Origin: an uncultured Alphaproteobacteria bacterium
Lineage (GTDB): Bacteria; Pseudomonadota; Alphaproteobacteria; HIMB59; GCA-002718135
Direction of reading: 5' to 3'
DNA length: 64,000 nucleotides
NCBI GenBank assembly: GCA_902524385.1
Contig: CABZCZ010000007.1
Span: 6,091-70,090 of the forward strand
In this document: positions 1 through 64,000 of the stretch, piece after piece
Layout: each line of letters begins with the position of its first letter
Numbering within the stretch: position 1 is the stretch's first letter
Notes under the pieces: generated by a model
Told to the model about the DNA's origin: nothing
Databases searched by the model: none
What the model saw: the letters and a program-made list of their open reading frames with translations, nothing else
Made by a program: the position numbers and the translations under genes

Positions 1-1
1 T

Positions 2-205
2 GATAGAAATATTTATACTGGCAGTTTTGGTATCATACATTCGAATGGAGATATGCGTTTTAATATAATGATAAGGACACTACTTAATTTTAAAAATGCT
101 ATTGAATTATCTGTCGCTAGTGGAGTAATATTAGGAAGTACAGCAAAAAAAGAATATAATGAAAACTATATAAAAGCCAAATCTCTATTAGATTTGTTTA
201 ATTAA
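2..205 (+). CDS. pabB: 3' end of aminodeoxychorismate/anthranilate synthase component I (chorismate-binding domain); the 5' part is outside the window
   Basis: Own frame-2 translation gives DRNIYTGSFGIIHSNGDMRFNIMIRT...SLLDLFN*. This matches the conserved C-terminal G-x-Y-x-G-x-x-G...IRT block of component I enzymes. The TAA at 203-205 overlaps the next ATG by 1 nt. pabA, pabC and folPBK follow. Confidence 0.65.
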   Translation, partial: DRNIYTGSFGIIHSNGDMRFNIMIRTLLNFKNAIELSVASGVILGSTAKKEYNENYIKAKSLLDLFN

Positions 206-762
206 TGATTTATTTAATCGATCACGAAGACTCATTTACATACAATCTTGCTCACTTATTAGATAGTATAGAGCCAACTATCGTATCTAATTACTATGAA
301 ATTAATTATAAAAAACTTCGTAAAGCTTCAACAATAGTTCTTTCACCTGGGCCTGGTGAGCCAAAAGATTATCCCTTAACTTCAGAGGTTTATAAAAAAT
401 ATAAGGGAAAGAAAAAAATTCTCGGTATCTGCCTAGGTTTTCAACACATAGTGCACTCTGAAGGAGGTAAAATAGTTCAACAAAAAAATATCTTACATGG
501 TTATCAAAGTCGTATAAAAATCATAAATGACAAATCAATTTTTAAAAAAAATGCAGATCTCCTTGGTGGTAGATATCATTCACTTAAATTAGAAGAGCCA
601 TTTATTTCAAAATCAATGACAATAACAATGCGTTGTGCAAAAACAAACGTGGCAATGGCAATTGAAGATGATATTAATAAAGTATATGGTTTTCAGTTTC
701 ACCCAGATTCTTTTTTAACTCCAAATGGAAAATATCTTATTAAAAAAATCATATCACGTTAA
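205..762 (+). CDS. pabA: Class I glutamine amidotransferase, aminodeoxychorismate/anthranilate synthase component II
   Basis: Contains the nucleophile elbow GICLGFQ and the FQFHPDS triad motif. It is 185 aa and directly coupled to the component I gene. Confidence 0.85.
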   Translation: MIYLIDHEDSFTYNLAHLLDSIEPTIVSNYYEINYKKLRKASTIVLSPGPGEPKDYPLTSEVYKKYKGKKKILGICLGFQHIVHSEGGKIVQQKNILHGYQSRIKIINDKSIFKKNADLLGGRYHSLKLEEPFISKSMTITMRCAKTNVAMAIEDDINKVYGFQFHPDSFLTPNGKYLIKKIISR

Positions 763-1474
763 AGATTTAAAAAATGTAAAGTTCAATTCTCTTTGGGGAT
801 ATAATGGTGTTTTCACAACCATAAGGATTTCAGGAAATAAACCAAACTTAGTTTTAATAGATCAACATTTAAAAAAACTAAACAAAGATTCAAATTTCTT
901 TGGTATTAGTTTTAAAGTTTCAAAACAATTTCTTATTAATTTTATAAATACTAATTCTAAAATTAAAAACTATGATCACTTATTAAGAGTTGCAGTTACA
1001 AAAAAATTTATTTCTTTATCTTTGCGAAAAAGAAATAAAGAAGAAAAAAATTTTACTGCTCATATCTGTAGGTACCAAAGAACCTTACCTTCTTTTAAAA
1101 ACTTACAATATAAAAAAATACTTTCTTTACAAAAAAAAATTAATTTACAAAAAGAAGAAATTCTTTTTTATAATAGAAGTAAGATTTTAGAGGGGTCGAC
1201 CACAAACTTAATTTTTGTAAAAAATAATCAATTATTTATTCCGAAGAATTCATATTACTTTGGAATAACTTTATCATATTTAACTAAAACAATTCCATAC
1301 AAGATTAAAAAAATAGATATTCTGATATCTAACTTATATGAATACAGTGAAATACTTCTGGTTGGGTCTGGCAAGGGGGTTGTTAGTATTTCTTCTATTG
1401 ATCAATTAAATTGGTATAGATCCTCTGTTAAGATGTACAAGTCTATATTAAAAGAATATTCAAAAGTTTTATAA
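725..1474 (+). CDS. pabC: Class IV aminotransferase-fold protein, probable aminodeoxychorismate lyase
   Basis: Has GVFTTIRI and EGSTTNLIFVKNNQLFIP blocks typical of the ADCL/BCAT fold. It sits between pabA and folP. The start is uncertain because it overlaps pabA by 38 nt. Confidence 0.6.
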   Translation: MENILLKKSYHVKDLKNVKFNSLWGYNGVFTTIRISGNKPNLVLIDQHLKKLNKDSNFFGISFKVSKQFLINFINTNSKIKNYDHLLRVAVTKKFISLSLRKRNKEEKNFTAHICRYQRTLPSFKNLQYKKILSLQKKINLQKEEILFYNRSKILEGSTTNLIFVKNNQLFIPKNSYYFGITLSYLTKTIPYKIKKIDILISNLYEYSEILLVGSGKGVVSISSIDQLNWYRSSVKMYKSILKEYSKVL

Positions 1475-1475
1475 A

Positions 1476-2294
1476 ATGAAATTGGGTGGACATAATTTTA
1501 AATTTAAAAAACCAACAGTTATGGGCATATGTAATGTTACGCCTGACTCTTTTAGTGATGGCGGAAAGAGTTTTAAGACAAAGGATGCCTTAAATAATAT
1601 CAAGAAAATGACAGAAAATGGGGCAGATATTATTGATATTGGAGCAGAAAGTACGAGGCCTGGCTCTGAACCTCTTACCTATAAGGAAGAAGTTAAAAGG
1701 CTGGATCCTATATTAAAAAAATTACCAAAAAACAAATTTGTTATCTCTGTTGATACAAATAAAATTGAGACACAAGAATATGCATTAAGTATGGGTGTTC
1801 ATATAATTAATGATGTGTTTGGTGGTTCTGAGGATTTATTTTATTTATCCAAAAAATTCAAAACAGGTCTAATCTTAATGCACACACCTGCTCCACCTAA
1901 AACAATGCAATCTAAAATTAACTCTTATAAAAATGTAGTACAGGATATTAAAAAAATTTTTTTAAAAAAAATTAAACAATTAGAAAAATTAAGAATACCT
2001 TCAACTAAAGTATGGTTTGATCCAGGAATAGGTTTCGGCAAAAATTTAAATCAAAATATTGAGATCATGCAAAAAATTGAACAGTTTAAGTTTAAAGGTT
2101 ATGGATTACTGTTGGGCTCTTCAAGAAAAAGTTGGATAAATCTAATTGATCAAAGCAATGCTGATGAAAGATTAGGAGGCTCTATTGCTTCGGCTTTATA
2201 TTGCTATCAAAAGGGCGTTGATATATTTAGAGTTCATGATGTTAAAGAAACTTCACAATCATTAAAAATTTTTAAAAAGTTATGTTTAAGGTAG
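1476..2294 (+). CDS. folP: Dihydropteroate synthase
   Basis: Carries the motifs GICNVTPDSFSDGG, DIGAESTRPG and DPGIGFGK. Confidence 0.93.
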   Translation: MKLGGHNFKFKKPTVMGICNVTPDSFSDGGKSFKTKDALNNIKKMTENGADIIDIGAESTRPGSEPLTYKEEVKRLDPILKKLPKNKFVISVDTNKIETQEYALSMGVHIINDVFGGSEDLFYLSKKFKTGLILMHTPAPPKTMQSKINSYKNVVQDIKKIFLKKIKQLEKLRIPSTKVWFDPGIGFGKNLNQNIEIMQKIEQFKFKGYGLLLGSSRKSWINLIDQSNADERLGGSIASALYCYQKGVDIFRVHDVKETSQSLKIFKKLCLR

Positions 2295-2626
2295 AAATAA
2301 AAAACTTATCAATTAGTGCAAATTTAGGTATCACAGAACTTGAAAGAAAAAAAAAGCAACTTCTCAAAGTTACTCTATCCTTTGACTATAAAGTAAAAGA
2401 TTCTTTAAGTTTAAATAATATCAATAACGTTAAAGATTATTCTGCCATTACAAAATTTCTTAAGACATATATTACAGAATCAAAGTCACACACTCTTGAA
2501 CATTTAATTTCAAAAACATCAAAGTCACTTGAAAAAAAATTTAAAATCAAAAATATAAAAATAAAGATAAATAAAACAGCTGTTGCCAAAAAATATAAAG
2601 CAGAATCAGTAAGTGTTTCAAACTGA
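2282..2626 (+). CDS. folB: Dihydroneopterin aldolase
   Basis: It is 114 aa with LGITELERKKKQ..KVTLSF near the N-terminus. It sits between folP and folK and overlaps both. Confidence 0.75.
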   Translation: MFKVEIKNLSISANLGITELERKKKQLLKVTLSFDYKVKDSLSLNNINNVKDYSAITKFLKTYITESKSHTLEHLISKTSKSLEKKFKIKNIKIKINKTAVAKKYKAESVSVSN

Positions 2627-3113
2627 AACTATCATAGCTCTTGGGTCAAATGTAGGTAATTCAATACTTAATTTACGTAGTGCAGTAAGAGAGTTAAATA
2701 AAATTGGCCATATAAGTAAGTTTGCTAATATTTATATTTCTGCACCATATGGGTATAAATATCAGTCAAATTTTTTTAATACTGCAATTATTTTAAAAAC
2801 AAATCAACAGCCTCTTCAATTAATTAATTCTATTCAGAAAATTGAAAGAAAATTAAAAAAAAATAAAAGAATAGTTAATGGACCAAGAAATATTGACATT
2901 GATATAATTTTTTTTGGAAATAGTAAGTATCATTACAACAATCTAATTATTCCGCATCCAAGAGCCAAAGAAAGAGATTTTGTTTTATATCCTATATTAG
3001 ACATTAAACCCTTTCTTCTCCATCCGGTTGAAAAAAAAACTATTAATCAATTATCTAAAGAATTAACAAATAAATATATTATTAAAAAATTATCCTATAG
3101 AAATTTGATTTAA
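2613..3113 (+). CDS. folK: 2-amino-4-hydroxy-6-hydroxymethyldihydropteridine pyrophosphokinase (HPPK)
   Basis: Carries ALGSNVG, PRNIDIDIIFFG and IPHPRAKERDFVLYP. It has a GTG start in the ORF track. Confidence 0.88.
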   Translation: MFQTETIIALGSNVGNSILNLRSAVRELNKIGHISKFANIYISAPYGYKYQSNFFNTAIILKTNQQPLQLINSIQKIERKLKKNKRIVNGPRNIDIDIIFFGNSKYHYNNLIIPHPRAKERDFVLYPILDIKPFLLHPVEKKTINQLSKELTNKYIIKKLSYRNLI

Positions 3114-3740
3114 CAAATCTTTAAGCTTTTCCTGAGATATTAAGTTACGTTTATTTTTTAAACCTCTTGAAATATCCAAACCAAAAGGTGAAGTTTGTTT
3201 AAGAATATTCGAAACATTTTTCTTATCTATACCACCACCAATATAAACAGGAATATTTTTATTTTTAATAAATTCTATTTGTTTAATACTTTTTTTCAAT
3301 GAGTATTTTTTAATGCTTTTTTTTCTATAAACATTCATATCAAAATAAACCACATCAACAATTTTTTTAATTGACTCAATATAATTTTTATTAAAATTTT
3401 CAGGATTAATAGCAATACCAATTTTTAATCTTTTAAATATATTTTTTATTCTTAATAAGTCCTTTTTTGAAAAATGATATGAACATGAAATTGTCTTTGG
3501 TTTTGTGAAATCAATTTGTTCAATTATTTTATCTAGTGATACATAACGAGTCAAAAGAACTGATTCTATTTTATAATTTTTACATTCTTTAATTAATGAT
3601 TGAATTTTTTTATCACTAGCTGTGTTTGGTCCATTTAAACTTTTACTTGCAAAACCTAATGATTTTATTTTATTTTTATATGCAACTTCAACTGATTTTA
3701 TATTTGTTATGCCACAAATCTTTAGGGGTATTTTTTTCAT
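3090..3740 (-). CDS. trpF: Divergent phosphoribosylanthranilate isomerase (PRAI/TrpF)-like TIM-barrel protein
   Basis: Has an N-terminal KICGIT and a C-terminal IGGGI...PFGLDISRGLK phosphate-binding block. The rest is poorly conserved. Its 3' end overlaps the folK 3' end by 24 nt. Confidence 0.55.
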   Translation of the reverse strand: MKKIPLKICGITNIKSVEVAYKNKIKSLGFASKSLNGPNTASDKKIQSLIKECKNYKIESVLLTRYVSLDKIIEQIDFTKPKTISCSYHFSKKDLLRIKNIFKRLKIGIAINPENFNKNYIESIKKIVDVVYFDMNVYRKKSIKKYSLKKSIKQIEFIKNKNIPVYIGGGIDKKNVSNILKQTSPFGLDISRGLKNKRNLISQEKLKDLLNQISIG

Positions 3741-3792
3741 TAAATTTTATTTTTAAATATTATAAATATATGTAAACTATTTTTTTTTATAT

Positions 3793-5229
3793 ATGTCATT
3801 AAAATTTTATAGAAGAGTAGCGTTTGGTTTATCACTAAATGAGAAACCAGATAAAGATCCTCTTAATTGGGCATTAAATCAACTAGATACTATACCCAAT
3901 CTCTTATGGCCTGGAATAATTCCAACAGAAAAAGAATTAAGAAAAAAATATGGAGAGTGGGTATACGGAGACAGAGAAGTCTTAAGAAAAAAATTTAAAA
4001 ATGACAAACATGCCTATAGAAAAGCAAAAGATGAATTAAGAATCAAAACTGGCGAAAGGTATTTTGAATTAAATGAACATGCTATTCGTCATTATCAAAC
4101 TAAATATTCCAAACAGCCTGTTTTTGAGCGTTTTTGGCTTTTTTGGGGAAATCACTTTGCAATAAGTGAAAAAGATTTTTTGGCAGAGTTTAGCACTGGG
4201 CCTTATCAACGTGAAATTATTAGACCTAATATGGTTAAAACTTTTGAAGAGATGGTGCAGTCGGTTACTACTTCATGGTGCATGATTCACCATCTTGATA
4301 ACTCAGAATCTTTTGGTCCCAATTCTAAAAAAGGAATAGAGTGGCGAGAAACTATAAACGAAAATCATGCAAGAGAACTACTAGAATTACATACTGTTTC
4401 ACCAAATGCTGGATACACTCAGGATGATGTTATTCAGTTAGCCTATATTATGACAGGTTGGGCACACAAATGGGATAGAAAAAATTTAGAGACAGGAGAC
4501 ATATGGTTTGATCAAGAAATGCATCAAAAAGGAGACAAAATAGTTTTAGGAGTTAAATATAAAAATGATGCAAAAAGAGAACTTACAAAAGTAATTCATG
4601 ATTTAGCAACACACCCAATCTGTATCAAATTTGTTTCAACAAAATTATGTAGGCATTTTATTACAGATGAACCAACTGAAGATATGATTAACCCAGTAAT
4701 AGAAGCATGGAACAAATCCAATGGAAGTCTAATTGAAATTCACAAAGCAGTTATTACGCAAGCTTACAAACATAATGAGAGTACACATAAATTTCATCCA
4801 CCAGAAATATGGTTGATGCAACTATCTAGAATGTTTGATTTAAATATTCCTCTTTCTTCTGAAAAAATGAATTATTCTTTCAGTTCAAAGCCAAATAGAA
4901 GACAAAGACAACTATCATGGATACTTAGAGAAATTGGTCATTCACCTTATCGTGCAAAACAACCAAATGGTTGGAGTGATTTTGAGGCAGATTGGGTATC
5001 ACCAGAATTATTATTACGTCGCTTTTGGTTCTCTTCCGTTGAGCTTCCAATACTTGTTAAATCTGGAAACAGATCCCATGATTTTATTTTAGCTTGTCTT
5101 AAAAATAATTTTGAAGATCATGAAAATATGGCATCACTTATTGAAAATTTTAGGTTTGGCACTTTGGATTATGATTTAGGTCAAAAGTATGGAGTCATTT
5201 GTAATTTACCTGGAGTATTGAAAGCATGA
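3793..5229 (+). CDS. DUF1800 family protein
   Basis: It is about 480 aa with a WGNHFAIS block. It is translationally coupled (ATGA) to a DUF1501 protein, the usual partner. The family call is from memory. Confidence 0.7.
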   Translation: MSLKFYRRVAFGLSLNEKPDKDPLNWALNQLDTIPNLLWPGIIPTEKELRKKYGEWVYGDREVLRKKFKNDKHAYRKAKDELRIKTGERYFELNEHAIRHYQTKYSKQPVFERFWLFWGNHFAISEKDFLAEFSTGPYQREIIRPNMVKTFEEMVQSVTTSWCMIHHLDNSESFGPNSKKGIEWRETINENHARELLELHTVSPNAGYTQDDVIQLAYIMTGWAHKWDRKNLETGDIWFDQEMHQKGDKIVLGVKYKNDAKRELTKVIHDLATHPICIKFVSTKLCRHFITDEPTEDMINPVIEAWNKSNGSLIEIHKAVITQAYKHNESTHKFHPPEIWLMQLSRMFDLNIPLSSEKMNYSFSSKPNRRQRQLSWILREIGHSPYRAKQPNGWSDFEADWVSPELLLRRFWFSSVELPILVKSGNRSHDFILACLKNNFEDHENMASLIENFRFGTLDYDLGQKYGVICNLPGVLKA

Positions 5230-6377
5230 ACTGCACAAGAAGAAATTTTTTAATTGGAGGATCAACAACACTATTTCTTTCAGGATATTTTCCAAAAATT
5301 AGTTTTGCTTCAATGCAGAAAAAAAATCTTATTATTATATCACTTCGTGGAGGGATGGATGGTTTAACAGCTGTTCCTGTTATTGGAGATAAACGTCTAA
5401 AAAAATTAAGAAAAAAACTTATTTTGGAAGATGTTCTTAATTTAAATAGTGATTTTGGTCTTCACCCTAAATTAGAAATTTTTCATAAGCTCTGGCAAAC
5501 TAATCAAGCAGCATTTGTACATGCAACCAATATTCCCTACACAGGTAGATCTCATTTTGATGGTCAAAACTTAATGGAAACTGGAGCTCACATTCCATAC
5601 AAAGAAAAAACAGGATGGCTTGGTAGGGGATTATTAGCTTCAAATATTATAGGAAAAGGTTTGGCTATATCATTACCAATGCCACTTTTATTAAGAGGTG
5701 TGCCACAAAATAATAATTTTTTTCCATCACCAGATTTTGTTGAAACGAATTTAATAGATCAAATTTATAATGAATTTAACGGTGAGCATAATGAGCTAAT
5801 TAAATCGACGCTTGATACAATTAGACAAAGACCATTGTCCATGCAAATAGCTACTGACTCTGATGATAGAAAAAAACTTGCTCTTGAAGCTGCCAAACAA
5901 TTAAAAGATCAAAGTGGTCCTAGAGTCGCTGTATTTGATTTAGATGGTTTTGATACCCATGCTGCTCAAGGCGGTGTTGATGGAGCTCATGCCGATGAAC
6001 TTGAAGAGGTAAATAAAATTGTTACAATTTTGCATGAAAATCTGGGCCAAGCGTTTGATAATACTCTAATTTTAACTTTGACAGAATTTGGCCGAACTAT
6101 AAAACAAAATGGAGGCTATGGCACTGAACATGGATATGGAAGTGCAATACTAATGGCTGGTGGCTTACTAAAAAAATCCCAAATTTATACAGATTGGCCA
6201 GGATTGAAAAAGAAAGAATTATTTGAAGGAAGAGATCTAAACTCTACAATTGACTCAAGAGCCATTTATAATTCAGCAATGTCTGTTTGTTTTAATCAAG
6301 ATCCAGAATTTTTGCGTAAAGAAGTTTTTTGGGGAGATGAACTTCCTGATTTGTCTCAAGAATTGTTTAAGATTTAG
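5226..6377 (+). CDS. DUF1501 family protein (alkaline phosphatase/sulfatase-like fold) with a Tat-type signal
   Basis: The N-terminus is TRRNFLIGGSTTLFLSG. It also has GFDTHA and LTEFGRT blocks. Confidence 0.7.
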   Translation: MNCTRRNFLIGGSTTLFLSGYFPKISFASMQKKNLIIISLRGGMDGLTAVPVIGDKRLKKLRKKLILEDVLNLNSDFGLHPKLEIFHKLWQTNQAAFVHATNIPYTGRSHFDGQNLMETGAHIPYKEKTGWLGRGLLASNIIGKGLAISLPMPLLLRGVPQNNNFFPSPDFVETNLIDQIYNEFNGEHNELIKSTLDTIRQRPLSMQIATDSDDRKKLALEAAKQLKDQSGPRVAVFDLDGFDTHAAQGGVDGAHADELEEVNKIVTILHENLGQAFDNTLILTLTEFGRTIKQNGGYGTEHGYGSAILMAGGLLKKSQIYTDWPGLKKKELFEGRDLNSTIDSRAIYNSAMSVCFNQDPEFLRKEVFWGDELPDLSQELFKI

Positions 6378-6403
6378 AAATAAATAATTTTTTTAGTAAT
6401 TTC

Positions 6404-6820
6404 ATGTTAAAAAAGAATATGGTTTCAGAAAATTTTGATAGTCTATTTGAGGCTGCAAAAAAAGTTAGAGAGCAAGCTCATGTTCCTTATTCACATTTTA
6501 AAGTAGGCGCAGCTTTTCTTACTGAAGATAACCAAATTATTTCAGGGTGTAATGTAGAAAATGCGGCATACCCACAATCACAGTGTGCCGAAGCAACTGC
6601 AATTGGCAATATGATATCTAATGGAAGTAAAAAAATTTTAGAAGTCGTGGTTATTGGTTCTGGAGATTTATTATGTTCACCTTGTGGAGGATGTAGACAG
6701 CGATTAAGAGAATTTGCATCATTAGATACTAAAATCCATATGTGTAGTGAAAAAGGGCATATGAAAACTTCAACTCTTGAAGAATTACTTCCAGATTCTT
6801 TTGGTCCAGAAAATCTTTAA
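6404..6820 (+). CDS. cdd: Cytidine deaminase
   Basis: Carries the zinc motifs CAEATAIG and PCGGCRQRL. It is 138 aa. Confidence 0.9.
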   Translation: MLKKNMVSENFDSLFEAAKKVREQAHVPYSHFKVGAAFLTEDNQIISGCNVENAAYPQSQCAEATAIGNMISNGSKKILEVVVIGSGDLLCSPCGGCRQRLREFASLDTKIHMCSEKGHMKTSTLEELLPDSFGPENL

Positions 6821-7650
6821 TGTTTCCATCATCTAAAAAATTTTTAGAAATAACAAATAATAATTCACCCGACGTAGCTATAATTTTAGGAAGTGGTTTA
6901 ACAAATTTTTTTGATGATCAAGATATTATAGAGTCAGTATCATATGAGGAATTAGAAGATTTTCCTCAACCAACTGTAAAAGGACACGCTGGAAAGTTAG
7001 TTTTAGGAAAAATTAATAATTTAAATGTCGTTTGCATGTATGGTAGATCACATATTTATGAAGGACATAATCCACAAAGTTTAGCAGCCCCAATACGTGT
7101 TTTAAAAGATATTGGATCTAAACTTCTAATTGTAACTAATGCTGCTGGAAGTCTTGATGAGAATATGCCAGCAGGTAGTTTAATGGCAATTAAGGATCAT
7201 ATCAATTGGAGTGGCTTTAATCCACTTATTGGTGCCAATGCAGAAAGTTACGGCCCACGCTTTCATGATATGAGTGATGGATACCATAAATTTTATAGAG
7301 AACAATTAATTGATATAGCTAAAAAAACGAATCAAAAATTATACGAAGGAATTTATTGCATGTATTCAGGCCCTAACTTTGAAACTCCAGCTGAAATCAA
7401 TGCCTTAAAAGTAATTGGTGGAAATGCTGTTGGAATGTCAACAGTGCCAGAAGTATTAGTTGCAAATCATTGTAGCCTACCTGTGATTGGAATAAGTGTA
7501 ATTACAAACTTAGCTTCAGGAATGAATAAAACAAAACTGAGTCATCAAGAAACTTTAGAAAACGCAAGCTTAGCAGAGAACAATGTATTAAATTTAATTA
7601 AACAGTTTATACGCGAAGTTCAATTCGATGATTCCTCAAGAAATAATTAG
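6820..7650 (+). CDS. Purine nucleoside phosphorylase (trimeric PNP/MTAP family)
   Basis: Carries HAGKLVLG, GRSHIYEG, TNAAGSL, GPNFETPAE and GMSTVPE. Confidence 0.88.
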   Translation: MFPSSKKFLEITNNNSPDVAIILGSGLTNFFDDQDIIESVSYEELEDFPQPTVKGHAGKLVLGKINNLNVVCMYGRSHIYEGHNPQSLAAPIRVLKDIGSKLLIVTNAAGSLDENMPAGSLMAIKDHINWSGFNPLIGANAESYGPRFHDMSDGYHKFYREQLIDIAKKTNQKLYEGIYCMYSGPNFETPAEINALKVIGGNAVGMSTVPEVLVANHCSLPVIGISVITNLASGMNKTKLSHQETLENASLAENNVLNLIKQFIREVQFDDSSRNN

Positions 7651-8941
7651 AAAAAAAAGAGATAAAAAATCTCTATCAAAAGAAGAAATTAATGAATTTG
7701 TAAAGGGTTTAACAGACGGATCTTTTTCTGATCCTCAAATTGCTGCAATGAGTATGGCCATATTTTCGAATGGCATGATTCCAGAAGAGACAGTTTATTT
7801 AACCGAAGCAATGACAAATTCAGGTGATACAATAAATTGGTCAGACACGGTTGATAGTGAACTTGTTTGTGATAAACATTCAACTGGTGGAGTTGGTGAC
7901 AAAACTAGTATTGTATTAGCACCAATATTAGCTGCATGCGGTTTATATGTTCCTATGATTTCTGGAAGAGGACTAGGTCATACAGGCGGAACATTAGATA
8001 AATTTGATTCAATCCCAGGTTATAATACACAACCTAATTTAGATATGTTTAAGAAAGTAGTTAAAGAAGTTGGTTGTGCCATAATTGGTCAAACATCAAA
8101 CTTAGCACCTGCTGATAAAAAACTTTACTCCATAAGAGATATTGTTGGAACAGTGGAATCATTACCATTAATTACTTCCTCCATTTTATCTAAGAAAATT
8201 GCCTCTGGGCTGAAGTCACTTATTCTCGATGTAAAAGTTGGGAACGGATCTTTTAATAGTACTATAGAAATATCAAGAGAATTATCACAATCTTTAGTTA
8301 GTGTTGCAAAGGGAGCCGGGCTTAAATGCGAAGCTATAATTACAGATATGAATCAAGTCTTAGGAAAAAGTGCAGGTCATACTTTAGAAATGTTAGAGTG
8401 TATAAAGTATTTAAAAAATGAAATTAAAGATTATCGCTTAGAAAAAATCACGAATGAATTAATCTCTTCACTTTTAATGACGGTCCATAAAATTTCTAAA
8501 GAAGATGCTCTTAAAAAAATTGAAGAGGTTCTTTCAAATGGAGCAGCAGCAGAAAAATTTGAAAAGATGACTTCAGCTTTGGGAGGACCAAAAAATATTT
8601 TATCAACTTACGAAACAGATTTGAATAATGAGTCAACAGCTAGAGATATTTTTTCTGATAAAGAAGGTTGGATCGAAAAAATTCATACAAGAGAATTAGG
8701 TTTAATTTTAATAGAGCTTGGCGGTGGACGTAAACAAGTTTCTGATAAAATAAATTATGGTGTAGGATATGATAGTGTTATTTCTGTTGGTGAAAAAATT
8801 GATAGCATGAAACCATTATTGCAATTACACTCAAACCCAGAAGATGATTCAAAAGAATTGGAAGAAAGAATAAAAGATTGTTTTATAATTTCAGATAAAG
8901 AAATAAAAAAATTACCACAAGTTTATGAGTACATTAATTAA
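7628..8941 (+). CDS. deoA: Thymidine/pyrimidine-nucleoside phosphorylase
   Basis: Carries DKHSTGGVGDK, SGRGLGHTGGTLDK and LYSIRD. It is 437 aa. Confidence 0.92.
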   Translation: MIPQEIIRKKRDKKSLSKEEINEFVKGLTDGSFSDPQIAAMSMAIFSNGMIPEETVYLTEAMTNSGDTINWSDTVDSELVCDKHSTGGVGDKTSIVLAPILAACGLYVPMISGRGLGHTGGTLDKFDSIPGYNTQPNLDMFKKVVKEVGCAIIGQTSNLAPADKKLYSIRDIVGTVESLPLITSSILSKKIASGLKSLILDVKVGNGSFNSTIEISRELSQSLVSVAKGAGLKCEAIITDMNQVLGKSAGHTLEMLECIKYLKNEIKDYRLEKITNELISSLLMTVHKISKEDALKKIEEVLSNGAAAEKFEKMTSALGGPKNILSTYETDLNNESTARDIFSDKEGWIEKIHTRELGLILIELGGGRKQVSDKINYGVGYDSVISVGEKIDSMKPLLQLHSNPEDDSKELEERIKDCFIISDKEIKKLPQVYEYIN

Positions 8942-9597
8942 TGAGTACACAAACCAAAATAGATGAAAGCTTAGTAAAATATCTACAAAACGTAGGTTAT
9001 AGAAAAGATAAAATAATTGACGATCTGGCAGATGAAACATCTAAGCTTGGCAGTGTATCTCAAATGCAAATTGCAAAAGAACAAGGTCAGTTTTTAGAAA
9101 TAATCACAAAATTATCGAAAGCAAAATCTTGTCTAGAAGTTGGAAGATTTACTGGCATGAGCACTTTATTTATTGCAAGAGGTCTGTCAGCAGAAGGAAA
9201 AATTATAACAATTGATAATTCAGACAAATTTCTATCATTAGCTAAAAAATATTGGGATCTAGATAATATGAGTTCAAAAATCGAATCTATTATCGGTGAT
9301 GGGGTTGAAATAATGCAAAGTATGATAGACCGTCAACATTCTTATGATTTTATCTTCATAGATGCTGATAAAAATAATTATCCTAATTATTATGAATTAT
9401 CTTTAAGCCTTGTTCCATCAAATGGCATTATAATTATTGATAACATGCTTTGGCATGGTGATGTAGCTGATGAGAAAAAAAATGATTCTCAAACAAATAC
9501 TATAAGAGATTTAAATACAAAAATCCAAAATGATACTCGTGTAGACTTTTCTCTTTTACCGTTATCAGATGGCTTATCCTTTATAAGAAAAAAATAA
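8941..9597 (+). CDS. Class I SAM-dependent O-methyltransferase (family 3, caffeoyl-CoA OMT-like)
   Basis: Has LEVGRFTGMST (motif I) and FIFIDADKNNY. It is 218 aa. Confidence 0.8.
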   Translation: MSTQTKIDESLVKYLQNVGYRKDKIIDDLADETSKLGSVSQMQIAKEQGQFLEIITKLSKAKSCLEVGRFTGMSTLFIARGLSAEGKIITIDNSDKFLSLAKKYWDLDNMSSKIESIIGDGVEIMQSMIDRQHSYDFIFIDADKNNYPNYYELSLSLVPSNGIIIIDNMLWHGDVADEKKNDSQTNTIRDLNTKIQNDTRVDFSLLPLSDGLSFIRKK

Positions 9598-9604
9598 TTA
9601 CATA

Positions 9605-9632
9605 CTTGAATTAATTATAATCATCCCCACAT
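9605..9632 (+). promoter_or_regulatory. Sigma-32 (RpoH)-type heat-shock promoter
   Basis: CTTGAA (9605-9610), a 14-nt spacer, then CCCCACAT (9625-9632). The consensus is CTTGAA-N13-15-CCCCATNT. It lies directly upstream of the Hsp20 gene. Confidence 0.7.
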
Positions 9633-9693
9633 TATAAATGTCAGTATGCCATTGTGGGTGCCGACATTAATACTTGCTTATAAAGGAGTTATT

Positions 9694-10131
9694 ATGACTA
9701 GAAACCTATCCGTTTGGAATTCTCTAAGACCATTCTCTGTTGGATTTGATTCGATCTTCGATGAATTTGACAGAATGTTAGAATCCACTGAACGTTACAA
9801 TACAAACTATCCACCTTACAATATTCATAGAGTTGATGATCACAATTATAAAATTGAAGTTGCTCTAGCTGGATATAGTAAAGAAGACATTGAGATTGAA
9901 TTAAAAGAAAATAATCTTACTGTTAGAAATAAACCAAAAGAAAAAGTGGTTAATGATAATGGTAATGGAGTAATTCACAAAGGAATCTCAACCAGACAGT
10001 TTGAAAGATCGTTCACTATTTCAGAGGACATCAAAGTTAAGGATGCCGAATTAATTAATGGACTTTTAACAATTGATCTGGAGAGAATTATACCAGAAGA
10101 AAAGAAAGCTAGACTTATTTCTATAAAATAG
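9694..10131 (+). CDS. ibpA: Small heat-shock protein, Hsp20/alpha-crystallin family
   Basis: Has an alpha-crystallin domain (YNIHRVDDHNYKIEVALAGYSKEDIEIE...GLLTIDL). I prefer the ATG at 9694, which has AAGGAG 6 nt upstream. The ORF-track start at 9646 would lie almost on the predicted transcription start. Confidence 0.9.
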   Translation: MTRNLSVWNSLRPFSVGFDSIFDEFDRMLESTERYNTNYPPYNIHRVDDHNYKIEVALAGYSKEDIEIELKENNLTVRNKPKEKVVNDNGNGVIHKGISTRQFERSFTISEDIKVKDAELINGLLTIDLERIIPEEKKARLISIK

Positions 10132-10140
10132 TCTTGGATA

Positions 10141-10158
10141 GGGGCCCTCTGAGGCCCC
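10141..10158 (+). terminator. GC-only stem-loop after the Hsp20 gene
   Basis: GGGGCC-ctctga-GGCCCC lies 10 nt after the stop. It is conspicuous in AT-rich DNA, but there is no clear T-run. Confidence 0.5.
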
Positions 10159-10185
10159 ACTTATAATGAATGTCTATTACTTTTA

Positions 10186-10202
10186 ATTAGAATAGTTCTA
10201 AA
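10186..10202. promoter_or_regulatory. ICE-like (Irr-box-like) palindrome 1
   Basis: ATTAGAA-TAG-TTCTAAA has 1 mismatch to the remembered alphaproteobacterial iron control element TTTAGAA-N3-TTCTAAA. Confidence 0.45.
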
Positions 10203-10369
10203 ACTCTTAAATATCTATTTTATAAGATCAAAAATAATTTTTTTTTACAAAAATATTTATTTTTACCTATAAATAAATCTACTTCCGTTCCACGGTGGTT
10301 AGTTTTTATAACATTATAACTCACATTTAATATTACGATTACTAACCACCTATTTTAAAAAATCTTTAA

Positions 10370-10386
10370 ATTAGAATAACTCTAAA
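10370..10386. promoter_or_regulatory. ICE-like palindrome 2
   Basis: ATTAGAA-TAA-CTCTAAA has 2 mismatches to TTTAGAA-N3-TTCTAAA. It lies 184 bp downstream of box 1 and about 204 nt upstream of the 10590 ATG. Confidence 0.35.
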
Positions 10387-10589
10387 TACATACAAAAGAG
10401 CCTGTAAAAACTGGATAAATAAATTAAAAAAATTTGTTTATTAAATTATTATAAAAGCTTCTTAGATCCTTAGTAATAGGACGTGGAGATGAGTAATCTT
10501 TTAAAGGTAAAGGCGCATCTTAACCAAACTAGTTTCAACTTATCTCCACACCTCAAACTAAGAATAATTTACAATTAAGGAAAATAATT

Positions 10590-11969
10590 ATGAAAAAAAT
10601 ATTACTCATTGCTACTGCATTAGTTTTATCGTTTAACTTTTCTAAATCTTTTGCAGATGGTCATGGCCCAGAGATATACGGTCCATATCCAATTACGTTA
10701 AAAGGTTATGAAGGTGATGCTACAAATTCAGTAAAATATACAGGTCAAATGGCTAGACAAGTTTTACACGACAGTTTGAAAAAACTAGTTAAAACTGGTG
10801 ATCTAGATAAGATGATGGCTTACTATAATGGAGAAGATGGTTTAGAGATCATTGCGCCTAAGTCTAAAGACGGTTTTCCTGTTATGCAAACTATGGTTTC
10901 AGAGATTGGTAGTGGAAACTTATCTGGCAAAATGTACAAAGGTGCAATTCCAGGTTGGGGTGGACTATCCGGACCTGAAGCTCTAGAGCATATGATGCAG
11001 AAAGCTAGCGAAATTGGCGGCGATTTTGATCCTTCAACAGGATTTGATTACACTCAATTAATATCTAAGTTTGCTATGGGTGCTGTTTTTTATAACCAAG
11101 GTGTAAATAATTATCTTGGTACAAAAATGGAAATTGGTCAAAAAGAAAATCGTAAGCCATATAAAGAAGGCGCTTATTATACTGGTAAAGAACATAGCTG
11201 GGATGAAGCATTTGGATATTGGGGTGCTCCAGCACACTCTTTAACATTAACAGCAGAACAGAATTATAATGTTGCTAAAATGAAAGATTTAGCTGCTGCT
11301 GATTTTAATAGTGACGGCGTTGTAGATTTATATTCTGAGATGTTATTTGCACATGCTTACTACGCATCAAGTTATGACAAAGGTGGTAAGACTAACTATC
11401 TAGCTACTGTTAACCAAGCATTCATTGATGGCAGAAAAGTTATCAGAGATGCTGGCGGTAGAAATTTAAATTTTTCTGAAAGAACCGAAATGTTAGCAGC
11501 TAGAGATACTATTAGAGAAAATTGGCAAAAAGTTATTGCTGAGTCTGTGTTTAAGTATGCTGGATCTACCTATAAAGATATTGTTGCACTTGAAACAATT
11601 ATGGATGCTAATGGTGATACTGAAGAAGCTTTTAGAAAGTATGCCAAACACTGGGGTGAACTTAAAGGCTTTGCTTTAGCTCTTCAATGTGGACCAGAAG
11701 ATCTAGGTGAAACTGCAGAAAAGATGAATAGAATGATGGGTTTTGGACCAGTTCTATTAAATGCTTCTCAAGTTGTTGGAGTTGACTCAAATGGTAACTT
11801 TATAAAAGATCAAGCTCAAGACTGGGGAGAATTTAAACTTCACATGATTAAAATTCAAAAACTCATGGTTGATGAATTTGGAGTTACTGCAAGAAACAAT
11901 GATCAGTTAGCTGCTATGGAAGAACTTGCCAGCACTATGGGAAGCTCTGATTCTGCAGAAAACGATTAA
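10590..11969 (+). CDS. Secreted/periplasmic protein of unknown function, possibly DUF4856/imelysin-associated, heading the iron-uptake locus
   Basis: Has a signal peptide (MKKILLIATALVLSFNFSKSFA) and a SWDEAFGYWGAP block that I associate, from memory, with DUF4856. AAGGAA lies upstream of the ATG. Confidence 0.4.
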   Translation: MKKILLIATALVLSFNFSKSFADGHGPEIYGPYPITLKGYEGDATNSVKYTGQMARQVLHDSLKKLVKTGDLDKMMAYYNGEDGLEIIAPKSKDGFPVMQTMVSEIGSGNLSGKMYKGAIPGWGGLSGPEALEHMMQKASEIGGDFDPSTGFDYTQLISKFAMGAVFYNQGVNNYLGTKMEIGQKENRKPYKEGAYYTGKEHSWDEAFGYWGAPAHSLTLTAEQNYNVAKMKDLAAADFNSDGVVDLYSEMLFAHAYYASSYDKGGKTNYLATVNQAFIDGRKVIRDAGGRNLNFSERTEMLAARDTIRENWQKVIAESVFKYAGSTYKDIVALETIMDANGDTEEAFRKYAKHWGELKGFALALQCGPEDLGETAEKMNRMMGFGPVLLNASQVVGVDSNGNFIKDQAQDWGEFKLHMIKIQKLMVDEFGVTARNNDQLAAMEELASTMGSSDSAEND

Positions 11970-11980
11970 TTAAATATCAT

Positions 11981-12007
11981 AGTGTGGCTTTGTATAAAGC
12001 CACACTG
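11981..12007 (+). terminator. Stem-loop after the secreted-protein gene (partial terminator or attenuator)
   Basis: AGTGTGGCTTT-gtat-AAAGCCACACT is an 11-bp perfect stem 12 nt after the stop. There is no T-run, so read-through into the downstream genes is plausible. Confidence 0.5.
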
Positions 12008-12025
12008 CTAAACTGGTAAACTGGA

Positions 12026-13036
12026 ATGGAAATTTTGACAGAATATTTATCTAATATTGGTAATCAATTTATTGATCCAAAAAAAAGAGTCTTTGTAGCA
12101 TACATTGGAATCTCAATATTAATTGCATTTTTATGGTTTATCTTATTAAGAAAATATTCTCTTATTGGAGCATTTAGGAAAATTTTTGATAAAAAAATAT
12201 TTTTTTCTAAGTCAGCAAAATCTGACTACAAAGTTTTTCTTATTAATCAATTAATCATGATGACTATTTCACCACTTCTAATTACTCAATTAACAATTGC
12301 TACAGCACTTTACTTTTATTTTCACACCATCGATTGGTTAAGTGTTGGAATGTTTAAAGAAACCCTTCCGATTCTTGTGATAATTGCTTTCACTACTTTT
12401 CAATTTACTATTGATGATTTTAGCAAATATATAGTTCATAGGTTTATGCACAAATGGCCAATTTTATGGTCACTTCATAAAGTTCACCATTCTGCTACCG
12501 TTTTAACACCAATGACTGTTTTTAGAACTCATCCTTTAGAGGGTATAATTTTCTCTCTTAGAAGTTCAATCACACAAGCAATTAGTATTTCTTCTTTTAT
12601 TTTTTTATTTGGTGATTCAGTAAGCTTATATACAGTTCTTGGAGTAAATATTTTTGTATTTATTTTTAATATACTAGGATCAAATTTACGACACTCACAT
12701 GTAGGTATTAGATATTGGAGATGGGTAGAGTATATATTCATTTCTCCAGCCCAACATCAATTACATCATTCTATAGCAAAAGAACACCATGATAAGAACT
12801 TCGGAGCAGCTTTAGCTATTTGGGATTATCTATTTAGATCACTTCATCATTCAGTTGAATTTGAAACTTTAGAACTTGGAATTGAAAAAAACCAAAAAGA
12901 TGAAAGCCATAATTTAAAAGATTTATATATAAATCCATTTATTGAAATTAAAAATTATATTTTAAGAAAGTTTTTAAAAATAAAACTTAAATTTAGCACA
13001 ATTAATCAGAAAAGGAGATCGTTAAATGAAAACTAA
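12026..13036 (+). CDS. Fatty-acid hydroxylase/sterol desaturase superfamily membrane di-iron enzyme
   Basis: Has three His boxes (HRFMHK, HKVHH, HQLHH) and multiple TM segments. It overlaps the start of the Fe3+ SBP gene by 11 nt. Confidence 0.8.
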   Translation: MEILTEYLSNIGNQFIDPKKRVFVAYIGISILIAFLWFILLRKYSLIGAFRKIFDKKIFFSKSAKSDYKVFLINQLIMMTISPLLITQLTIATALYFYFHTIDWLSVGMFKETLPILVIIAFTTFQFTIDDFSKYIVHRFMHKWPILWSLHKVHHSATVLTPMTVFRTHPLEGIIFSLRSSITQAISISSFIFLFGDSVSLYTVLGVNIFVFIFNILGSNLRHSHVGIRYWRWVEYIFISPAQHQLHHSIAKEHHDKNFGAALAIWDYLFRSLHHSVEFETLELGIEKNQKDESHNLKDLYINPFIEIKNYILRKFLKIKLKFSTINQKRRSLNEN

Positions 13037-14045
13037 TTTATTAAATTTTGTATTTTTATTTTTTATATTTATTTTTACTCCGTATTTAAATGCAAAAGAA
13101 ATAAATATTTATTCACATAGACAGCCATTTTTAATTAATCCTTTTTTAGAATTATTTACTGAAGAAACTGGCATTAAGACGAATGTTGTTTATTCTAAAA
13201 AAGGCTTAGCACAGAGACTGAAGGCTGAGGGAGAAAATAGTCCAGCGGATGTTATTCTTACGGTAGATATAGGAAGACTGTATATTTATGATGATCTTGA
13301 TTTACTTTCTCCATTAGATTCAAAACAGTTACAAAATAATATTCCTAATTACCTGAGGAGTCCCGACAATACATGGTTTGGGCTTTCCAAAAGAGCTAGA
13401 GTTATAGTAGTGCATAATGAGAAGATTGCAGAGGGTGACATAACCAGAATTGAAGATTTGGCAGACCCCAAATGGAAGGGAAAAATTTGTTCAAGACCTG
13501 GAAGTCACGTTTACAACCGTGGTATAATGGCATCAGTATTAGCTGCACTTGGTGCAGAGGAAGCTGAAAAATGGGCTAAGGCAATGGTAGCAAACTTTGC
13601 CAAAAGACCTCAAGGTAATGATAGAGCGCAGGTAAAAGCTATTCATGAAGGAGAGTGTGAAATTGCACTAATAAATAATTATTATTATGGAAAACTGAAA
13701 TTTTCAGAAGATCCAGAACAGAGAAAATGGGCAGAAAGTGTAAGATTAGTTTTTCCAAATCAAGCAGAAGGTGACAGAGGGGCTCATGTTAATATTTCTG
13801 GAGGTGGCGTAGCTAAGTTTTCTAATAGTAAAGAAGAAGCTCAAAAGTTGCTTGAGTTCTTAACAAGTGAAAAAGCACAAAAACTTTACGGAGAAATAAA
13901 TTTTGAGTATCCAGCAAATCTGAAAATTGAACCTGGAAAAGAATTACAAAGTTGGGGTAGCTTTAGAGAGGATACTCTTCCAATAATAAAGATAGCAGAA
14001 CTTGCTCCTAATGCCCAAATGATAATTGATCGGGTTGGCTGGTAG
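13026..14045 (+). CDS. sfuA: Fe(III) ABC transporter periplasmic substrate-binding protein (FbpA/SfuA/AfuA type)
   Basis: Has a signal peptide. NIYSHRQPFL, DVILTVD, NNYYYGK and VNISGGGV blocks are typical of ferric-binding proteins. Confidence 0.85.
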   Translation: MKTNLLNFVFLFFIFIFTPYLNAKEINIYSHRQPFLINPFLELFTEETGIKTNVVYSKKGLAQRLKAEGENSPADVILTVDIGRLYIYDDLDLLSPLDSKQLQNNIPNYLRSPDNTWFGLSKRARVIVVHNEKIAEGDITRIEDLADPKWKGKICSRPGSHVYNRGIMASVLAALGAEEAEKWAKAMVANFAKRPQGNDRAQVKAIHEGECEIALINNYYYGKLKFSEDPEQRKWAESVRLVFPNQAEGDRGAHVNISGGGVAKFSNSKEEAQKLLEFLTSEKAQKLYGEINFEYPANLKIEPGKELQSWGSFREDTLPIIKIAELAPNAQMIIDRVGW

Positions 14046-14056
14046 TTTATAACCAA

Positions 14057-15670
14057 GTGAATTTGTATAATTGGAATAGCTCATCTACGTTAGCAACTTT
14101 TCTTGCTCTTTTTATAATTTGTCCAATAGTTGCTATTTTTTACTCCGCATTTTTAGGAGATACCAGTTTATGGCCACATCTATTCTCTACCGTTCTGCCG
14201 AGATATGTTTACAACACAATTGTGCTCATGATCGGAGTAAGTATTCTAAGTATGATCTTTGGTGTTTCTTCAGCATGGGTAGTTACAAGATATAACTTCA
14301 TCGGTAAAAATTTTTTTGAGTGGGCACTATTATTACCTGCTGCAGTACCTGCATATATCATTGCTTATACATATACTGATTTTTTAGAATATGCTGGTCC
14401 ATTACAAAAACTACTAAGGGAAATTTTTAACTGGAATAGTGTTGCCGATTATTGGTTCCCAGAAATACGATCAATGGGCGGAGCTATTTTAGTTATGTCG
14501 TGTGTTCTTTATCCATATATTTATATGATGACTAGAGCATCTTTTTTAACCGTGCCCTTATCTTTTTATCAAACAAGTTTAATTTATGGACGAAGCAGTT
14601 TTTTTTCTGTTGCCCTGCCACTAGCAAGACCGGGAATATTTGCTGGCCTAGCACTTGTATTAATGGAAACAATTTCTGATTTTGGGACAGTTGAATACTT
14701 TGCTTTAGAAACTCTAACCCTTGGCGTATTTAATGTATGGTTGGGAATGAACAGTCTATCAGGTGCAGCACAAATATCTTCAGTTTTATTTATTTTTGTT
14801 GTTGTCCTTTTAACTATTGAATATTTAGCAAGACGTAGACAAAGATATTTTGAAAAAAGTAGTGGTCAAAATATGCTTGAATCAGACACAATTTCATTTT
14901 CTGGAAAGTTACTCTGTTTTTTAATTTGTTTGACTCCAATTACTCTTGGGTTTGTAATTCCTGTGCTCATTCTTTTAAATTTCGTTTTAAGTGGTTTTTC
15001 TATAATTAATTTTAGTGAAGTTATATTTGCTGCAACAACAAGTATATCGCTTTCACTCGCAGGAGCTGCTACTGTCATGCTAGTTTCTATAATTCTAATT
15101 ATTGTATCAAATTATAAATCAAATACTTTTCAAAAAGGATTAATTTTTGTAGCTTCATGTGGTTATGCCCTACCAGGTACTATACTTGCAGTTGGCATTG
15201 TTATCTTTTTTGGATGGTTAAACTCAATAACTAATATTGAGATGGGTTATGTTGCAGGCGGTTTCTTAGTATTAATTTTTGCTTACACAACTAGATTTTT
15301 AGCAGTTGGTAATGCTGCCCTGCGATCAGGAATACTTAAAGTTCATCCAAATGCGGTTGATGCTTCTCAAACAATGGGAAAAGGTTTTCTAAATACAATT
15401 CGAGTAATCGTATTACCGTTAATTTATACAAATATCTTAATAGGAGGCATCCTAGTTTTTGTTGATATTTTAAAAGAACTTCCAATTACTCTACTGCTAA
15501 GACCTTTTAATTTTGAAACTTTAGCTACTTATGTCTATCAATATGCATCCGATGAACTTTTACAAGAATCATCATTTGCTGCTCTAATCATTATTGTGGT
15601 TGGTCTTGGTCCAGTAATATTTTTAAACACAACTCTTCAAAGGGTTTCACAAAAAAAAGAAAGCAACTAA
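14057..15670 (+). CDS. sfuB: Fe(III) ABC transporter permease, duplicated two-domain type (FbpB/SfuB)
   Basis: It is 537 aa with about 12 TM segments and two EAA-like loops. It follows sfuA. It has a GTG start in the track. Confidence 0.85.
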   Translation: MNLYNWNSSSTLATFLALFIICPIVAIFYSAFLGDTSLWPHLFSTVLPRYVYNTIVLMIGVSILSMIFGVSSAWVVTRYNFIGKNFFEWALLLPAAVPAYIIAYTYTDFLEYAGPLQKLLREIFNWNSVADYWFPEIRSMGGAILVMSCVLYPYIYMMTRASFLTVPLSFYQTSLIYGRSSFFSVALPLARPGIFAGLALVLMETISDFGTVEYFALETLTLGVFNVWLGMNSLSGAAQISSVLFIFVVVLLTIEYLARRRQRYFEKSSGQNMLESDTISFSGKLLCFLICLTPITLGFVIPVLILLNFVLSGFSIINFSEVIFAATTSISLSLAGAATVMLVSIILIIVSNYKSNTFQKGLIFVASCGYALPGTILAVGIVIFFGWLNSITNIEMGYVAGGFLVLIFAYTTRFLAVGNAALRSGILKVHPNAVDASQTMGKGFLNTIRVIVLPLIYTNILIGGILVFVDILKELPITLLLRPFNFETLATYVYQYASDELLQESSFAALIIIVVGLGPVIFLNTTLQRVSQKKESN

Positions 15671-16713
15671 TTTTTAAAAATAAAAGCTTGAGATTGATCT
15701 ATCTCAATTTCGACAGCAGATGATTGTTTAGGATTAAATTCTGGAGGCATGTGACTATGAACATGAATAACCTCATTATTGTCATCAAGCACTGAAAGAT
15801 GAACAAAACTGAAAGAACCCATTAATTTTGAGGCCATAACAGTACCTTTTATTCCATTAACCGGTGTTGGTTGTTGTTTTAATTTTACTCCTTGTGGTCT
15901 TACATGTATTTCTACATTTGTATTTTCAAGTTCATTTGGAGCTTTAATTTTTCCTACTGGCGTATCTACAAAAGAGTTATTAACTACTCCATGAAACCTA
16001 TTTGTTTCACCAAAAAATTCAGTCACATATGAATTTTTAGGATTTTTATATAATTCTGCCGGGCTACCAGATTGAATAATATATCCTGAGGTATCCATAA
16101 TATTTATTTGATTAGAAATGAACATAGCTTCAAATGGATCATGAGTAACAATAATCACTGATATGTTAGATTTTTGTAATAAATGCAAAGTATCATCCCT
16201 GACTTCTTCTCTTAAATTCAAATCAAGACTCGAAAATGGCTCATCTAATAAAAGTAAATCAGGTTGAGAAATAATTGATCTTGCTAATGCTACTCTTTGT
16301 TGCTCACCACCACTTAACTCATGGGGAAATTTATTTAGAGAGTTTGGAAGTTTTATTAAATCAATAATATCCTCAATTTTATAATTTGAATTTTTATAAT
16401 TTATGGGATACTCTAAGTTTTGCTTGACTGTTAAATGTGGAAACAAAGCATAGTCTTGAAATAAAAATCCAATTTTTCTCTTTTCAGTTGGTAAATGTTT
16501 TTTTGTACTACTCACCTCTTCTCCATTTATTAAGATTTCACCGGATTGTACTTTTTCTAAACCTGCAATAAGTTTTAATAATGTTGTTTTTCCACTTCCT
16601 GAAGGACCAAGAATACAAGAAATGCTATCCTTGGTTAGATTGAACTCAATATTATTTAAGATTTTTTTATTATTAATCTCATGAGTCAGATTTTTTACTT
16701 CAACAGCTAACAT
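15667..16713 (-). CDS. ABC transporter ATP-binding protein (FbpC/PotA type), convergent with sfuB
   Basis: Has Walker A GPSGSGKTT, the signature LSGGEQQRVALAR, Walker B LLLLDEP and a C-terminal TOBE-like domain. The stops overlap (CTAA). Confidence 0.85.
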   Translation of the reverse strand: MLAVEVKNLTHEINNKKILNNIEFNLTKDSISCILGPSGSGKTTLLKLIAGLEKVQSGEILINGEEVSSTKKHLPTEKRKIGFLFQDYALFPHLTVKQNLEYPINYKNSNYKIEDIIDLIKLPNSLNKFPHELSGGEQQRVALARSIISQPDLLLLDEPFSSLDLNLREEVRDDTLHLLQKSNISVIIVTHDPFEAMFISNQINIMDTSGYIIQSGSPAELYKNPKNSYVTEFFGETNRFHGVVNNSFVDTPVGKIKAPNELENTNVEIHVRPQGVKLKQQPTPVNGIKGTVMASKLMGSFSFVHLSVLDDNNEVIHVHSHMPPEFNPKQSSAVEIEIDQSQAFIFKN

Positions 16714-16735
16714 AACTTTCCTAATACACTAAAAA

Positions 16736-17647
16736 TTAAACGCGAGGAAATTTTTCTAAAACTTCACTTTCCCATTCTAGAAATTTTTTGGATCTATTAT
16801 CTGGACTTGGGTGAGATCCCATAAATTCGGGCATTCTTCCTTCTTGATCTGCCATCATTCTTTGCCATAGTTTGGCAGGTTCTTTAATATTAAAGCCTGC
16901 AAGATTCATAAATCCCATACCTAAATAATCTGCTTCACTTTCCATTTTTCTACTAAAAGGAAGAAAGATACCATATTTAACAACTGAGTTATAAACATTA
17001 CCACCTACATTACCTACTCTAAAAGACTTATTAAGAAGTTCTGCATACCTACTTCGTGATATCCCAATGGTTGCCATTTGTATCATTGAAGCTTGAGTTA
17101 ATTTTTCTACAGTATGTCTTGCAAATGCATGAGCAATTTCATGTCCCATGACTGCTGCAATACCATCGTCATTTTTACATATAGGAAGTATACCTGTATA
17201 AAAAGCGATTTTGCCCCCTGGCATACACCAAGCATTTTTATTTTCTGAATCTATAAGAGCGAACTGCCAATTAAAATTTCCAGCAGGATTTTTTTCACGC
17301 TTATTAAGATAGTACGTATCTAGAGAGGTGTAAATTTCTTTTCCTATTTCTTCAATTTTTTTTGATTCATCTGTGTTATCTAAAAGAATTTTATCTTCTT
17401 TAGCTTTAGATAAAAATCTTGAATATGTTTTTTCAACTTCTTGATTTAGAGATCTTTCATTTGGATAAATCTTTGGTGTGCCAAGGATACCTCCACCCAT
17501 TAAAATTATGGGAAGGTTGCTATCATATAAATTTAACTGACTTCTATTTGTTAGCGGAACTTGTGTACAAGAAGGTAAAAATACAGATCCACATAATGAG
17601 CAGCTTGCTCCAACAATAAAATTTCTTCTATTTGTTTTTGTTTCCAC
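16736..17647 (-). CDS. M48 family zinc metallopeptidase with a Tat/lipoprotein-like leader
   Basis: Has HEIAHAFARH plus a downstream ESEADYLG. The N-terminus is RRNFIVGASCSLCGSVFLPSC. Confidence 0.85.
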   Translation of the reverse strand: METKTNRRNFIVGASCSLCGSVFLPSCTQVPLTNRSQLNLYDSNLPIILMGGGILGTPKIYPNERSLNQEVEKTYSRFLSKAKEDKILLDNTDESKKIEEIGKEIYTSLDTYYLNKREKNPAGNFNWQFALIDSENKNAWCMPGGKIAFYTGILPICKNDDGIAAVMGHEIAHAFARHTVEKLTQASMIQMATIGISRSRYAELLNKSFRVGNVGGNVYNSVVKYGIFLPFSRKMESEADYLGMGFMNLAGFNIKEPAKLWQRMMADQEGRMPEFMGSHPSPDNRSKKFLEWESEVLEKFPRV

Positions 17648-17676
17648 TTATTTATTATATAGGTAATTTCAATTAT

Positions 17677-18657
17677 ATGAAAATTTTTAATACAGTTAAA
17701 AAAGCAGAAATTCATGTTCATCTTGAAGCTACCATTAAACCAGAACTTTGTAAAAAATTTGCTATGCGCAATAATCATGAAATACCAGAAGAAATGTTTG
17801 GATCAAAATATGCATACCAATGGGATGATTTTTATGATTTTATAAAAAAATATGACATTGTCACTTCTGTTATTCATACGCCAGAAGACTATTTTGAATT
17901 AACGTATGAGTATTTAAAAGAATGTGCCGCTAACAAGGTCCTCTATGTTGAAGCGATGATTTCATCAACTCACGCCAAAGCAAAGGGCATGACATATCAT
18001 TCATTTATTGAGGGAGTATATGAAGCTTCTAAAAAAGCTGAAGAGGATTTCGGCATTGTGTCTCGATATATAATGAATGGCATTAGACATCTTGGACCAG
18101 AGTCTGTTCAAAATACAGCTAAAGAAGTCCTTGATAACCCTCATCCATGTTTAGTTGGTTTTGGTTTAGCTGGTGATGAGTTACATTTTCCTCCAAATCT
18201 ATTTGTAAAAACATTTGATATGCTGAAAGAGATGAATTTTCCCATTTCTGTTCATGCTGGTGAATGGGATGGCCCAGAAAATATTCGTAATGCCATAAAT
18301 TTATTACACCCAACTAGATTAGGTCACGGCGTAAGATCAATTGAAGATCCTGATCTTGTAAAAGAGATTATTGAAAAAGATATTATTCTTGAAACTTGTC
18401 CAACGAGTAATATCGCTACAAAGATTTATGAAGATTATGAAAGTCATCCAGTTAAAACATTATTTGATCAAGGTGTAAAAGTCACTGTTAATTCAGATGA
18501 CCCTCCATTTTTTAATGCCACCATTCAAGGCGAATACAAAGTTATGGAAGAATTAGGCTTGAATGAAAAACAACTTACATCACTTACTCAAAACGCCATT
18601 AAGTATTCTTTTTGTGATGAAGAAAATAAAAATAAATTATTATCTAAATTAAGCTAG
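17677..18657 (+). CDS. add: Adenosine deaminase
   Basis: Carries EIHVHLEA, SVHAGE and NSDDPPFF. I prefer the ATG at 17677; the ORF-track start at 17632 would overlap the divergent M48 gene. Confidence 0.88.
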   Translation: MKIFNTVKKAEIHVHLEATIKPELCKKFAMRNNHEIPEEMFGSKYAYQWDDFYDFIKKYDIVTSVIHTPEDYFELTYEYLKECAANKVLYVEAMISSTHAKAKGMTYHSFIEGVYEASKKAEEDFGIVSRYIMNGIRHLGPESVQNTAKEVLDNPHPCLVGFGLAGDELHFPPNLFVKTFDMLKEMNFPISVHAGEWDGPENIRNAINLLHPTRLGHGVRSIEDPDLVKEIIEKDIILETCPTSNIATKIYEDYESHPVKTLFDQGVKVTVNSDDPPFFNATIQGEYKVMEELGLNEKQLTSLTQNAIKYSFCDEENKNKLLSKLS

Positions 18658-19618
18658 ATAGTTTTACTAAAGGTCTTGCGCCGTAGTGCGAAATAATTTC
18701 TGCCGCAGCAATCGAAGCATAGTTTCCGCATTCCTCCATGCTCTTATCTTTTGAATAACCAAATAGAAAGCCAGCTGCAAATAAATCTCCTGCACCAGTT
18801 GTATCAATAACCTTTTCTACTTTTTTTGCAGAGACCTCAGTTACTTCACTTCCAGATACAATTACTGATCCACTACTTCCTTTGGTAATAGCTGCAACAA
18901 TATTTAATGATTTTGCATATTCTAAACCTTCATCAAAACTATCCGTTTCTGCCATAGCTTTGATTTCATCTTCATTGGCAAATAAAATATCAACATTCTC
19001 TGTTATTAATTCTTTAAAAGAGTCACGGTGTCTATCAACACAAAAAAGATCTGAAAGAGTAAAGGCAATTTTTTGATTATCAGCTTTGCAAATATCCACC
19101 ATTTTTTTCATAGCTTTTTTTGCATTTTCATTATCCCACAAATATCCTTCTAAATAAGCAATCTTATGATTTTTAATATCATCCTCTTTAATATCTTCAG
19201 GGCCAATCAATGTTCCTGCGCCCAAAAAGGTACACATTGTTCTTGTTCCATCTTCTTCTACAAATATTGTGCAACAACCTGTTGAAATATCAGGTGATGT
19301 AAAACCTAAAGGAAATTTTAATCCTTCACGAACCATATCTTTTTGAAGATAAATACCTATTTCATCATTTTTTATTTTCCCAATAAAACTTCCATTGCCA
19401 CCAAATGATGTAATACCAAACATAGAATTACCAAGTGACCCACCACCTGCCATTTCTCTGATTGAATAACTATCATGCAAATTATTTTTTAAACCTTCAT
19501 CAATAAGATTCATTGAATCTCTATTTATTTCATGTTTTTCAATTTCGCTTTGATTGGATGGAATAATCGCATCAACCATTGCGTTTCCAATTCCTACTAC
19601 GTCTAATATTTCACTCAT
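18644..19618 (-). CDS. PfkB-family kinase, probable adenosine kinase
   Basis: Has VVGIGNAMVD at the N-terminus and TGAGDLFAAGFLFG in the anion hole. It is convergent with add and overlaps it by 14 nt. Confidence 0.65.
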   Translation of the reverse strand: MSEILDVVGIGNAMVDAIIPSNQSEIEKHEINRDSMNLIDEGLKNNLHDSYSIREMAGGGSLGNSMFGITSFGGNGSFIGKIKNDEIGIYLQKDMVREGLKFPLGFTSPDISTGCCTIFVEEDGTRTMCTFLGAGTLIGPEDIKEDDIKNHKIAYLEGYLWDNENAKKAMKKMVDICKADNQKIAFTLSDLFCVDRHRDSFKELITENVDILFANEDEIKAMAETDSFDEGLEYAKSLNIVAAITKGSSGSVIVSGSEVTEVSAKKVEKVIDTTGAGDLFAAGFLFGYSKDKSMEECGNYASIAAAEIISHYGARPLVKLSSLI

Positions 19619-20499
19619 TTTTGTTTAATTATTATTGGTACAAGTTGTACTATAATGACTCCAATAAATATTGCAAGGCATCCCAGTATTTTTTGTGTGT
19701 CTAAGATTTGATTTAAAAGTATCCATCCTGCAATTGCTGCAAATACAGATTCCATCGATAATATAATTGCAGCTGGTGCAGGATTAGCTTTTTGTTGAGC
19801 AATTATTTGTAATGTATAACCAATTCCCGCAGAGAAAATTCCTGTATATAAAATTTCAAACCATTCAATTTGCATATTCGATAGTTTGGGTTCTTCCCAC
19901 CAAAAAGCTATAATCATAGATAATATAAAAACTATAAAGTATTGAATACTACCAAACAAAAAAGGACTGTTTAGTTCCTTCATAAAAATATCAATACAAA
20001 TAATATGCAAAGCAAAAAACAAGGCGGCTATAAATAAGAGACTATCAGATTGTTGTATGTCAACTGATTGATTTGAAGATAACAAATAAGACCCATACAA
20101 ACAGAGTAATATCGCAATCCATATAATCCAATGAACTTGTTTTTTAATTATAAATCTTGAAATGATTCCAACAAATGGAACATAAAGTGTACTTAGAAAA
20201 GCAGCATTTGATATTAATGATTTTTGAAGTGCATATTGTTGTAGGCCCATACCACCAAATAAAAAGATTCCCGTTGCAATACAAAGATAAATTTTTTTTC
20301 TATCCCGCCAAATTTTTGAAACATTTTTTTGTTCCAGGTAAATAGCAAAGGGGATCACAGTTAAAAAAGCAAAGAAAAATCTTCCAAAGCTAAAGGTAAA
20401 GGGTCCAATGGTACCCATCCCAGTCGTCTGACTAACAAATGCTGTTCCCCATATAAGTGATGCAATAAGCATCATTATATTTGCTCTTGTATGACTCAT
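19615..20499 (-). CDS. DMT/EamA family transporter
   Basis: It is 294 aa with about 10 TM segments and a duplicated EamA-like architecture. Confidence 0.8.
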   Translation of the reverse strand: MSHTRANIMMLIASLIWGTAFVSQTTGMGTIGPFTFSFGRFFFAFLTVIPFAIYLEQKNVSKIWRDRKKIYLCIATGIFLFGGMGLQQYALQKSLISNAAFLSTLYVPFVGIISRFIIKKQVHWIIWIAILLCLYGSYLLSSNQSVDIQQSDSLLFIAALFFALHIICIDIFMKELNSPFLFGSIQYFIVFILSMIIAFWWEEPKLSNMQIEWFEILYTGIFSAGIGYTLQIIAQQKANPAPAAIILSMESVFAAIAGWILLNQILDTQKILGCLAIFIGVIIVQLVPIIIKQK

Positions 20500-20516
20500 A
20501 GAAAATGTATGTAAAT

Positions 20517-22307
20517 TTATTGTTTATCTTTATTAATCCACCAAGATTCAATTACTATCCCGTAAAGTGGAATTTCATCGGGATACTCAAAAAAATCCCA
20601 ATAAGCAATCCTATCTTTGTTACTATGATAGAGTGGGACAACATAGTGACCCCATAATAAGACTCTATCAAGAGCGTGAATTGCAGTAGTTAGTTCTTGT
20701 CTATTTGAGGCATTTATTAGCTTTTCAATTAATGCATCAACTACAGGACTATCAATTCCGGGATAATTTCTACTTCCATCTTTTTTCCCTACCTCGGAGC
20801 CCCAATAAAATTGTTGTTCGTTTCCAGGACTTAGACTCACTCCCCAATATCTCTTAATCATATCAAAATCATAACTTAAAAGACGTTCTTGATACTGTGA
20901 AGTATCAACTGTTCTAACATCCATAGTAATGCCAAGTTTTTTTAAGTTACTTTGATATGCTAAAGCGATTTTTTCATCTGAAGGACTGACAATTAAAAAT
21001 TCAAATTTAAATTCTTGCCCATCTTTGAACAGCTTTCCATTTTCAACATTCCACCCCTCTTTTTCGAGTATCTCTTTTGCTTTCAATAAATTTTTACGAT
21101 CATTTCCACTTCCATCCGTAAGAGGTGGGGTAAATGTTTCCGTAAATACTTCTGCTGGAATTTCATCTTTCCATACATTCAATAATTCTAGCTCATTTTT
21201 TGACGGTAAACCTGAAGAAGCTAATGGTGAGTTATCAAAATAACTATCTGTTCTGACATATGCATTTTGATATATTGTTTTATTAATCCATTCATGATCA
21301 TAGGCATAACTTAATGCAAGTCTTACATTTCTATTATTAAATATGTCACGTCTTGTATTCATTACAAGACCATTCATTCCAACAGGTCTATCGTTATTCA
21401 TTTCTGTAAGTATTACTTTGCCATTCTGGACAGCTTTGAAATCATATTCTGACAACCAACGTTTAACGTTGTATTCTCTTCTAAAGTCGTATTCACCAAC
21501 CTTAAAAGCTTCAACTAAGACATTCGAGTCTTTGTAATAATCATAAATAATTGTATCAAAATTATAGAGACCTTTATTGACAGGTAAATCTTTTGCCCAG
21601 TAATCTTCAACGCGTTTGTATTTTATTTGACGTCCTGCATCGAGACTATCAACTTGGTATGGACCACTGCCTAGAGGAATATCTAAAAATGTTTTTGTAA
21701 CATCAAGATTTTCATAAAACTTTTTTGGAATGATAGGAAGAAAGCCAGCAATAATAAGAGGCAATTCTTTATCTTCATTATTTTCAAAAATCATTTTTAT
21801 TCCATCATTTCCGATCAATTGAGTTTCAACAACTTTGCCATAAGTTTTTTTCTGATTTGGAGTACCTTTTGTTTGAAACGTTTCTAGACTAAATAATACA
21901 TCATCGCGTGTTATTGGTGAGCCATCATGAAAGGTTGCATTTGAATTTAAATAAAAAGTTATAGACGATCTATCTTCAGGCAACTCTACTTTTTCAGCTA
22001 TTAAACCATAGAGAGAGAAAGCTTCATCCCAAACTCTTCTCATTAATGTATCATTGACATACCCAAGTCCAGCAGCTTTAGAACCTTTAAAAGCTACTCT
22101 ATTTAGATTATCAAAAGAACCATATGATCCAAATTTTACAGTACCACCTTTAGGTGCATTTGGGTTTACATAATCTAAATGGGTAAAATTACTGCTATAT
22201 TTTGGTGTGCCATGCATTGCAATTCCATGAACTTTTTCTGCTGAAGCAAACTTTAAAGGTAATAAAAATAAGAAAGCACTAAGTAGTAAGATCGAAAGAT
22301 TTTTCAT
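20517..22307 (-). CDS. ABC transporter substrate-binding protein, family 5 (peptide/opine/YejA-like), orphan
   Basis: It is 596 aa with a signal peptide and family-5 SBP size and blocks. There is no adjacent permease or ATPase. Confidence 0.75.
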   Translation of the reverse strand: MKNLSILLLSAFLFLLPLKFASAEKVHGIAMHGTPKYSSNFTHLDYVNPNAPKGGTVKFGSYGSFDNLNRVAFKGSKAAGLGYVNDTLMRRVWDEAFSLYGLIAEKVELPEDRSSITFYLNSNATFHDGSPITRDDVLFSLETFQTKGTPNQKKTYGKVVETQLIGNDGIKMIFENNEDKELPLIIAGFLPIIPKKFYENLDVTKTFLDIPLGSGPYQVDSLDAGRQIKYKRVEDYWAKDLPVNKGLYNFDTIIYDYYKDSNVLVEAFKVGEYDFRREYNVKRWLSEYDFKAVQNGKVILTEMNNDRPVGMNGLVMNTRRDIFNNRNVRLALSYAYDHEWINKTIYQNAYVRTDSYFDNSPLASSGLPSKNELELLNVWKDEIPAEVFTETFTPPLTDGSGNDRKNLLKAKEILEKEGWNVENGKLFKDGQEFKFEFLIVSPSDEKIALAYQSNLKKLGITMDVRTVDTSQYQERLLSYDFDMIKRYWGVSLSPGNEQQFYWGSEVGKKDGSRNYPGIDSPVVDALIEKLINASNRQELTTAIHALDRVLLWGHYVVPLYHSNKDRIAYWDFFEYPDEIPLYGIVIESWWINKDKQ

Positions 22308-22393
22308 AGATTTACACTAACAATTTAAATGGATTTGATAAAGATGTTCTTAACATTACTACAATTTTAGATTTATTAATATATATCTAAATT

Positions 22394-23311
22394 ATGAAGA
22401 TTTTAAGCTCTGAGATTACACCATATAAAACGTATTTAAATAGACGAAAGTTTATTAAGGGCTCATTGGCAAGCGCCTTGTTGGCAACAGTATCACCATC
22501 AGCTTTTGCTAATCATGATAATAATTCTTTAGTTTATAATAAATATTTAAATGAGAATGATAAACTTAACTCTTACGAAGAAATCACAACGTATAATAAT
22601 TTTTATGAGTTTGGGACTCATAAAAAACATCCGCATTTAAACTCTGGAAATTTTAAACCTAGACCATGGACAATAAAAATAGATGGTCTTGTGAAAAAAC
22701 CTCAAACATTTGACTTAGAAAAAATTTTATCAAATGTAACAATAGAAGATAGAGTTTATCGATTAAGATGTGTTGAAGCATGGTCTATGGTTATTCCTTG
22801 GCAAGGCTTTCAATTATCTGAACTTATAAAAATGGCCGAACCTTTAAGCTCAGCAAAGTATGTTCAGTTTGTAACTGTGTTCAGACCAGAAGAAATGCCA
22901 GGACAACAAAAGAGAACAATTATTTGGCCATATAGAGAAGGGCTTCGAATGGATGAAGCAATGAATCCTTTAACAATATTAGCAACTGGATTGTATGGTC
23001 ATGAAATGCCTAATCAAAATGGTGCACCCATAAGATTAGTTGTTCCATGGAAGTATGGTTTCAAATCAATTAAATCAATTGTGGAAATTAGATTTTTAGA
23101 TACTCAACCTGAAACTTCTTGGGAAACTTTAGCTCCTTGGGAATATGGTTTTTATGCTAATGTTAACCCTAATGTTAATCATCCAAGATGGAGTCAAGGA
23201 ACAGAGAGACGAATTGGAGAGTTTAAAAGAAGAGAAACACTTATGTTTAATGGCTATGAAGAAGAAGTAGCACATCTCTATAAAGATTTAGATTTGACTA
23301 AATTTTATTAA
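22394..23311 (+). CDS. msrP: Protein-methionine-sulfoxide reductase, molybdopterin catalytic subunit
   Basis: Has the Tat signal RRKFIKGS, plus [20 protein letters not shown] and [16 protein letters not shown]. Confidence 0.9.
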
Positions 23312-23314
23312 TGA

Positions 23315-23920
23315 ATGTTTTCAACAAGAAATTTTAATCGCAGTAAACCTGTCTTATTTATTTTAATTCTTTTTCCAAGTCTTCTCTGGGCGTATCAATT
23401 TGTTACTGGAAATCTTGGAGTAAATCCAATTGAAAAACTAATGGATGAGTTAGGTCTAATGGCACTCAGATTAATAATAATAACTCTTATGATTACTACT
23501 CTATCAAATATTAAAGCTTTAAAATCGATAGTTGTATTTCGAAGAATGATTGGACTTTTTGCTTTTTATTATGTCTGTTTACATTTCTCCACTTACATAG
23601 TTTTAGATCATTTTTTAGATATGCAATTTATCATACAAGATATTATAAAAAGACCATTTATAACTTTTGGTTTTATAAGTTTTCTTTTTTTAATCCCGCT
23701 AGCTATCACTTCAACAAACAATATTATTAAACGATTAGGTTTTAAATTATGGAAGAAAATTCATTATTTAATTTACCCTGTAGCAATTCTGGCTAGTATG
23801 CATTTTTATGTTCTAGTTCGCGCTGACAAAACTGAACCAGTCATTTATATGGGAATAATTATCCTCTTGTTACTTCACAGAATATTTAAAAGACTTACTC
23901 GTCCTCAGTTGGCTCAGTAA
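23315..23920 (+). CDS. msrQ: MsrQ haem-binding membrane subunit
   Basis: It is a 201-aa ferric-reductase-like TM protein immediately after msrP. Confidence 0.85.
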   Translation: MFSTRNFNRSKPVLFILILFPSLLWAYQFVTGNLGVNPIEKLMDELGLMALRLIIITLMITTLSNIKALKSIVVFRRMIGLFAFYYVCLHFSTYIVLDHFLDMQFIIQDIIKRPFITFGFISFLFLIPLAITSTNNIIKRLGFKLWKKIHYLIYPVAILASMHFYVLVRADKTEPVIYMGIIILLLLHRIFKRLTRPQLAQ

Positions 23921-25133
23921 CGGGGTTCATTTCCATACCGGCAGGACTAATATTTCGTGGTAAAGGATTGTATTGTGATTCTAGATCTCGCGGTTTAGTT
24001 CTTTGTGTCATTCTATACAAACCAAAAAGTCCTAGTAATCCATGTATTAAAAATAAATAGATATAAAAACCTACTGTTCCCAAAATTTCCATGAAAGTAG
24101 AAACAAATAAAGGTCCGATAATTGATCCAATACCAATAAGTATCCCAAAGGTTGCACTTGCCGATACTATCTCATTAGGTTGTAAGAAGTCATTTGTATG
24201 AGCAACCGTAAGTGAATACATTGGTAAACATGCAACTGAAAAAAGACCAGTAAAAATTAAGAATAATGTTAGCGGCATAAAGTTTGCAAAAACAAAAAAT
24301 AAACTCAAACCAGCAGCCATAAAAGAAACACCAATAAGAATAACACGTCTATCAATTCTATCTGACAAATATCCAATAGGCCACTGCGATAGAGCGCCAG
24401 CTGATGTTATAATCATCATATACAGAGAAATTTCAAATAAGCTTAAATTAATAGATGAAGCATAAATTGCACCGTATCCAAAAACTGCACTATGCGATAA
24501 ACCAGTTGCTAACGCGCCAACAAAACCTAAAGGTGAAACAGTATAAAATTCTCTTAAAGAAAAAAATTTAGGACTTTCTGTATTAGGCTGTTCTGTTGAA
24601 GACAAAAGAATAGGAAGAAGTGCGAATGATAATAAGATTGATACTAAAATAAATAAATCAACTTTAGCTGGATCACCTAAATTTAATAAAAATTGACCTG
24701 CTCCAACAAACACAAATGTAATAATCATATAAACGGAAAGTAACTGACCGCGAGTTTGATTAGTTGATTTTTCATTTAACCAACTCTCCATGATTACATA
24801 AATTCCAGCAAGACTTAAACCAGTTAATATTCGTATAAACATCCATGAATATGGATGAACAAATACTGAGTGTAATAATATAGCAATAGAAGCAAGCGAT
24901 GCTAAAGCGGCAAAAACTCTTATATGACCAACACGTTGTAAAAAAATTGGAATTGTTAATGCACCAGTTAAGTATCCAACGTAATATCCAGCTATAATAA
25001 GCCCCGATGCAAAAAAACTAAAACCTTCTAAAACAGAACGAACACCAATTAGTGTTCCTTGTAAACCATGACCAAGACTAATTAATGCAAAGCCAAAAAA
25101 AAGAGCCCAAGTATTTTGAAGTACCTTAAACAT
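23895..25133 (-). CDS. MFS transporter
   Basis: It is 412 aa with 12 TM segments. Its 3' end overlaps the msrQ 3' end by 26 nt. Confidence 0.8.
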   Translation of the reverse strand: MFKVLQNTWALFFGFALISLGHGLQGTLIGVRSVLEGFSFFASGLIIAGYYVGYLTGALTIPIFLQRVGHIRVFAALASLASIAILLHSVFVHPYSWMFIRILTGLSLAGIYVIMESWLNEKSTNQTRGQLLSVYMIITFVFVGAGQFLLNLGDPAKVDLFILVSILLSFALLPILLSSTEQPNTESPKFFSLREFYTVSPLGFVGALATGLSHSAVFGYGAIYASSINLSLFEISLYMMIITSAGALSQWPIGYLSDRIDRRVILIGVSFMAAGLSLFFVFANFMPLTLFLIFTGLFSVACLPMYSLTVAHTNDFLQPNEIVSASATFGILIGIGSIIGPLFVSTFMEILGTVGFYIYLFLIHGLLGLFGLYRMTQRTKPRDLESQYNPLPRNISPAGMEMNPVTEPTEDE

Positions 25134-25155
25134 CTTCTAAATTTTTATTGAAATT

Positions 25156-25509
25156 TTAGTATTCTTCTTCGCCGTCGTCTTTAGGCTTAATACCTTCGGC
25201 TATTGGATCAATTTCTGTTTCGTCTTCTAATAAAACAGTATCATCCTCAAGATTGTCTTCATTGTCATCTACGTCCAAATTATCGATATCAAGATCATCA
25301 TCTTTTTCTTTTGGTTTTGGAGGAATAGGGTTTGTTAAAGGAGCTGCGTTTGTACTTCCTGGTTTTCTTCCACGTCTTGGTCTGGTTAATGTCGTAACTT
25401 CAATTAATTTACCACATTCTGGACATTCAAGTTCAGTTCTTCCCAAATCATAGTATTGCTTACTACACATTGGACAGATTCTTTTACTACCCCAGGATTC
25501 TTTATACAT
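25156..25509 (-). CDS. TIGR02300 (FYDLN_acid) zinc-ribbon protein with an acidic tail
   Basis: Has CPMCSKQYYDLGR...CPECG followed by a D/E-rich C-terminus. Confidence 0.75.
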   Translation of the reverse strand: MYKESWGSKRICPMCSKQYYDLGRTELECPECGKLIEVTTLTRPRRGRKPGSTNAAPLTNPIPPKPKEKDDDLDIDNLDVDDNEDNLEDDTVLLEDETEIDPIAEGIKPKDDGEEEY

Positions 25510-25510
25510 T

Positions 25511-25672
25511 TTAATTTTCTTTTCTTATAAATATTTTACCACAATAACCACAGACAATTTTGTTCTCATTATTGAAGGTATAATAAACTGCGGGATGTCC
25601 TAAACCATCTTCACCGCCATCGCAAGAGATAGTTTCAGTTTTAGAATCAACTTCAACAATATCATCTGCCAT
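25511..25672 (-). CDS. Small zinc-finger protein (zf-CHCC/COG4391, NDUFS6-like), 53 aa, absent from the ORF track
   Basis: Own translation gives MADDIVEVDSKTETISCDGGEDGLGHPAVYYTFNNENKIVCGYCGKIFIRKEN*. The stop lies 1 nt upstream of the next gene's ATG. Confidence 0.7.
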   Translation of the reverse strand: MADDIVEVDSKTETISCDGGEDGLGHPAVYYTFNNENKIVCGYCGKIFIRKEN

Positions 25673-25716
25673 AAAACTCATATAAAATTTTAACCCAAAA
25701 TGTCTATGTTTTTTAA

Positions 25717-26565
25717 TTAAAGAATTTGAAAATAAACAACCGAAATACCACTCACTATTAAAATAGAAGGTATTATTCGAGATTTTGCATTCTTCTCAAA
25801 TAAGAAAAGCATTCCAATAATTGCAGCAAACACAATGCTTATTTCTCTAATACTAGAGACATAAGCTATTTCTATAAATTGCATACTCCAAACAACAATT
25901 GCGTAACTGCTTGTTGCAAATACACCAGCAGCAATCCCCGATCTAAATGTGTATGTTTCTCTTTTTCGTAAACCATCTTTCGAGATCAAACCAATAATTA
26001 GCAAAGGTATTCCATTAAGTGTGAAAAGCCAGTAAATATAGGAAAAACCATTTTCAGAAAGTCTCACCCCGACTCCGTCAACTAAAGTGTAAGCAGTAAT
26101 TAGAATAGCCGTTGATATTGCGAGAGCAAAACCTCTGAAGTTAAAAGATAAATTTTTAGAATAAGAAATTAAAAATAACCCAATACAAACAATTAAAATT
26201 CCAACGAAACCAGCAACACTAATATCAGAACTTAAAAATAAAATACTAATGATCGCTACAAACAAACATGAATTTCCTCTAGAAATTGGATATATGTAAG
26301 AGAGATCACCGTACCTATATGAGTAGATAACATTTAGTCTGTAGAAGACATGAATGATTACAGTTGCAATCAAAAAATACCAAACCTCTAAAGTTGGAAA
26401 TGGAACAGTAAATGTTAAAGGTAAAAAAATAGTAACTTCTAAGACAGATGTTATACCCATTAACGATAAAGGGTTCTTGCTTGATTTTATTATAGCACTC
26501 CAAACTGCATGACATAGAGCAGAAACAAGAATTAAGATAAAAATAAAATTTACTGACAATGTCAT
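25717..26565 (-). CDS. DMT/EamA-like transporter
   Basis: It is 282 aa with about 9-10 TM segments. Confidence 0.7.
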   Translation of the reverse strand: MTLSVNFIFILILVSALCHAVWSAIIKSSKNPLSLMGITSVLEVTIFLPLTFTVPFPTLEVWYFLIATVIIHVFYRLNVIYSYRYGDLSYIYPISRGNSCLFVAIISILFLSSDISVAGFVGILIVCIGLFLISYSKNLSFNFRGFALAISTAILITAYTLVDGVGVRLSENGFSYIYWLFTLNGIPLLIIGLISKDGLRKRETYTFRSGIAAGVFATSSYAIVVWSMQFIEIAYVSSIREISIVFAAIIGMLFLFEKNAKSRIIPSILIVSGISVVYFQIL

Positions 26566-26579
26566 CAGTAGATAAGAAT

Positions 26580-27473
26580 TTACTTCATGCCTGTCAAAGT
26601 AATTCCTTCAATAAATCGTTTTTGCGCGATTATAAAAGCAACAATAAGAGGAACTGTTACTGTAACTATCGAAGCCATCATAGGACCAAATTCGTCACTA
26701 TCAATTCCACCTCTGAATTCTCTTATACCAAGTGGTGGAGTAAAGAGATCTCTATTTCCTGTTATTACCATACGAGGCCAGAAATAATCATTCCAGTGTG
26801 CAACAACTGAGAATATTGCAAAAGCAAGTAAAGCTGGTATTGCAGTTGGAAGCATTACTTTCCATACAATTGCGTACTCTCCCATGCCATCCATCCTGGC
26901 GGCATCAATTAATTCATCGGGCACAGTCATAAAAAATTGCCGCATTAAAAAAATTCCAAACACTGATATTGTCCAGGGGAGTATTAAGGCGGAATAGGTA
27001 TCAACTAGTCCTGCCTGGGCCAACATAACATATAATGGAAGCGCAATTCCGTGAACTGGTATCAGCAAGCAAAATAAAACCATCGAGAAAACAAATTCTC
27101 GCCCATAAAACCGCAACTTGGCGAGTGCATACGCGCACGGCAAGGCGACTAAAACCTGAATAATAAAGATTGATAAAGTAACTATAACACCATTCATTAA
27201 GTATCTAGGAATAGGAGCTTTTTCAAAAGCAAACCAATAGTTGTATTGATATGGCTTCATTGTACATGTCTCCTCTGAATAGCCAGTTTTAACACATACG
27301 GGAAACGTTTGAGTTTCTTGCGCACCAATAAGACCACCAGAAATTGATTGGATTTCTTGCTGAGATTTTAATGACATTGAAACCATCATATAAAAAGGGA
27401 GCATCACTACGATAGCACCAATAATTAAGATTGCATGCTTCCAACCTTCCCCAATATATTGTTTAGCTTCCAT
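26580..27473 (-). CDS. ABC transporter permease, carbohydrate/glycerol-3-phosphate (UgpE-like) type
   Basis: Has 6 TM segments and an EAA loop (DELIDAARMDGMGEYAIVWKVMLP). Confidence 0.8.
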   Translation of the reverse strand: MEAKQYIGEGWKHAILIIGAIVVMLPFYMMVSMSLKSQQEIQSISGGLIGAQETQTFPVCVKTGYSEETCTMKPYQYNYWFAFEKAPIPRYLMNGVIVTLSIFIIQVLVALPCAYALAKLRFYGREFVFSMVLFCLLIPVHGIALPLYVMLAQAGLVDTYSALILPWTISVFGIFLMRQFFMTVPDELIDAARMDGMGEYAIVWKVMLPTAIPALLAFAIFSVVAHWNDYFWPRMVITGNRDLFTPPLGIREFRGGIDSDEFGPMMASIVTVTVPLIVAFIIAQKRFIEGITLTGMK

Positions 27474-28429
27474 TAATAATGAACCCTTCTCTCAATGATA
27501 TATCTTTGGAAGAAAGTTAATATCAATATAAAACCAATGAAGACAACAGTGATAGCTGCACCGATACTGGTTAAATTTTGTTGAATAGCTTTTTCAAAAA
27601 TTGCATACATCATAACGTAGGTTGTTTTAGATGGACCACCTTTTGTGAGTATTTCAATTGTATCAAAAACTTGAAAGGTTCTAATAGTCGTTATGGTTAC
27701 GACAAATAAAGTTGTTGGACCAAGCATTGGCCATGTCACAAGTTTAAATTGTTCCCAGGTTGATTTAGCTCCATCCATTTCTGCAGCTTGATATAGTTCT
27801 CTCGGTATACCTGTTAATCCAGCTAAATATAAAACCATATTGAAACCAAAGGCTTGCCATATTCCAATAAAACACACAGTCCAAATAGCAGTATTTTTTT
27901 GTTTTAACCAATAAGGAAAGTCCATGTTATTTGCACACGCCACTGCATACCAACTTTGTTCTGAGTCTACCCACGGCAACCAATGAAAACCAAAAATAAA
28001 TTCTCTTGCGCCACCACAACCATTAGCTAAAAAACTATTTACTATTCCAAGAGTTGGGTGAAGAGTGAATTCCCAAGCAATAGCCATTGCAAGAAGCGTC
28101 GCCATAACTGGAAGAAAGAAAATAGTTTTATATATATCAGCGCCAAACCTTAGTGAATTTAAGAGCATAGCAGCGCATAATCCAAGTACAACAGAAATTG
28201 GAACGACAACAATAACATACGTCGCTGTGGCCCAAATCATTTTGACATATGTTTTGCGATTGAACATCTTGTCATAATTTTCTAGTCCAACCCACTCGAA
28301 TGTTTTGTTTCCTAAATTATAGTCAGTAAAAGAAATTCCTCCTGCAAGAAAAAGAGGAAAGATTAAAATAATTATCATCAGTATGATTGCTGGTGCAATA
28401 AACCACAGATGAGCCTTTGAATTATGCAT
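27473..28429 (-). CDS. ABC transporter permease (UgpA-like)
   Basis: Has the EAA loop ELYQAAEMDGAKSTWEQFKLVTWP. It is coupled to the neighbouring permease by a 1-nt overlap. Confidence 0.8.
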   Translation of the reverse strand: MHNSKAHLWFIAPAIILMIIILIFPLFLAGGISFTDYNLGNKTFEWVGLENYDKMFNRKTYVKMIWATATYVIVVVPISVVLGLCAAMLLNSLRFGADIYKTIFFLPVMATLLAMAIAWEFTLHPTLGIVNSFLANGCGGAREFIFGFHWLPWVDSEQSWYAVACANNMDFPYWLKQKNTAIWTVCFIGIWQAFGFNMVLYLAGLTGIPRELYQAAEMDGAKSTWEQFKLVTWPMLGPTTLFVVTITTIRTFQVFDTIEILTKGGPSKTTYVMMYAIFEKAIQQNLTSIGAAITVVFIGFILILTFFQRYIIERRVHY

Positions 28430-28444
28430 TAGTAAATGTTATCC

Positions 28445-29584
28445 TTATCCCATTGCATTATTAAACTGAACCCTCATCCCTGTTTGATTAAATAACAATG
28501 CTTTATTTGAATCTCTTTTGATATTTACACTTGAACCATTTATAATTTGATGTGTAAATTGAGGTAAGCCTCTTACAATTATTTTTTTTGAGTTGTCTTC
28601 TATATTTACATGAAAGTATATATCTGACCCCAAATTTTCTCTGTAAGCAACAGTGCCACTAAATGTATTTTCATTACTTTCATTAGTAATTTCTAAATGT
28701 TCTGGTCGAATTCCAATGTGTAAATCGGAATTAATTTCAGAACTTTTTCTTTTCAGGTTAACATTTAAAAAATTAACAATTCCACTAGAGTCCGAAGATC
28801 CATTAAAAATATTTATTTTAGGACTGCCAACAAATTGAGCAACACTTAATGATGAAGGATTATCATAAACTTCTTGAGGTGTATCCAGTTGTAATAAATT
28901 TCCATCAATCATTACCGCCATACGAGAAGACATTGTCAATGCTTCTGCTTGATCATGTGTTACATAAACAAATGTTGTTTTAAGTGAATTGTGAAGTTCT
29001 GATAATTCGGATCGCATATGCACTCTTAGAGCGGCATCTAAATTTGATAGTGGTTCATCCATTAAGAATGCAACAGGTTCTCTTACCATTGCGCGACCAA
29101 GAGCTACTCTTTGTCTTTGGCCTCCTGATAATTGTCCTGGTTTTCTATCCAGTAGTTCAGAAATCTGAAGTGTTTCAGATGTTTTATTAACTAAGTGATT
29201 GATAGATTCAGTTTTACTTTTTTTGTTTGGAGAAAAATTCCCTATTAAAGGAAGGCGTTCGAAAGCATTATAATCTCTCAGTCTTAGAGGTGTTTCTAAA
29301 TTTCTTCGTACCGTTAAATGTGGATATAAAGCGTATGATTGAAATACCATTGCAAGATCTCGCTCGCTGGCTCTAATTTTATTTACATTCTTATTATCAA
29401 TTAATACATCGCCTGAAGTTTGTTGTTCTAATCCTGCAATGATTCGGAGTAAGGTAGATTTACCACAACCAGATGGACCAACTAATGTTAAAAATTCTCC
29501 ATCTTGTATATCAACATTTAAATTGTTTAATACTTGCGTAGATCCAAATGACTTTGAAATATTTTTAAGTGATATTGTGCCCAC
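28445..29584 (-). CDS. ABC transporter ATP-binding protein (UgpC/MalK type)
   Basis: Has GPSGCGKST, LSGGQRQRVALGRA and FLMDEP, plus a C-terminal regulatory domain. The GTG start is preceded by AAGGGGGGAG. Confidence 0.85.
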   Translation of the reverse strand: MGTISLKNISKSFGSTQVLNNLNVDIQDGEFLTLVGPSGCGKSTLLRIIAGLEQQTSGDVLIDNKNVNKIRASERDLAMVFQSYALYPHLTVRRNLETPLRLRDYNAFERLPLIGNFSPNKKSKTESINHLVNKTSETLQISELLDRKPGQLSGGQRQRVALGRAMVREPVAFLMDEPLSNLDAALRVHMRSELSELHNSLKTTFVYVTHDQAEALTMSSRMAVMIDGNLLQLDTPQEVYDNPSSLSVAQFVGSPKINIFNGSSDSSGIVNFLNVNLKRKSSEINSDLHIGIRPEHLEITNESNENTFSGTVAYRENLGSDIYFHVNIEDNSKKIIVRGLPQFTHQIINGSSVNIKRDSNKALLFNQTGMRVQFNNAMG

Positions 29585-29656
29585 TTAATCTCCCCCCTTA
29601 TTATTATATTTAATCTACAAAATTTTATTAAATTTGAGAATATTATAAATCCAATT

Positions 29657-29683
29657 ATTTCAGTTTTATTTCAATTTTATTAA
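29657..29683 (-). promoter_or_regulatory. Candidate Pho-box-like triple direct repeat (11-bp phase) in the divergent ABC/phnA spacer
   Basis: The minus strand reads TTAATaaaatTGAAATaaaacTGAAAT. Pentamers start at 29683, 29672 and 29661, exactly 11 bp apart. 13 of 16 positions are identical to the SBP-upstream element. Confidence 0.35.
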
Positions 29684-29762
29684 CAAATATTCAAATTATG
29701 ATTGAGTTTAACTAGCAGATAACTATAAATTCTTATTTTTAATGATATATATTATTTAAATC

Positions 29763-31004
29763 GTGTCAGATAATTTAGAAATTAACAAAAGAGAATATCC
29801 AAGCTCTTTCTCGAAAACTGCTATTGTTATATGCCTTGATGGCAGTCAAAAAGAGTATCTCGACGAAGCATCAAAATCAAATCTTACGCCAAATCTTGAT
29901 AAATTAATTGCAAGTGGTGAAAACCTACTAGTTCACAGCGCTATTCCAAGTTTTACAAATCCTAATAATATTTCCATTGTAACTGGGCAGCCAAGTTCTG
30001 TTCACGGTATATGCGGAAACTTTTTCTATACACCTGAGACTGGTGAAGAAGTAATGATGAATGACCCAAAATATATGCGAGCACCAACTATTTTTGAAAA
30101 ATTTTATAATTCCGGTTCTAAAATTGTTCTTGTTACTGCAAAAGACAAGTTGAGAAAACTTTTAGGAAACGGATTAAGTTTTGATGATGAGAGAGCTATT
30201 TGTTTTTCTGCTGAAAAATCTGATCAAGCAACAAAAGATCTCAATGGTATAGATAATGTAAACGATTGGTTGGGGATGCCAGTGCCAGAAGTATATTCTG
30301 AAGGACTTTCTGAATTTGTAATGGCTGCAGGTGTAAAGCTTCTTGAAGAGTTTAAACCAAATATCATGTATTTATCTACTACGGATTATATTCAACACAA
30401 ATATGCACCGGGAAATGAAACAGCAAATAAATTTTATGCAATGTTTGATAAATATATTGGTCTTTTAAACAGGGAGAATGTTTCTATAATCATCACAGCA
30501 GATCACGGTATGAAACCAAAATCAAAAGAAGATGGTTCACCTAACGCAATATTTTTACAAGATTATTTAGATAAAAAATTTGAACCAAACATGGCTAAAG
30601 TCATCCTACCAATTACAGATCCATATGTCGTTCATCATGGTTCACTTGGTTCTTTTGCAACAATTTATTTAGAAGACAAGAGCAAGGTAGATTCAGTTGT
30701 AAATGCTATTAAAGAAATAAAAGATATAGAAGTTGTTTTAACAAAAGATGAAGGATGCTCTACTTATAATTTACCTCCTGATAGAATGGGGGATATCATA
30801 TGTATGTCTTCAGAATTTATGACTATTGGTTCATCGGAAGATAAACACAATCTTTCTGGATTAAATGAACCTTTACGTTCTCATGGAGGACTCCATGAAA
30901 GAGAAGTGCCATTCATATCAAATTTAAAATTACAAAATTTAGATACTAGCAAACAATTATATAACTATGATGCATTTTACTATGCAATTAACGGAGCCTT
31001 ATGA
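29763..31004 (+). CDS. phnA: Phosphonoacetate hydrolase (alkaline phosphatase superfamily)
   Basis: Extended agreement with the remembered PhnA sequence: [69 protein letters not shown] and PLRSHGG. It has a GTG start in the track. Confidence 0.88.
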
Positions 31005-32443
31005 TGCACAAAAAAATGATTAATGAAGCAATGCGTATAGCTGGAGAAAAAGTTACTTCAGATAAAACAATAAATGTTGAGTACCCTTTTACAGGTGAAG
31101 TAATCGGAACGGTCCCAGCCGGTACCGCAGAGCATGCAAGAAAGGCTTTAGATATTGCTGCAAATTATCAGCCTAAACTTACAAGATATGAGAGACAAAA
31201 AATTCTTCAAACTGCTGCTGAAGTACTTGTTAAAAGAAAAGAAGAAATTTCTGATATTATTACTTTAGAGCTTGGTATCTCAAAACAAGATTCTTTATAC
31301 GAAGTAGGAAGAGCTTTCGATGTATTTTCATTAACGGCTCAACTTTGTATTCATGATGATGGTGAAATATTTTCTTGTGATTTAACTCCGCATGGAAAAG
31401 CGAGAAAAATATTTACCATAAGAGAGCCCTTAACTGCAATTTCAGCAATAACTCCATTTAATCATCCTTTGAATATGGTAGCGCATAAAATTGCACCTTC
31501 AATTGCAACAAATAATTGTACTGTATGTAAACAAACAGAATTAACACCTTTAACAGCAATGGTACTCGCTGATGTTTTATATGAAGCTGGCTTACCACCA
31601 GAAATGTTTTCAGTTGTAACTGGATGGCCTCAAGATATTGGATCTGAAATGATCAAGAATCCAAATATTGATCTAATTACTTTTACAGGCAGTGTAGGTG
31701 TAGGAAAATTAATTGCTGAACAAGCTGGATATAAAAGAACAGTTCTTGAGCTAGGCGGTAATGATCCTTTAATTGTTTTAAATGACTTAGATGGTGATGA
31801 TCTTAAAAAAGCTGTTGAGTTAGCTGTTACTGGAGCAACGAAAAACTCTGGTCAACGTTGTACAGCTGTTAAAAGAATACTGGTTCAAGAATCAATTGCA
31901 GATCAATTTGTTGAAATGGCTCTTGAGCGTGCTAAGAAAATTAAATTTGGTGATCCTATGAATATGGAAACAGACTTAGGTACTGTTGTTAATGCTCAAG
32001 CTGCAGAACTTTTTGATAAAAGAGTTTCTATGGCTGAAGAAGACGGTGCAAAAATTTTATATCATCCTGGAAGAAAGGGTGCTTTGTTACCTCCAATAGT
32101 TGTAGATAATGTTGACCCTAAAAGTGAATTAGTTTTAGAAGAAACATTTGGTCCAGTTATCCCAATCATTCGTGTGCCTAATGACGATGAAGCTGTAATG
32201 AAAATATCTAATTCAACTGCATTCGGATTATCATCTGGTGTATGTACAAATAACTTCATGCGAGCAAAAAAATATATTCAAGGTTTAAATGTTGGTACGG
32301 TAAATATTTGGGAGGTTCCAGGCTATAGAATTGAAATGTCTCCTTTTGGAGGAATTAAAGATTCAGGTCTTGGTTACAAAGAGGGTGTTATTGAAGCAAT
32401 GAAAAGTTTTACTAATGTAAAAACCTTTTCGCTACCTTGGTAA
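31001..32443 (+). CDS. phnY: Phosphonoacetaldehyde dehydrogenase (aldehyde dehydrogenase family)
   Basis: ALDH fold with LELGGNDP (Glu) and GQRCTAVKR (Cys). It has an ATGA overlap with phnA, and phnW is nearby. Confidence 0.8.
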
Positions 32444-32500
32444 AATAACTAGTTTTTCTCTAATTTTTTTACTCCTGTGGAAAAATAAGCTTATTTTTTA

Positions 32501-32527
32501 GTAATATTTTCGTAATAAAATTGTAAC
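32501..32527 (+). promoter_or_regulatory. Candidate Pho-box-like triple direct repeat (11-bp phase) upstream of the SBP gene
   Basis: GTAATattttcGTAATaaaattGTAAC, with pentamers at 32501, 32512 and 32523. The proximal repeat ends 53 nt before the ATG. The layout resembles the E. coli pho box (7-nt repeat plus 4-nt AT spacer). Confidence 0.4.
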
Positions 32528-32579
32528 CCTTTGGTGCTACATGTTAGATTAAATAATTATATTCAATCGGGAGGATTAA

Positions 32580-33833
32580 ATGAAAAAATTAATTATAGGA
32601 TTGGCAGCCGTACTAGCCTTTGGTTTTTATGGTTCTGTTAATTCAGCTAAGTCTATTGAAATAGAAGTAGCTTATCCCTATTCAGGGTTATTCGATGTAA
32701 CGTTTCAAGCTATTATGCCGGAGTTTGAAAAAGCACATCCAGATATTCAAGTTAAATTTAGAGCAACTTATGAAAACTATGAAGATGCAACTGCAACAAT
32801 CTTTAGAGAGTCTACTTCAGGTAATTTACCAGATGTAACAATGCAAGGTCTTAACAGACAGGCACCTCTAGTTGACAAAGGTATTGCTAAGTCTTTAGAG
32901 CCATTTATTGCAAAAGAGGCAGCTTTTGAAAAAGATGGTTACCATTCTGCTATGTTAAGTCTTTCAACATTCGGTGGTGAAGTTTATGGATTACCATTTT
33001 CTGTATCAACGCCAGTTGGTTATTATAACATGGATTTATTAGCTGAAGCAGGTGTAGATAGTATTCCAACTAACTGGGACGAAGTTATTGCAGCATGTAA
33101 GAAATTGGAAGCAGCAGGTAAAGGAACTCTATACTTTGGTTGGAACATTACAGGTAACTGGTTCCACCAAGCATTAATGCACACTCAGAACGTTCCAATG
33201 GTTAAGGATGGAGCTGTAAATATGGGTGGTGATGCAGGACTTGCAACGTTAGAGCAAATGAAAGCAATCATGAGCGAATGTAATATGCCGAACTATTCAA
33301 TTGCTGATGGTCAAGCTGCGTTTAACGCAGGTACTCTTGGTATGCAGTTCTGGTCTACTTCTAGCTTGGGTTCAGTTAATGCTGCAAAGGCAGACTTTGT
33401 TTTAAAAACTGCACCATTCCCTGGAATGGCAGGAGTTAACAATGGAACACCAGCAAGATTACCAGCAGGTGGAAACGCTGCAATGTTAGTGTCTACATCT
33501 GATGATCCAGCAAGAGTTGATGCTGCATGGACTTTCTTAAAGTTCATTACATCAGGTATTGGTGCTGCATTAGTTGCTGAAACAACTGGATATGTTCCAC
33601 CGAACAAAGCAGCGAATGAATTATTAGGTGATTTCTATAGTAACAACCCTAATAAACTTACTGCAGTTGAACAACTTCCACTTCTTGCAGATTGGTTTGC
33701 ATATCCTGGAGAAAATGGATTAGCTATTACACAGGTAATCTATGATTATACAGAAGAAATTGCTACAGGCGATGCTGATGATATGGCAGATCTTCAAGAA
33801 GAAATGATGGAAGAAATAAACGATCTTATGTAA
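32580..33833 (+). CDS. ABC transporter substrate-binding protein, family 1 (UgpB-like); ligand unknown (phosphonate, glycerophosphodiester or G3P are candidates)
   Basis: It is 417 aa with a signal peptide and a strong SD (GGGAGG). It is noticeably more GC-rich than its surroundings. Confidence 0.8.
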   Translation: MKKLIIGLAAVLAFGFYGSVNSAKSIEIEVAYPYSGLFDVTFQAIMPEFEKAHPDIQVKFRATYENYEDATATIFRESTSGNLPDVTMQGLNRQAPLVDKGIAKSLEPFIAKEAAFEKDGYHSAMLSLSTFGGEVYGLPFSVSTPVGYYNMDLLAEAGVDSIPTNWDEVIAACKKLEAAGKGTLYFGWNITGNWFHQALMHTQNVPMVKDGAVNMGGDAGLATLEQMKAIMSECNMPNYSIADGQAAFNAGTLGMQFWSTSSLGSVNAAKADFVLKTAPFPGMAGVNNGTPARLPAGGNAAMLVSTSDDPARVDAAWTFLKFITSGIGAALVAETTGYVPPNKAANELLGDFYSNNPNKLTAVEQLPLLADWFAYPGENGLAITQVIYDYTEEIATGDADDMADLQEEMMEEINDLM

Positions 33834-33863
33834 TTTGAGATTATTTATTATTAACTTTTTATT

Positions 33864-33895
33864 ACAGCGGCTTTATAAAAGCCGCTGTTTTATTT
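33864..33895 (+). terminator. Rho-independent terminator after the SBP gene
   Basis: ACAGCGGCTTT-ata-AAAGCCGCTGT followed by TTTATTTT. Confidence 0.8.
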
Positions 33896-33920
33896 TAAAT
33901 TTAAATGGGAGTAAAAATAG

Positions 33921-35000
33921 ATGCCTCTTACAACAACTACAATAGGTGCTTATCCAAAACCTAAACAAACACCGATACAAGATTGGTTTTTGGGGACAAA
34001 ATCAGAAGAAGAGAGAAAAGCTTCAAAAGGATTATTATCAAATTGGTCACCTGGGGCATATGAAAAAGCGTTAGAGTCTGCAGGTGCGGATGCTGAAAAA
34101 TTATTTTTATCAGCAATCAAAGAAGTTATAACTGATCAAGTAAATGCAGGTATTGATGTTCCAACTGATGGAGAAGTTAGACGTGAGAGTTATGTATTAT
34201 ATCAATGTCGATTTTTAAATGGAGTAAGTTTTAAAGAAGTTACACATAAGTCTGTAAGACAAGGTGCGTTCGAAGCTGATCTCCCAACTATTGTTGCACC
34301 AATTTCAAGTAAAGAAATACGCATACATTTAGACTGGAAGAGTGCACAACAATTTACAAAAAATCCAGTTAAAATTACCCTACCTGGACCAATGACAATT
34401 ACAGATTCAATTGCCAACAATTACTATGATGACATGAAAAAACTTGGTTTTGATTTAGCATTAGCACTTAATAAAGAAGTTAAAGCACTTGTAGATGCAG
34501 GTTGTCAGTATATTCAAATTGATGAACCAGTATTTGCTAGAAAGCCCGATGAAGCTCATTCTTACGGTATGGAAAATTTAGAAAGAATGATGCATGGTAT
34601 ACCTAAAGAAGTGCAACGCGTTTGCCATATTTGTTGTGGTTATCCTAACTCATTAGACTCAGAAGGTTATAAAAAGGCTGATCTAGATGCTTATGATAGA
34701 ATTGCATCACTTGTAGATGATTCAACTATTGATGAAGTATCTTTAGAAGATTCACATAGGCATAATGATTTAAATCTTTTAGAAAAATTTACTAAAACAA
34801 AAGTAATTTTTGGATTTATTGATATTGCAAAAAGTAGAATGGAGTCTGTTGAAGAAGTAAGAGTTCGTATCAAAGATTCACTTGAACATATTGATGAACA
34901 CCGTTTAATAGCTGCACCAGATTGTGGTTTAGGTTTCTTTACGCGAGAACAGGCAATTGAGAAAATGACAATTTTAACTAAAGCGGCAAAATCAATTTAA
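33921..35000 (+). CDS. Short cobalamin-independent methionine synthase (MetE C-terminal domain)-like Zn-dependent methyltransferase
   Basis: Has TTTIGAYPKP at the N-terminus and retains Zn-ligand-type motifs CHICCGYP (H-x-C) and APDCGLGF. It is 359 aa (single-domain). Confidence 0.7.
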   Translation: MPLTTTTIGAYPKPKQTPIQDWFLGTKSEEERKASKGLLSNWSPGAYEKALESAGADAEKLFLSAIKEVITDQVNAGIDVPTDGEVRRESYVLYQCRFLNGVSFKEVTHKSVRQGAFEADLPTIVAPISSKEIRIHLDWKSAQQFTKNPVKITLPGPMTITDSIANNYYDDMKKLGFDLALALNKEVKALVDAGCQYIQIDEPVFARKPDEAHSYGMENLERMMHGIPKEVQRVCHICCGYPNSLDSEGYKKADLDAYDRIASLVDDSTIDEVSLEDSHRHNDLNLLEKFTKTKVIFGFIDIAKSRMESVEEVRVRIKDSLEHIDEHRLIAAPDCGLGFFTREQAIEKMTILTKAAKSI

Positions 35001-35004
35001 GGTA

Positions 35005-36117
35005 ATGTGGAATTATTTTAACCCTGTTGAAATTATCTTTGGAGAAAATAGATTTAAAGAAGTACATGATGCTGTTAAAAATAAGAATTACATCATAATC
35101 ACGCATCCAGAAGAAATTTTTAAAAAATACAGTGATGAATTAAAATCTTCATCAAATCCACCACTATCCATTATGACGGATGTTCAGCCTAATCCAGATT
35201 ATAAGGATATTTTAGAGCTACAAAAAAAATTTTCATCAATCAATGAATCGGTAGATTATATTTTAGCTATAGGTGGTGGCTCTGTTACAGACACAGCTAA
35301 AGCAATTGCTGCATTTAAAGATAAACAAGAATATCTAACAGATTTCGTTCGCAATAAGAAAAGTCCTAGAGTTGAAAATCCAATCAAGATTATTGCAATA
35401 CCTACAACTTCAGGAACATCAAGTGAACTTACGTGTTGGGCCACAATTTGGGATAAAGAAAAAAATAATAAATTATCTTTGGCTCATAAATCTCTTTATG
35501 CAGAAAAAACAATTATCGATCCATCTATTATGGTTGATAAGCCTTTAGGCTTGACTATTTCAACTGGTTTAGATGCTCTCTCCCATTCAATGGAAAGTAT
35601 TTGGAATATTAATGCGAACCCAATTTCTGCTTCTCATGCAATACAAGCATCAAAATTAGTACTAGAAAATTTACCACTTCTCGCTAAAGATTTAAAAAAC
35701 GTTGAATTACGCTCAAACATTGCATTGGCGTGTGTTCATGCTGGCTTAGCGTTTTCCAATACGAAAACTGCTATTGCGCACAATCTATCATACCCTGTGA
35801 CACTCAATTACGGTATTCAGCATGGTATTGCTTGTTCATTTACTTTACCCATGATTACTAAAAGTATGGTTGGAATTGATAGTGTAGCAGAAGAAAGACT
35901 AAAGTTAATTTTTAATGATAATCTAGAGAATGCCGCAAATTATCTGAGTGAATTTATGCGTTCTTTAGAGGTTCCTCTTAACCTAAATGAAATAAAAGTT
36001 CCTGTTCAAGAGTGGAATAATATAGTAGATGGTGCGTTTTTAGGGGAACGAGGTAAAAACTTTATTGGCAATAAAGAAGCCTTCATCTCTTCTGCTAAAT
36101 CAATGGGACTTTATTAG
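35005..36117 (+). CDS. Group III iron-containing alcohol dehydrogenase; candidate 2-hydroxyethylphosphonate/phosphonoacetaldehyde oxidoreductase
   Basis: Has NPVEIIFG, GGGSVTDTAK and a His cluster (LDALSHSMES...AHNLSYP). It starts 4 nt after the MetE-like gene. The substrate assignment is inference from context. Confidence 0.75.
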   Translation: MWNYFNPVEIIFGENRFKEVHDAVKNKNYIIITHPEEIFKKYSDELKSSSNPPLSIMTDVQPNPDYKDILELQKKFSSINESVDYILAIGGGSVTDTAKAIAAFKDKQEYLTDFVRNKKSPRVENPIKIIAIPTTSGTSSELTCWATIWDKEKNNKLSLAHKSLYAEKTIIDPSIMVDKPLGLTISTGLDALSHSMESIWNINANPISASHAIQASKLVLENLPLLAKDLKNVELRSNIALACVHAGLAFSNTKTAIAHNLSYPVTLNYGIQHGIACSFTLPMITKSMVGIDSVAEERLKLIFNDNLENAANYLSEFMRSLEVPLNLNEIKVPVQEWNNIVDGAFLGERGKNFIGNKEAFISSAKSMGLY

Positions 36118-36119
36118 TA

Positions 36120-37226
36120 ATGAAAAAAAATTTCAGGTTTTATGATAACAGACAAAAATATTTATTATTTGTCACAACAACAAATGAAAAAAATCAAATT
36201 GCTGATGCGATACGTCCTCACGTAAATAAAATTAAACCTCAAAAACCCGGTTTAAAAATATTTGATGCTGGTATGGGTGATGGTTCCTTACTTATGAATG
36301 TGATGCGTCAGTGCCACGAAGCTAGGCCTAATGTACCTCTATTAGTTTGTACAAAAGAAATAAGTATTGAAGATGTAAGATTAGGTTTAGAAAAATTACC
36401 CGATAGGTTTGTTGAACATAAGAATACTGTTTTTGTTATTTCAAATCTACACTACGCTGAAGCCGCAAACCTAAAATCAAAAAATGAAGTTAAACAGAAA
36501 AAAATTAATTGGAATATTATTAAATTAAAAGGTGACACTTCTCTTGAATTTGCTCAACAATTAAGAAAACAAAATGAATTTTTAGAAAAAAAATGGAATA
36601 TAGAAATTAACAAAAAGTCAGGTAACCATACTTATAAAGAGCCTTCAGTCATGGTTATCTACCGCGAGGATCAAGAATTTAATGTTAATGAATTAATACC
36701 TACCAAAAAAAAATCAGATAATAAATTTGATCTCATCATAGCTTCACAGCCTTATCGGTCAAGAATTTCAGCAGAAAAAAAATCAAAATACGTCATCGAA
36801 CCAATGATAAAAGCGTTAAAACCAAAAGGTAAATTATTAACTATTCATGCTTCAGGAAAAGATCCTGCTAATGAAATAATTTGTAAAATTTGGCCAAAAG
36901 AGATCCCCTTTCCTTCTCTTGGAAATAGTATCATTTCTTATCTTAAGAAAAATTTAGATAAAGATTTATTAAGCAGTTTATCTTTTGGAGAAAAAAGAAT
37001 TATTAAATGTAAACTGAGAGCTCTACCAACAGAAATCACTGGAGGTATAGCGACATCATTAGTTTTTTCTGCTTGGAATGCCTCCATATATGTCAATCAA
37101 ATGGATGATGATAAAGTAATGAAGGTAGAAAAAACAAAAAATTACGAAAAAGTAGTTCAAAAAATTGTTGCTAAAAATAAAGGTCTTTATTTTAACAATG
37201 AAATATTTGTAATCGAAAAAAAATAA
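36120..37226 (+). CDS. Uncharacterised protein with a Rossmann SAM-methyltransferase-like motif I
   Basis: Has LKIFDAGMGDGSLL (a D/E-x-G-x-G-x-G-like motif). No family was recognised. It starts 2 nt after the ADH gene. Confidence 0.4.
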   Translation: MKKNFRFYDNRQKYLLFVTTTNEKNQIADAIRPHVNKIKPQKPGLKIFDAGMGDGSLLMNVMRQCHEARPNVPLLVCTKEISIEDVRLGLEKLPDRFVEHKNTVFVISNLHYAEAANLKSKNEVKQKKINWNIIKLKGDTSLEFAQQLRKQNEFLEKKWNIEINKKSGNHTYKEPSVMVIYREDQEFNVNELIPTKKKSDNKFDLIIASQPYRSRISAEKKSKYVIEPMIKALKPKGKLLTIHASGKDPANEIICKIWPKEIPFPSLGNSIISYLKKNLDKDLLSSLSFGEKRIIKCKLRALPTEITGGIATSLVFSAWNASIYVNQMDDDKVMKVEKTKNYEKVVQKIVAKNKGLYFNNEIFVIEKK

Positions 37227-37229
37227 TTA

Positions 37230-38018
37230 TTATTTAAACCAATTAACTTCTGTTTTTAAAAAATCCTCGGTATGAATAATTAAGGCGTCAGATCGAATTA
37301 TTGCAACATTATAATTTGTATCTGTATTTGCTGTCCCTAAACGATATTCATTTGAAAAGTTAGGTATCAGAGGAGACCAAGTACTTCTTGGGGAGGAAAA
37401 AGTAATACCACAATAAGAACCAGAACTTGTAATGTGCTGATGACCAAAAAAAATATGTTTTATTATCTTATTATTTTTAGTTAAAATTTGTTGAAACTCT
37501 TTTTTTTGTTGTAATCCTATTCCATCACTTTCCTCTTTTACTAATGCTAGTGGATTATGATGCATAAAGATGTACGTATCCGTATTAGTCTTACTTAAAA
37601 TATTATTTAACCATTCTTGCCTCTCTTCACAGTAATGTCCTTGGTGAGTGTTAATCAGATTAGTATCTATAAAAATTAAACGTTTATTATCTATATCCTT
37701 AAAGTATTGAATAAATCCATTTGAATCGGTTTCAATATTAGGAAAGTTTATTTTAAACTCATCTCTGTTATCATGATTACCTATAATTAATTGAGGATTT
37801 AAATTCTTTGGCAGATCTGCTTCATCAATTATTTTTATAAATAACTGATAAGAATCTTTATCACCTAAGTCTGTAATATCACCAGTGATAGCAAATAAAT
37901 CCGCATCACCATGATTATTTTTTATATGACTTAATGCTTTTTTAAATTTACTGACAGGATCTATGCCATGAATCTTATCTATATAAATATGGGGGTCTGA
38001 AAGGTGAATAATTTTCAT
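37230..38018 (-). CDS. Calcineurin-like metallophosphoesterase (class III PDE, CpdA/GpdQ-like diesterase)
   Basis: Motif series: SDPH, GDITD, GNHDN, MHH, GHQH. Confidence 0.8.
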   Translation of the reverse strand: MKIIHLSDPHIYIDKIHGIDPVSKFKKALSHIKNNHGDADLFAITGDITDLGDKDSYQLFIKIIDEADLPKNLNPQLIIGNHDNRDEFKINFPNIETDSNGFIQYFKDIDNKRLIFIDTNLINTHQGHYCEERQEWLNNILSKTNTDTYIFMHHNPLALVKEESDGIGLQQKKEFQQILTKNNKIIKHIFFGHQHITSSGSYCGITFSSPRSTWSPLIPNFSNEYRLGTANTDTNYNVAIIRSDALIIHTEDFLKTEVNWFK

Positions 38019-38038
38019 TATTAAATATAAATTTATAA

Positions 38039-38671
38039 TTAGATCACAGTTTTAAAATAAATATATTTATTAAATTCCTCTTTTAAGTCGATGCTAACTC
38101 TTGCATGTACCTTACCTTGTTTTCCTTGAAACGATTGTTTTTCTGTAACTGGAAACACCCCTTCATGCCAAATGTTTGGATGAATATACAAACCTTTTGA
38201 TCCATCACAATAAAATGCTTTAAAATGTTCTGGTTCAATGTCGTCTGTCGGTAAGGCTAAAGGACAAATAAATGGTTTATTTTCTTCAGGAAAGAAAAGC
38301 TGACCTCCATCAGGATGATAATTTGCATGCCATAGAAATATTTTTGTTGGATCTGAATATTTATCTTTTTGTAATTCTTGATCAGGATTATTGGCATAAC
38401 CCAGTATATATTTTCCATCTACTTCATAATCACTTTTATGTTGGACAGCATTATTTTGTCCATAAAGCACGTCACCTTGCCACCAGGTATCAAAAGAACC
38501 TTCGGTAGTTCCACCTTCATTTCCTGTTCCCTCTTCTATGTCGCGCCATCCTTGTTTTGGCCAAGTAACAATTTCAATATCACTATTTTCAAAACTATCG
38601 ATTAAATACCCATATCCTTTAAGATTTTCATTTGTTGCTTTAACTAAAGGTATTTCAATTTTTATTGTCAT
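38039..38671 (-). CDS. Ureidoglycolate lyase (AllA, PF04115)-like cupin with an insertion
   Basis: Blocks align by eye to E. coli AllA: KGYGYLID (AYGDVIE), YHPDGGQLFFP (RHPLGTQAFIP) and AFYCDGSKGLYIHPNIWHEG (AFITNGEQGVNYHRNVWHH). Confidence 0.55.
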   Translation of the reverse strand: MTIKIEIPLVKATNENLKGYGYLIDSFENSDIEIVTWPKQGWRDIEEGTGNEGGTTEGSFDTWWQGDVLYGQNNAVQHKSDYEVDGKYILGYANNPDQELQKDKYSDPTKIFLWHANYHPDGGQLFFPEENKPFICPLALPTDDIEPEHFKAFYCDGSKGLYIHPNIWHEGVFPVTEKQSFQGKQGKVHARVSIDLKEEFNKYIYFKTVI

Positions 38672-38678
38672 TATTTTG

Positions 38679-39776
38679 TTAGTTTAATGTTAATCCTAAT
38701 TCAGTAACGACTTCTTTTACAGCTTTTATTGTGTCCATCATGTCTTGTTCATCTAAATTACCAATACACCCAATTCTAAAAGTTTCTGCCACTGTTAGTT
38801 TTCCTGGATAAATTAAAAAATCTTTTTCACTAAGAGCATTATAAAATTTCTCAAAGTTAAATTTAGGATCATTAGGTTGTTTAAACGTAATAATAATTGG
38901 TGCTTGCAAATTATCAGGAAGTAGTTGCTCAAATCCCAACTCTTTCATTCCATTACAAATAATTTCACAATTTTTTTTATATCTTTTGCCTCGTCCCTCT
39001 ACACCGCCTTGTTCTTTATGTTCCTCAATCGCTTGATTGAATGCAGCCAATACATGTGTTGGAGGTGTAAATCGCCATTGTTTATTTTTTTCCATTGCTT
39101 GCCATTGATCATATAAGTCTAGACTTAGTGAGTGACTATTGCCTTTTGCATTTTGAATAACTTCATTTTTAACAAGAATGAAACCAACACCTGGCACACC
39201 TTCTAAGCATTTGTTTGATGAAGCGGCTACAGCATCAAAAGTAATTGTTTTAGAACTTAAGGGTAATGCACCAAAGGCACTCATTGCATCGATGAATAAC
39301 GATAAGTTTTTCATTTCAACTAATTTTGCAATCTCTTCAATAGGATTTAAAATACCCGATGTTGTTTCACAATACACAGCAAAGACGTGTGTTAAGTTGT
39401 TTCTATCAATTAACTCTTCAATTTTATTGATGTCATGTACTTCATGTTCAGCAACTTCATATTCAATAAAATCTCTCCCTAAATAAGTGCACATTTTTTT
39501 CATTCTTTGCCCGTAAGCACCATTGATCAGAATCAGAATTTTAGAATCTTTTTGAGTAAGAGAGCTCACCATCGACTCTACAGCAAAAGTTCCACTTCCC
39601 TGCATTGGAACACATTGATATTTATCTTCACCGTCTATTAATTTAACAAGGGAATCTCTAATTGATGCATTGAGATCAATAAATTTTGTATCCCTTGAAC
39701 CCCAATCATGAAGCATAGCCTCTTTTGTTGACATCGATGTCGTGAGAGGACCAGGGGTTAATAATTTTTTATCCAT
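38679..39776 (-). CDS. phnW: 2-aminoethylphosphonate--pyruvate transaminase
   Basis: Class V aminotransferase with LLTPGPLTTS at the N-terminus and 365 aa. It is in the same cluster as phnA and phnY. Confidence 0.8.
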   Translation of the reverse strand: MDKKLLTPGPLTTSMSTKEAMLHDWGSRDTKFIDLNASIRDSLVKLIDGEDKYQCVPMQGSGTFAVESMVSSLTQKDSKILILINGAYGQRMKKMCTYLGRDFIEYEVAEHEVHDINKIEELIDRNNLTHVFAVYCETTSGILNPIEEIAKLVEMKNLSLFIDAMSAFGALPLSSKTITFDAVAASSNKCLEGVPGVGFILVKNEVIQNAKGNSHSLSLDLYDQWQAMEKNKQWRFTPPTHVLAAFNQAIEEHKEQGGVEGRGKRYKKNCEIICNGMKELGFEQLLPDNLQAPIIITFKQPNDPKFNFEKFYNALSEKDFLIYPGKLTVAETFRIGCIGNLDEQDMMDTIKAVKEVVTELGLTLN

Positions 39777-39864
39777 TAAATATTCACTTAATAAATATTA
39801 TTATAAATTTGATCAATCTTATTAAAGTTGGAATTGAATTTATTTTCTAATAAGTTAATTATAA

Positions 39865-40434
39865 ATGAGAATGGAAGAAAATATCGTAGATTATCTCTTA
39901 GATCTTTTGAAAACAAAAGGTGCTGATATTCAATATGGTAATGAGGATGTGACTCAGCTTGAGCACGCACTCCAATGTGCCGAACTTGCTGAAAAACATA
40001 AATTACCAGGACCAACAATTGCTGCAGCATTATTACACGATGTTGGCCACCTTATCTATGAGGACGGCGATCCCATTCATGAAGGGAAAGATGGTCATCA
40101 TGAAAACTTAGGTGCTGATTTTTTAAAAAAATATTTTGGTGAAGATGTTATTTTACCAATTAGAGCACATGTTGATTCAAAAAGATATTTATCAAGTGTT
40201 GAAGAAGGTTATTATGATAGTCTATCAGAAGCATCGAAACTTTCGTTAAAAGTTCAAGGTGGTCCTTTCACAAAAGAAGAAGCAGATGCGTTTATAAGCA
40301 AACCTTTTATGGATGAGGCAGTTGAGCTTAGAAGATTTGATGATTTAGCAAAAATTCTAGATAAAAAAACTCCCGATGTTGAACATTTTCGTCCCTATTT
40401 AGAAGAAGCAAGACAGTCTTTTTTAGCTAAATAA
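39865..40434 (+). CDS. phnZ: HD-domain di-iron oxygenase of the PhnZ/TmpB family (TIGR03276-like)
   Basis: QLEHALQCA, AALLHDVGH, HHEN, AHVDSKRYL, LSEASKLSLKVQGGPF and RRFDDLAK match the remembered PhnZ blocks. It is divergent from phnW. Confidence 0.7.
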   Translation: MRMEENIVDYLLDLLKTKGADIQYGNEDVTQLEHALQCAELAEKHKLPGPTIAAALLHDVGHLIYEDGDPIHEGKDGHHENLGADFLKKYFGEDVILPIRAHVDSKRYLSSVEEGYYDSLSEASKLSLKVQGGPFTKEEADAFISKPFMDEAVELRRFDDLAKILDKKTPDVEHFRPYLEEARQSFLAK

Positions 40435-40440
40435 GCGTAA

Positions 40441-40965
40441 ATGCAATTTAGCAATTATGATTTTATTGACTCTAAGTCATTTGCAGGCAAAATTATATTA
40501 ACTTCTTTTCCAGGTCTTAATTCTAATGGTTTATTTGAAGAAACAATTTTAGCAAACGAATTAGAAATATTTAAAAATAACAATTGTAGTTCTATTACTT
40601 CTTTTGTTGAAGATAGCGAATTTGAAAAATTGTGTGATAAAACTTTGTTTGTCAAAAATATTTATGAACATAAATTACATTGGTACCATTTACCCATTTA
40701 TGACATGGGAGCACCAGATAAAGATTTTAAATATAAATGGGAAACAACAAAAGTTTTATTAAAGAACGAATTGATAGATGGTAAAAATATAGTTTTACAT
40801 TGCCGTGGAGGAAAAGGAAGAGCTGGCACCATAGCTGCTATTTTACTTGTTGAATTTAATTATCAAAAACAAGAAGCTATCGATCTAGTGCGATCAAGAA
40901 GAAAAGGGGCTATTGAATCTAAAATCCAGGAAGATTTTATTTTTTCTTATCGAGCAGTTGATTAA
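40441..40965 (+). CDS. Cys-based (CX5R) dual-specificity/PTP-like phosphatase, cytoplasmic
   Basis: Has the P-loop HCRGGKGRAGT and an upstream DMGAPD general-acid loop. There is no signal peptide. Confidence 0.7.
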   Translation: MQFSNYDFIDSKSFAGKIILTSFPGLNSNGLFEETILANELEIFKNNNCSSITSFVEDSEFEKLCDKTLFVKNIYEHKLHWYHLPIYDMGAPDKDFKYKWETTKVLLKNELIDGKNIVLHCRGGKGRAGTIAAILLVEFNYQKQEAIDLVRSRRKGAIESKIQEDFIFSYRAVD

Positions 40966-42014
40966 AAAGAGACCGTTAAATTAAAAATATTTTCTAGAAT
41001 AAATAAAACAATTAAAGAAATTAATGCTGCAATTATAGGTAGTGTCATCCAACCCAAAGAAATTCTTCCCGCAATTGACCATTGAACCTCTTTGCCTCCT
41101 TTTAAAAGACCAATTCCAATTACGCCGCCAACAACAGCTTGGGAACTTGATACTGGAACCAAAGGTATAGAGGGAAGATTTATAGATTGTAAAAAAGCAC
41201 TTATGCCCTGGGATGCAAATAAAAATAAAACAATAGAATGCGATATAACAACAATAAATGCTGCCACAGGCGTCATTTTTAAAAGATCATTACCAACGGT
41301 AAACATAACTCTTTTCGAGTAAGTAAAAACACCAACGGCTATTGCTAAACCACCCAGCAGAAATAATTGTTCTTTTGAAGAAAAGACAAGTAAATTTCCA
41401 ATAGAAACATCAGTAAATGGCGATATAGGTACGAAGACCCCCATTACATTGGCAATATTGTTTGCACCTAAACTATAAGCACCAAAAGCACCCGCTAAAA
41501 GTAAAGCTGTTCTTGTGTAAGCATCAAGTCTGAGAATATGTAACTTTCTATTAAGTATAACTCTTTTTGTAAAAGTAAATAAACCCATTGCAATAACCCC
41601 TGCAATGATAGGACAGAGTATCCATGTTCCTAAAATAGTAATTAAAACTTGAAGATTAGTTGAAGATCCCGTGTATAAATTCCAACCAACAATTGCTCCA
41701 ACAATCGCTTGCGTTGTTGAAACAGGCAAGCCAACTTTGGTCATTAAATAAACAGATATTCCCGCAGCGACACATGCTGCAAAAGCACCAGGTAATGCAT
41801 TAATAGCACCTAACTTACCTAAAGTTTCTGTTGTACCTGCTCCGCTAATAATTGCACCCAGAATAACAAAGACACTACAAATTATTGCTGCAGTTGTGAA
41901 ACCAACCATTCGCGTCCCAACAGCAGTCCCAAAAACATTTGCTGCATCATTGGCACCAAGTGACCAACCTAAAAAAAGACCACCAAATAAAAAAATTAGA
42001 ATTGTAATTTCCAT
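40962..42014 (-). CDS. pit: Inorganic phosphate transporter, PiT family
   Basis: Has two GANDAANVFGT/GANNIANVMG repeats and LPVSTTQAIVG/VPVSSSQAVVG. Confidence 0.88.
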   Translation of the reverse strand: MEITILIFLFGGLFLGWSLGANDAANVFGTAVGTRMVGFTTAAIICSVFVILGAIISGAGTTETLGKLGAINALPGAFAACVAAGISVYLMTKVGLPVSTTQAIVGAIVGWNLYTGSSTNLQVLITILGTWILCPIIAGVIAMGLFTFTKRVILNRKLHILRLDAYTRTALLLAGAFGAYSLGANNIANVMGVFVPISPFTDVSIGNLLVFSSKEQLFLLGGLAIAVGVFTYSKRVMFTVGNDLLKMTPVAAFIVVISHSIVLFLFASQGISAFLQSINLPSIPLVPVSSSQAVVGGVIGIGLLKGGKEVQWSIAGRISLGWMTLPIIAALISLIVLFILENIFNLTVSF

Positions 42015-42020
42015 TGAAAA

Positions 42021-42683
42021 TTAAACGGAACGTTTAATAGCGTAAATTTGAACCTCGTCAGCTATGTCTTCTGCTTGATCACAAATACGATCAATCTTCT
42101 CTACAAAATATCGAAGATGCATTTTTTGATCTAGAGGTAATTCAGAGTCAAAAATTCTTCTTGCAAGAGAACTAAATTTTATATCAGATTCTTTTTCATA
42201 AAATGTAACTTTATGTGCATTATCTCTAACAGATTTAATATCTCTAAAAAATGATCTTACGGTTAAACATAATGATTCAACACAATTTACAACAGTCTCT
42301 GTTAACTCAATTAAATCTTGGTGAAACTCTTTTGGAAAATTAGGTTTTTGAATAGAGAAGTGATAACAATTCCCTTGGTACATTCCAATTAATTCGTCGA
42401 TGTGTTCTAAAAGTCTTAAAACGTCACTTCTTGCATCTGGGATTAGTGTTTCTTCATAAAGAGTATGCTCAACATCTTTCGTAATCTTGTCTGCCTTACT
42501 TTCCATTTCTTTTACTTTTTCAACCATTTCCTCAAATTTACCGTTGGCGGAATGATTTAGATAAGTTGGAACTATCGATTTAAATACCAAACCAACTTCA
42601 GAGACAATATCAACAAATTCATCAATTTCTCTTTCAAGTTTCTTGGTATCACCAAATAAAGATGCACTTTTTAGTCCAAACAT
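42021..42683 (-). CDS. DUF47/TIGR00153 PhoU-like phosphate-transport regulator partner of PiT
   Basis: It is a 220-aa helical protein immediately upstream of pit, the usual pairing. Confidence 0.75.
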   Translation of the reverse strand: MFGLKSASLFGDTKKLEREIDEFVDIVSEVGLVFKSIVPTYLNHSANGKFEEMVEKVKEMESKADKITKDVEHTLYEETLIPDARSDVLRLLEHIDELIGMYQGNCYHFSIQKPNFPKEFHQDLIELTETVVNCVESLCLTVRSFFRDIKSVRDNAHKVTFYEKESDIKFSSLARRIFDSELPLDQKMHLRYFVEKIDRICDQAEDIADEVQIYAIKRSV

Positions 42684-42722
42684 GGCGTGCTTATAGAACT
42701 TTTCAAAAAAAAATAAAGAAAT

Positions 42723-42749
42723 GTTAAAAATTCGTTACAATTTGATTAA
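42723..42749 (-). promoter_or_regulatory. Candidate Pho-box-like triple direct repeat upstream of the DUF47-pit operon
   Basis: The minus strand reads TTAATcaaatTGTAACgaatttTTAAC, with pentamers exactly 11 bp apart. 14 of 16 positions are identical to GTAATAAAATTGTAAC upstream of the SBP. The proximal repeat lies 40 nt before the ATG. Confidence 0.4.
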
Positions 42750-42805
42750 TATCTTTATCTTTAGGATACATATATTAATGAAAATTTTCAGTATTTAGGA
42801 GTTTT

Positions 42806-43033
42806 ATGACAGATATATCAATTAATAGAATTAAGTGGTTTAGCACCTTTTTAATCTTGTCAGGAATATTATTAACTAACTTAAATGCATATCCATATAA
42901 TATTATTATACATGGAACAGGTGCAGTTGGTTGGTCAGTAGTTGGTTATATGACAAGAGATAAAGCTTTATTAACAAACTTTGGATTACAATTACCTCTT
43001 TTTCTTTTTGGATACGTCTATTTATTTGTTTAG
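42806..43033 (+). CDS. Small hydrophobic protein (75 aa, 2-3 TM), unknown function
   Basis: The ORF has AGGAG 6 nt upstream of the ATG and TM-like segments. No family was recognised. Confidence 0.45.
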   Translation: MTDISINRIKWFSTFLILSGILLTNLNAYPYNIIIHGTGAVGWSVVGYMTRDKALLTNFGLQLPLFLFGYVYLFV

Positions 43034-43041
43034 AAAAGTTA

Positions 43042-44049
43042 TTAGTTTTTAGAATCAATTTGAGAATCTAGAAATTCATTAGCACAATCTTCCCAAGTAA
43101 ATTTCAAAGCTAAATTACGACAATCATTTCTATTCACTTTAAGAGCTTTTTCTACTGAATTACCTAGTCTGTCATCAAGTGTATTTATTTTAGAATCTTT
43201 TAGAATATCTTTTGGTCCAGTAACAGGAAATGCAGCAATTGGTGTCCCGCAAGCAAGAGCTTCAAGTATTACATTCCCTAAAGTATCCGTTTTAGATGGG
43301 AAAACAAATACATCAGCATTCGCATAATATTCTGCAAGTTCATTACCTCGTTTCAACCCAACAAAATTTACGTCAGGATACTTTTTTATATATTTTTGTA
43401 ATTCAGGACCATCACCTACAACTGTTTTATTATAATTTCCTTTTAGTTTTAAAAATTCTTCAATATTTTTTTCAATAGCAACTCTTCCAACATATGTCAG
43501 TTGAATGTCATTATCATTTCTATTTCTTTTATTTGGGTTGAATAATTCAGTATCAACTCCTCTATTCCATACTTTTAAATTTTTGAAATTATATTGCTCT
43601 AATTCTTCGACCATTGAAAGCGATGGAACAAGTACATTTACAGAATTATCATGAAGCCTTCTTAATATTGAATATGTTAAACTTTTAGGAATATAAGCTC
43701 TCTGTTTAATATAATCAGGAAAACGGGTGTGAAAAGAAGAAGTATATCGTAGTTTATTTTTAACACAGTATTTACGACCAGCAAAACCTACTGGACCTTC
43801 AGTCATTATATGAACAATATCAGGATTAAATTCTTTAAAAAATTTTTCTGTAACTTTTTTAGTATTTAAAGAAATTTTAATTTCTTTGTACCAAGGATAA
43901 CTAAAATTATTAAACATCTCAGGATGTAATATTTTAATTTCAAAACCTTTTTTTTCTAGGAGAGGTATAACGCTTTGAAATGTTGTAACTACGCCATTTA
44001 CCTGAGGAACCCACGCATCACTAATTAACGCGATTTTTTTAAGCTGCAT
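43042..44049 (-). CDS. agt: GT4 glycosyltransferase, probable glycolipid (MGDG/GADG) synthase Agt
   Basis: GT-B/GT4 C-terminal block (VFPSKTDTLGNVILEALACGTP). It overlaps the upstream PlcP-like gene by 11 nt. Confidence 0.7.
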   Translation of the reverse strand: MQLKKIALISDAWVPQVNGVVTTFQSVIPLLEKKGFEIKILHPEMFNNFSYPWYKEIKISLNTKKVTEKFFKEFNPDIVHIMTEGPVGFAGRKYCVKNKLRYTSSFHTRFPDYIKQRAYIPKSLTYSILRRLHDNSVNVLVPSLSMVEELEQYNFKNLKVWNRGVDTELFNPNKRNRNDNDIQLTYVGRVAIEKNIEEFLKLKGNYNKTVVGDGPELQKYIKKYPDVNFVGLKRGNELAEYYANADVFVFPSKTDTLGNVILEALACGTPIAAFPVTGPKDILKDSKINTLDDRLGNSVEKALKVNRNDCRNLALKFTWEDCANEFLDSQIDSKN

Positions 44050-44851
44050 CCTCTTTTATTTTTCGTCTTTCTTCTAAAGAAATTAATTTTAATTTTTCTC
44101 TTTCTTTGGGCCAATTAAGAATTGATAAATTTCCAATTTCATCTTCAACGAGTGCTGTGCAACTTTCAATCCAGTCACCATCATTACAATAGAGAACACC
44201 ATTTAATTCTTTTATTTCTGGTCTATGTATATGCCCACACACAACGACATCGGCATTTTCTCTTCTAGCTCTATCAGATACAGCAAACTCAAAGTTACTA
44301 ATAAAGTTCGTTGCATGCTTTGTTTTCTTTTTTAAATATTGAGACAGTGACCAGTAAGATAAGCCCATCTTTCTTCGAATAAAATTAAATACATTATTTA
44401 ACTTTAGTAAATATTCATAAAGTGCTGATCCCACTTTGGCTAACCATCTTGCATTAATGATCACAGCATCAAATTCATCTCCGTGTGTAATCAGTACTTT
44501 CCTTCCATCAGCTAATTGATGCGTATCTTCATTTTTGATTGAAATTTCTCCAAAGGAAAAATTTGTAAAATCTTTTAATACTTCATCATGATTTCCTGGG
44601 ATAAGCACTACCTTAGTTCCATTTTTCGCTTTTTTTAAAACTTTTTGAACCACATCATTATGTTCTTGAGACCAATACATTTTCTTACGCATGCGCCATC
44701 CATCTACAATGTCGCCTACTAAAAATAGATATTCTGAATCTGTTTCCTCTAAGAATTCTAAAAGCATTTTGCTTTTACAGCCACTGGTTCCTAGATGGGT
44801 ATCCGAAATCCAAATTGTGCGGTAAAATTTTTTATTTGTTTCAAATTTCAT
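44039..44851 (-). CDS. plcP: LpxH-like metallophosphoesterase, probable phospholipase C PlcP (phosphorus-stress lipid remodelling)
   Basis: Has IWISDTHLG, VGDIVDGW, GNHD and CGHIHRP. It is paired with a GT4 gene, as described for SAR11 and roseobacter PlcP-Agt. Confidence 0.7.
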   Translation of the reverse strand: MKFETNKKFYRTIWISDTHLGTSGCKSKMLLEFLEETDSEYLFLVGDIVDGWRMRKKMYWSQEHNDVVQKVLKKAKNGTKVVLIPGNHDEVLKDFTNFSFGEISIKNEDTHQLADGRKVLITHGDEFDAVIINARWLAKVGSALYEYLLKLNNVFNFIRRKMGLSYWSLSQYLKKKTKHATNFISNFEFAVSDRARRENADVVVCGHIHRPEIKELNGVLYCNDGDWIESCTALVEDEIGNLSILNWPKEREKLKLISLEERRKIKEDAA

Positions 44852-44937
44852 TAATTAAAGAATTGTTCTTATACATAAAAGTATCATTTTATAATACAAT
44901 TTATTATTATATGTGTGTATTGTAAAAAAATAACAGT

Positions 44938-45435
44938 ATGACGGAGAAAATTTGGTTTAAAAAAAAATCACCCCTTCACGGCTCTGGATTATTTGCAAAA
45001 ACTAATATTAAAAAAGGTCAGAAAGTAATCCAATATATTGGTGATAAAGTTACTAAAAGAGAGGGTGACAAAAGAGCAGATAAACAAATCCGTAAAGCAA
45101 AAAAAGATAAAAATAACGGCATGGTCTATGTTTTTGAACTAAACAAGCGATACGACATAGACGGTGATGTCGATTATAATTTTGCAAAATTTATTAACCA
45201 CTCATGTAATCCTAATTGTGAAGTAGACATCATAGATAATGAAATTTGGATTTCTTCCATTAAACAAATAAAAAAAGGTGCCGAACTTTTTTATAATTAT
45301 GGTTATCCTTTTGATACAGATTTTGTGGATCACATTTGTAAGTGTGGTTCTAGAAATTGTGTGGGTTATATTTTAAGCGATAATGATTGGCCTAAATTAA
45401 AAAAAGAACTCAAAAAGAATAGAGGTAAGCTTTAA
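44938..45435 (+). CDS. SET-domain protein (putative lysine methyltransferase) with a post-SET Cys cluster
   Basis: Has GSGLFA, NHSCNPNC, ELFYNYGY and CKCGSRNCVGY. Confidence 0.85.
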   Translation: MTEKIWFKKKSPLHGSGLFAKTNIKKGQKVIQYIGDKVTKREGDKRADKQIRKAKKDKNNGMVYVFELNKRYDIDGDVDYNFAKFINHSCNPNCEVDIIDNEIWISSIKQIKKGAELFYNYGYPFDTDFVDHICKCGSRNCVGYILSDNDWPKLKKELKKNRGKL

Positions 45436-46391
45436 AAACCGTTTGGTATCAAAACATAATGAATTGATAAAACAATTCCAACAGATACTGTTAATCCAAA
45501 AATCATTTTAAGAAAATCTTTTCCAATTAATGGAAAGACATAGCGAAGTTTGTAATCTTTGTTCATTGTAGAAATCGCAAGTTCTCTTCCACATAATAAA
45601 CCAACAAAGACCCATGTAGTTGACATTGGAATATCATTGTATTGCTTAAAGTAGAGTAGAATGACTGCATAAACAAAATCAATTATAGTTGCTGAACGAG
45701 TATAACGTGTTCCAGTTTTTGAATAGACAACTCGTTGAATGCGTCCACCTCTATCCCAAAAGATATAAAATAAGAGAACACTTAATAAAACAATTATTGC
45801 TATTAATAAATTTACTGGAAGTTCACGAGGAAGAAAAACAGCTATATTCGCAATATCATGACTTAACCAAGTGTACCAAAGAAAACCAGTTGTACACCAT
45901 TGAGCTATTACCCATGGTTTTCTGTGTTTATCTTGAACTTTATCAAATTTTTCATTTATAAAATAACTTACACCAATCCAAACCATATACGCTATCATTG
46001 CTGCCAATCCGTATCCAATTACAGATTTCATCAGAACTTTTTCTAATACGACTGTTGATGCAAAAGCAGACAAAACTAAGAAAGTAGTAGATACTGGAAT
46101 TCCACCTCTTGTAAGAAGTACTAAAATTAATGGAGCACAAGCATGATACCACTGAATAGTTTGATATGGAATTTTATTTAAACGTCCAAAAGTAATATCA
46201 CCATCGTTAATGGTCCATCCATATATAAGTGTAAATGCTAGTACAGCAGAGCCAGCAGTAGCTAACCAGTACCATTTAAAGCGTTGGTTTGAAGCTATAA
46301 ATGTTCCAAGAGTTTGAACAGAGTCGTTTGCGATAACAGAATATGCTGCAAGTCCAAAACCTATAACTGTATAGATTAAAGTTAATTCCAT
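45432..46391 (-). CDS. Divergent PiT/PHO4-superfamily-like permease
   Basis: Shows two-fold internal repeat signatures: ANDSVQTLGTF...GIPVSTTFLV and SHDIANIAVFL...IPMSTTWVFVG. These parallel the PiT GANDxAN...IPxSTT motifs. It is 319 aa. Confidence 0.5.
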   Translation of the reverse strand: MELTLIYTVIGFGLAAYSVIANDSVQTLGTFIASNQRFKWYWLATAGSAVLAFTLIYGWTINDGDITFGRLNKIPYQTIQWYHACAPLILVLLTRGGIPVSTTFLVLSAFASTVVLEKVLMKSVIGYGLAAMIAYMVWIGVSYFINEKFDKVQDKHRKPWVIAQWCTTGFLWYTWLSHDIANIAVFLPRELPVNLLIAIIVLLSVLLFYIFWDRGGRIQRVVYSKTGTRYTRSATIIDFVYAVILLYFKQYNDIPMSTTWVFVGLLCGRELAISTMNKDYKLRYVFPLIGKDFLKMIFGLTVSVGIVLSIHYVLIPNGF

Positions 46392-46575
46392 TTTAAAAAC
46401 CTTATATTTTTTTCAATTAGATTCGAAAGATAATTATTTTTTATGATAAAAAAATAATACTTCTGTAAGAAATATGTAAAATAAGAACCGTAAGTTCTGC
46501 AGGTTATAGCTTTGGGCATAATTAAGCCCTAAAATTCACTTATACAAATCACTATTCAAACTATAAAACTATCAT

Positions 46576-48123
46576 ATGAAGAGTCTTTTTAGATCATTCT
46601 TTACTGTCAGCTTTTATACATTTTTAAGTCGAGTATTAGGTTTTATTCGTGACATATTAATAGCAAGATATCTTGGATCGACAGTCATTGCTGATGCATT
46701 CTTCGTAGCATTTCGTATTCCTAATTTCTTTCGCCGTGTCCTAGCAGAAGGAGCATACAGTGCTGCATTAATCCCTGTTTTCTCTGGTGTTGTTCTCAAT
46801 CCAAAAGATGAACGCGAGGCTTCTGATTTTGTTGAAAACACAACCTCCATGTTACTATTTGCTACGGTCGTTTTAACGATCCTTTTTTTCTTTGGGATGC
46901 CTTATATCATTCAAGTTTTAGCACCAGGTTTTACCGATAATAAAGAGGCCTATGAACTTGCTGTGCATTTTGGAAAAATAATTTTCCCCTATATTATTTT
47001 TATTTCCTTAGCTGCTCACTTTGCTTCAATAAATAATGTTCATGAACGTTTCGCTGCTGGTGCATTTGCTCCTGCGATTTTGAATATAAGTTTTATTCTT
47101 TCATTATTTTTTTTAACACCTTTTGTAACAACTGCAGGTCACGCATTATCGTATGGTGTATTAATAGGAGGAGTTTTACAATTTCTATATTTATACAGAG
47201 CTGTTTTAAATTTCTACCGACCGCGTATTCGCATCCCAGTTTTAAATGAAAAATTAAAAAAGTTTTTCAAATTATTTTTACCTGGCGTTGTTGGTTCAGG
47301 TGTTATTCAGTTAAACATTGTTATTGGCACTATCATCGCCTCTTTTTTACCCGTTGGTGCAATCAGTCATATTTATTACGCAGATCGTCTTAACCAACTA
47401 CCACTTGCTATATTTGGGATAGCACTTGGCATTGTTCTTTTACCAAGTTTATCAAAAGCCATTAAACAATCAGATTTAGACACAACAAATAATATTCAAA
47501 ATAGATCTATTGAATTTTCTTTATTAATTTCTTTACCATCAGCTATAGGATTATTTATTTTGGCCGAACCCATTATCCATATTTTATTTGAACGAGGTGC
47601 ATTTGTAAAAGAAGATACTTTTTATACTGCTAAAGTTCTCAGTTACTTTGCCTTAGGTCTACCTGCTTACATTATAATTAAAGTTTTAGTTTCTTGTTTC
47701 TTTGCAAGAGAGGATACAAGAACACCTCTTTATATCTCAATTGTAAGCGTGATTAGTAATATTGTTTTATCTCTTCTTTTAATTGGATCAATGAGAGAAA
47801 TGGGGATTGCACTTGCCACAGCTATTAGCGCATGGATAAATGCTTTGTTACTCTATGTCTTTTTATTTATGAGAAACCTTATCCAATTTGATGATATTTT
47901 AGTTAAGAATTCATTCAAAATATTTATCAATTCCACCATATTATTTGTAGCAATATATGTATTAAACGGAGCCCTCTTTAATAATATTATTGAGAATTCA
48001 GTATTGTTAAACTCAGCCCTTTTACTTCTAACGATCTTTTTAGCTATAATTATATATTTTGCCTTAGTAATTGTGTTAAAAGTCTTAACCATTAATCAGT
48101 TAAGAGAATATTTAAAAAAATAA
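46576..48123 (+). CDS. murJ: Lipid II flippase MurJ (MviN)
   Basis: It is 515 aa with 14 TM segments. The N-terminal block is [18 protein letters not shown]...[16 protein letters not shown]. Confidence 0.92.
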
Positions 48124-48124
48124 A

Positions 48125-49132
48125 ATGGATAAGCCAAATAAAAGAATTTTATCAGGAGTACAGCCTTCAGGTGATCTTCATTTAGGAAATTATCTTGGTG
48201 CGATAAAAAATTTTGTTACGCTTCAAAAAGAATATGAATGTTTTTTTTGTGTTGTTGATTTACATGCAATCACAGTATGGCAAGATCCTAAAGTATTGGC
48301 AGATAAAACTAGAGAAGTAACAGCTGCCTTTATTGCCTCTGGCATTGATCCAAAGAAAAATAATATTTTTGTTCAATCACAAGTTCCTCAACATGCACAA
48401 CTGGGTTGGTTGTTTAATTGTGTTGCTAGAATGGGATGGTTAAACCGAATGACACAATTTAAAGATAAGGCGGGAAAGAATAGTGAAAATGTATCAGTTG
48501 GTCTTTTTTCCTATCCAACTTTAATGGCCGCAGATATTTTGATTTATTTAGCTACTCACGTACCAGTTGGTGATGATCAAAAACAACATTTGGAACTAAC
48601 TAGAGATATTGCACAAAAGTTCAATAATGATTTTAAGATAGATTTATTTCCTATTCCTGAACCTTTAATTTTTGGTGAAGCAACAAGAGTAATGAGCCTT
48701 CGTGATGGGTCAAAAAAAATGAGTAAGTCTGATCCATCTGATTATTCGAGAATAATGTTAACTGATACAGCAGAAAATATTGTTCAAAAAATTAGAAAAG
48801 CAAAAACAGATCCAGAACCACTACCTGAAAATAAAACTGACTTACAAAAAAGACCTGAGGCTGAAAACTTAATTTCAATCTTTGCATCTTTAAAAGACAC
48901 ATCAGTTGACAATGTAATTAATGAATATTCTGGAAAAGAATTCTCTATTTTTAAGAAGGATTTAGCTGATTTATCTGTCTCAAAATTGGAGCCAATTACA
49001 AGTGAAATGAATAAACTTATGAATGATATTTCGTATATCGATTCTATTCTAAATGCCGGAAAAGATAATGCAACTTCAGTTGCAGAACCTGTTTTACAAA
49101 AAACGAAAGAAATTATTGGTTTTTTGACATAA
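48125..49132 (+). CDS. trpS: Tryptophan--tRNA ligase
   Basis: Has [15 protein letters not shown] (HIGH region) and KMSKS. Confidence 0.95.
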
Positions 49133-49205
49133 AAACTCCCCAAATTTAATATTTTTTTTTATAAAATTCATACTAAAGACATATTAATGACTATATATAC
49201 AGCAT

Positions 49206-49769
49206 ATGTTTATACAAACTGAACAAACACCAAATCCACAAACTTTAAAGTTCCTTCCTGGTAAAGTTGTGATGGAAGAAGGAACTGCTTTTTTTCAAAA
49301 TGTTGAAGAAGGATCTAATTCTCCTTTTGCAAAACGTTTATTTGAATTAGAGGGTGTGGAAGGTGTATTTTTTGGAAGTGATTTTATTACAATAACAAAA
49401 AGTCAATCTTTAGACTGGCAAGTTATGAAACCGTTAGTCCTAGGATCTATTATGGACCACTATAATTCTGGCGATGTAACAATCAACACTCAAAAAAAGA
49501 ATGACGACACTTCTTTAAAGATTGATGAAAATGATACAGATATTGTTAAACAGATTAAAGAACTACTTGATACAAGGGTCAGACCAGCTGTAGCAATGGA
49601 TGGTGGTGATATTGTTTACGACAGTTTTAAGGATGGAGTTGTGTATCTACATATGCAAGGTGCATGCTCTGGTTGCCCAAGCTCTACCGCTACACTTAAA
49701 ATGGGAATAGAAAATATGCTCAAGCATTATGTTCCTGAGGTCCAAGAAGTTAGACCAATTGATGCATAA
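49206..49769 (+). CDS. NifU/Nfu-type Fe-S cluster scaffold (Nfu_N plus NifU C-terminal domain)
   Basis: Has TPNPQTLKF at the N-terminus and ACSGCPSS (CxxC) in the C-terminal domain. Confidence 0.85.
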   Translation: MFIQTEQTPNPQTLKFLPGKVVMEEGTAFFQNVEEGSNSPFAKRLFELEGVEGVFFGSDFITITKSQSLDWQVMKPLVLGSIMDHYNSGDVTINTQKKNDDTSLKIDENDTDIVKQIKELLDTRVRPAVAMDGGDIVYDSFKDGVVYLHMQGACSGCPSSTATLKMGIENMLKHYVPEVQEVRPIDA

Positions 49770-50751
49770 ACTTTTTTTATATCCAGTTCTCATCTTTGGG
49801 CTTGCAGGTGCAATTCCAACTATTGCCTTTGAAGAAAAACCATCAACACTAGAAGTTAAATACAAATTAAATGCAGAATTGGATGAGCTTGTTTTAAACC
49901 ATTGTAAGACTTATGACGCATATACAATTAACAAACTCTATTCAGAAAAAGATATTCTAAAAAACGATATTTTAAATAAATTAAAGAAAAAAAAATTTTT
50001 AGTTAATATTAAAAGTAAACCATTAAATCCAAAGTCATATTCTGGTATTGAAAATAATGTACAAGTTAATTTAGTTACAAATTTATCTGAGGTAGACTTT
50101 CAGCATTTAAGTGAACAAAAACAACAATTCGTTAAAACAGTTCTACCATTAATAATAAGTGAAAACCAAAAAATCTTATCAAACAGAAATAATCTAATTG
50201 TTTTACGTTCGAAGCTTACTGAAAATAATTCATTAAATAGTTTTGAGCTAAACAAATTAAGAAAACTATCAAAAAAATATAAAATACAATTTGATAATGA
50301 GCACAAAATGGAAATTATTGATAAACTTCTCTTAAGGGTTGAAATGATTCCAAACTCTATTGTTTTAGCTCAAGCTGCAATTGAAAGTGGTTGGGGTTCA
50401 TCTAGATTTGCTCAGGAATATAATGCATTATTTGGTGAATATACTTATGATAATACTAAAGGTGTTATTCCACTCGAAAGAGAGAATGGTGAAAGGCATC
50501 TAATCAAAGCTTTCAATTCTTATAACAACAGTGTTGAGTCATATTTTAATAATATTAATTCTCATTATGCCTATGAAGATTTCAGAGATATTAGAAATAT
50601 TATGAGAACAAGAAATAACTTTTCAAATGTTAATTTACTAGTTGATAGATTAAGTACTTACGCAGAAGATGAGAATTATATTAAAACTATAAAACAGGTT
50701 ATTAAAAGTAATAATTTTATTGTTTTTGATCAAAAAACTATTTCTTATTAA
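49762..50751 (+). CDS. Glucosaminidase-domain (Bax/FlgJ-like) protein with a signal peptide
   Basis: Has AQAAIESGWGSSRFA followed by NALFG. I prefer the ATG at 49762, which gives the signal peptide MHKLFLYPVLIFGLAGA. The track start is 49729. Confidence 0.75.
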   Translation: MHKLFLYPVLIFGLAGAIPTIAFEEKPSTLEVKYKLNAELDELVLNHCKTYDAYTINKLYSEKDILKNDILNKLKKKKFLVNIKSKPLNPKSYSGIENNVQVNLVTNLSEVDFQHLSEQKQQFVKTVLPLIISENQKILSNRNNLIVLRSKLTENNSLNSFELNKLRKLSKKYKIQFDNEHKMEIIDKLLLRVEMIPNSIVLAQAAIESGWGSSRFAQEYNALFGEYTYDNTKGVIPLERENGERHLIKAFNSYNNSVESYFNNINSHYAYEDFRDIRNIMRTRNNFSNVNLLVDRLSTYAEDENYIKTIKQVIKSNNFIVFDQKTISY

Positions 50752-51780
50752 TTAAAAATAGAATTGGTGCCCAAACCATCTCCAATTTCCGTCCCTATCT
50801 TTAACAGTACAATTCATTCTTGATCTTCCTTGTGATAATTCTCTTGCAAGTCTAATTTCAATCCTTTCATTAAATTTATAAATTTCTCTTTCAACTTGAC
50901 CTTTACTATCAAATACAAAACAATCTAAAGATTGCGCTTTCTTATCATCAAGAAGAGAAAAACCTATGAATGGTGGGTTTTGTTTAATTGTTGGATTTTT
51001 AGGTATAAAATCATAAACTCCTAAACCTTTAGATGAAGCAGCAAATTTAACTCTGTCTATTTCACCATATCTTTCATTTAAAGAAAATCTTGGCAGATAA
51101 TACATGTTAGATGTTTCATTAATTATTCCGGAATGCTGTCCAAAAGCAACTTTAAATTTAAATTCTTTTACTAATTCAATTATTTCATCTGTTGTTTCCC
51201 CATAAGGAAATGCAAATAAAGTTGGTATTTCTCCAAGTTCTTTAAGAAAAATTTTATTAGATGTTTCTATTTCATTTCTTACTTCCTCTATACTAATATC
51301 AGGCATATGGGCATGTGTATGTGAGTGAGCACCAATTATGACACCTTCTTCTTTAAGCTTTCTTATTTGATCCCAATTAATATATTTTTGATTATTTGAA
51401 ATTGTTCCTGTTGTTACAAATAAGGTTACGGGAATATTATTTTTTTTAAATAAAGGCCATCCAACTTCTAGAAAAGACTTATCAGCATCATCGACACTTA
51501 TACCAATAGTATTTTCTGGAAGATCTCCATCATTAATTATCGTATCAATAATAAAATTTAATGATTTAATTGTATATTTTTCTTTAGTTAGTTCTTCAAT
51601 ATGACTATTAAGTTGATCAATAGTAACACTTGTTGAAGGATATTTAGAAACTCCAAATTTATGATACATAAATACAGTTGCTGAATTTTTTACTTCATTA
51701 GCAAAAGTTGCACCTATTAATAAAAAAGTTAAAGAAATACTTTTTAAAAATAGTAATAGAATGTAGTTATATAATTTCAT
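50752..51780 (-). CDS. Polysaccharide deacetylase (CE4, PgaB-like) family protein
   Basis: Has a signal peptide, plus MYHKF, SVDDADKS and HSHTHAHM NodB-type motifs. Confidence 0.8.
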   Translation of the reverse strand: MKLYNYILLLFLKSISLTFLLIGATFANEVKNSATVFMYHKFGVSKYPSTSVTIDQLNSHIEELTKEKYTIKSLNFIIDTIINDGDLPENTIGISVDDADKSFLEVGWPLFKKNNIPVTLFVTTGTISNNQKYINWDQIRKLKEEGVIIGAHSHTHAHMPDISIEEVRNEIETSNKIFLKELGEIPTLFAFPYGETTDEIIELVKEFKFKVAFGQHSGIINETSNMYYLPRFSLNERYGEIDRVKFAASSKGLGVYDFIPKNPTIKQNPPFIGFSLLDDKKAQSLDCFVFDSKGQVEREIYKFNERIEIRLARELSQGRSRMNCTVKDRDGNWRWFGHQFYF

Positions 51781-52392
51781 ATGTTATTATTTTTAGATAT
51801 TATATCACCAATACCAGAGTTTTGTGTAATTGATGATAACAAAGTAATACTACAGGAGAAAATTATTCAAAATGAAACGGATAGGCTGAGTGATAATATA
51901 ATACAATCTTATATAGAAATAGATAAACGTTTAAATTTAACACAAAATCTTAAAAAAATTTCTACGACAATTGGACCTGGATCATATACAAGTTTAAGAG
52001 TTGGTTCAGCATTTATATCAGGCCTCATGATATCTCGTAAAATCCCTTATCATCCACTATCAATTGAGGACATTTTAAATTTTAATTCAAAAATATCGTC
52101 TAAAAAAAATTTAGGAGTTTTTATAACATCATCTAATAATCAGCAATTTTTATGTTATAAAAATAAAGATAAAGTAATAGAATACAATAAAATCGAAAAT
52201 AACAAATGCTCAATTCCAAAACATATCGAGTTAATTCTTTTTAATAAGACTGAAATTAATGAAAACAACAAACTAGAACAAATTCACTTTTCTTTTTTTG
52301 AAGAATTTTACAAAAATTATAATAATTTAACCTTTAAAAAAAATATTATAATTAAACCAATTTATATATCAAATAATCAATTGCTAAATTGA
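51781..52392 (+). CDS. tsaB: tRNA t6A37 threonylcarbamoyltransferase complex subunit TsaB
   Basis: Has GPGSYTSLRVG. It is 203 aa and followed by rimI, as is usual. Confidence 0.8.
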   Translation: MLLFLDIISPIPEFCVIDDNKVILQEKIIQNETDRLSDNIIQSYIEIDKRLNLTQNLKKISTTIGPGSYTSLRVGSAFISGLMISRKIPYHPLSIEDILNFNSKISSKKNLGVFITSSNNQQFLCYKNKDKVIEYNKIENNKCSIPKHIELILFNKTEINENNKLEQIHFSFFEEFYKNYNNLTFKKNIIIKPIYISNNQLLN

Positions 52393-52871
52393 ATAGTATT
52401 AGTCTAATAAATAAAGAGGAGCTATCTTCAATCATTAAGTTTATGAATGATAATAGTGATGAGTATAATTATTTTAAAAAGATAGGATGGAATCAAAAAA
52501 ATATTGAAAGTCAATTTAACAAAGTAAATAATTATTCTCTTGGATATTTTAAGGCTAATAATCTAGCAGGACTTTTAATTGGTGATGCAATTAAAAATGA
52601 TAAAGATTATGATCTAGAATTGCATATTTTATTTGTATTAAAAGAACAAAGAAGAAAACAAATTGCGACAAAATTATTAAATTATATTGAAACAAATGTA
52701 ATTAAATTTTCACAGATTTTCATTGAAGTTGCTGAAGATAATTTAGATGCAATAAGTTTTTATAAAAAAAACAACTTTGTTTTTTTAAATTTTAGACATA
52801 ATTATTATAGATATAATGATAGAAATGTTCATGCTAAATGTTTTATAAAAAAAATTAATCATGAGTCATAA
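52389..52871 (+). CDS. rimI: GNAT acetyltransferase, ribosomal-protein-alanine N-acetyltransferase-like
   Basis: GNAT motif A region (RRKQIATKLL). It sits after tsaB. It has a TTG start in the track. Confidence 0.7.
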   Translation: MNSISLINKEELSSIIKFMNDNSDEYNYFKKIGWNQKNIESQFNKVNNYSLGYFKANNLAGLLIGDAIKNDKDYDLELHILFVLKEQRRKQIATKLLNYIETNVIKFSQIFIEVAEDNLDAISFYKKNNFVFLNFRHNYYRYNDRNVHAKCFIKKINHES

Positions 52872-54162
52872 GTATATTTATATAAAATCATACGGTTGTC
52901 AGATGAATGTATACGACAGTAATCGTATTAAAGATTTATTTTCAAATAAAGGATATAAAATTACAGACGATGTTTCAAAGGCAGATTTAACTGTTTTGAA
53001 CACTTGTCATATTAGAGAAAAGGCAGTTGAGAAAGTTTACTCTGATATTGGTAGAGTTAAAAAAATTAAAGATAAAAAACAAAACATGAAATTAGTAGTT
53101 GCTGGTTGTGTAGCCCAAGCAGAGGGTCTCGAGATTAAAAAAAGATCACCCTCTGTTGATTATGTCGTAGGACCTCAGTCTTATCACAAACTTCCTGAAA
53201 TGATTGATAGCTCAGAAGAAGTAGAAAATAGTGAGTTCTTACAAAATGAAAAATTTAAAAACTTAATTTTTAATTCTTCAAATTTATCATCTGAATTTTT
53301 ATCTATTCAAGAAGGATGTGACAAATTCTGTTCTTTCTGTGTAGTGCCATACACTAGGGGGCCAGAATTTTCTAGACCAGTTAATGATATTGTAGCAGAG
53401 ACAAAAAAATATGTTTCAAACGGAATCAAAGAAATAATTTTATTAGGTCAAAATGTTAATGCCTATCATGGCATTGCTTCTGATGGAAAATCAAAAGATC
53501 TACCTTATTTGATCAACAAAATAGGAGAAATTGAAGAAATTAAGAGAATTAGATATATGACATCTCATCCTATAGATATGAAAGATTCTCTAATTAATGC
53601 TCATGCCGACAATACAAAACTAATGCCATTTCTTCATCTACCTATTCAATCTGGTTCAGATAAAATTTTAAAAAAAATGAATAGAAAACATACAGTTGAT
53701 GATTATTTAAAAATTGTAGATAAAATAAGAAATGTTCGTCCTGACATTGCTCTTTCATCAGATTTTATTGTTGGTTTTCCAGAAGAAACAGATAAAGATT
53801 TTGAAGATACAATGAAATTTATTGAAAAGGTTAATTTTGTTATTGCTTATTCATTTATTTATAGTCCGAGACCAGGAACACCTGCTCAAAATAAAGATAA
53901 TATTAATATATTAGATAAAAAAGCACGTTTAAGTGCATTGCAATCTTTGCTTACGCAACAACAAATAAATTTTAATAAGTCATTCGTTAATAAAGGCATG
54001 GAAGTATTATTTGAAAAAATTGGAAGACATAAAGATCAATTTATAGGTCGTACAATTTATAATCAAAGTACATTTATCAATTCCAAAAAAGATTTATTAA
54101 ATCAAATTATGAATGTTAAAATTATAAACTCAACTAACTTTGCTCTTGAATGTCAGATATAG
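52861..54162 (+). CDS. miaB: tRNA-2-methylthio-N6-dimethylallyladenosine synthase
   Basis: Has YGCQMN in the UPF0004 domain, the radical-SAM CDKFCSFCVVP motif and a TRAM C-terminus. Confidence 0.93.
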   Translation: MSHKYIYIKSYGCQMNVYDSNRIKDLFSNKGYKITDDVSKADLTVLNTCHIREKAVEKVYSDIGRVKKIKDKKQNMKLVVAGCVAQAEGLEIKKRSPSVDYVVGPQSYHKLPEMIDSSEEVENSEFLQNEKFKNLIFNSSNLSSEFLSIQEGCDKFCSFCVVPYTRGPEFSRPVNDIVAETKKYVSNGIKEIILLGQNVNAYHGIASDGKSKDLPYLINKIGEIEEIKRIRYMTSHPIDMKDSLINAHADNTKLMPFLHLPIQSGSDKILKKMNRKHTVDDYLKIVDKIRNVRPDIALSSDFIVGFPEETDKDFEDTMKFIEKVNFVIAYSFIYSPRPGTPAQNKDNINILDKKARLSALQSLLTQQQINFNKSFVNKGMEVLFEKIGRHKDQFIGRTIYNQSTFINSKKDLLNQIMNVKIINSTNFALECQI

Positions 54163-55109
54163 TAAATAATAACGAAAACCTCGAATTGGAATTAGATGAT
54201 AATACAATCCTAAGTAATTTATTTGGAATTAATGATAGAAACTTATCTCTTATAGAGCAGATTAATAAAGTTAAAATTCAATATCGTGGAAATAAAATTA
54301 AAATTTCAGGTAATAAAAAATCAATTCTTGAAACTAAGAAAACTATTCTTAATTTATTTAAAGAAGCACAAAATGGTGCTGAAATAGATGAGGATAGAAT
54401 AAGAGATAATAAAAGCTTAATATCTATGAATATTAAAACAGATAAACAAATGGATTTATTTATTCAAACTAAAAAAAGAAAAATTATACCAAGAACTGAA
54501 ATACAAAATAATTATCTTCAACTACTAAATACTAAAAATATTACATTTGCCATTGGTCCAGCTGGAACTGGAAAAACTTATTTGGCTGTTGCAAAAGCAG
54601 TTTCAGCCCTTCAAGAAGGAAAAGTAAATAAAATTATTCTATCAAGACCAGCAGTTGAAGCAGGAGAAAAATTAGGATTTCTACCAGGTGATTTAAAAGA
54701 AAAAGTAGATCCTTTTTTGAGACCTATTTATGATGCTTTATATTCAATGCTTCCCTATGAACAGGTAGAAAAAAAATTACTTAATAACACAATTGAAATA
54801 GCACCTATCGCATTTATGAGAGGAAGAACTCTTGAAGATTGTTTTATAATTTTAGATGAAGCTCAAAATACAACAAAAACTCAAATGAAAATGTTTCTAA
54901 CAAGATTAGGTAAAAATAGTCAAATGGTAGTTGTAGGGGATATTACACAGATTGATCTTGTAAGTGAAAAAGACTCAGGGCTAAAGGATGCATTAAAAAA
55001 ATTAAATAAAGTTAACGATATAGGTTTCATTGAGTTATCAGAAAAGGATGTTGTTCGACATGATTTAGTAAAAAAAATTATTAATGCGTATGAAAAATAT
55101 AAAAGTTGA
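54150..55109 (+). CDS. phoH: PhoH-family ATPase (YbeZ)
   Basis: Has Walker A GPAGTGKTYLA and ILDEAQN. Confidence 0.9.
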   Translation: MSDIVNNNENLELELDDNTILSNLFGINDRNLSLIEQINKVKIQYRGNKIKISGNKKSILETKKTILNLFKEAQNGAEIDEDRIRDNKSLISMNIKTDKQMDLFIQTKKRKIIPRTEIQNNYLQLLNTKNITFAIGPAGTGKTYLAVAKAVSALQEGKVNKIILSRPAVEAGEKLGFLPGDLKEKVDPFLRPIYDALYSMLPYEQVEKKLLNNTIEIAPIAFMRGRTLEDCFIILDEAQNTTKTQMKMFLTRLGKNSQMVVVGDITQIDLVSEKDSGLKDALKKLNKVNDIGFIELSEKDVVRHDLVKKIINAYEKYKS

Positions 55110-55566
55110 TTTTTTTTCAGAATCAAAAAAATGGCCAAGGCGTGTACCTTTAATAAAGATTATTACAAAAAAAACTATAAATAAAATGAGCAATTATTTT
55201 AGAAGTGGTCACGAATTTGAACTAAACATAATTTTAACAGATAAATCAAAAATGATAAAACTTAATAAAATCTATAAAAATAAACATTCAGACACAGATG
55301 TTCTTACTTTTATTTCAAAGAATTCAAATAAAAATCTTGGAAAAATTTTATATTGTGATATTTTTTTCTCTATTGATACCATTGAAAAATTTATACATAG
55401 GAATAAAGTTAGTATATATGATCATTTTAACCATTTACTGATCCACAGTTTATTGCATATTAATGGATATGATCATAAAAAAAATTTAGATTCTAAAAAA
55501 ATGAAAAAAGAAGAGATAAAAATTTTAGGATCGTTTGGAATCAATAATCCTTACATAGTTAAATGA
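55084..55566 (+). CDS. ybeY: rRNA maturation endoribonuclease YbeY
   Basis: Has the HSLLHINGYDH zinc motif. Confidence 0.9.
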   Translation: MRMKNIKVDFFSESKKWPRRVPLIKIITKKTINKMSNYFRSGHEFELNIILTDKSKMIKLNKIYKNKHSDTDVLTFISKNSNKNLGKILYCDIFFSIDTIEKFIHRNKVSIYDHFNHLLIHSLLHINGYDHKKNLDSKKMKKEEIKILGSFGINNPYIVK

Positions 55567-56411
55567 ACACTAATAACGTTGATAAAACATCCAGCTGGAA
55601 AAATTGGATAATTAAAAAATTGTTATCTAATGATTCAACAAAAGAAGACATCTTAAATTTTATAGCTAATGACGAAGATGATAAAGATCTTGAAGATGTT
55701 AATGACAATAATGAAAAAAATCTAATTAAGAACATTGTAAATTTGAATGAAAAAAGTGTTGAAGATTTAATGATACCAAGAAGTGAAATAATAGCTCTAG
55801 ATCAAGACAAATCTTATAACGAAATTTTAGAAGTCATCAAAGAAGAGGGGCATTCTAGATTTCCAGTATTCAAAAAAAATATTGATAACGTAATTGGTTT
55901 CTTTCATATAAAAGATTTTATTAAATCATCAGAACATACATTTCAAATGAATGAAATTATAAGAGATGTATTATATGTTGCACCTAAATCACCAATTTTA
56001 GATTTACTTAAAACCATGAGATCATCGAGAATTCATATAGGTCTTGTTGTTGACGGAGTTGGAGGTGTCGACGGATTGGTCACGATAGAGGATTTAGTTG
56101 AAGAAATTGTTGGTGAAATAGAGGATGAACATGATGCTGAAGACGATGAAGAATTAGTTTATAAAAAATCAGATAATTCAATAACTGTGGATGCTAGTTA
56201 TAGAGTGGAAGATTTAGAGGAATTCTTTGCTATTAATATTCCTAGAAATGCCAATGATGAAACTTCTTCTGTAGGCGGTCTAGTATATGAAAAAATAAAT
56301 AGGATACCAAAAAATAATGAAATAATTGATTTTAATGATAAGCTTAGAATCAAGATTGTTAAATCAAACAATAGAAAAATTGAAATAGTTGAAGTAAATA
56401 AAAATAATTGA
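55563..56411 (+). CDS. corC: CBS-pair/CorC_HlyC domain protein (CorC/YbeX)
   Basis: Has CBS repeats followed by a transporter-associated domain. It sits in the conserved phoH-ybeY-corC-lnt order. Confidence 0.85.
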   Translation: MNTNNVDKTSSWKNWIIKKLLSNDSTKEDILNFIANDEDDKDLEDVNDNNEKNLIKNIVNLNEKSVEDLMIPRSEIIALDQDKSYNEILEVIKEEGHSRFPVFKKNIDNVIGFFHIKDFIKSSEHTFQMNEIIRDVLYVAPKSPILDLLKTMRSSRIHIGLVVDGVGGVDGLVTIEDLVEEIVGEIEDEHDAEDDEELVYKKSDNSITVDASYRVEDLEEFFAINIPRNANDETSSVGGLVYEKINRIPKNNEIIDFNDKLRIKIVKSNNRKIEIVEVNKNN

Positions 56412-57859
56412 GTATTTTAATTTATTTAATCTTAGGACTTCTAACATCACTTTTATTTCCTCCATACTTTTTTTTACCATTAGGTTTTATAATTTTCCCT
56501 CTTTTTTGTCTGCTTTTAGATTTAAGTAGAAAAAATAATAGTAACTTAAATATTTTTAAAAACTTTTCATTTTTTGGCTTCGGCTTTTTTATAAGTTATT
56601 TATTTTGGATTAAAAATCCTTTTTTTGTTTTTGAAGAAACTAAAAATTTTTTTTTAATTTTTTTGTTACTAATAATCTTATTATCTTTAATTCTAAGTTT
56701 TGTATTTACAATAATTTCTAAGTTAGGAAAAAATATTCCAATAATTTTTTTAATACCATTCATGTTTACTATTAGTGAATATATAATTTCAGTATTTTTT
56801 TATGGATTTCCATGGTTTACTTTTTCTTTGGTTATTTCTAGTAATGAATACCTGCTTTTTTCATTAAAGTATTTTGGAACTTTAATCTCAAGTTATTTGA
56901 TAATACAGATATTCTGTTTACCTTTTATTTTTTTTACTAAAGTAAAATTAAAAAAGGAAATTGGATATTTTTCATTTTTTATTTTCTTACCATTAATTTT
57001 TTTAATGATCTCAAATTTTAATCTTAAAAAAAATAATTTAAATGCCAACACAATAGATTTAGAAATTTTCCAATTAAATTTTAAAAACGATGATAAATCT
57101 TTAACAACTGAAAAAAAACTAAACACAATAATTAATAATATTCAAGAAAGTAGTGCAGATCTCTTAATATTTGGTGAAAATAATTTCCCCTATCTTTTAG
57201 ATAATCTTGATCTAAAATTTTTAAAAGAATCTTTAAAAGAAAATCAAGTATTGATTATCGGTGCTACAAGATTTGAAAGCGATAAATACTATAATAGTTT
57301 AATTAATATTACTGAATCTAAAGTAACTTACTTTGACAAAATAATACTTGTTCCCTTTGGTGAATTTTTACCCTTTAGAGATTCATTTACTTTTTTAGAG
57401 AGTATTGTTGGTCCAAACAATTATTCAAATGGTAAGGAAGAAAGAATAATTTATTTAAAAAATAATATAAGTTACATTCCTGTAATTTGTTATGAGGTAG
57501 TTTTTTATTGGAAGTTATTAAATAACTTAAATTACAATAGTAATTTTATTATAAATATAACTAATGATTTTTGGTTTGGTAAATATATAGGACCATACCA
57601 GCATTTGTATCTAACTAAAATCAGAGCAGCAGAGTTTAATAAACCAATAATTCGTGTTTCTAATAATGGAATATCTGCGGTGATAAATAATAAAGGTAGT
57701 ATAATAAAAAATACAGAACTAAATAATACAGAAAAATTTAAACATAAATTATTTTTTCAAGAAAATATTAATTTTGTTAATGAACATTTAATACTAAAAA
57801 TTTATTTTTTTATTATCTTTTTTCTAATTAACTTTTATTATTTAAGGAAAAATGTTTAG
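56408..57859 (+). CDS. lnt: Apolipoprotein N-acyltransferase
   Basis: Has N-terminal TM helices and a C-N hydrolase domain (FGE...ICYE...). It has a TTG start in the track. Confidence 0.85.
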   Translation: MSILIYLILGLLTSLLFPPYFFLPLGFIIFPLFCLLLDLSRKNNSNLNIFKNFSFFGFGFFISYLFWIKNPFFVFEETKNFFLIFLLLIILLSLILSFVFTIISKLGKNIPIIFLIPFMFTISEYIISVFFYGFPWFTFSLVISSNEYLLFSLKYFGTLISSYLIIQIFCLPFIFFTKVKLKKEIGYFSFFIFLPLIFLMISNFNLKKNNLNANTIDLEIFQLNFKNDDKSLTTEKKLNTIINNIQESSADLLIFGENNFPYLLDNLDLKFLKESLKENQVLIIGATRFESDKYYNSLINITESKVTYFDKIILVPFGEFLPFRDSFTFLESIVGPNNYSNGKEERIIYLKNNISYIPVICYEVVFYWKLLNNLNYNSNFIINITNDFWFGKYIGPYQHLYLTKIRAAEFNKPIIRVSNNGISAVINNKGSIIKNTELNNTEKFKHKLFFQENINFVNEHLILKIYFFIIFFLINFYYLRKNV

Positions 57860-58508
57860 TAGCAATTATACAAATCGATTATTTGGAAGGACAAGAGGAA
57901 GGAGTAAAAAAAAAATCAATTTAAACAATTATTATGAAGTACTTGTTAAATATAAGTTTCAAAATTTTAATGAAAAATCGGAATATATTTTAGATGTAGG
58001 GACTGGTTATGGCGAAAGCAGTATATTTCTTGCAAAGCAATTTCCAGACAAAGTTGTTTTATCTTGTGAAAAGTATATTGACGGAAATATAATCTTACTT
58101 AAATATGTTCAAAAAAATAATATAAATAATATTCTTTTGCACAATGGCAATGTTCATAACATTATAGAAATTACAAATAAAGAATATTTTAACCTTGTAT
58201 GGATATTTTTTCCTGATCCCTGGCCAAAAAATAGACATGCTAAGAGAAGATTGATAACTAGTGAATTTTTGATAAAACTTCATAAAATTTTGAAAGAGAA
58301 TAGCGAGATATATATAGCTACAGATTCAACAATTTATGTAAGGTTTATTTTAAACTCAATTTACAAATGTAAGAAGTATTTTAATTGGGTTAACCAATCT
58401 GAAATTAATTTAAGCATAAAAGATTATTTCGATATTGAGACAAAATATTATAAAAAAGCAATTAATTCTCAAAGAAAGCCATCTTTATTCATTTTGAGAA
58501 AATTATAA
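57852..58508 (+). CDS. trmB: tRNA (guanine46-N7)-methyltransferase
   Basis: Has DVGTGYGES and FPDPWPKNRHAKRRL. Confidence 0.9.
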   Translation: MFSSNYTNRLFGRTRGRSKKKINLNNYYEVLVKYKFQNFNEKSEYILDVGTGYGESSIFLAKQFPDKVVLSCEKYIDGNIILLKYVQKNNINNILLHNGNVHNIIEITNKEYFNLVWIFFPDPWPKNRHAKRRLITSEFLIKLHKILKENSEIYIATDSTIYVRFILNSIYKCKKYFNWVNQSEINLSIKDYFDIETKYYKKAINSQRKPSLFILRKL

Positions 58509-58548
58509 GCTTGAAATTCTGTAAAATATTAATATACGCGTTAATAAT

Positions 58549-58574
58549 AAGGTGGGTTATCCCACCTTTTTTTT
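58549..58574 (+). terminator. Rho-independent terminator after trmB
   Basis: AAGGTGGG-ttat-CCCACCTT followed by TTTTTT. It ends 7 nt before the nusA ATG. Confidence 0.8.
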
Positions 58575-58580
58575 ATAACT

Positions 58581-60107
58581 ATGGCTAAAAAAAAATATAA
58601 TGTAATTAGAGAAGAAATGCTTCAAGTCGCGTCTAGTGTAGCGCAAGAAAAAAATATTGACCAAGATTCAGTTTTTTCAGCAATGGAACAAGCTTTAGAA
58701 AAAGCTGCAAGAGTTAAATATGGTCAAGAAATTGACATAAGAATTTCTATAGATAGAACTACGGGTGATATTAAGTTAAATTCATATTTAAAGGTTGTTG
58801 AAAGTGTAGATGAAGAACTACAATCCAGACAAATTCTTTTAGAGGATGCTATAAAAACTAATCCAGATATTAATTTAGGAGAATTTATTATAAAAGAATT
58901 ACCACCTATTGAATTAGGTAGAGTTGCTGCACAAAATGCTAAAGGAGTAATAATTCAAAAAGTAAGAGAGGCTGATAAATCTAATCAATATGAAGAATAT
59001 AAAGATAAAGTTGGTGAAATAGCAGTTGGTATAGTGAAAAGAACTGAATTTGGAAATTTAATTATAGACTTAGGTAAGAGTGAAGCAATCATTAAAAGAG
59101 AAGAACTTATTCCAAGAGAAACATTTAAGAATGGAGACAGAGTAAGAGCATACATATACGAAGTAAAAAATGATGTGAAAGGTTATCAAGTTTTCTTATC
59201 AAGAACTCATCCTCAGTTTTTATCAAAACTATTTTTTCAAGAAGTACCTGAAATATATGAAGGTGTGATTGTTGTTAAAAGTGTTGCAAGAGATCCTGGC
59301 TCAAGAGCTAAGATTAGTGTTTTTACTGAGGACTCAACTATTGATCCTGTAGGCGCTTGTGTTGGTATGAGAGGTTCAAGAGTTCAAGCTGTAGTAAATG
59401 AATTACAAGGAGAAAAAATTGATATCGTTACTTGGTCAGATAATCAAGCTACATTCTTAGCTAATGCACTTGCACCTGCGGAAGTGAGTAAAATTTTTTT
59501 ATATGAAGAAAAAAACAAAGTTGAAGTTGTAATACCTGATGACCAACTAAGTTTAGCTATTGGTAGAAAAGGACAAAACGTAAAACTTGCTTCCAATTTA
59601 ACTAGTTTAGAAATAGATATTTTAACTGAAGATGAAGAGTCAGAAAGAAGACAACAAGAGTTTAAAGAAAAAAGTGTTTTATTAGCTGAGACTCTTGACG
59701 TCGAAGATGTTATAGCCCAGTTGCTCGTTACTGATGGCTATACAACTGTTGAGTCTATAGCTACTGAAACTTTAGATAATTTAGAAAAAATAGAAGGTTT
59801 TGATACTACTATAGCTCAAGAAATAATTGATAGGTCCAAAAGCTTTGTAAAAGATAAAGAAGAGTCTGACAAAAAACTGATAGAAGAAAAAATTAATGAT
59901 GAAAAATTGAAAAATTTGAAAGGTATGAACAATAGTATTTTAGCAGAACTTGCAAAATCTAATATCCTTAATGTTAATGATTTTGCAGATTTAGCTACAT
60001 TTGAACTTATTGATAAAGACGAAGGTATTTTAAGGGAATTAGATATTGATGAAGAAATAGCCAATAACATGATTATGGAAGCTAGAAGTTTCTGGTCTGA
60101 AGGATAA
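58581..60107 (+). CDS. nusA: Transcription termination/antitermination factor NusA
   Basis: Has an S1 domain, two KH domains (GACVGMRGSRVQ, AIGRKGQNVKLA) and a C-terminal acidic repeat region. Confidence 0.95.
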   Translation: MAKKKYNVIREEMLQVASSVAQEKNIDQDSVFSAMEQALEKAARVKYGQEIDIRISIDRTTGDIKLNSYLKVVESVDEELQSRQILLEDAIKTNPDINLGEFIIKELPPIELGRVAAQNAKGVIIQKVREADKSNQYEEYKDKVGEIAVGIVKRTEFGNLIIDLGKSEAIIKREELIPRETFKNGDRVRAYIYEVKNDVKGYQVFLSRTHPQFLSKLFFQEVPEIYEGVIVVKSVARDPGSRAKISVFTEDSTIDPVGACVGMRGSRVQAVVNELQGEKIDIVTWSDNQATFLANALAPAEVSKIFLYEEKNKVEVVIPDDQLSLAIGRKGQNVKLASNLTSLEIDILTEDEESERRQQEFKEKSVLLAETLDVEDVIAQLLVTDGYTTVESIATETLDNLEKIEGFDTTIAQEIIDRSKSFVKDKEESDKKLIEEKINDEKLKNLKGMNNSILAELAKSNILNVNDFADLATFELIDKDEGILRELDIDEEIANNMIMEARSFWSEG

Positions 60108-60121
60108 AGTTAGGATTAAAA

Positions 60122-62362
60122 TTGGATAAAGATAAAGGTAATAAAAAAAAGCCGCTAAAACTATCTTCTTCAGGAAGATTGCAAATAAGAAAAAATCTTG
60201 GTCCAGTAGGTGATAAAGCTAGAGGCAGTGGAAGTAAAAAAACAATTCAAATTGTCTTTAAAAATAAAAATAATCAACAGAAAAGCTCATCTACGACTCA
60301 ATCAAATTTTAGAGGATCCTCTAGCTTAAGAACTCCTAGACTAGGTATAAATTCCTCACCACAACCAAATTTTTCTTCTCCTAACAAAACCAGAAATTAT
60401 GAAAATAAAAATAAAAAAAATGTAGATAAAAAGACCCAACAAAAAAAATCAACTCTAAGACCGCTTGAAGATGACTTTAGCAAATCTGATGCAAAAAAAA
60501 TATTAGAACAAGAAGAGCAAGAATTTGATAAATTTCCAAGTCTAGCTAAAATAAAAAGAGCTAGAGAAAAAGAAAGACTAAAGTCAGCAGATGACGACGA
60601 TGATAGCAAAATTTCTAGAGAAATTTCTATTCCAGATTTTATTACTGTTCAAGATTTAGCCAATAGAATGGCAGAGAAAACTGCTGATGTGGTTAAGGTA
60701 CTTATGAAAATGGGGGTTATGGCAAATGCTACGCAATCCCTAGAGTCTGACACAGCTCAATTAGTTGCTGAAGAATTAGGTCATAAAGTAACTGTAATTA
60801 AGGACGATGATGTATTAAATGATATCAAAGATTTTGAAGATCAGGAAGAAAGTCTTGTTAAAAGAGCTCCTGTTGTAACAATCATGGGCCATGTTGATCA
60901 TGGAAAAACCTCTCTACTCGATGCTTTTAGAGAAAGCAACGTTGTGTCTAGTGAGGCGGGTGGTATTACTCAGCATATTGGTGCTTATCAAATCAATAAC
61001 AATAATAAAAAAATTACTTTTATTGATACTCCTGGCCATGCTGCTTTTTCAAATATGAGAGCTAGAGGATCTAAAACAACTGATATAATCATACTTGTTG
61101 TGGCAGCTGATGATGGGATTAAACCTCAGACTATTGAATCTATAGCACATGCAAAATCTGCTGAAGTACCAATAATTGTTGCCATCAATAAAATGGATCT
61201 TCCAGGGGCTGACCCTGATAAGGTTAGGAATGAATTACTTAGTCAGGAAGTAATTGTTGAAAAACTAAGTGGTGAAGTTTTAGATATTGAAGTTTCTGCA
61301 ACCAAAGGAACAAATTTAGATAAATTAGAAGAGGCAATTCATTTACAAGCTGATTTACTTAATCTCAAAGCAAACCCTGATAGAAAAGCCAGAGGTTCTG
61401 TTATTGAGTCAAAACTTGAAAAAGGTCGAGGCTCAGTTGCAACAGTATTAGTACAAAAAGGAACATTAAAAGTTAGTGATATTTTTGTATCGGGATCTGA
61501 GTGGGGAAAAGTAAAAGCTTTAATAGATGATAAAGGTAAAAATATTAAGCAAGCTGAACCATCAGTACCGGTTGAAGTTTTAGGATTTGATTCTAACCCA
61601 TTAGCTGGCGATGATTTTATTGTCGTTGAAAATGAAGGAATTGCAAGAAAAATCGCAGAATTTAGATCAAGTAAACTACAAATCCAAAAAAATACAGTTG
61701 CGAAATCTAACGTTGAGGAAATGTTTGCTCAAATAAATAAAGGAGAAGCAACAAGTCTACCGGTAGTAATTAAAACTGATGTTCAAGGTTCGGCAGAAGC
61801 AATTGAAAATTCAATAACCAAACTCTCGACAGATGAAGTTAAAGTAAATGTTATTTATAAAGGTGTAGGAGCAATTACTGAAAGTGATGTTACTTTAGCT
61901 GGATCAGGAAAGGGTTTCATTGTTGGTTTTAATGTAAGAGCTCTACCTCATGCACGAGATATAGCAAAAAGAGATGGCGTAGATATTAAATATTATTCAA
62001 TAATTTATGAACTTATTGATGATGTAAAAAATCTTTTAACTGGTCTATTAAAGCCTGATATTTCTGAAAATATTACAGGAAATGTCGAGATTAGAGAGGT
62101 ATTTAATATATCAAAAGTTGGAAATATTGCAGGTTGTATGGTTAAAGATGGTTATATTTCTAGAAAATCTCAAATTAGAGTTTTAAGAGATAATATAGTA
62201 ATTCATAAAGGGCAAATAAGTAGCTTAAAAAGGTTTAAAGAAGAAGTATCTGAAGTTAAGTCAGGTTTTGAGTGCGGTGTAATGTTAGACAACTATAGCG
62301 ACATCAAAGTAGGTGATATTATTGAGACATTTGAAGAAGTTTCTAAAAGTAGAAAGTTATAA
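60122..62362 (+). CDS. infB: Translation initiation factor IF-2
   Basis: Has the G domain [17 protein letters not shown] and NKMD. The TTG start has AGGA 8 nt upstream. Confidence 0.95.
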
Positions 62363-62374
62363 TGTTTTATTACA

Positions 62375-62740
62375 ATGGATACCCAAAGGCAAATTAGATT
62401 CGGCGAGCTCATTAGATCATTACTTAGTGATTGTTTGCTAAAAGAGGATTTTTTTGATGAAAATATTAATTCTTCTTCAATTACAATATCATTTGTTAGA
62501 ATGTCTAAAGATTTAAAGATTGCTAATGTATATTTTATGCCGTTAGGGGGTAAAGATAAAACACATATTTTAGAAGTTTTAAAAGATAGAAAATATATTT
62601 TCCAAAAGTTTTTATCAAAGGCAAAAATTAATTCAAAATTTACACCAAAGCTCTCATTTTTTTTAGACGACACTTTCGATGAAGCAGAAAAAATTGAAAA
62701 TCTTTTATTAAATAAAAATGTCTTAAGAGACATTAAGTGA
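62375..62740 (+). CDS. rbfA: Ribosome-binding factor A
   Basis: It is 121 aa with the N-terminus RQIRFGELIR. It sits between infB and truB. Confidence 0.88.
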   Translation: MDTQRQIRFGELIRSLLSDCLLKEDFFDENINSSSITISFVRMSKDLKIANVYFMPLGGKDKTHILEVLKDRKYIFQKFLSKAKINSKFTPKLSFFLDDTFDEAEKIENLLLNKNVLRDIK

Positions 62741-63645
62741 TGATTCCGAAACAAGGTTGGATCAATTTATACAAACCTAAAAATATTACTTCTTTTAAAG
62801 CTATTAATTTTATAAAAAAAAATTTTTTAATTAAAAAAATTGGCCACGCGGGTACATTAGATCCTATGGCTGAAGGTGTATTACCTATTGCTATTGGAAA
62901 AGCAACAAAGCTAATTTCACATATTAATATTATGAAAAAAGAATATGAGTTTACAATAACTTGGGGAGTCCAAACAACAACAGATGATGCAGAAGGCAAA
63001 ATTTTATTTCAATCAAATTATTTACCAACAAAGAAAGAAATAGAAAATAAAATTATTCATTATTTAGGTTATATTAATCAGATACCTCCAAAAGTCTCTG
63101 CAGTTAAAATTGATGGGAAAAGAGCTTATAAATTATTTAGAGATAATGAAGAATTTGAGATTCAACCAAAAAAAGTTTTCGTTGAAAATTTAAGTATTAT
63201 TAAACATTATAATAACAAAACATTATTTAAAATTTTATGTGGAAAAGGATTTTATGTAAGAAGTTTTGCTCGTGATATTGCTTTAGATTTAAATACCTAT
63301 GGTCACATTTCTTCATTAAAAAGATCAAAAGTAGGTAAATTTATTGAAAAAAAATCGATTTTACTGGACGATCTTCTTAAAATAGGACAAAGGCACAAAG
63401 AAATTAATTGTATTTCTCCTACAATTTCTATGCTGGACGACATCTTGGCTTATGAAATTGAAGAGCAAATAGATATTGAAAATTTATCTTATGGGAGATC
63501 AATTAAAATTGATGAAAAAAAAATTATAAATTCTTCATCAATCAACTTAGATAAGAAAAAAATTTTTTTATCTAAAAAAGGAGACGTCGTCTCAATAGGC
63601 AAATTAGATGGTAATTTGTTTAAACCAAATAAAATATTAATATAG
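62737..63645 (+). CDS. truB: tRNA pseudouridine(55) synthase
   Basis: Has [23 protein letters not shown] (catalytic Asp) and [17 protein letters not shown]. Confidence 0.93.
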
Positions 63646-63653
63646 GAGAAACG

Positions 63654-63923
63654 ATGTCGATAACTAAAGAAAATAAAAAAAATCTTATTAATGAATTTTC
63701 TAAAAATGAAAAAGATACTGGATCAGCAGGTGTTCAGATAGCAGTTTTAACAGAAAGAATAAAAAATTTAACTGAACATTTTAAGACTCACAATAAAGAT
63801 AATCATTCAAAAAGAGGACTAGTATCATTAGTGAATAAAAGAAAAAAATTATTAAATTATTTATCTAGAAAAAATAAATCTGAATATTCAGATTTAATAA
63901 AAAAATTAAATATTAGAGGTTAA
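63654..63923 (+). CDS. rpsO: 30S ribosomal protein S15
   Basis: It is 89 aa with [35 protein letters not shown]. Confidence 0.95.
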
Positions 63924-63935
63924 AAAAGAGGAAAA

Positions 63936-64000
63936 ATGAAAATTATGTTTGATGTGAAAAATATAGAAATTGAATGGGCTGGAAGAAAACTGAAATTAGA
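63936..64000 (+). CDS. pnp: 5' end of polyribonucleotide nucleotidyltransferase (PNPase); truncated by the window edge
   Basis: Own translation gives MKIMFDVKNIEIEWAGRKLKL. It follows rpsO, as in most bacteria. Confidence 0.7.
   Translation, partial: MKIMFDVKNIEIEWAGRKLKL

Follow-up and report, generated by a model that had tools for sequence, protein, structure and literature searches.

Is the short phased repeat in front of an SBP gene a Pho box, and does it place several phosphorus operons under one regulator? The initial annotation of this locus had answered both parts with yes, proposing a local Pho box and at least three co-regulated transcription units. We compared the repeat with chance expectation, with the pstS, pstC and phoB promoters of relatives, and with the gene content around it.

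The phosphorus island and its three arrays

The window (the whole 64-kb stretch of DNA that was analysed) has ~30% GC and is syntenic with 80 Pelagibacterales (SAR11) single-cell genomes. Its 25.7-44.9 kb portion is a SAR11 phosphonate and phosphorus-scavenging island, with the gene order phn_DUF6, a UgpAEC-like ABC transporter on the minus strand, phnA and phnY, the UgpB-like SBP gene, a MetE-like gene, psrA, an unknown gene, a spdA-like phosphodiesterase gene, a cupin gene, phnW, phnZ with a phosphatase gene, DUF47-pit and agt-plcP. No transcription factor gene was found in the island of the window, nor any regulator gene in the related loci examined. A tblastn search of the window and 80 SBP loci with E. 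coli PhoB, PstS and PhoU gave no match, and an Rfam search of 25000-48000 gave no RNA family. The operons and arrays at issue are as follows.

26580-29584, minus strand: genes for the ATPase and the two permeases of a UgpC/UgpA/UgpE-like ABC transporter; presumed target operon
29657-29683, minus strand: ABC-operon array TTAAT/GAAAT/GAAAT, a predicted degenerate Pho box facing the ATPase gene (ranks 2 and 4 in the matrix scan given below)
32499-32527, plus strand: SBP array, a predicted Pho box with units TAGTAAT/TCGTAAT/TTGTAAC in 11-bp phase (read directly and found by the matrix)
32580-33833, plus strand: SBP gene, periplasmic and UgpB-like (PF01547/PF13416), with a terminator after it at 33864-33888
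40962-42683, minus strand: operon of DUF47 (PhoU_div) and the low-affinity phosphate transporter Pit (PHO4)
42723-42749, minus strand: DUF47-pit array TTAAT/GTAAC/TTAAC, an exact triple of KTAAY

The SBP was also considered as AepX, and this identity was rejected because the Pfam families differ, AepX belonging to pfam13343 (PMC8316502) and the SBP to PF01547/PF13416. Between the spdA-like and cupin genes of L010, L014, L026, L031, L033, L078 and L022 (about 15.5-18.6 kb) lies a further UgpB-like ABC transporter, made up of an SBP and two permeases, with TTAAC-N6-TTAAT upstream of it. The extra ABC transporters of L010, L017 and L052 were examined as possible pst genes and rejected, as they are annotated as UgpB-like, sugar-type and choline-type.

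The stretch 32501-32533 reads GTAATattttcGTAATaaaattGTAACcctttg. Its pentamers, GTAAT (32501-32505), GTAAT (32512-32516) and GTAAC (32523-32527), start 11 bp apart exactly as the initial annotation had given them, and the last is separated from the SBP ATG at 32580 by 52 nt. The seven-letter units are a 5/7 match to E. coli CTGTCAT. The related 16-mers described upstream of the other two operons were likewise found, TTAATCAAATTGTAAC at 42734-42749 and TTAATAAAATTGAAAT at 29668-29683, both on the minus strand and each within a triple 11-bp array. The recurrence of the 16-mer, which had been offered as evidence, did not hold up: matches with at most three mismatches numbered 7 against 3.85 expected, a count reached in 16/100 shuffles. 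The relaxed dimer KTAAY-N6-KTAAY was also at chance frequency in the window (10 against 10.1 expected), and both searches were dropped as evidence. Two exact KTAAY triples, those of SBP and pit, were found where 0.10 were expected, a count reached in 1/100 shuffles; each is in the promoter region of a phosphorus operon and is oriented toward the gene.

In the lineage of the window, the phnY-SBP spacer is best conserved at CGTAATAAAATTGTAAC, which comprises units 2 and 3 (identity 0.96-0.98 over 49 distinct spacers). This stretch is followed by 10 variable nucleotides (0.69) and then by a conserved CTACATG (0.90) and TAGATT. In lineage B, whose SBP is 86% identical, the spacer is unrelated, yet it carries TTAACATATTCTTAACAT at the same place, in the form TTAACA-N5-TTAACA. 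The pit array varies in relatives only by G/T at position 1, as in L051 (GTAACAAATTTGTAACA, matrix score 16.9) and L054 (TTAAT/TTAAC/TTAAC), and the ABC array is replaced at the same position by TTAACATAAATTTTACA in lineage B, CTAACATAAATTTAACA in L077 and GTAACATTTATTTAATA in L079. In the ABC-phnA spacer of L017 and L042 exactly one 11-bp unit is missing; therefore, the ABC array gains and loses whole units in the manner of a tandem repeat. The motif is thus kept upstream of the orthologous operons across the 80 single-cell genomes, with tolerated substitutions (G/T at position 1, TAAC kept).

A separate block, CTGTGGAAAAA at 32474-32484, lies ~17 nt upstream of SBP unit 1 and is kept in the diverged L051-L057, whose boxes are degenerate; a second protein may bind there.

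Promoters of the pst and pho genes in relatives

The pst and pho genes were reached through the plcP homologue contig L082, which carries SET-phoR-pstS beside plcP. The N-terminus of its PstS retrieved 13 SAR11-like contigs (L085-L097) of ~31% GC, and the longer ones hold agt and plcP leftward, then SET, phoR, pstS, pstC, pstA, pstB, phoU and phoB rightward. All recovered pstS promoters, in 8 distinct versions, contain exactly one [GT]TAAT-N6-[GT]TAA[TC] at -57 to -62 from the ATG, and one version, GTAATAAAATTGTAAT, matches the SBP 16-mer at 15/16 positions. GTAAT-N6-GTAA[TCA] was present in every phoB promoter recovered from the related contigs.

We built a position weight matrix (PWM) from 13 external pstS and phoB sites, none of them from the window or its 80 loci; their consensus is yTGTAATAwAwTTGTAAyA. 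Sites in the pstS-pstC spacers, outside the training set, scored 18-24 (23.3 for TTGTAATATAATTGTAACAAA), and some contigs have a TTAAT/GTAAT/GTAAC triple there. A scan of both strands of the window (128 kb) gave the following matches.

32499-32519, plus strand: score 14.4, SBP array, rank 1
29665-29685, minus strand: score 14.0, ABC array, rank 2
46463-46483, plus strand: score 13.2, phoB-remnant junction
29654-29674, minus strand: score 12.9, ABC array, rank 4
32510-32530, plus strand: score 12.5, SBP array, rank 5
33847-33867, minus strand: score 11.7, SBP-metE spacer
16163-16183, plus strand: score 10.3, coding sequence
42731-42751, minus strand: score 10.2, pit array (second pit score 7.7)

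Against a first-order Markov null matched to the AT content of the window's own intergenic DNA, 5 intergenic matches of at least 12 were observed where 0.07 were expected, and 2 pairs in 11-bp phase where 0.001 were expected. The motif is therefore far commoner than in random AT-matched intergenic DNA. Together with the conservation at orthologous operons, this means that the proposal survived the two checks by which the initial annotation would have given it up. The window sites score 10-14 against 17-24 for the training sites, and no single window match exceeds 15.8, the 95th percentile of the whole-window shuffle maximum. Across ~1.9 Mb of SAR11 loci, matches of at least 11 were found almost only upstream of SBP, ABC ATPase, DUF47, pstS, pstC, phoB and plcP genes, with only 8 in coding sequence. 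The recurrent exceptions were a site on the minus strand of the SBP-metE spacer, seen in 43 loci, and the phoB-remnant junction site upstream of murJ. In the lineage of the window the plcP promoter has no convincing box, though plcP is a known Pho-regulon marker; boxes at plcP were found only in other lineages, as a phased array in L083/84 and a reverse-oriented dimer in L082/85. The phnW/phnZ spacer had no match of at least 7.

The SBP-metE spacer site is a Pho-box-like dimer, CTGTAATAAAAAGTTAATAAT, which points antisense to SBP, directly beside the SBP terminator hairpin (33864-33888). At the corresponding position, the distant lineage L079 carries a box-like triple.

A second shared feature is the distance to a TA dinucleotide, which starts exactly 10 nt past the last pentamer in 17/17 pstS, phoB and pstC sites and also at the SBP site. 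The candidate promoter elements are listed below.

32538-32543, plus strand: TACATG, candidate -10, starting exactly 10 nt past the last SBP unit
32542-32550, plus strand: TGtTAGATT, putative alternative extended -10, 17 nt past GTAAC
29642-29647, minus strand: TATAAT, candidate -10 of the ABC promoter, 9 nt (not 10) past the last GAAAT

TAGATT was dropped as the sole -10 of SBP, since the pstS and phoB data point to TACATG at +10; both stay candidates. TGtTAGATT is conserved at 0.93 in the SBP spacer, the ABC ATPase gene is preceded by a similar element, TGTAGATTAAA, with TAGATT at 29617-29612, and TGtTAGATT could be a PhoB-independent basal promoter. The promoter scan of the SBP strand found no TTGACA-type -35 and no sigma-70 -35/-10 consensus.

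These elements bear on whether the repeat is part of an ordinary promoter, with a -35-like hexamer (TTGTAA, TTAACA or TTTACA for TTGACA) and a phased A/T-rich UP element or curved DNA in place of an activator site. The promoter-proximal unit does lie 17 nt upstream of TAGATT, TTAACA and TTTACA match TTGACA at 5/6 positions, TTTACA occupies a plausible -35 position in the plcP promoters of other lineages, and KTAAY dimers are no more frequent than chance in this AT-rich window. However, the same direct repeat of two units, in which both the G at position 1 and the following A are conserved, is also seen at pstS, pstC and phoB, and it is missing from the other intergenic regions of the window. 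The fixed 10 nt to TA would place the units at about -27 and -38 rather than at -35, and the sigma-70 scan was negative. We consider this explanation very unlikely.

The protein expected to read the repeat is itself well conserved. SAR11 PhoB (L096) shares 51% identity with E. coli PhoB, its recognition helix RTVDVHIRRLRKA is identical, and the wing Arg is kept. A different reader would be a LysR-type phosphonate regulator, AepR/PhnR, as in Roseobacters and Pseudomonas, or another protein of the OmpR family, across which 11-bp-phased direct repeats are typical. The 2-AEP clusters of other marine Alphaproteobacteria (phnWAY with aepXVW) do have a LysR-type regulator and are phosphate-insensitive (PMC8316502). 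However, no regulator gene was found in the island of the window or in the related loci examined, LysR sites are dyad-symmetric (T-N11-A) whereas the SBP repeats are direct and not inverted, and the identical motif at phoB and pstS points to PhoB specifically. We consider such a regulator very improbable here.

The sharing of [GT]TAAT-N6-GTAA[TC] with pstS, pstC and phoB promoters supports the Pho-box reading, and the SBP triple is very probably the SAR11 Pho box, the predicted DNA site of phosphorylated PhoB. The proposal of a local Pho box thus gained ground, as every SAR11 contig recovered has the same repeat ahead of pstS, pstC and phoB, which is what defines a Pho box. As predicted Pho boxes, the sequence comparisons support a grading of SBP as strong, ABC as moderate and pit as weaker. 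ABC is graded moderate because GAAAT is degenerate (the TGAAAT unit has T->A at one position invariant in all 13 training sites), yet the array takes rank 2 in the scan and keeps its position in relatives. The pit array, with its score of 10.2, has no TA at +10. Of the three co-regulated units that had been proposed, SBP and ABC thus stand with strong and moderate support; the case is weaker for pit, and for all three it is qualified by the lack of phoB and phoR at the syntenic position of the window.

The absent phoR-pstSCAB-phoU-phoB cluster

Both L096 and L097 match the window at 97% in two blocks, 40512-45405 and from 46481 onward, and between these blocks they carry 6.9 kb with phoR-pstSCAB-phoU-phoB. 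The window has a short replacement at this place.

45406-46480: 1.07-kb segment replacing phoR-pstSCAB-phoU-phoB, delimited by the alignment with L096 and L097
46481-46516, plus strand: phoB remnant, the last 12 codons (tblastn with SAR11 PhoB, residues 215-226, 83% identity)

The blastn alignments with L096, L097, L090 and L085 all resume at 46481. The replacing segment contains an ORF for a 319-aa multi-pass membrane protein at 45432-46391 on the minus strand, whose only match to PHO4 is sub-threshold (E=0.002). No phoB, phoR or pst gene was found within the 64-kb window, which has a deletion scar at the syntenic position. As phoB and phoR are missing there, co-regulation in this cell remains a candidate, and the cell may hold boxes without a regulator.

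The replacement haplotype is also present in L100-L112 and L117, and 115 blocks of the collection list the identical 319-aa protein. An identical DUF47 protein is encoded in ten contigs, of which 6 have the 319-aa allele and 4 have phoBR-pst; the SBP box equals that of the window in 7/7 of these that hold the SBP gene, and the pit box is the same in 9/10. Three of the six regulator-less contigs, L109, L110 and L111 (about 15.5-20.2 kb), have also lost the SBP, MetE-like, psrA and ABC genes, and there phnY and phnA directly adjoin an unknown 368-aa gene and the EamA (phn_DUF6) gene. The SBP box of the phoBR-lacking single-cell genome AG-337-F02 (L050/L101) has two mutated units. It has been reported that pstSCAB-phoU, phoB and phoR occur in only 55% of offshore SAR11 genomes and that the others appear to rely on pitA (PMC12636525).

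These observations raise the alternative that the arrays are Pho boxes by descent only, with no regulator in this cell, so that SBP and ABC would be transcribed from the extended -10 (TGnTAGATT) or would be silent. The boxes would persist because the phoBR-pst polymorphism is recent and the population recombines. The replaced cluster with its 12-codon phoB remnant, the wide spread of the regulator-less haplotype, the identity of SBP and pit boxes between contigs with and without phoBR, the gene losses in three of six contigs lacking phoBR, the mutated box of AG-337-F02 and the 55% figure all fit this alternative, and Prochlorococcus CCMP1375 offers a precedent in keeping Pho boxes without sphR (PMC1906773). 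Against it, phoB could lie outside the 64 kb of the genome that was seen, none of the island ORFs in the window is disrupted, and the window boxes are perfect. We regard the alternative as a credible but minority possibility. A more specific proposal is that phoR-pstSCAB-phoU-phoB is a presence/absence allele in one recombining SAR11 population, with a single PiT-like membrane-protein gene as its counterpart. Perfect boxes would persist in both types of cell, and in regulator-less cells they would be either orphaned, with the phosphonate and organophosphate uptake genes on extended -10 promoters or decaying, as the loss of the transporter genes from three of six such contigs would suggest, or read by another regulator. 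This proposal is tentative, and we think it rather unlikely.

Two further observations concern this region. GTAA(A/G)-N6-GTAA(A/T/C) dimers scoring 13-17.6 were found at the phoB-remnant junction of the window (46463-46483) and in the plcP-SET spacers of L082 and L085/L086; those of the other lineages face SET-phoR, and on the opposite strand the dimers read TTACA-N6-TTACA, which is -35-like for plcP and for the 319-aa ORF. L100 and L117 contain a PhoB-like fragment (about 8082-8549 in L100) with 58% identity to residues 3-195 of SAR11 PhoB, amid fragmented pieces of murJ in a long-read contig of the regulator-less allele. The fragment may have arisen in assembly or may represent a decayed second copy of the regulator.

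Predicted control and comparison with known Pho boxes

Where PhoB is present, a mechanism can be proposed for the SBP promoter. The unit would be (T)TGTAA(T/C) with an A/T-rich spacer, that is, E. coli CTGTCAT with its two C's turned into T and A in a 30% GC genome, and PhoB~P dimers would occupy neighbouring units in head-to-tail orientation. The promoter-proximal unit would end 10 nt before the weak putative -10 TACATG; with no -35 present, a bound activator would therefore replace the -35 contact. From this 10-nt geometry, the identical PhoB helix and the lack of TTGACA, we infer by homology that class-II-type activation by PhoB~P is most likely. Phosphate starvation would then switch on the SBP gene, probably with the metE-like gene and psrA by read-through, and the similar array at the UgpAEC-like ABC genes would allow the transporter to be co-induced. 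The overlapping extended -10 at SBP, and the similar one at ABC, might give basal expression independent of PhoB.

The DUF47-pit promoter is built differently. Its array ends 39 nt before the DUF47 ATG, TATAAG lies at 42690-42695, 6 nt before that ATG, and there is no Shine-Dalgarno sequence ahead of it (42684-42695), which together suggest a leaderless mRNA. The phoB promoters of related contigs resemble it, with TAAAAA ~7 nt before the ATG. In S. meliloti the homologous operon orfA-pit is repressed, not activated, on Pi starvation (PMC3131613), so regulation at pit may go in either direction. The pit array would be a weaker, differently placed site, and by analogy PhoB may act there as a repressor.

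SAR11 is the most abundant heterotroph of the surface ocean, with very few transcription factors and a barely mapped regulatory code, and our literature searches found no defined SAR11 Pho box. Such a box is what a known system would be expected to have; the host is new and the consensus has drifted. What appears mildly new, as read from the sequence, is the predicted phosphate control of a transporter beside phnA and phnY in SAR11, and the occurrence of perfect boxes alongside a deleted regulator locus. If validated, TGTAAT-N5-TGTAAy followed by TA 10 nt on would make the SAR11 Pho regulon readable from genomes and metagenomes. Validation would also place the UgpB-like transporter beside phnA/phnY under phosphate control, whereas 2-aminoethylphosphonate catabolism in Roseobacters is substrate-induced and phosphate-insensitive. 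The presence/absence allele of phoBR-pst beside intact boxes would serve as a natural experiment on a regulon after the loss of its regulator.

At E. coli pstS there are four units, arranged as two boxes, whereas the SAR11 arrays have 2-3 units. The E. coli Pho box consists of 11-bp direct repeats, with a CTGTCAT core and a 4-bp A/T spacer, 10 bp upstream of the -10 (PMC2648988, PMC1906773). The SAR11 repeat shares the 11-bp period, the A/T-rich spacer and the G-T and A-T core positions (TTGTAAT against CTGTCAT), as well as a last unit 10 nt before a TA-initiated putative -10 with no -35. It is also found at pstS and phoB, the latter implying autoregulation, and the PhoB recognition helix is identical. 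Unlike in E. coli, the core C's are replaced by T and A, pentamer position 1 tolerates T (TTAAT, TTAAC), and the presumed -10 is very weak with only TA conserved.

The PhoP box of Bacillus subtilis is TT(A/T/C)ACA-N5. That of cyanobacterial SphR has at least three tandem 8-bp repeats, CTTAACCT, with a 3-bp linker (PMC1906773). SAR11 resembles both in its TTAAC-type cores in AT-rich marine genomes, its triple arrays in 11-bp phase and the TTAACA-N5-TTAACA form of lineage B. However, the regulators are different orthologues, and the pstS and phoB sites of SAR11 prefer GTAAT, which is nearer to the proteobacterial TGTCAT; AT pressure has probably made the sites converge.

S. meliloti has an alphaproteobacterial PhoB, a CTGTCAT-type box and a Pho box at orfA (DUF47/PhoU-like)-pit, as at DUF47-pit here (PMC3131613); its orfA-pit box lies just upstream of the start codon, whereas the SAR11 array ends well before the ATG. 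A parallel to the missing regulator is in the Prochlorococcus/Synechococcus strains CCMP1375, CC9311 and CC9902, in which sphR is lost and Pho-box-like sites are orphaned, a loss linked to phosphate-supply ecology (PMC1906773). As in these cyanobacteria, Pho-box-like sites stand beside phosphorus genes while the regulator gene is missing, here within the 64 kb seen. In contrast to them, the loss in SAR11 is a polymorphism within a population, with identical flanks and boxes that are still perfect.

Follow-up and report, generated by a model that had tools for sequence, protein, structure and literature searches.

The phosphorus-scavenging gene cluster of a SAR11-like marine bacterium contains three adjacent genes, ORF1, ORF2, and ORF3, that constitute three modules and not one unit. 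In our preferred reading, to which we give a probability of roughly 0.45, a SAR11-related alphaproteobacterium would have brought three separable functions together in its phosphate-starvation island: a 2-hydroxyethylphosphonate (HEP) dehydrogenase (ORF2), importer-linked methylation of homocysteine (ORF1), and a methyltransferase of the activated-methyl cycle (ORF3). The coupling of ORF1 to an importer and the ORF3 family itself are new, and their functions are predicted. The initial annotation, which had presented the trio as a candidate phosphonate-processing branch, was partly right: its description of the locus, its reading of the alcohol dehydrogenase (ADH), and, on the grounds of genomic context, its reading of ORF1 stand, whereas the action of ORF3 on phosphonates and the unity of the trio do not.

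Within the 64,000-nucleotide stretch analyzed (the window), the trio occupies 33921-37226, all on the plus strand, and is bracketed by phnA-phnY and a solute-binding protein (SBP) gene on one side and by a phosphodiesterase-cupin-phnW operon on the other. The tight, co-directional packing described earlier is borne out by the ORF coordinates (33921-35000, 35005-36117, and 36120-37226), with spacers of 4 nt between ORF1 and ORF2 and 2 nt between ORF2 and ORF3. The flanking PhnA, PhnY, and PhnW assignments likewise hold, each scoring above its curated equivalog cut-off: phosphonoacetate hydrolase phnA (29763-31004, +; TIGR02335, 466 bits, cut-off 408), phosphonoacetaldehyde dehydrogenase phnY (31001-32443, +; TIGR03250, 798 bits, cut-off 636), and 2-aminoethylphosphonate:pyruvate transaminase phnW (38679-39776, -; NF010006, 513 bits, cut-off 296). 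Divergent from phnA lies an importer block (26580-29584, -) comprising two BPD_transp_1-type permeases (26580-27473 and 27473-28429), named via BPD_transp_1 orthologues only, and a TOBE-domain ATPase of the UgpC/MalK type (28445-29584; Pfam ABC_tran and TOBE_2; NCBIfam UgpC, 388 bits). The periplasmic SBP of this importer (32580-33833, +; Pfam SBP_bac_1/8) is distantly UgpB-like; the nearest solved structures, UgpB proteins that bind G3P/GPC, score only 50-70 bits. A terminator 3' of the SBP gene, also annotated previously, was located in the SBP/ORF1 gap (33864-33888, +) as a hairpin with an 11-bp stem, 6 G-C pairs, and a T-run in the tail TTTATTTT; it has the most G-C pairs among the four terminator-like sites found between 29.4 and 40.1 kb. 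Three nucleotides beyond the end of ORF3 is a convergent calcineurin-like, SpdA/CpdA-like metallophosphoesterase gene (37230-38018, -; PF00149; NF050112, 176 bits, cut-off 400), a candidate phosphodiester or phosphonate-monoester hydrolase. It is followed by a 210-aa cupin (38039-38671, -) with a weak Ureidogly_lyase match (40 bits) and scores of at most 33 bits against NCBIfam ureidoglycolate lyase models with cut-offs of 160-315; cupin and phnW occur together in all related loci of sufficient length for both. A PhnZ/TmpB-like HD-domain phosphonate oxygenase is encoded at 39865-40434 (+; TIGR03276, 201 bits, cut-off 215). As the initial annotation had stated, no PEP mutase was found among the 40 ORFs scanned between 15.6 and 49 kb; the signature EDKx5NS was absent from window ORFs of at least 60 aa, which is a weak test.

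The layout could suggest one dedicated branch in which ORF1 and ORF3 both demethylate, or relocate the methyl groups of, N- or O-methylated phosphonates (e.g., N-methyl- and trimethyl-AEP) before PhnW, PhnY, and PhnA act. The trio looks co-transcribed, its arrangement within the phnA/phnY/phnW cluster is kept in about 20 related single-cell genomes, the PhnZ/TmpB-like oxygenase is close by, and ORF3 in the window's clade always has phnY or the ADH on one side and the phosphodiesterase on the other, even in loci L017 and L019. Relatives of the cluster, however, lose and gain the members independently, with ORF1 missing from L005 and L016, both ORF1 and ORF2 from L017 and L019, and ORF3 from L110 and L121. 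This contradicts the trio as a unit and, together with the neighborhood evidence given below, makes a single branch improbable.

ORF2 (35005-36117, +) has the group III Fe-ADH fold, as assigned before, with the motif GGGSVTDTAK at residue 90. Its top family in the NCBIfam scan is the phosphonate-associated Fe-ADH model TIGR03405, at 361 bits against a curated cut-off of 424 and with a runner-up at 158. In L001, L005, and L016 it is immediately 3' of phnA-phnY. The closest known enzymes are the PhpC-type and PbfG-type HEP dehydrogenases (TIGR03405 and TIGR03366), and ORF2 shares fold and top model with the former. These matches support a predicted PhpC-type dehydrogenase of a recently characterized kind. 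A PhpC-type enzyme oxidizes HEP to phosphonoacetaldehyde, is specific for HEP, and leads to phosphate release upon coupling with PhnX; HEP oxidation was put forward as a catabolic entry to PhnX or to PhnY/PhnA (Piazza et al. 2026, PMC13576164). ORF2 would accordingly be expected to convert HEP to phosphonoacetaldehyde, which PhnY would oxidize to phosphonoacetate and PhnA would cleave to acetate and phosphate, as in the published route (PMC13576164). The earlier proposal of an ADH feeding PhnY/PhnA is therefore supported but has lost its novelty, since the 2026 study showed the reaction for an enzyme of this class. In the survey of that paper, phpC rarely occurred in clusters also carrying phnW and no MetE-like or methyltransferase-like neighbor of phpC was named (PMC13576164), whereas the ORF2 cluster has phnW and neighbors of both types.

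ORF1 (33921-35000, +) encodes a 359-aa protein in which the Pfam scan found Meth_synt_2 only (PF01717, 121 bits), i.e., a single barrel, as the initial annotation had it. The motifs quoted there, CHICCGYP (residue 235) and APDCGLGF (residue 332), are present. Across 22 sequences, the zinc ligands (His/Cys of H[MI]CCGYP, Glu of S[IL]ED, and Cys of PDCG) and the homocysteine-binding Glu and Asp of DGE and DEP are invariant. ORF1 scores far below the NCBIfam methionine-synthase models, with 196 bits against a cut-off of 406 and 194 bits against the cut-off of 392 of NF006589, which we take to be the MesD-type model. The top solved structure is MesD, 3RPD (154 bits only), the specific insertion and Tyr of which are found in ORF1; residue roles were transferred from the published work on this protein (PMC7857596). 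On this sequence evidence, ORF1 is a predicted zinc- and homocysteine-binding core methionine synthase (a MetE-like homocysteine S-methyltransferase) of a distinct, MesD-related orthologous group. The ORF1 and MesD groups, both from aerobic Proteobacteria, have one Meth_synt_2 barrel, lack a folate domain, and agree in their zinc ligands and in the Glu and Asp that bind homocysteine. MesD makes methionine as a genuine synthase but depends on a partner protein (Price et al. 2021, PMC7857596). That partner is oxygen dependent, whereas the conserved partner of ORF1 is an ABC importer.

Orthologues of ORF1 (55-72% identical) are found in Alpha- and Gammaproteobacteria and, with few exceptions, share their loci with genes for the same Ugp-like importer. 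SBP orthologues (62-65% identical) adjoin them in L089, L091, L093, and L094, and orthologues of the ATPase (52-58% identical) and permeases accompany them in distant genomes, the GC content of the genomes with SBP or ATPase beside ORF1 being 46-70%. Among metagenome loci with an upstream flank of at least 2.3 kb, an SBP gene is upstream of ORF1 in 11 of 13; it is the direct neighbor in nine, and a Metallophos gene intervenes in the other two (L101 and L104). Importer genes and ORF1 make up the entire same-strand cluster in L093, L094, L095, L098, L099, and L109, so that ORF1 is the sole non-transport enzyme there, save that the L095 cluster is additionally headed by an ORF3 homologue. Loci of the window's clade have importer, SBP, and ORF1 either all at once or not at all. 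The Fe-type HEP dehydrogenase accompanies ORF1 in this clade, in L110-L112, L114, and L121, and probably in L164 (a fragment only). In L087 it is 46% identical and adjoins a PhnD-like SBP, a TRAP transporter taking the place of the ABC importer. The unrelated Zn-type HEP dehydrogenase (TIGR03366, 295 bits) is adjacent to the ORF1 orthologue in L089 and also occurs in L093, L100, and L108, adjoining phnA in the last; phnY and/or phnA are encoded at L096, L108, L112, and L121. Metallophos genes related to that at 37230-38018 lie within or adjoin the importer-ORF1 operon in L091, L101, L104, and L125, and further phosphate neighbors are PHO4/PhoU in L094 and a Na/Pi cotransporter in L093. Both importer and phosphonate genes are absent at the Magnetovibrio-type loci L084-L086, L106, and L107 and at L105. 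The link between the MetE-like protein, phosphonates, and homocysteine proposed in the initial annotation is thus supported at the level of context, through the importer, both HEP dehydrogenase classes, and phnA/phnY. Its N-methyl-AEP version is weakened because ORF1 associates with HEP-type clusters without phnW (L089, L096, L100, and L108) and not with aminophosphonate clusters, which also speaks against a single branch.

The same neighborhoods bear on whether the genes are merely co-located in a variable phosphorus-scavenging island, ORF1 being a methionine synthase that needs neither cobalamin nor folate and ORF3 a housekeeping protein of methionine and SAM metabolism. The need of MesD for a partner would allow a variant in which ORF3 could supply methyl groups to ORF1, as MesX does for MesD, and any methionine synthase would be of use where MetE and MetH are lacking. 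Some ORF1 orthologues have neither importer nor phosphorus context (L084 and L105), and ORF3, apparently present once per genome, turns up in unrelated contexts among SAR11-type genomes. We nonetheless consider co-location without shared function unlikely. The importer-ORF1 pair persists over Alpha- and Gammaproteobacteria, from 31% to 70% GC and in several gene orders, the phosphate neighbors recur, and chance does not account for two unrelated HEP dehydrogenase folds each adjoining ORF1 orthologues; no DUF1852/MesX homologue was found near ORF1 among the window ORFs scanned.

In the three-module reading, ORF1, inherited jointly with the importer whose binding protein precedes it, would bind homocysteine as in MetE/MesD and methylate it to methionine, probably with a methyl group taken from the organophosph(on)ate that is imported or from the first product of its breakdown. 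Given the gene content, the simplest donor would be a HEP-type phosphonate or phosphate ester bearing a methyl cap, the methyl carbon of which may be attacked by the zinc-homocysteine thiolate; an onium head group would be an alternative. We know of no evidence that HEP methyl esters or ethers are abundant natural compounds. In the N-terminal domain of Ada, a zinc-bound thiolate strips the methyl group off a phosphate ester oxygen of methyl phosphotriesters. Ada offers a precedent that is purely mechanistic, as it is a stoichiometric DNA repair protein of unrelated fold without a sequence relationship to ORF1. The BHMT/Bmt/MmuM enzymes (PF02574) follow the same logic, zinc-activated homocysteine taking a methyl group straight from a small methylated nutrient, but differ in fold family, and the donor of ORF1 is probably anionic or phosphorus containing, unlike a BHMT-type carboxylate betaine. 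At L001, the slot adjoining ORF3 is taken by a PF02574 gene that looks like a non-orthologous replacement of ORF1. For methylated aminophosphonates, thiolate methylation would be possible only from the quaternary amine, leaving two more demethylations unaccounted for in a single branch. Demethylation by ORF1 would unmask the phosphonate for the dehydrogenase, PhnY, and PhnA and would yield methionine in a lineage with close relatives that lack MetE and MetH, as stated for SAR11 (PMC12366255).

ORF3 (36120-37226, +), labeled a hypothetical protein by every source, has the motif IFDAGMGDGSLL at residue 47 and, in agreement with its earlier description as an orphan, no Pfam match above threshold, no NCBIfam match, and no PDB sequence match. 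Its AF2 model (pLDDT 90) has histamine N-methyltransferase as the top Foldseek match (E 4.5e-11, TM 0.46-0.62, 11-13% identity). With this and other small-molecule class-I SAM methyltransferases it shares strand order, an intact motif I (DAGMGDG), and the acidic ribose-binding residue (E80). ORF3 also has N109 and SQP[YFW] after strand 4; it differs from these enzymes in being about 100 residues longer and in having no family-level sequence match. The model thus indicates a SAM-binding protein of the class-I methyltransferase fold from an unstudied family. Each of the 43 SAR11-type loci belongs to a different single-cell or metagenome-assembled genome, and a second copy is seen in none of these genomes; the contexts vary from a metY operon (metY, hydrolase, and ORF3 homologue in Pelagibacteraceae) to a stand-alone gene beside FTHFS and the phosphonate island. 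No phosphonate genes lie near ORF3 homologues in the 38 distant loci or in the 24 SAR11-type loci that fall outside the window's clade. Of the 38 distant loci, 28 have one or more methyl-cycle genes within 5 kb, namely, MTHFR-like genes directly downstream (15 loci), MetK (10), AhcY (7), and MetE-like genes (12). In Tardiphaga robiniae, the row reads MetE-like, a 306-aa gene, the ORF3 homologue, MetK, and AhcY. The earlier suggestion that this Rossmann protein acts on phosphonates, and with it the single branch, is therefore not sustained: outside the clade, the homologues sit in methionine/SAM-cycle operons, and ORF3 is not phosphonate specific.

These neighbors would also suit a non-enzymatic ORF3 acting as a SAM/SAH sensor that regulates methionine-cycle genes or enzymes. 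SahR is an SAH-responsive regulator that combines a DNA-binding domain with a methyltransferase-like SAH sensor. SahR, like MetW and the ORF3 homologues, has a methyltransferase fold and is encoded with ahcY, metK, metF-like, and homocysteine-methyltransferase genes. The set around ORF3 homologues (MetK, AhcY, and MTHFR-like, MetE-like, BHMT-like, and adenosine-kinase-like genes) is the one described for the SahR regulon. Long forms, often heading operons (L047 and L095), carry a four-helix N-terminal domain (pLDDT about 83) on a disordered linker, a further likeness to SahR/MetW, and one homologue (P0156) has a degenerate glycine-rich SAM motif. Because of these two features, a sensor or regulator fits the family at least as well as an enzyme. 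The N-terminal domain, however, has no Pfam match even at E up to 10 and no detectable ArsR-type HTH, its DNA-binding role is putative, and it is missing from the window's ORF3 and all SAR11-type members. Furthermore, many polar residues beyond the SAM site (R11, E23, W159, D184, and Y324) are invariant over 27-93% identity, as is typical of a substrate pocket, and we regard a sensor role for ORF3 as rather doubtful.

Under the three-module reading, ORF3 would instead transfer the methyl group of SAM to an acceptor, a step by which methionine from homocysteine-dependent demethylases could return to homocysteine. Logic alone assigns it this outlet role, since a SAM-dependent enzyme cannot supply net methyl groups for methionine. 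ORF3 homologues occur with three homocysteine-methyltransferase families, namely, the ORF1 type (in the window and, independently, in the gammaproteobacterial lineage of L095/L097), the PRK06520/MetE2 type, and PF02574 (L001). The methyl donor, the acceptor, and a coupling of ORF1 with ORF3 are what we infer from the observed gene identities, folds, conserved ligands, and neighborhood statistics; the two proteins may be uncoupled, because ORF3 is missing from the otherwise window-like clusters L110 and L121 and is far away from ORF1-type genes in most SAR11-type genomes. Taken together, ORF1, ORF2, and ORF3 suggest that phosphorus scavenging and methyl metabolism are linked in a way not described before.

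The window has a G+C content of ~30%, and it is most closely related to marine single-cell genomes that carry the label "uncultured Alphaproteobacteria," and more distantly to Pelagibacteraceae. Its gene row from 26.5 to 42.7 kb starts on the minus strand with an ABC importer (26580–29584) composed of two permeases and a UgpC-like ATPase, followed on the plus strand by phnA, phnY, and a solute-binding protein (SBP) gene (32580–33833). Downstream lie three plus-strand genes with spacers of 4 and 2 nt, namely the MetE-like ORF1 (33921–35000), the iron-type alcohol dehydrogenase gene ORF2 (35005–36117), and ORF3 (36120–37226), which encodes a methyltransferase-fold protein. A strong terminator-like hairpin (33864–33888), recognized by consensus match only, separates the SBP gene from ORF1 and thus suggests that the trio could be transcribed on its own. 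An operon of a metallophosphoesterase gene, a cupin gene, and phnW converges on the trio, and beyond phnW the row continues to 42.7 kb with genes for a PhnZ-like HD oxygenase, a dual-specificity phosphatase, and PHO4 with PhoU_div. The initial annotation had described three packed genes flanked by phn genes, and this layout was borne out: all of the quoted motifs are present, and PhnA (466 bits, cut-off 408), PhnY (798, cut-off 636), and PhnW (513, cut-off 296) exceed their curated equivalog cut-offs, making the hydrolytic 2-aminoethylphosphonate (AEP)/phosphonoacetate pathway (PhnW-PhnY-PhnA) complete. The PepM signature (EDKx5NS), a weak test, was absent from window ORFs of at least 60 aa, and a gathering-score scan, which covered the window and four loci, found no Rfam family in the window.

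Several further genes in this region were recorded. The PhnZ/TmpB-like HD-domain phosphonate oxygenase gene (39865–40434, plus strand; TIGR03276, 201 bits, cut-off 215) is divergent from phnW and also follows phnW in loci L110 and L114; its neighbours include no 2-oxoglutarate dioxygenase partner of the PhnY*/TmpA type. The 210-aa cupin (38039–38671, minus strand) has a weak ureidoglycolate-lyase-like match, with NCBIfam ureidoglycolate lyase matches far below threshold. Wherever a related locus is long enough for both genes, it occurs alongside phnW, and it could have an accessory function, so far undescribed, in AEP catabolism. A GT4 glycosyltransferase gene (43042–44049, minus strand) overlaps a metallophosphoesterase gene (44039–44851, minus strand), and the two resemble the PlcP/Agt pair known from SAR11 for phospholipid-to-glycolipid renovation. 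Given this pair and the PHO4, PhoU_div, and dual-specificity phosphatase genes at 40441–42683, the 26–45 kb region is a phosphate-starvation island. At 44938–45435, the plus strand encodes a bacterial SET-domain protein of 165 aa (PF00856, 81 bits).

ORF2 has the fold of group III iron-dependent alcohol dehydrogenases (PF00465, 123 bits; C-terminal domain PF25137, 115 bits). Its top family, ahead by ~200 bits, is TIGR03405 (phosphonate-associated iron alcohol dehydrogenase), although its score of 360.9 bits lies under the curated equivalog cut-off of 423.7. The setting is degradative, with phnA-phnY upstream and no pepM signature found in the window, and a dehydrogenase gene stands immediately 3' of phnA-phnY in the related loci L001, L005, and L016. 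ORF2 is thus very probably a 2-hydroxyethylphosphonate (HEP) dehydrogenase, as predicted from family and gene context. Piazza et al. (Protein Sci 2026, PMC13576164) found PhpC-type enzymes, and likewise PbfG of an unrelated zinc class, to be highly specific in oxidizing HEP to phosphonoacetaldehyde; NAD-dependent HEP oxidation by PhpC was demonstrated only for the Paraburkholderia fungorum enzyme, and HEP dehydrogenase genes cluster with phnX or phnY-phnA (PMC13576164). The earlier proposal that the dehydrogenase gives HEP a catabolic entry into PhnY/PhnA was therefore right, with TIGR03405 as best family and a phnA-phnY context, and has since been published (PMC13576164), such that ORF2 contributes only a marine, phnW-containing example of that pathway. 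A role in choline-to-betaine conversion for the alcohol dehydrogenase, aldehyde dehydrogenase, and ORF1 as a set was rejected because PhnY and PhnA exceed their equivalog cut-offs; it is also countered by the high HEP specificity of PhpC and PbfG, choline being outside the substrates tested (PMC13576164).

Judged by gene content across related loci, the three genes are not one unit. The order phnA-phnY-dehydrogenase-ORF3 occurs without ORF1 and its importer in L005 and L016, phnA-phnY-ORF3 occurs without either ORF1 or the dehydrogenase in L017 and L019, ORF1 and the dehydrogenase occur without ORF3 in L110 and L121, and a BHMT-like gene takes the place of ORF1 in L001.

ORF1 encodes 359 aa with one Meth_synt_2 barrel (PF01717 only), in contrast to canonical MetE, which has two barrels in ~750 aa with a Meth_synt_1 N-terminal domain. 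NCBIfam methionine-synthase models all score far under cut-off, and TIGR01371 gave 92 bits (cut-off 930) with only model positions 456–750 aligned. The closest solved structure is 3RPD (154 bits), identified as MesD by Price et al. 2021 (PMC7857596); in the alignment with 3RPD, the zinc ligands and the Glu and Asp holding the homocysteine amino group are kept, and the insertion and Tyr described as MesD-specific (PMC7857596) are also present. Across 22 sequences, the His/Cys/Glu/Cys zinc ligands and the DGE and DEP motifs do not vary. ORF1 therefore resembles MesD in its core single barrel, zinc ligands, DGE/DEP motifs, insertion, and Tyr but differs in its low similarity score and in that MesX was not found nearby. 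It scores 194 bits against NF006589 (cut-off 392), which we take to be a MesD-type methionine-synthase model and used as a proxy for comparison with ACIAD3523, and 154 bits against 3RPD, while Price et al. assign MesD at 390 bits or more to ACIAD3523 (PMC7857596). MesX (DUF1852, PF08908) was absent among the 30 window genes scanned at 20.5–42.7 kb, and DUF1852 was absent also from the annotated contexts of ORF1 orthologues. Based on these comparisons, ORF1 is very probably a homocysteine S-methyltransferase, but it lies outside all four of the core methionine synthase families described so far.

ORF1 orthologues (55–72% identical) occur in many Alpha- and Gammaproteobacteria, and in the 27 contexts read, from genomes of 31–70% G+C, an importer of the window's kind is nearly always present; in L089, L091, L093, and L094, the SBP and ATPase are 62–65% and 52–58% identical, respectively, to those of the window. 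Of the 13 metagenome loci that extend far enough upstream, 11 have the SBP gene before ORF1, nine times directly, and a Metallophos gene lies between the two in L101 and L104. ORF1 is the sole non-transport enzyme of the importer operon in six loci (L093, L094, L095, L098, L099, and L109), and importer, SBP, and ORF1 were gained or lost jointly inside the window's own clade. Exceptions are Magnetovibrio-type loci, where ORF1 adjoins a succinate-semialdehyde dehydrogenase gene, L105, and L087, which has a TRAP transporter. Phosphorus genes recur in these contexts. Fe-type HEP dehydrogenases accompany ORF1 in the window clade, L110–L112, L114, L121, and probably L164 (a fragment), and that of L087 (46% identical) is next to a PhnD-like SBP. 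A Zn-type HEP dehydrogenase gene (TIGR03366, 295 bits) is immediately upstream of ORF1 in L089, with others in L093, L100, and L108, the last adjoining phnA. In addition, phnY and/or phnA (L096, L108, L112, and L121), SpdA/CpdA-like metallophosphoesterases (L091, L101, L104, L110, and L125), and phosphate transporters (L093 and L094) occur at ORF1 loci, most of which lack phnW. The initial annotation had tied the MetE-like protein to N- or O-methylated phosphonates; its importer, HEP dehydrogenase, and phnA-phnY neighbours make a link to organophosphonate use plausible, but the clusters are of the HEP type rather than the N-methyl-AEP type. The comparative evidence for this link is stronger than that behind the initial annotation.

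A more distant ORF1-like subgroup (52–59% identical to P0360, the ORF1 orthologue used as search query) has mixed contexts, with a different ABC importer at ~7 of 56 loci. In L118, L127, L133, L148, L149, L171, and L174, such genes adjoin another importer with a binding protein of the SBP_bac_8/SBP_bac_6 type, a Pfam family to which AepX and PhnS, both AEP-binding, belong. In L091, the ORF1 orthologue is flanked on one side by the gene for a transporter of the BCCT (betaine/choline) type and on the other by that for a corrinoid methyltransferase fusing URO-D and B12-binding parts (14976–16925 and 6067–7680), with an MTHFR gene nearby; this locus is a methyl-group metabolism island. The window SBP itself is distantly UgpB-like and of Pfam type SBP_bac_1/8, and identity with the AEP-binding protein AepX was rejected on that ground; AepX, PhnS, and AepS are pfam13343 proteins (PMC8316502).

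Because ORF1 is inherited with one importer and is often the only enzyme of the operon, the imported compound is most likely its substrate, and because ORF1 keeps the homocysteine site, the methyl group should come from that compound or from the first product made from it. That the donor is an imported phosphorus compound comes just short of even odds on this comparative evidence. A methyl-capped HEP-type phosphonate or phosphate ester is favoured by the phosphorus context, the UgpB-like SBP, and the pairing with HEP-specific dehydrogenases. The zinc thiolate of ORF1 would attack the methyl carbon of such a phosphate-type ester, a chemistry with precedent in Ada, and the cationic residues that are invariant directly after the catalytic residues in the ORF1 group (DGEVRRE, DEPVFARKP, and EDAHRHND, where MesD has DGEQTRQ, DEPAFNVF, and ECHNSHV) would suit an anionic donor. 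We know of no evidence for the abundance of methyl phosph(on)ate esters, and a donor that is specifically a methyl phosph(on)ate ester or ether is a tentative candidate. A donor unconnected to the importer is nearly as probable, as is some other donor altogether, and a glycerophospho(no)diester with an onium head group is somewhat less so. Three other ideas were set aside: catalytic methyl transfer from 5-methyl-THF with SAH/SAM as the carrier on thermodynamic reasoning, methylarsenic demethylation in SAR11 because its gene candidates do not overlap with the cluster (PMC6426599), and the MtgBCD cobalamin-dependent betaine/methionine system because its proteins are unrelated (PMC12478193).

ORF3 matched no Pfam or NCBIfam family above threshold and no PDB sequence at E values up to 1, and its relatives are labelled "hypothetical protein" in every source searched, despite 5,120 matches among 90%-identity and 769 among 50%-identity cluster representatives. 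An AlphaFold (AF2) model from 22 sequences (pLDDT 90) gave 211 Foldseek matches at E ≤0.001, and all 50 listed are methyltransferases. The top match, histamine N-methyltransferase (E 4.5e-11, TM 0.46–0.62), is 11–13% identical in structural alignment only, and ORF3 does not belong to that family at the sequence level. The model has the class I SAM methyltransferase fold, Rossmann-like and seven-stranded, and the family keeps the glycine-rich motif I (DAGMGDG), the acidic residue that follows strand 2 (E80), N109, and SQP[YFW] after strand 4, along with many polar residues beyond the cofactor site. A catalytic SAM methyltransferase is slightly favoured. The serious rival is that ORF3 is a sensor or regulator. 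Long-form homologues (P0123, P0145, P0156; L047, L052, L095) carry ~100 extra N-terminal residues that form a confident four-helix domain on a disordered linker, which to us reads like an XRE-type helix-turn-helix; they often stand at the head of SAM-cycle or importer operons, and in P0156 the glycine-rich SAM motif is degenerate or lost. However, a Pfam scan of this domain returned nothing credible (two chance-level matches at E ~0.2), and the window protein lacks it, beginning straight with the methyltransferase-fold core. ORF3 also lacks the SahR feature of an N-terminal ArsR-type winged helix-turn-helix fused to a methyltransferase-like domain. Identity with the marine methanethiol S-methyltransferase MddH was unsupported, as SAR11 goes unmentioned in the MddH paper.

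The genomic contexts of ORF3 point to the methyl cycle. Among the 80 genome loci fetched, 43 are SAR11-type and come from 43 different genomes, none with a second copy, so ORF3 appears to be single copy in SAR11-type genomes. Clades in a neighbour-joining tree separate by context, of which SAR11-type genomes show three: the phosphonate island (window clade, L001, L018, and L019); a row of metY, an alpha/beta-hydrolase gene, and the ORF3 homologue in most Pelagibacteraceae; and stand-alone genes, which adjoin genes for glutathione and formate-THF ligase in one subgroup (L031) but unrelated genes in L036 and L037. The Pelagibacteraceae row (L082 7840–11110 and ~15 other loci) encodes O-acetylhomoserine sulfhydrylase, a 271-aa hydrolase, and, last, the ORF3 homologue, and adjoins genes for homoserine dehydrogenase and aspartate-semialdehyde dehydrogenase. 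The region upstream yielded no SAM riboswitch, either at gathering score or in a sensitive scan of L082 7650–7900. An integrase gene in this same Pelagibacteraceae locus has an IMES-2 RNA motif beside it (2112–2251, minus strand, 140 bits). In 38 distant loci (40–47% identity; Steroidobacteraceae, Tardiphaga, Bradyrhizobium, Hyphomicrobiales, SAR86, and Rhodothermales), genes within 5 kb were counted by profile searches over all ORFs, as greedy picking hides genes in high-GC loci. At least one methyl-cycle gene was near the homologue in 28 of the 38. A divergent MTHFR-like gene is directly downstream in 15 loci, MetE-like genes occur in 12, bona fide MetK and AhcY genes in 10 and 7, respectively, and PfkB nucleoside-kinase-like genes in 6. 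Phosphonate genes were near none of the 38, and the earlier view of the Rossmann protein as a phosphonate enzyme did not hold, ORF3 not being phosphonate-specific.

The MTHFR-like protein is ~310 aa and scores at most 45 bits against MetF models (cut-off 294); examples are L047 11094–12056, L069 9147–10073, and L076 11144–11998, with 12 further loci, and in L076 it completes a three-gene row with a MetE-like gene and the ORF3 homologue. In the cultured Tardiphaga robiniae, one row holds a Liv-type importer, a PRK06520-type MetE-like gene, a gene encoding 306 aa, the ORF3 homologue, MetK, and AhcY. Three homocysteine methyltransferase families keep company with ORF3 homologues: the ORF1 type, both in the window and, as an independent case, in gammaproteobacterial contigs L095 and L097, where the homologue heads an importer-SBP-ORF1 operon; the PRK06520/MetE2 type; and PF02574, in L001. 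Steroidobacteraceae-type MAGs (L045, L049, L053, L054, L060–L062, and L064) place the homologue with genes for a TonB receptor, VOC/glyoxalase, and intradiol (catechol-type) dioxygenase, and these clusters also hold a CoA-transferase gene, two MetE-like genes, and an IclR regulator gene; they may represent a homocysteine-dependent demethylation route for methoxylated aromatics.

From these neighbourhoods, we infer that ORF3 belongs to methionine/SAM-cycle biology rather than to phosphonate chemistry as such. A methyltransferase fold fits the SAM-consuming slot because such an operon encodes the steps from homocysteine through methionine to SAM and from SAH to homocysteine, with only that step missing. 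The cellular need for phosphorus is, as a rough estimate, ~10 times that for methionine. Phosphorus freed by homocysteine-dependent demethylation would require methionine to be cycled back to homocysteine; a methyl outlet would then be needed, an argument that gives ORF3 a rationale in the island, but this outlet role is doubtful. In a bolder variant, by analogy, ORF3 might be a methyl-supplying partner of core homocysteine methyltransferases, as MesX is for MesD.

Taken together, a HEP dehydrogenase (ORF2), an importer-coupled ORF1, and a methyl-cycle ORF3 form the composite model that we propose, with a probability of roughly 0.45. The first interpretation thus stood for the dehydrogenase and, plausibly, for an organophosphonate link of ORF1, but not for N-methyl-AEP clusters or a phosphonate-specific ORF3. 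Two things are new here: a core methionine synthase variant that is coupled to an importer, and a still unstudied family with a methyltransferase fold that is associated with the methyl cycle. A joint reading, in which ORF1 is a fifth, importer-coupled core family whose donor is an imported methylated organophosph(on)ate and the ORF3 family is the missing methyltransferase step of a dedicated homocysteine/methionine/SAM shuttle, is a long shot. SAR11-type bacteria are dominant in the phosphate-scarce surface ocean and lack sulfate reduction; if the joint reading is true, a single ORF1 reaction would free a phosphorus source and make methionine, tying phosphorus scavenging to methionine supply and adding a new kind of donor to the short list for methionine synthases. 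SAR11 lacks MetE and MetH (PMC12366255), and ORF3 could then explain how homocysteine-dependent demethylation (e.g., by BHMT) is kept running in SAR11-type cells. The ORF3 family is widespread, nameless in every database searched, and present in SAM-cycle operons of soil and marine Proteobacteria, and its reaction, once learned, would close a gap in methyl-group metabolism.

What the first reader, a model, noticed from the sequence alone, without database searches (positions are those of the whole stretch)
38039..38671. AllA (ureidoglycolate lyase)-like cupin in a phosphonate context
Seen in sequence: a 210-aa protein has three blocks that align by eye to E. coli AllA, plus an insertion of about 50 aa (GTGNEGGTTEGSFDTWWQGDVLYGQNN...). 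It lies 8 nt downstream of phnW and 20 nt upstream of the GpdQ-like diesterase, on the same strand. No other allantoin or ureide genes are nearby.

Established: AllA cleaves a C-N bond at an alpha-hydroxy carbon.

Inference: within a phnW operon the family may have been recruited for a hydroxy-amino or ureido phosphonate. Possible roles are releasing ammonia or urea and generating an aldehyde for PhnY, or making the PhnZ substrate.
Basis: partly seen in the sequence, partly recalled or inferred. Interest (0 to 1): 0.62.

Follow-up and report, generated by a model that had tools for sequence, protein, structure and literature searches.

The report
Unstudied AllA-like cupin of phosphonate catabolism
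This small SAR11 protein, labelled "ureidoglycolate lyase" by databases, belongs to a separate and highly conserved enzyme family found only in bacteria that break down aminoethylphosphonate-type compounds, so it is probably an undescribed helper enzyme of marine phosphorus recycling whose reaction is still unknown.

Summary
The 210-aa ORF (38039-38671, minus strand) is real. It lies 7 nt after phnW and 20 nt before a metallophosphoesterase gene.

- **Fold:** it has the AllA/PF04115 fold (Pfam 40 bits; Foldseek to AllA about 1e-8).
- **Not the ureidoglycolate lyase:** AllA equivalog models score 22-33 bits against cut-offs of 160-315. A tree splits it from canonical AllA at 100/100 support. 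This same genome has a canonical AllA inside a xanthine dehydrogenase, allantoinase and allantoicase operon on another contig.
- **Conservation:** the subfamily is 51-62% identical across phyla, and its extra segments are conserved as well.
- **Link to phosphonates:** among 401 Alphaproteobacteria it occurs in 19 genomes: 14/29 with both PhnW and a PhnZ-like gene, 5/94 with only one, and 0/278 with neither. In at least 10 lineages it sits beside phnW, tmpA-tmpB, phnY*-phnZ, a PbfD-like plus PhnX-like pair, or an AEP ABC transporter.
- **No universal partner:** this weakens both the "aldehyde for PhnY" reading and the "missing hydroxylase" reading.

Best reading: an optional, metal-dependent accessory enzyme that acts on an AEP-related compound, possibly a 1-hydroxyphosphonate. 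I found no published description.

The parts
38039..38671 (-). 210-aa AllA-fold cupin of the phosphonate-associated PF04115 subfamily; the finding itself
   Evidence: ORF confirmed. Pfam PF04115 at 40 bits. AllA equivalog models score 22-33 bits against cut-offs of 160-315. AlphaFold model has pLDDT 88.7. Foldseek best hits are AllA. It forms a separate clade at 100/100 support.
38679..39776 (-). phnW, 2-aminoethylphosphonate:pyruvate transaminase; its stop is 7 nt before the cupin start
   Evidence: NF010006 at 512.8 bits against a cut-off of 296, and TIGR02326 at 459.5 bits against 400.8. The phnW-then-cupin order is kept in every SAR11, MarineAlpha5 and SAR11-like locus that reaches far enough upstream (L001-L062; L016, L027, L056 and L059 are cut at the contig end).
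37230..38018 (-). Calcineurin-type metallophosphoesterase (GpdQ/SpdA-like); starts 20 nt after the cupin stop, probably the last gene of the operon
   Evidence: PF00149 at 63 bits. Best NCBIfam hit is SpdA at 175.8 bits, below its cut-off of 400. It is not always adjacent: it is displaced or absent in L012, L030, L054 and L057.
38672..38678 (-). 7-nt spacer between the phnW stop and the cupin start; suggests co-transcription
   Evidence: Read from the sequence. No terminator-like site in 37000-40100.
39865..40434 (+). PhnZ/TmpB-family HD di-iron oxygenase, transcribed divergently from phnW, with no hydroxylase gene beside it
   Evidence: TIGR03276 at 201.4 bits (cut-off 214.6) and TmpB model at 156.7 bits. 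PhnZ-like genes co-occur with the cupin genome-wide.
29763..32443 (+). phnA (29763-31004) and phnY (31001-32443): phosphonoacetate hydrolase and phosphonoacetaldehyde dehydrogenase, the downstream half of the PhnW pathway
   Evidence: TIGR02335 at 466.4 bits (cut-off 407.55) and TIGR03250 at 798.3 bits (cut-off 635.65).
35005..36117 (+). Fe-alcohol dehydrogenase of the phosphonate-associated type (PhpC-like, putative 2-hydroxyethylphosphonate dehydrogenase); part of the same island
   Evidence: TIGR03405 at 360.9 bits, below its cut-off of 423.7. Function of the type is described in PMC13576164.

Best explanation
**What it is.** The gene encodes a member of a distinct, very strongly conserved subfamily of the ureidoglycolate-lyase (AllA, PF04115) cupin fold. 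It is not the cell's ureidoglycolate lyase.

**Where it works.** In SAR11 it is co-transcribed with phnW. Across bacteria it is an optional accessory gene of aminoethylphosphonate-type (AEP and N-methyl-AEP) phosphonate catabolism.

**Most likely mechanism (inferred).**
- It is a divalent-metal enzyme that keeps the AllA core (H119, Q124, W168-H169).
- It has gained new invariant residues: H115, D121, H164, E170, H189, R191, S193 and R43.
- AllA and DsyD bind 2-hydroxy-carboxylates. By analogy, this enzyme would bind an AEP-related 1-hydroxyphosphonate, such as 1-hydroxy-2-aminoethylphosphonate or an N-methylated form.
- It would convert the carbinol carbon to a carbonyl while breaking one of that carbon's bonds. 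This would widen the range of AEP-related compounds the cell can mine for phosphorus.

**Partners.** It needs no single obligatory partner enzyme.

**Shown versus inferred.** Shown here: fold, subfamily separation, conservation, operon position and co-occurrence. Inferred: metal dependence, substrate class and reaction.
For: **Family identity**
- PF04115 match. Foldseek top five hits are all AllA, E about 1e-8, TM 0.5-0.65, with a model of pLDDT 88.7.
- AllA equivalog HMMs are far below their cut-offs.
- Canonical and phosphonate-type sequences split at 100/100 support, with 3.3 + 5.6 substitutions per site between them.
- Residues: H119, P120, Q124, F126, P128, W168 and H169 are shared. AllA's invariant Glu and its usual Arg are replaced by invariant N117 and Y118, and D121 replaces Leu.
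- 25 of 44 carrier genomes also hold a full-length canonical AllA at 114 bits or more.
- In this genome, the canonical AllA sits in an xdhA, puuE allantoinase, allantoicase, AllA operon.

**Conservation**
- 51-62% identity to members from other phyla, including Cyanobacteria, Anaerolineae and Acidimicrobiia. 51 columns are invariant, including the inserted segments.

**Co-occurrence in 401 Alphaproteobacteria**
- The cupin is in 14/29 genomes with both PhnW and a PhnZ-like gene, 2/47 with PhnW only, 3/47 with PhnZ-like only, and 0/278 with neither.
- Odds ratios are 29-69, with p from 4e-10 to 3e-14. Carriers span 13 families, and all 13 have PhnW or a PhnZ-like gene.

**Co-occurrence outside that class**
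- PhnW: 13/18 genomes, and 5/7 over its cut-off (a sixth gene is cut short by a contig end) in the Gammaproteobacteria set. PhnZ-like: 20/25.

**Physical linkage in at least 10 lineages, with different partners**
- phnW then cupin in SAR11, MarineAlpha5 and Betaproteobacteria.
- tmpA, tmpB, cupin (L087) and tmpB then cupin (L097).
- phnY*-like, phnZ-like, with the cupin convergent (L160).
- PhnX-like, cupin, TIGR03364/PbfD-like (L079).
- AEP ABC permease PhnU2, SDR, cupin (L162), and the cupin beside an AEP-type ABC transporter (L068).

**Chemistry of relatives**
- AllA is a Ni2+-dependent lyase acting on a 2-hydroxy acid (PMC3793230).
- DsyD, a PF04115 domain, carries 2-hydroxy-acid (DMSHB) decarboxylase activity (PMC11306096).
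Against: - No biochemical or expression data exist.
- About three quarters of non-SAR11 copies are hundreds of kb from any phosphonate gene, in unrelated neighbourhoods (GST, UPRTase, PhaC, GlnD and others).
- No partner gene is universal, so the substrate cannot be deduced from context.
- The co-occurrence statistics are not corrected for phylogeny or genome size.
- The 1-hydroxyphosphonate idea rests only on analogy with AllA and DsyD. I give it roughly 0.3.
- I could not inspect model coordinates, so the proposed metal site is inferred from alignment alone.
Confidence: 0.55

Rival explanations
1. Feeder enzyme upstream of the branch point. It would work with phosphoesterases (the GpdQ-like enzyme in SAR11, EEP-family proteins in some Betaproteobacteria) and AEP importers. 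Its job would be to free or unmask AEP-type head groups from natural conjugates such as phosphonolipid or phosphonoglycan fragments, so that either the hydrolytic or the oxidative route can use them.
For: - No downstream enzyme is universal among carriers, which fits a step before the pathways diverge.
- The cupin is adjacent to AEP-type ABC transporters (L068, L162) and to an MFS transporter (L160).
- It is followed by a metallophosphoesterase in SAR11.
- It is preceded by an EEP-family (PF03372) protein in L163 and L164.
Against: - No known AEP conjugate offers the hemiaminal or 2-hydroxy-acid motif that AllA-type chemistry needs.
- Trimethyl-AEP cannot carry N-conjugates.
- The esterase neighbours are lineage-specific. 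The metallophosphoesterase is missing or displaced in several SAR11 and MarineAlpha5 loci.
Confidence: 0.2
2. Bridge lyase. It would be a PLP-independent counterpart of PbfA that converts 1-hydroxy-2-(alkyl)aminoethylphosphonates into phosphonoacetaldehyde plus amine, feeding PhnY/PhnA or PhnX.
For: - The gene is most frequent in genomes that have both a hydroxylating/oxidative pathway and a PhnW-type pathway: 14/29, against 6% or less elsewhere.
- It follows phnW in a phnW-phnY-phnA island.
- PbfA sets a precedent for this kind of bridge (PMC8154272; PMC10574752).
Against: - 5 of 44 carrier genomes have neither PhnA nor PhnX or a PhnX-like gene. They are G279 and G399 (98% and 94% complete), G370, G698 and G008. 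In G698 and G370 the cupin lies next to phnZ or tmpB.
- Inside a tmpA-tmpB-cupin operon, this enzyme would compete with TmpB for the same intermediate.
Confidence: 0.1
3. Missing hydroxylase. It would be a non-haem iron oxygenase that hydroxylates C1 of AEP-type compounds for the partnerless PhnZ-like enzyme next door. The reading rests on the H119-x-D121 ... H164/H169 ... R191-x-S193 pattern, which resembles the motif of Fe(II)/2-oxoglutarate oxygenases.
For: - The pattern is invariant across the subfamily.
- The window's PhnZ-like gene has no hydroxylase beside it.
- There is strong genome-level association with PhnZ-like genes: 17/19, odds ratio 46.5.
Against: - Dedicated hydroxylases already sit beside the PhnZ/TmpB gene in many carriers. 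TmpA scores over its cut-off in 11/19 alphaproteobacterial carriers. TmpA-TmpB-cupin form one operon in L087. A PhyH-type hydroxylase precedes PhnZ in L160.
- 7 of 44 carriers have no PhnZ-like gene.
- The fold and the only profile match are AllA, not any 2-oxoglutarate oxygenase family.
- G000 has two TmpA-like paralogues elsewhere in the genome.
Confidence: 0.08
4. Ordinary ureidoglycolate lyase (AllA), or a protein unrelated to phosphonates that only hitch-hikes next to phnW.
For: - Public sources name it 'ureidoglycolate lyase'.
- It matches PF04115 above the gathering score.
- Most non-SAR11 copies are not next to phosphonate genes.
Against: - AllA equivalog scores are 22-33 bits against cut-offs of 160-315.
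- AllA's invariant Glu and its usual Arg are replaced.
- Identity to canonical AllA is only 16-21%.
- A canonical AllA lies within a ureide operon in the same genome and is present in 25/44 carriers.
- The cupin is found in 0/278 genomes that lack both PhnW and a PhnZ-like gene.
Confidence: 0.05

Closest known systems
AllA / DAL3, Ni2+-dependent (S)-ureidoglycolate urea-lyase (EC 4.3.2.3; Pfam PF04115; PDB 1xsq, 1xsr, 1yqc, 2bdr)
   Same: - Same fold (Foldseek E about 1e-8, TM 0.5-0.65).
- Same Pfam family.
- Shared invariant core: H119, P120, Q124, F126, P128, W168, H169.
   Different: - 16-21% identity.
- 44 extra residues in two conserved segments.
- AllA's invariant Glu and usual Arg in the E-R-H-P motif become N-Y-H-P-D. 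Many new invariant residues appear: H115, H164, E170, H189, R191, S193, R43.
- AllA equivalog models are not met.
- Genomic context is phosphonate genes, not ureide genes. A canonical paralogue coexists with it.
DsyD, the C-terminal PF04115 domain of the DMSP-synthesis enzyme DsyGD (PMC11306096)
   Same: It is the only other PF04115 member tied to a non-ureide reaction. It acts on a 2-hydroxy acid that carries an onium group (DMSHB to DMSP). That substrate is chemically parallel to 1-hydroxy-2-trimethylammonioethylphosphonate.
   Different: - DsyD is fused to a methyltransferase, has canonical length (about 150 aa), and was inactive when expressed alone.
- The window protein stands alone, carries insertions and lies in phosphonate loci.
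- Direct sequence comparison was not possible because no DsyD sequence was at hand.
DUF4867 proteins SftX / SqvD of sulfoglycolysis (PDB 9gyy, 9gyz; PMC11968277)
   Same: - A metal-binding cupin related to AllA.
- A recurrent 'extra' gene in catabolic clusters for an organo-anion (sulfonate rather than phosphonate), where all the main steps already have enzymes.
- Function unknown.
- A weak Foldseek hit (E about 3e-3).
   Different: A different family with a 2His-2Glu iron site, set in a sugar-metabolism context.
Pbf accessory enzymes of AEP catabolism (PbfA lyase, PbfB/C/D FAD oxidases, PbfF racemase, PbfG dehydrogenase; Peracchi group)
   Same: Same genomic behaviour. It is an optional gene that recurs in phnW/phnX/phnA-phnY clusters of many taxa. 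Such genes are presumed to widen the range of substrates the pathway can use.
   Different: - Unrelated fold.
- Also linked to oxidative tmpA-tmpB and phnY*-phnZ loci, and often encoded far from the cluster.
- Not mentioned in any of those papers.

Membership tests
AllA ureidoglycolate lyase (EC 4.3.2.3) | Match to Pfam PF04115 above the gathering score | tested here: met
   40 bits against a cut-off of 23, but only residues 119-182 match profile positions 76-139 of 162.
AllA ureidoglycolate lyase (EC 4.3.2.3) | Score above the NCBIfam equivalog or subfamily cut-offs for ureidoglycolate lyase | tested here: not met
   Best score is NF002949 at 33 bits against 230. All eight models score 22-33 bits against cut-offs of 160-315.
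AllA ureidoglycolate lyase (EC 4.3.2.3) | AllA fold (swapped small-barrel cupin) | tested here: met
   AlphaFold model has pLDDT 88.7. The Foldseek top five are all AllA chains, E from 1e-8 to 9e-8, TM 0.46-0.66. Dimer swapping was not testable.
AllA ureidoglycolate lyase (EC 4.3.2.3) | Conserved E-R-H-P-x-G-S-Q motif and W-H-H motif of canonical members | tested here: not met
   H, P, Q and W-H are kept. However, Glu (17/17 canonical) becomes Asn (26/26), Arg becomes Tyr, Leu becomes Asp, Ser becomes Gly, and the second His of W-H-H becomes Glu.
AllA ureidoglycolate lyase (EC 4.3.2.3) | Genomic association with allantoinase, allantoicase or purine catabolism | tested here: not met
   No ureide genes lie near the window gene. 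The genome's xdhA, puuE, allantoicase operon on contig C1 has its own canonical-length AllA.
AllA ureidoglycolate lyase (EC 4.3.2.3) | Ni2+-dependent release of urea from (S)-ureidoglycolate | not testable with these tools
   Needs an enzyme assay. The reference activity is described in PMC3793230.
Accessory ('Pbf-like') enzymes of AEP-type phosphonate catabolism (operational class) | Recurrent presence in or with AEP-degradation gene sets across unrelated taxa, beyond chance | tested here: met
   0/278 genomes without PhnW or a PhnZ-like gene carry it, against 19/123 with one or both. Odds ratios are 29-69. It is adjacent to phosphonate genes in at least 10 lineages.
Accessory ('Pbf-like') enzymes of AEP-type phosphonate catabolism (operational class) | Demonstrated activity on an AEP-related compound | not testable with these tools
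Fe(II)/2-oxoglutarate hydroxylases of phosphonates (PhnY*, TmpA) | H-x-D/E ... H triad plus an R-x-S 2-oxoglutarate-binding motif | tested here: inconclusive
   The sequence pattern H119-P-D121, H164/H169 and R191-V-S193 is invariant. Its three-dimensional arrangement could not be checked.
Fe(II)/2-oxoglutarate hydroxylases of phosphonates (PhnY*, TmpA) | Homology to the TauD, PhyH or other 2-oxoglutarate oxygenase families | tested here: not met
   No Pfam or NCBIfam hit to any such family. Foldseek gives AllA first, and the only JmjC-type hit (3al5) has E 1e-2.
Fe(II)/2-oxoglutarate hydroxylases of phosphonates (PhnY*, TmpA) | Stands in for the hydroxylase, so its distribution should be complementary to PhnY*/TmpA | tested here: not met
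   TmpA scores over its cut-off in 11/19 carriers. There is a TmpA-TmpB-cupin operon, and a PhyH-PhnZ pair lies next to the cupin.
DsyD (DMSHB decarboxylase domain of DsyGD) | PF04115 domain fused to a DsyG methyltransferase, set in a DMSP-synthesis context | tested here: not met
   The window protein has a single domain, and no methyltransferase fusion appears in any of the 26 aligned members. The context is phosphonate genes.

The most novel reading that the evidence does not exclude
The cupin is a self-sufficient enzyme that cleaves carbon-phosphorus bonds by a new mechanism. It would bind a 1-hydroxyphosphonate (1-hydroxy-AEP, its N-methyl forms, or hydroxymethylphosphonate) at its metal and break the C-P bond directly.

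There are two possible routes:
- AllA-like and non-oxidative, giving an aldehyde plus phosphite. This would be the enzymatic counterpart of the spontaneous sulfite loss that follows TauD action on taurine.
- DsyD-like and oxidative, giving a carboxylate plus phosphate.

This reading would explain three observations: no partner enzyme is universal, many copies stand alone, and the gene still occurs only in organisms equipped to import and use AEP-type phosphonates.
Probability: 0.12. Interest if true: 0.92.

Novelty: new variant of a known kind. Interest (0 to 1): 0.66.

Why it matters
Phosphonates make up a large share of marine dissolved organic phosphorus, and SAR11 is the most abundant heterotroph in the ocean.

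- **A gap in known pathways.** A conserved enzyme sits directly behind phnW in every SAR11 locus examined that reaches far enough upstream. It also recurs with tmpA-tmpB, phnY*-phnZ and PbfD/PhnX modules in other phyla. Yet it is absent from published pathway schemes, so those schemes are probably incomplete.
- **Database annotation.** Its label, "ureidoglycolate lyase", is misleading. It inflates apparent ureide catabolism and hides a phosphonate marker gene in metagenome surveys.
- **What solving it would give.** Identifying the reaction would add either a new feeder step or a new way of processing 1-hydroxyphosphonates. It would also give a third characterised chemistry to the small PF04115 family.

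Tried and rejected
- **Pho box.** A scan for the island's phased GTAAY repeat found only the known site at 32501. Nothing turned up in the phnW-phnZ spacer.
- **SDR partner.** A short-chain dehydrogenase lies next to the cupin in several loci. Only the L161 and L162 pair is orthologous (67% identity). The others are generic SDRs at 25-30% identity, so I rejected this as a general partner. PbfF belongs to a different family, PF02826.
- **Hydroxylase replacement.** Rejected as a general role.
- **Phosphonoacetaldehyde-forming bridge lyase.** Its prediction that every carrier has PhnA or PhnX failed in 5/44 genomes.
- **TmpA as the specific partner.** Only 11/19 carriers have it.
- **Literature.** Searches for cupin, ureidoglycolate or PF04115 in the Pbf papers, and for PbfE, PbfH, PbfI and PbfJ, found nothing relevant.
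- **Gene calling.** My home-made ORF calling in high-GC loci is rough. Neighbours there were trusted only when a profile search confirmed them.
Full report
**Observation.**
The ORF at 38039-38671 (minus strand, 210 aa) exists as described. Upstream on the same strand is phnW (38679-39776; NF010006 at 512.8 bits). Its stop is 7 nt before the cupin ATG. Downstream, 20 nt after the cupin stop, a calcineurin-type metallophosphoesterase gene begins (37230-38018). No terminator-like site separates the three genes.

The surrounding island also holds several phosphonate genes:
- phnA and phnY;
- a PhpC-like Fe-alcohol dehydrogenase;
- a PhnZ/TmpB-family HD oxygenase, transcribed divergently from phnW and with no hydroxylase beside it.

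The window is from a SAR11 single-cell genome; locus L001 is 100% identical.

**Family.**
Pfam places the protein in PF04115 (E=4e-10, 40 bits against a cut-off of 23), but only residues 119-182 match. All eight NCBIfam ureidoglycolate-lyase models score 22-33 bits against cut-offs of 160-315.

An AlphaFold model built on 26 homologues is confident (pLDDT 88.7, pTM 0.87). Its only strong PDB neighbours are the four AllA entries (E about 1e-8, TM 0.46-0.66). The DUF4867 cupin appears far behind them.

Compared with canonical AllA, the protein is 16-21% identical. It carries 44 extra residues, mainly at 35-50 and 84-103.

I built a maximum-likelihood tree from 17 canonical AllA sequences and 26 members of this subfamily; 15 of the 17 canonical sequences come from genomes that also contributed a subfamily member. 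The two groups separate at 100/100 support, with about 9 substitutions per site between them.
- The core H119, P120, Q124, F126, P128, W168 and H169 is shared.
- AllA's invariant Glu and its usual Arg are replaced by invariant Asn and Tyr. Leu becomes Asp121.
- H115, H164, E170, H189, R191, S193, R43 and most of the inserted segments are invariant only in the new group.

The subfamily is very conserved. The SAR11 protein is 51-62% identical to members from Cyanobacteria, Anaerolineae, Acidimicrobiia, SAR324, and Beta- and Gammaproteobacteria. The family is also large: 4152 relatives in the 90% clusters, and 389 clusters at 50% identity with E<1e-10.

**It is not the cell's ureidoglycolate lyase.**
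A PF04115 scan of 44 carrier genomes finds a second, full-length canonical AllA (114-210 bits) in 25 of them. The phosphonate-type copy always scores 31-51 bits over profile positions 73-139.

In this very genome, the canonical-length copy lies on contig C1, directly after allantoicase (354.8 bits against 277.9). It is near PuuE allantoinase (438.8 against 424.6) and xanthine dehydrogenase. The ureide role is therefore already filled.

**Link to phosphonates: neighbourhood.**
In every SAR11 and MarineAlpha5 locus that reaches far enough upstream (four are cut at the contig end), the gene follows phnW. The downstream esterase is sometimes displaced or absent.

Outside these groups I examined 42 genomes. 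The gene lies within about 8 kb of phosphonate genes in about nine of them, and the partners differ:
- **phnW then cupin** in two Betaproteobacteria, L066 and L071.
- **tmpA, tmpB, cupin** as one operon in L087. TmpA scores 603.9 bits against 400, and TmpB 366.5 against 300.
- **tmpB then cupin** in L097, with TmpB at 353 bits.
- **An MFS transporter, a PhyH-type PhnY*-like hydroxylase and a PhnZ-like gene**, with the cupin convergent and overlapping their 3' ends, in L160.
- **PhnX-like, cupin, TIGR03364 oxidoreductase** in a cyanobacterium, L079. TIGR03364 is the family of PbfD (PMC10590968).
- **AEP ABC permease PhnU2 (785 bits), an SDR, then the cupin** in L162.
- **An AEP-type ABC transporter beside the cupin** in L068.

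The remaining copies sit in unrelated neighbourhoods.

**Link to phosphonates: whole genomes.**
I searched one fixed sample of 401 Alphaproteobacteria. The cupin is in 19 genomes from 13 families. PhnW is in 76 and a PhnZ-like HD protein is in 76. The cross-tabulation:

| Genome class | Genomes with the cupin |
|---|---|
| PhnW and PhnZ-like | 14/29 |
| PhnW only | 2/47 |
| PhnZ-like only | 3/47 |
| Neither | 0/278 |

Fisher odds ratios are 28.6 against PhnW, 46.5 against PhnZ-like, and 68.5 against both together. The p-values run from 4e-10 to 3e-14. These are not corrected for phylogeny, but all 13 families follow the rule.

In diverse genomes outside the class, 13/18 have PhnW over its cut-off, compared with 1/14 control genomes. 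PhnZ-like genes are in 20/25. Of seven Gammaproteobacteria carriers, 5/7 have PhnW over its cut-off, and a sixth gene is cut short by a contig end.

In most of these genomes the genes lie hundreds of kb apart, so the association does not arise from operon hitch-hiking alone.

**What the distribution says about function.**
No single partner is universal:
- PhnZ-like genes are missing from 7 of 44 carriers.
- TmpA is present in only 11 of 19.
- PhnA (29/44) or PhnX/PhnX-like (14/44) are together missing from 5 of 44. These are G279, G399, G370, G698 and G008. In the first four, only the oxidative pathway is detectable.

This has three consequences:
- It argues against a phosphonoacetaldehyde-forming bridge lyase.
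- The presence of TmpA or PhyH hydroxylases beside the HD oxygenase argues against the 'missing hydroxylase' reading, despite the suggestive invariant H-x-D ... H ... R-x-S pattern.
- The models that survive are an enzyme acting before the pathways diverge, and an enzyme that acts on its own on an AEP-related compound.

**Mechanistic inference.**
AllA is a Ni2+-dependent lyase. It collapses the carbinol carbon of a 2-hydroxy acid to a carbonyl and expels urea (PMC3793230). The only other functionally tied PF04115 domain is DsyD, which carries the oxidative decarboxylation of the 2-hydroxy acid DMSHB (PMC11306096). The related DUF4867 cupin binds iron through 2 His and 2 Glu (PMC11968277).

1-Hydroxyphosphonates are the phosphonate counterparts of 2-hydroxy acids. 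They are exactly the intermediates made by PhnY*/TmpA and consumed by PhnZ/TmpB/PbfA.

I therefore favour a metal enzyme that binds a 1-hydroxy-2-(alkyl)aminoethylphosphonate, or a close relative, and converts C1 to a carbonyl. I give this about 0.3. The new Arg and His residues may form the pocket for the phosphonate. This step is inference only. The general statement, that this is an accessory enzyme of AEP-type phosphonate catabolism and not AllA, I hold at about 0.85.

**Novelty.**
Full-text searches found no description of this protein. I searched the four Pbf papers, a 2023 review, and queries combining ureidoglycolate or cupin with phosphonate terms. Earlier notes from this scan on sister SAR11 genomes reached the same general view.

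This report adds:
- the genome-level contingency table;
- the canonical paralogue in a ureide operon of the same genome;
- the tree and the residue contrasts;
- new linkage types (phnY*-phnZ, PhnU2-SDR, EEP);
- the failed prediction for the bridge-lyase model.

**Limits.**
- There are no expression or biochemical data.
- MAG incompleteness affects absence calls.
- ORF calls in high-GC loci are heuristic.
- The statistics are not corrected for phylogeny.

Noticed in passing
L165 (G000 contig C1:8000-19000), outside the window: This SAR11 genome carries a compact purine/ureide operon: xanthine dehydrogenase small subunit, PuuE allantoinase, allantoicase and a canonical-length AllA-like gene. An ABC transporter of the 'B6-type' BMP family follows it.
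   Followed up: partly
P0238 (metagenomic protein): A divergent homologue of the cupin (37% identity, with Arg191 replaced by Cys) is fused to a C-terminal glyoxalase/VOC domain (PF00903, 59 bits). P0165 and P0184 are similar homologues with long N-terminal extensions, and look eukaryote-like.
   Followed up: partly
L161:7556-8260 and L162:14732-15436: An orthologous 234-aa short-chain dehydrogenase (67% identity between the two genomes) lies directly upstream of the cupin and overlaps it. In L162 it follows the AEP ABC permease PhnU2. This may be a lineage-specific two-enzyme module.
   Followed up: partly
L163:507-1469 and L164:7159-8091: An endonuclease/exonuclease/phosphatase-family protein (PF03372, the fold of sphingomyelinase-type phosphodiesterases) directly precedes the cupin in two genomes of the Gammaproteobacteria-class sample (G550, G722). 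This echoes the metallophosphoesterase that follows it in SAR11.
   Followed up: no
G279 contig C52:159611-162494 and G399 contig C57:49804-52668: In these genomes the PhnZ-like gene is flanked by two TmpA-family hydroxylase paralogues, one at about 528 bits and one at about 297 bits. This suggests an oxidative module with two substrate specificities, in genomes that lack PhnW, PhnA and PhnX.
   Followed up: no
loci L100, L117, L120, L121, L123, L124, L126, L138: In the eight listed loci (L100 is from a cupin carrier, G019), the TIGR03276-like HD protein sits inside C-P lyase operons next to PhnM, not next to a hydroxylase. Counts of 'phnZ' based on this model therefore mix at least two functional contexts.
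   Followed up: partly
window 40441-40965 (+): A CX5R dual-specificity-phosphatase-like protein (PF22784, 49.5 bits) starts 6 nt after the PhnZ-like gene. The pair is conserved in the SAR11 loci that reach that far.
   Followed up: no
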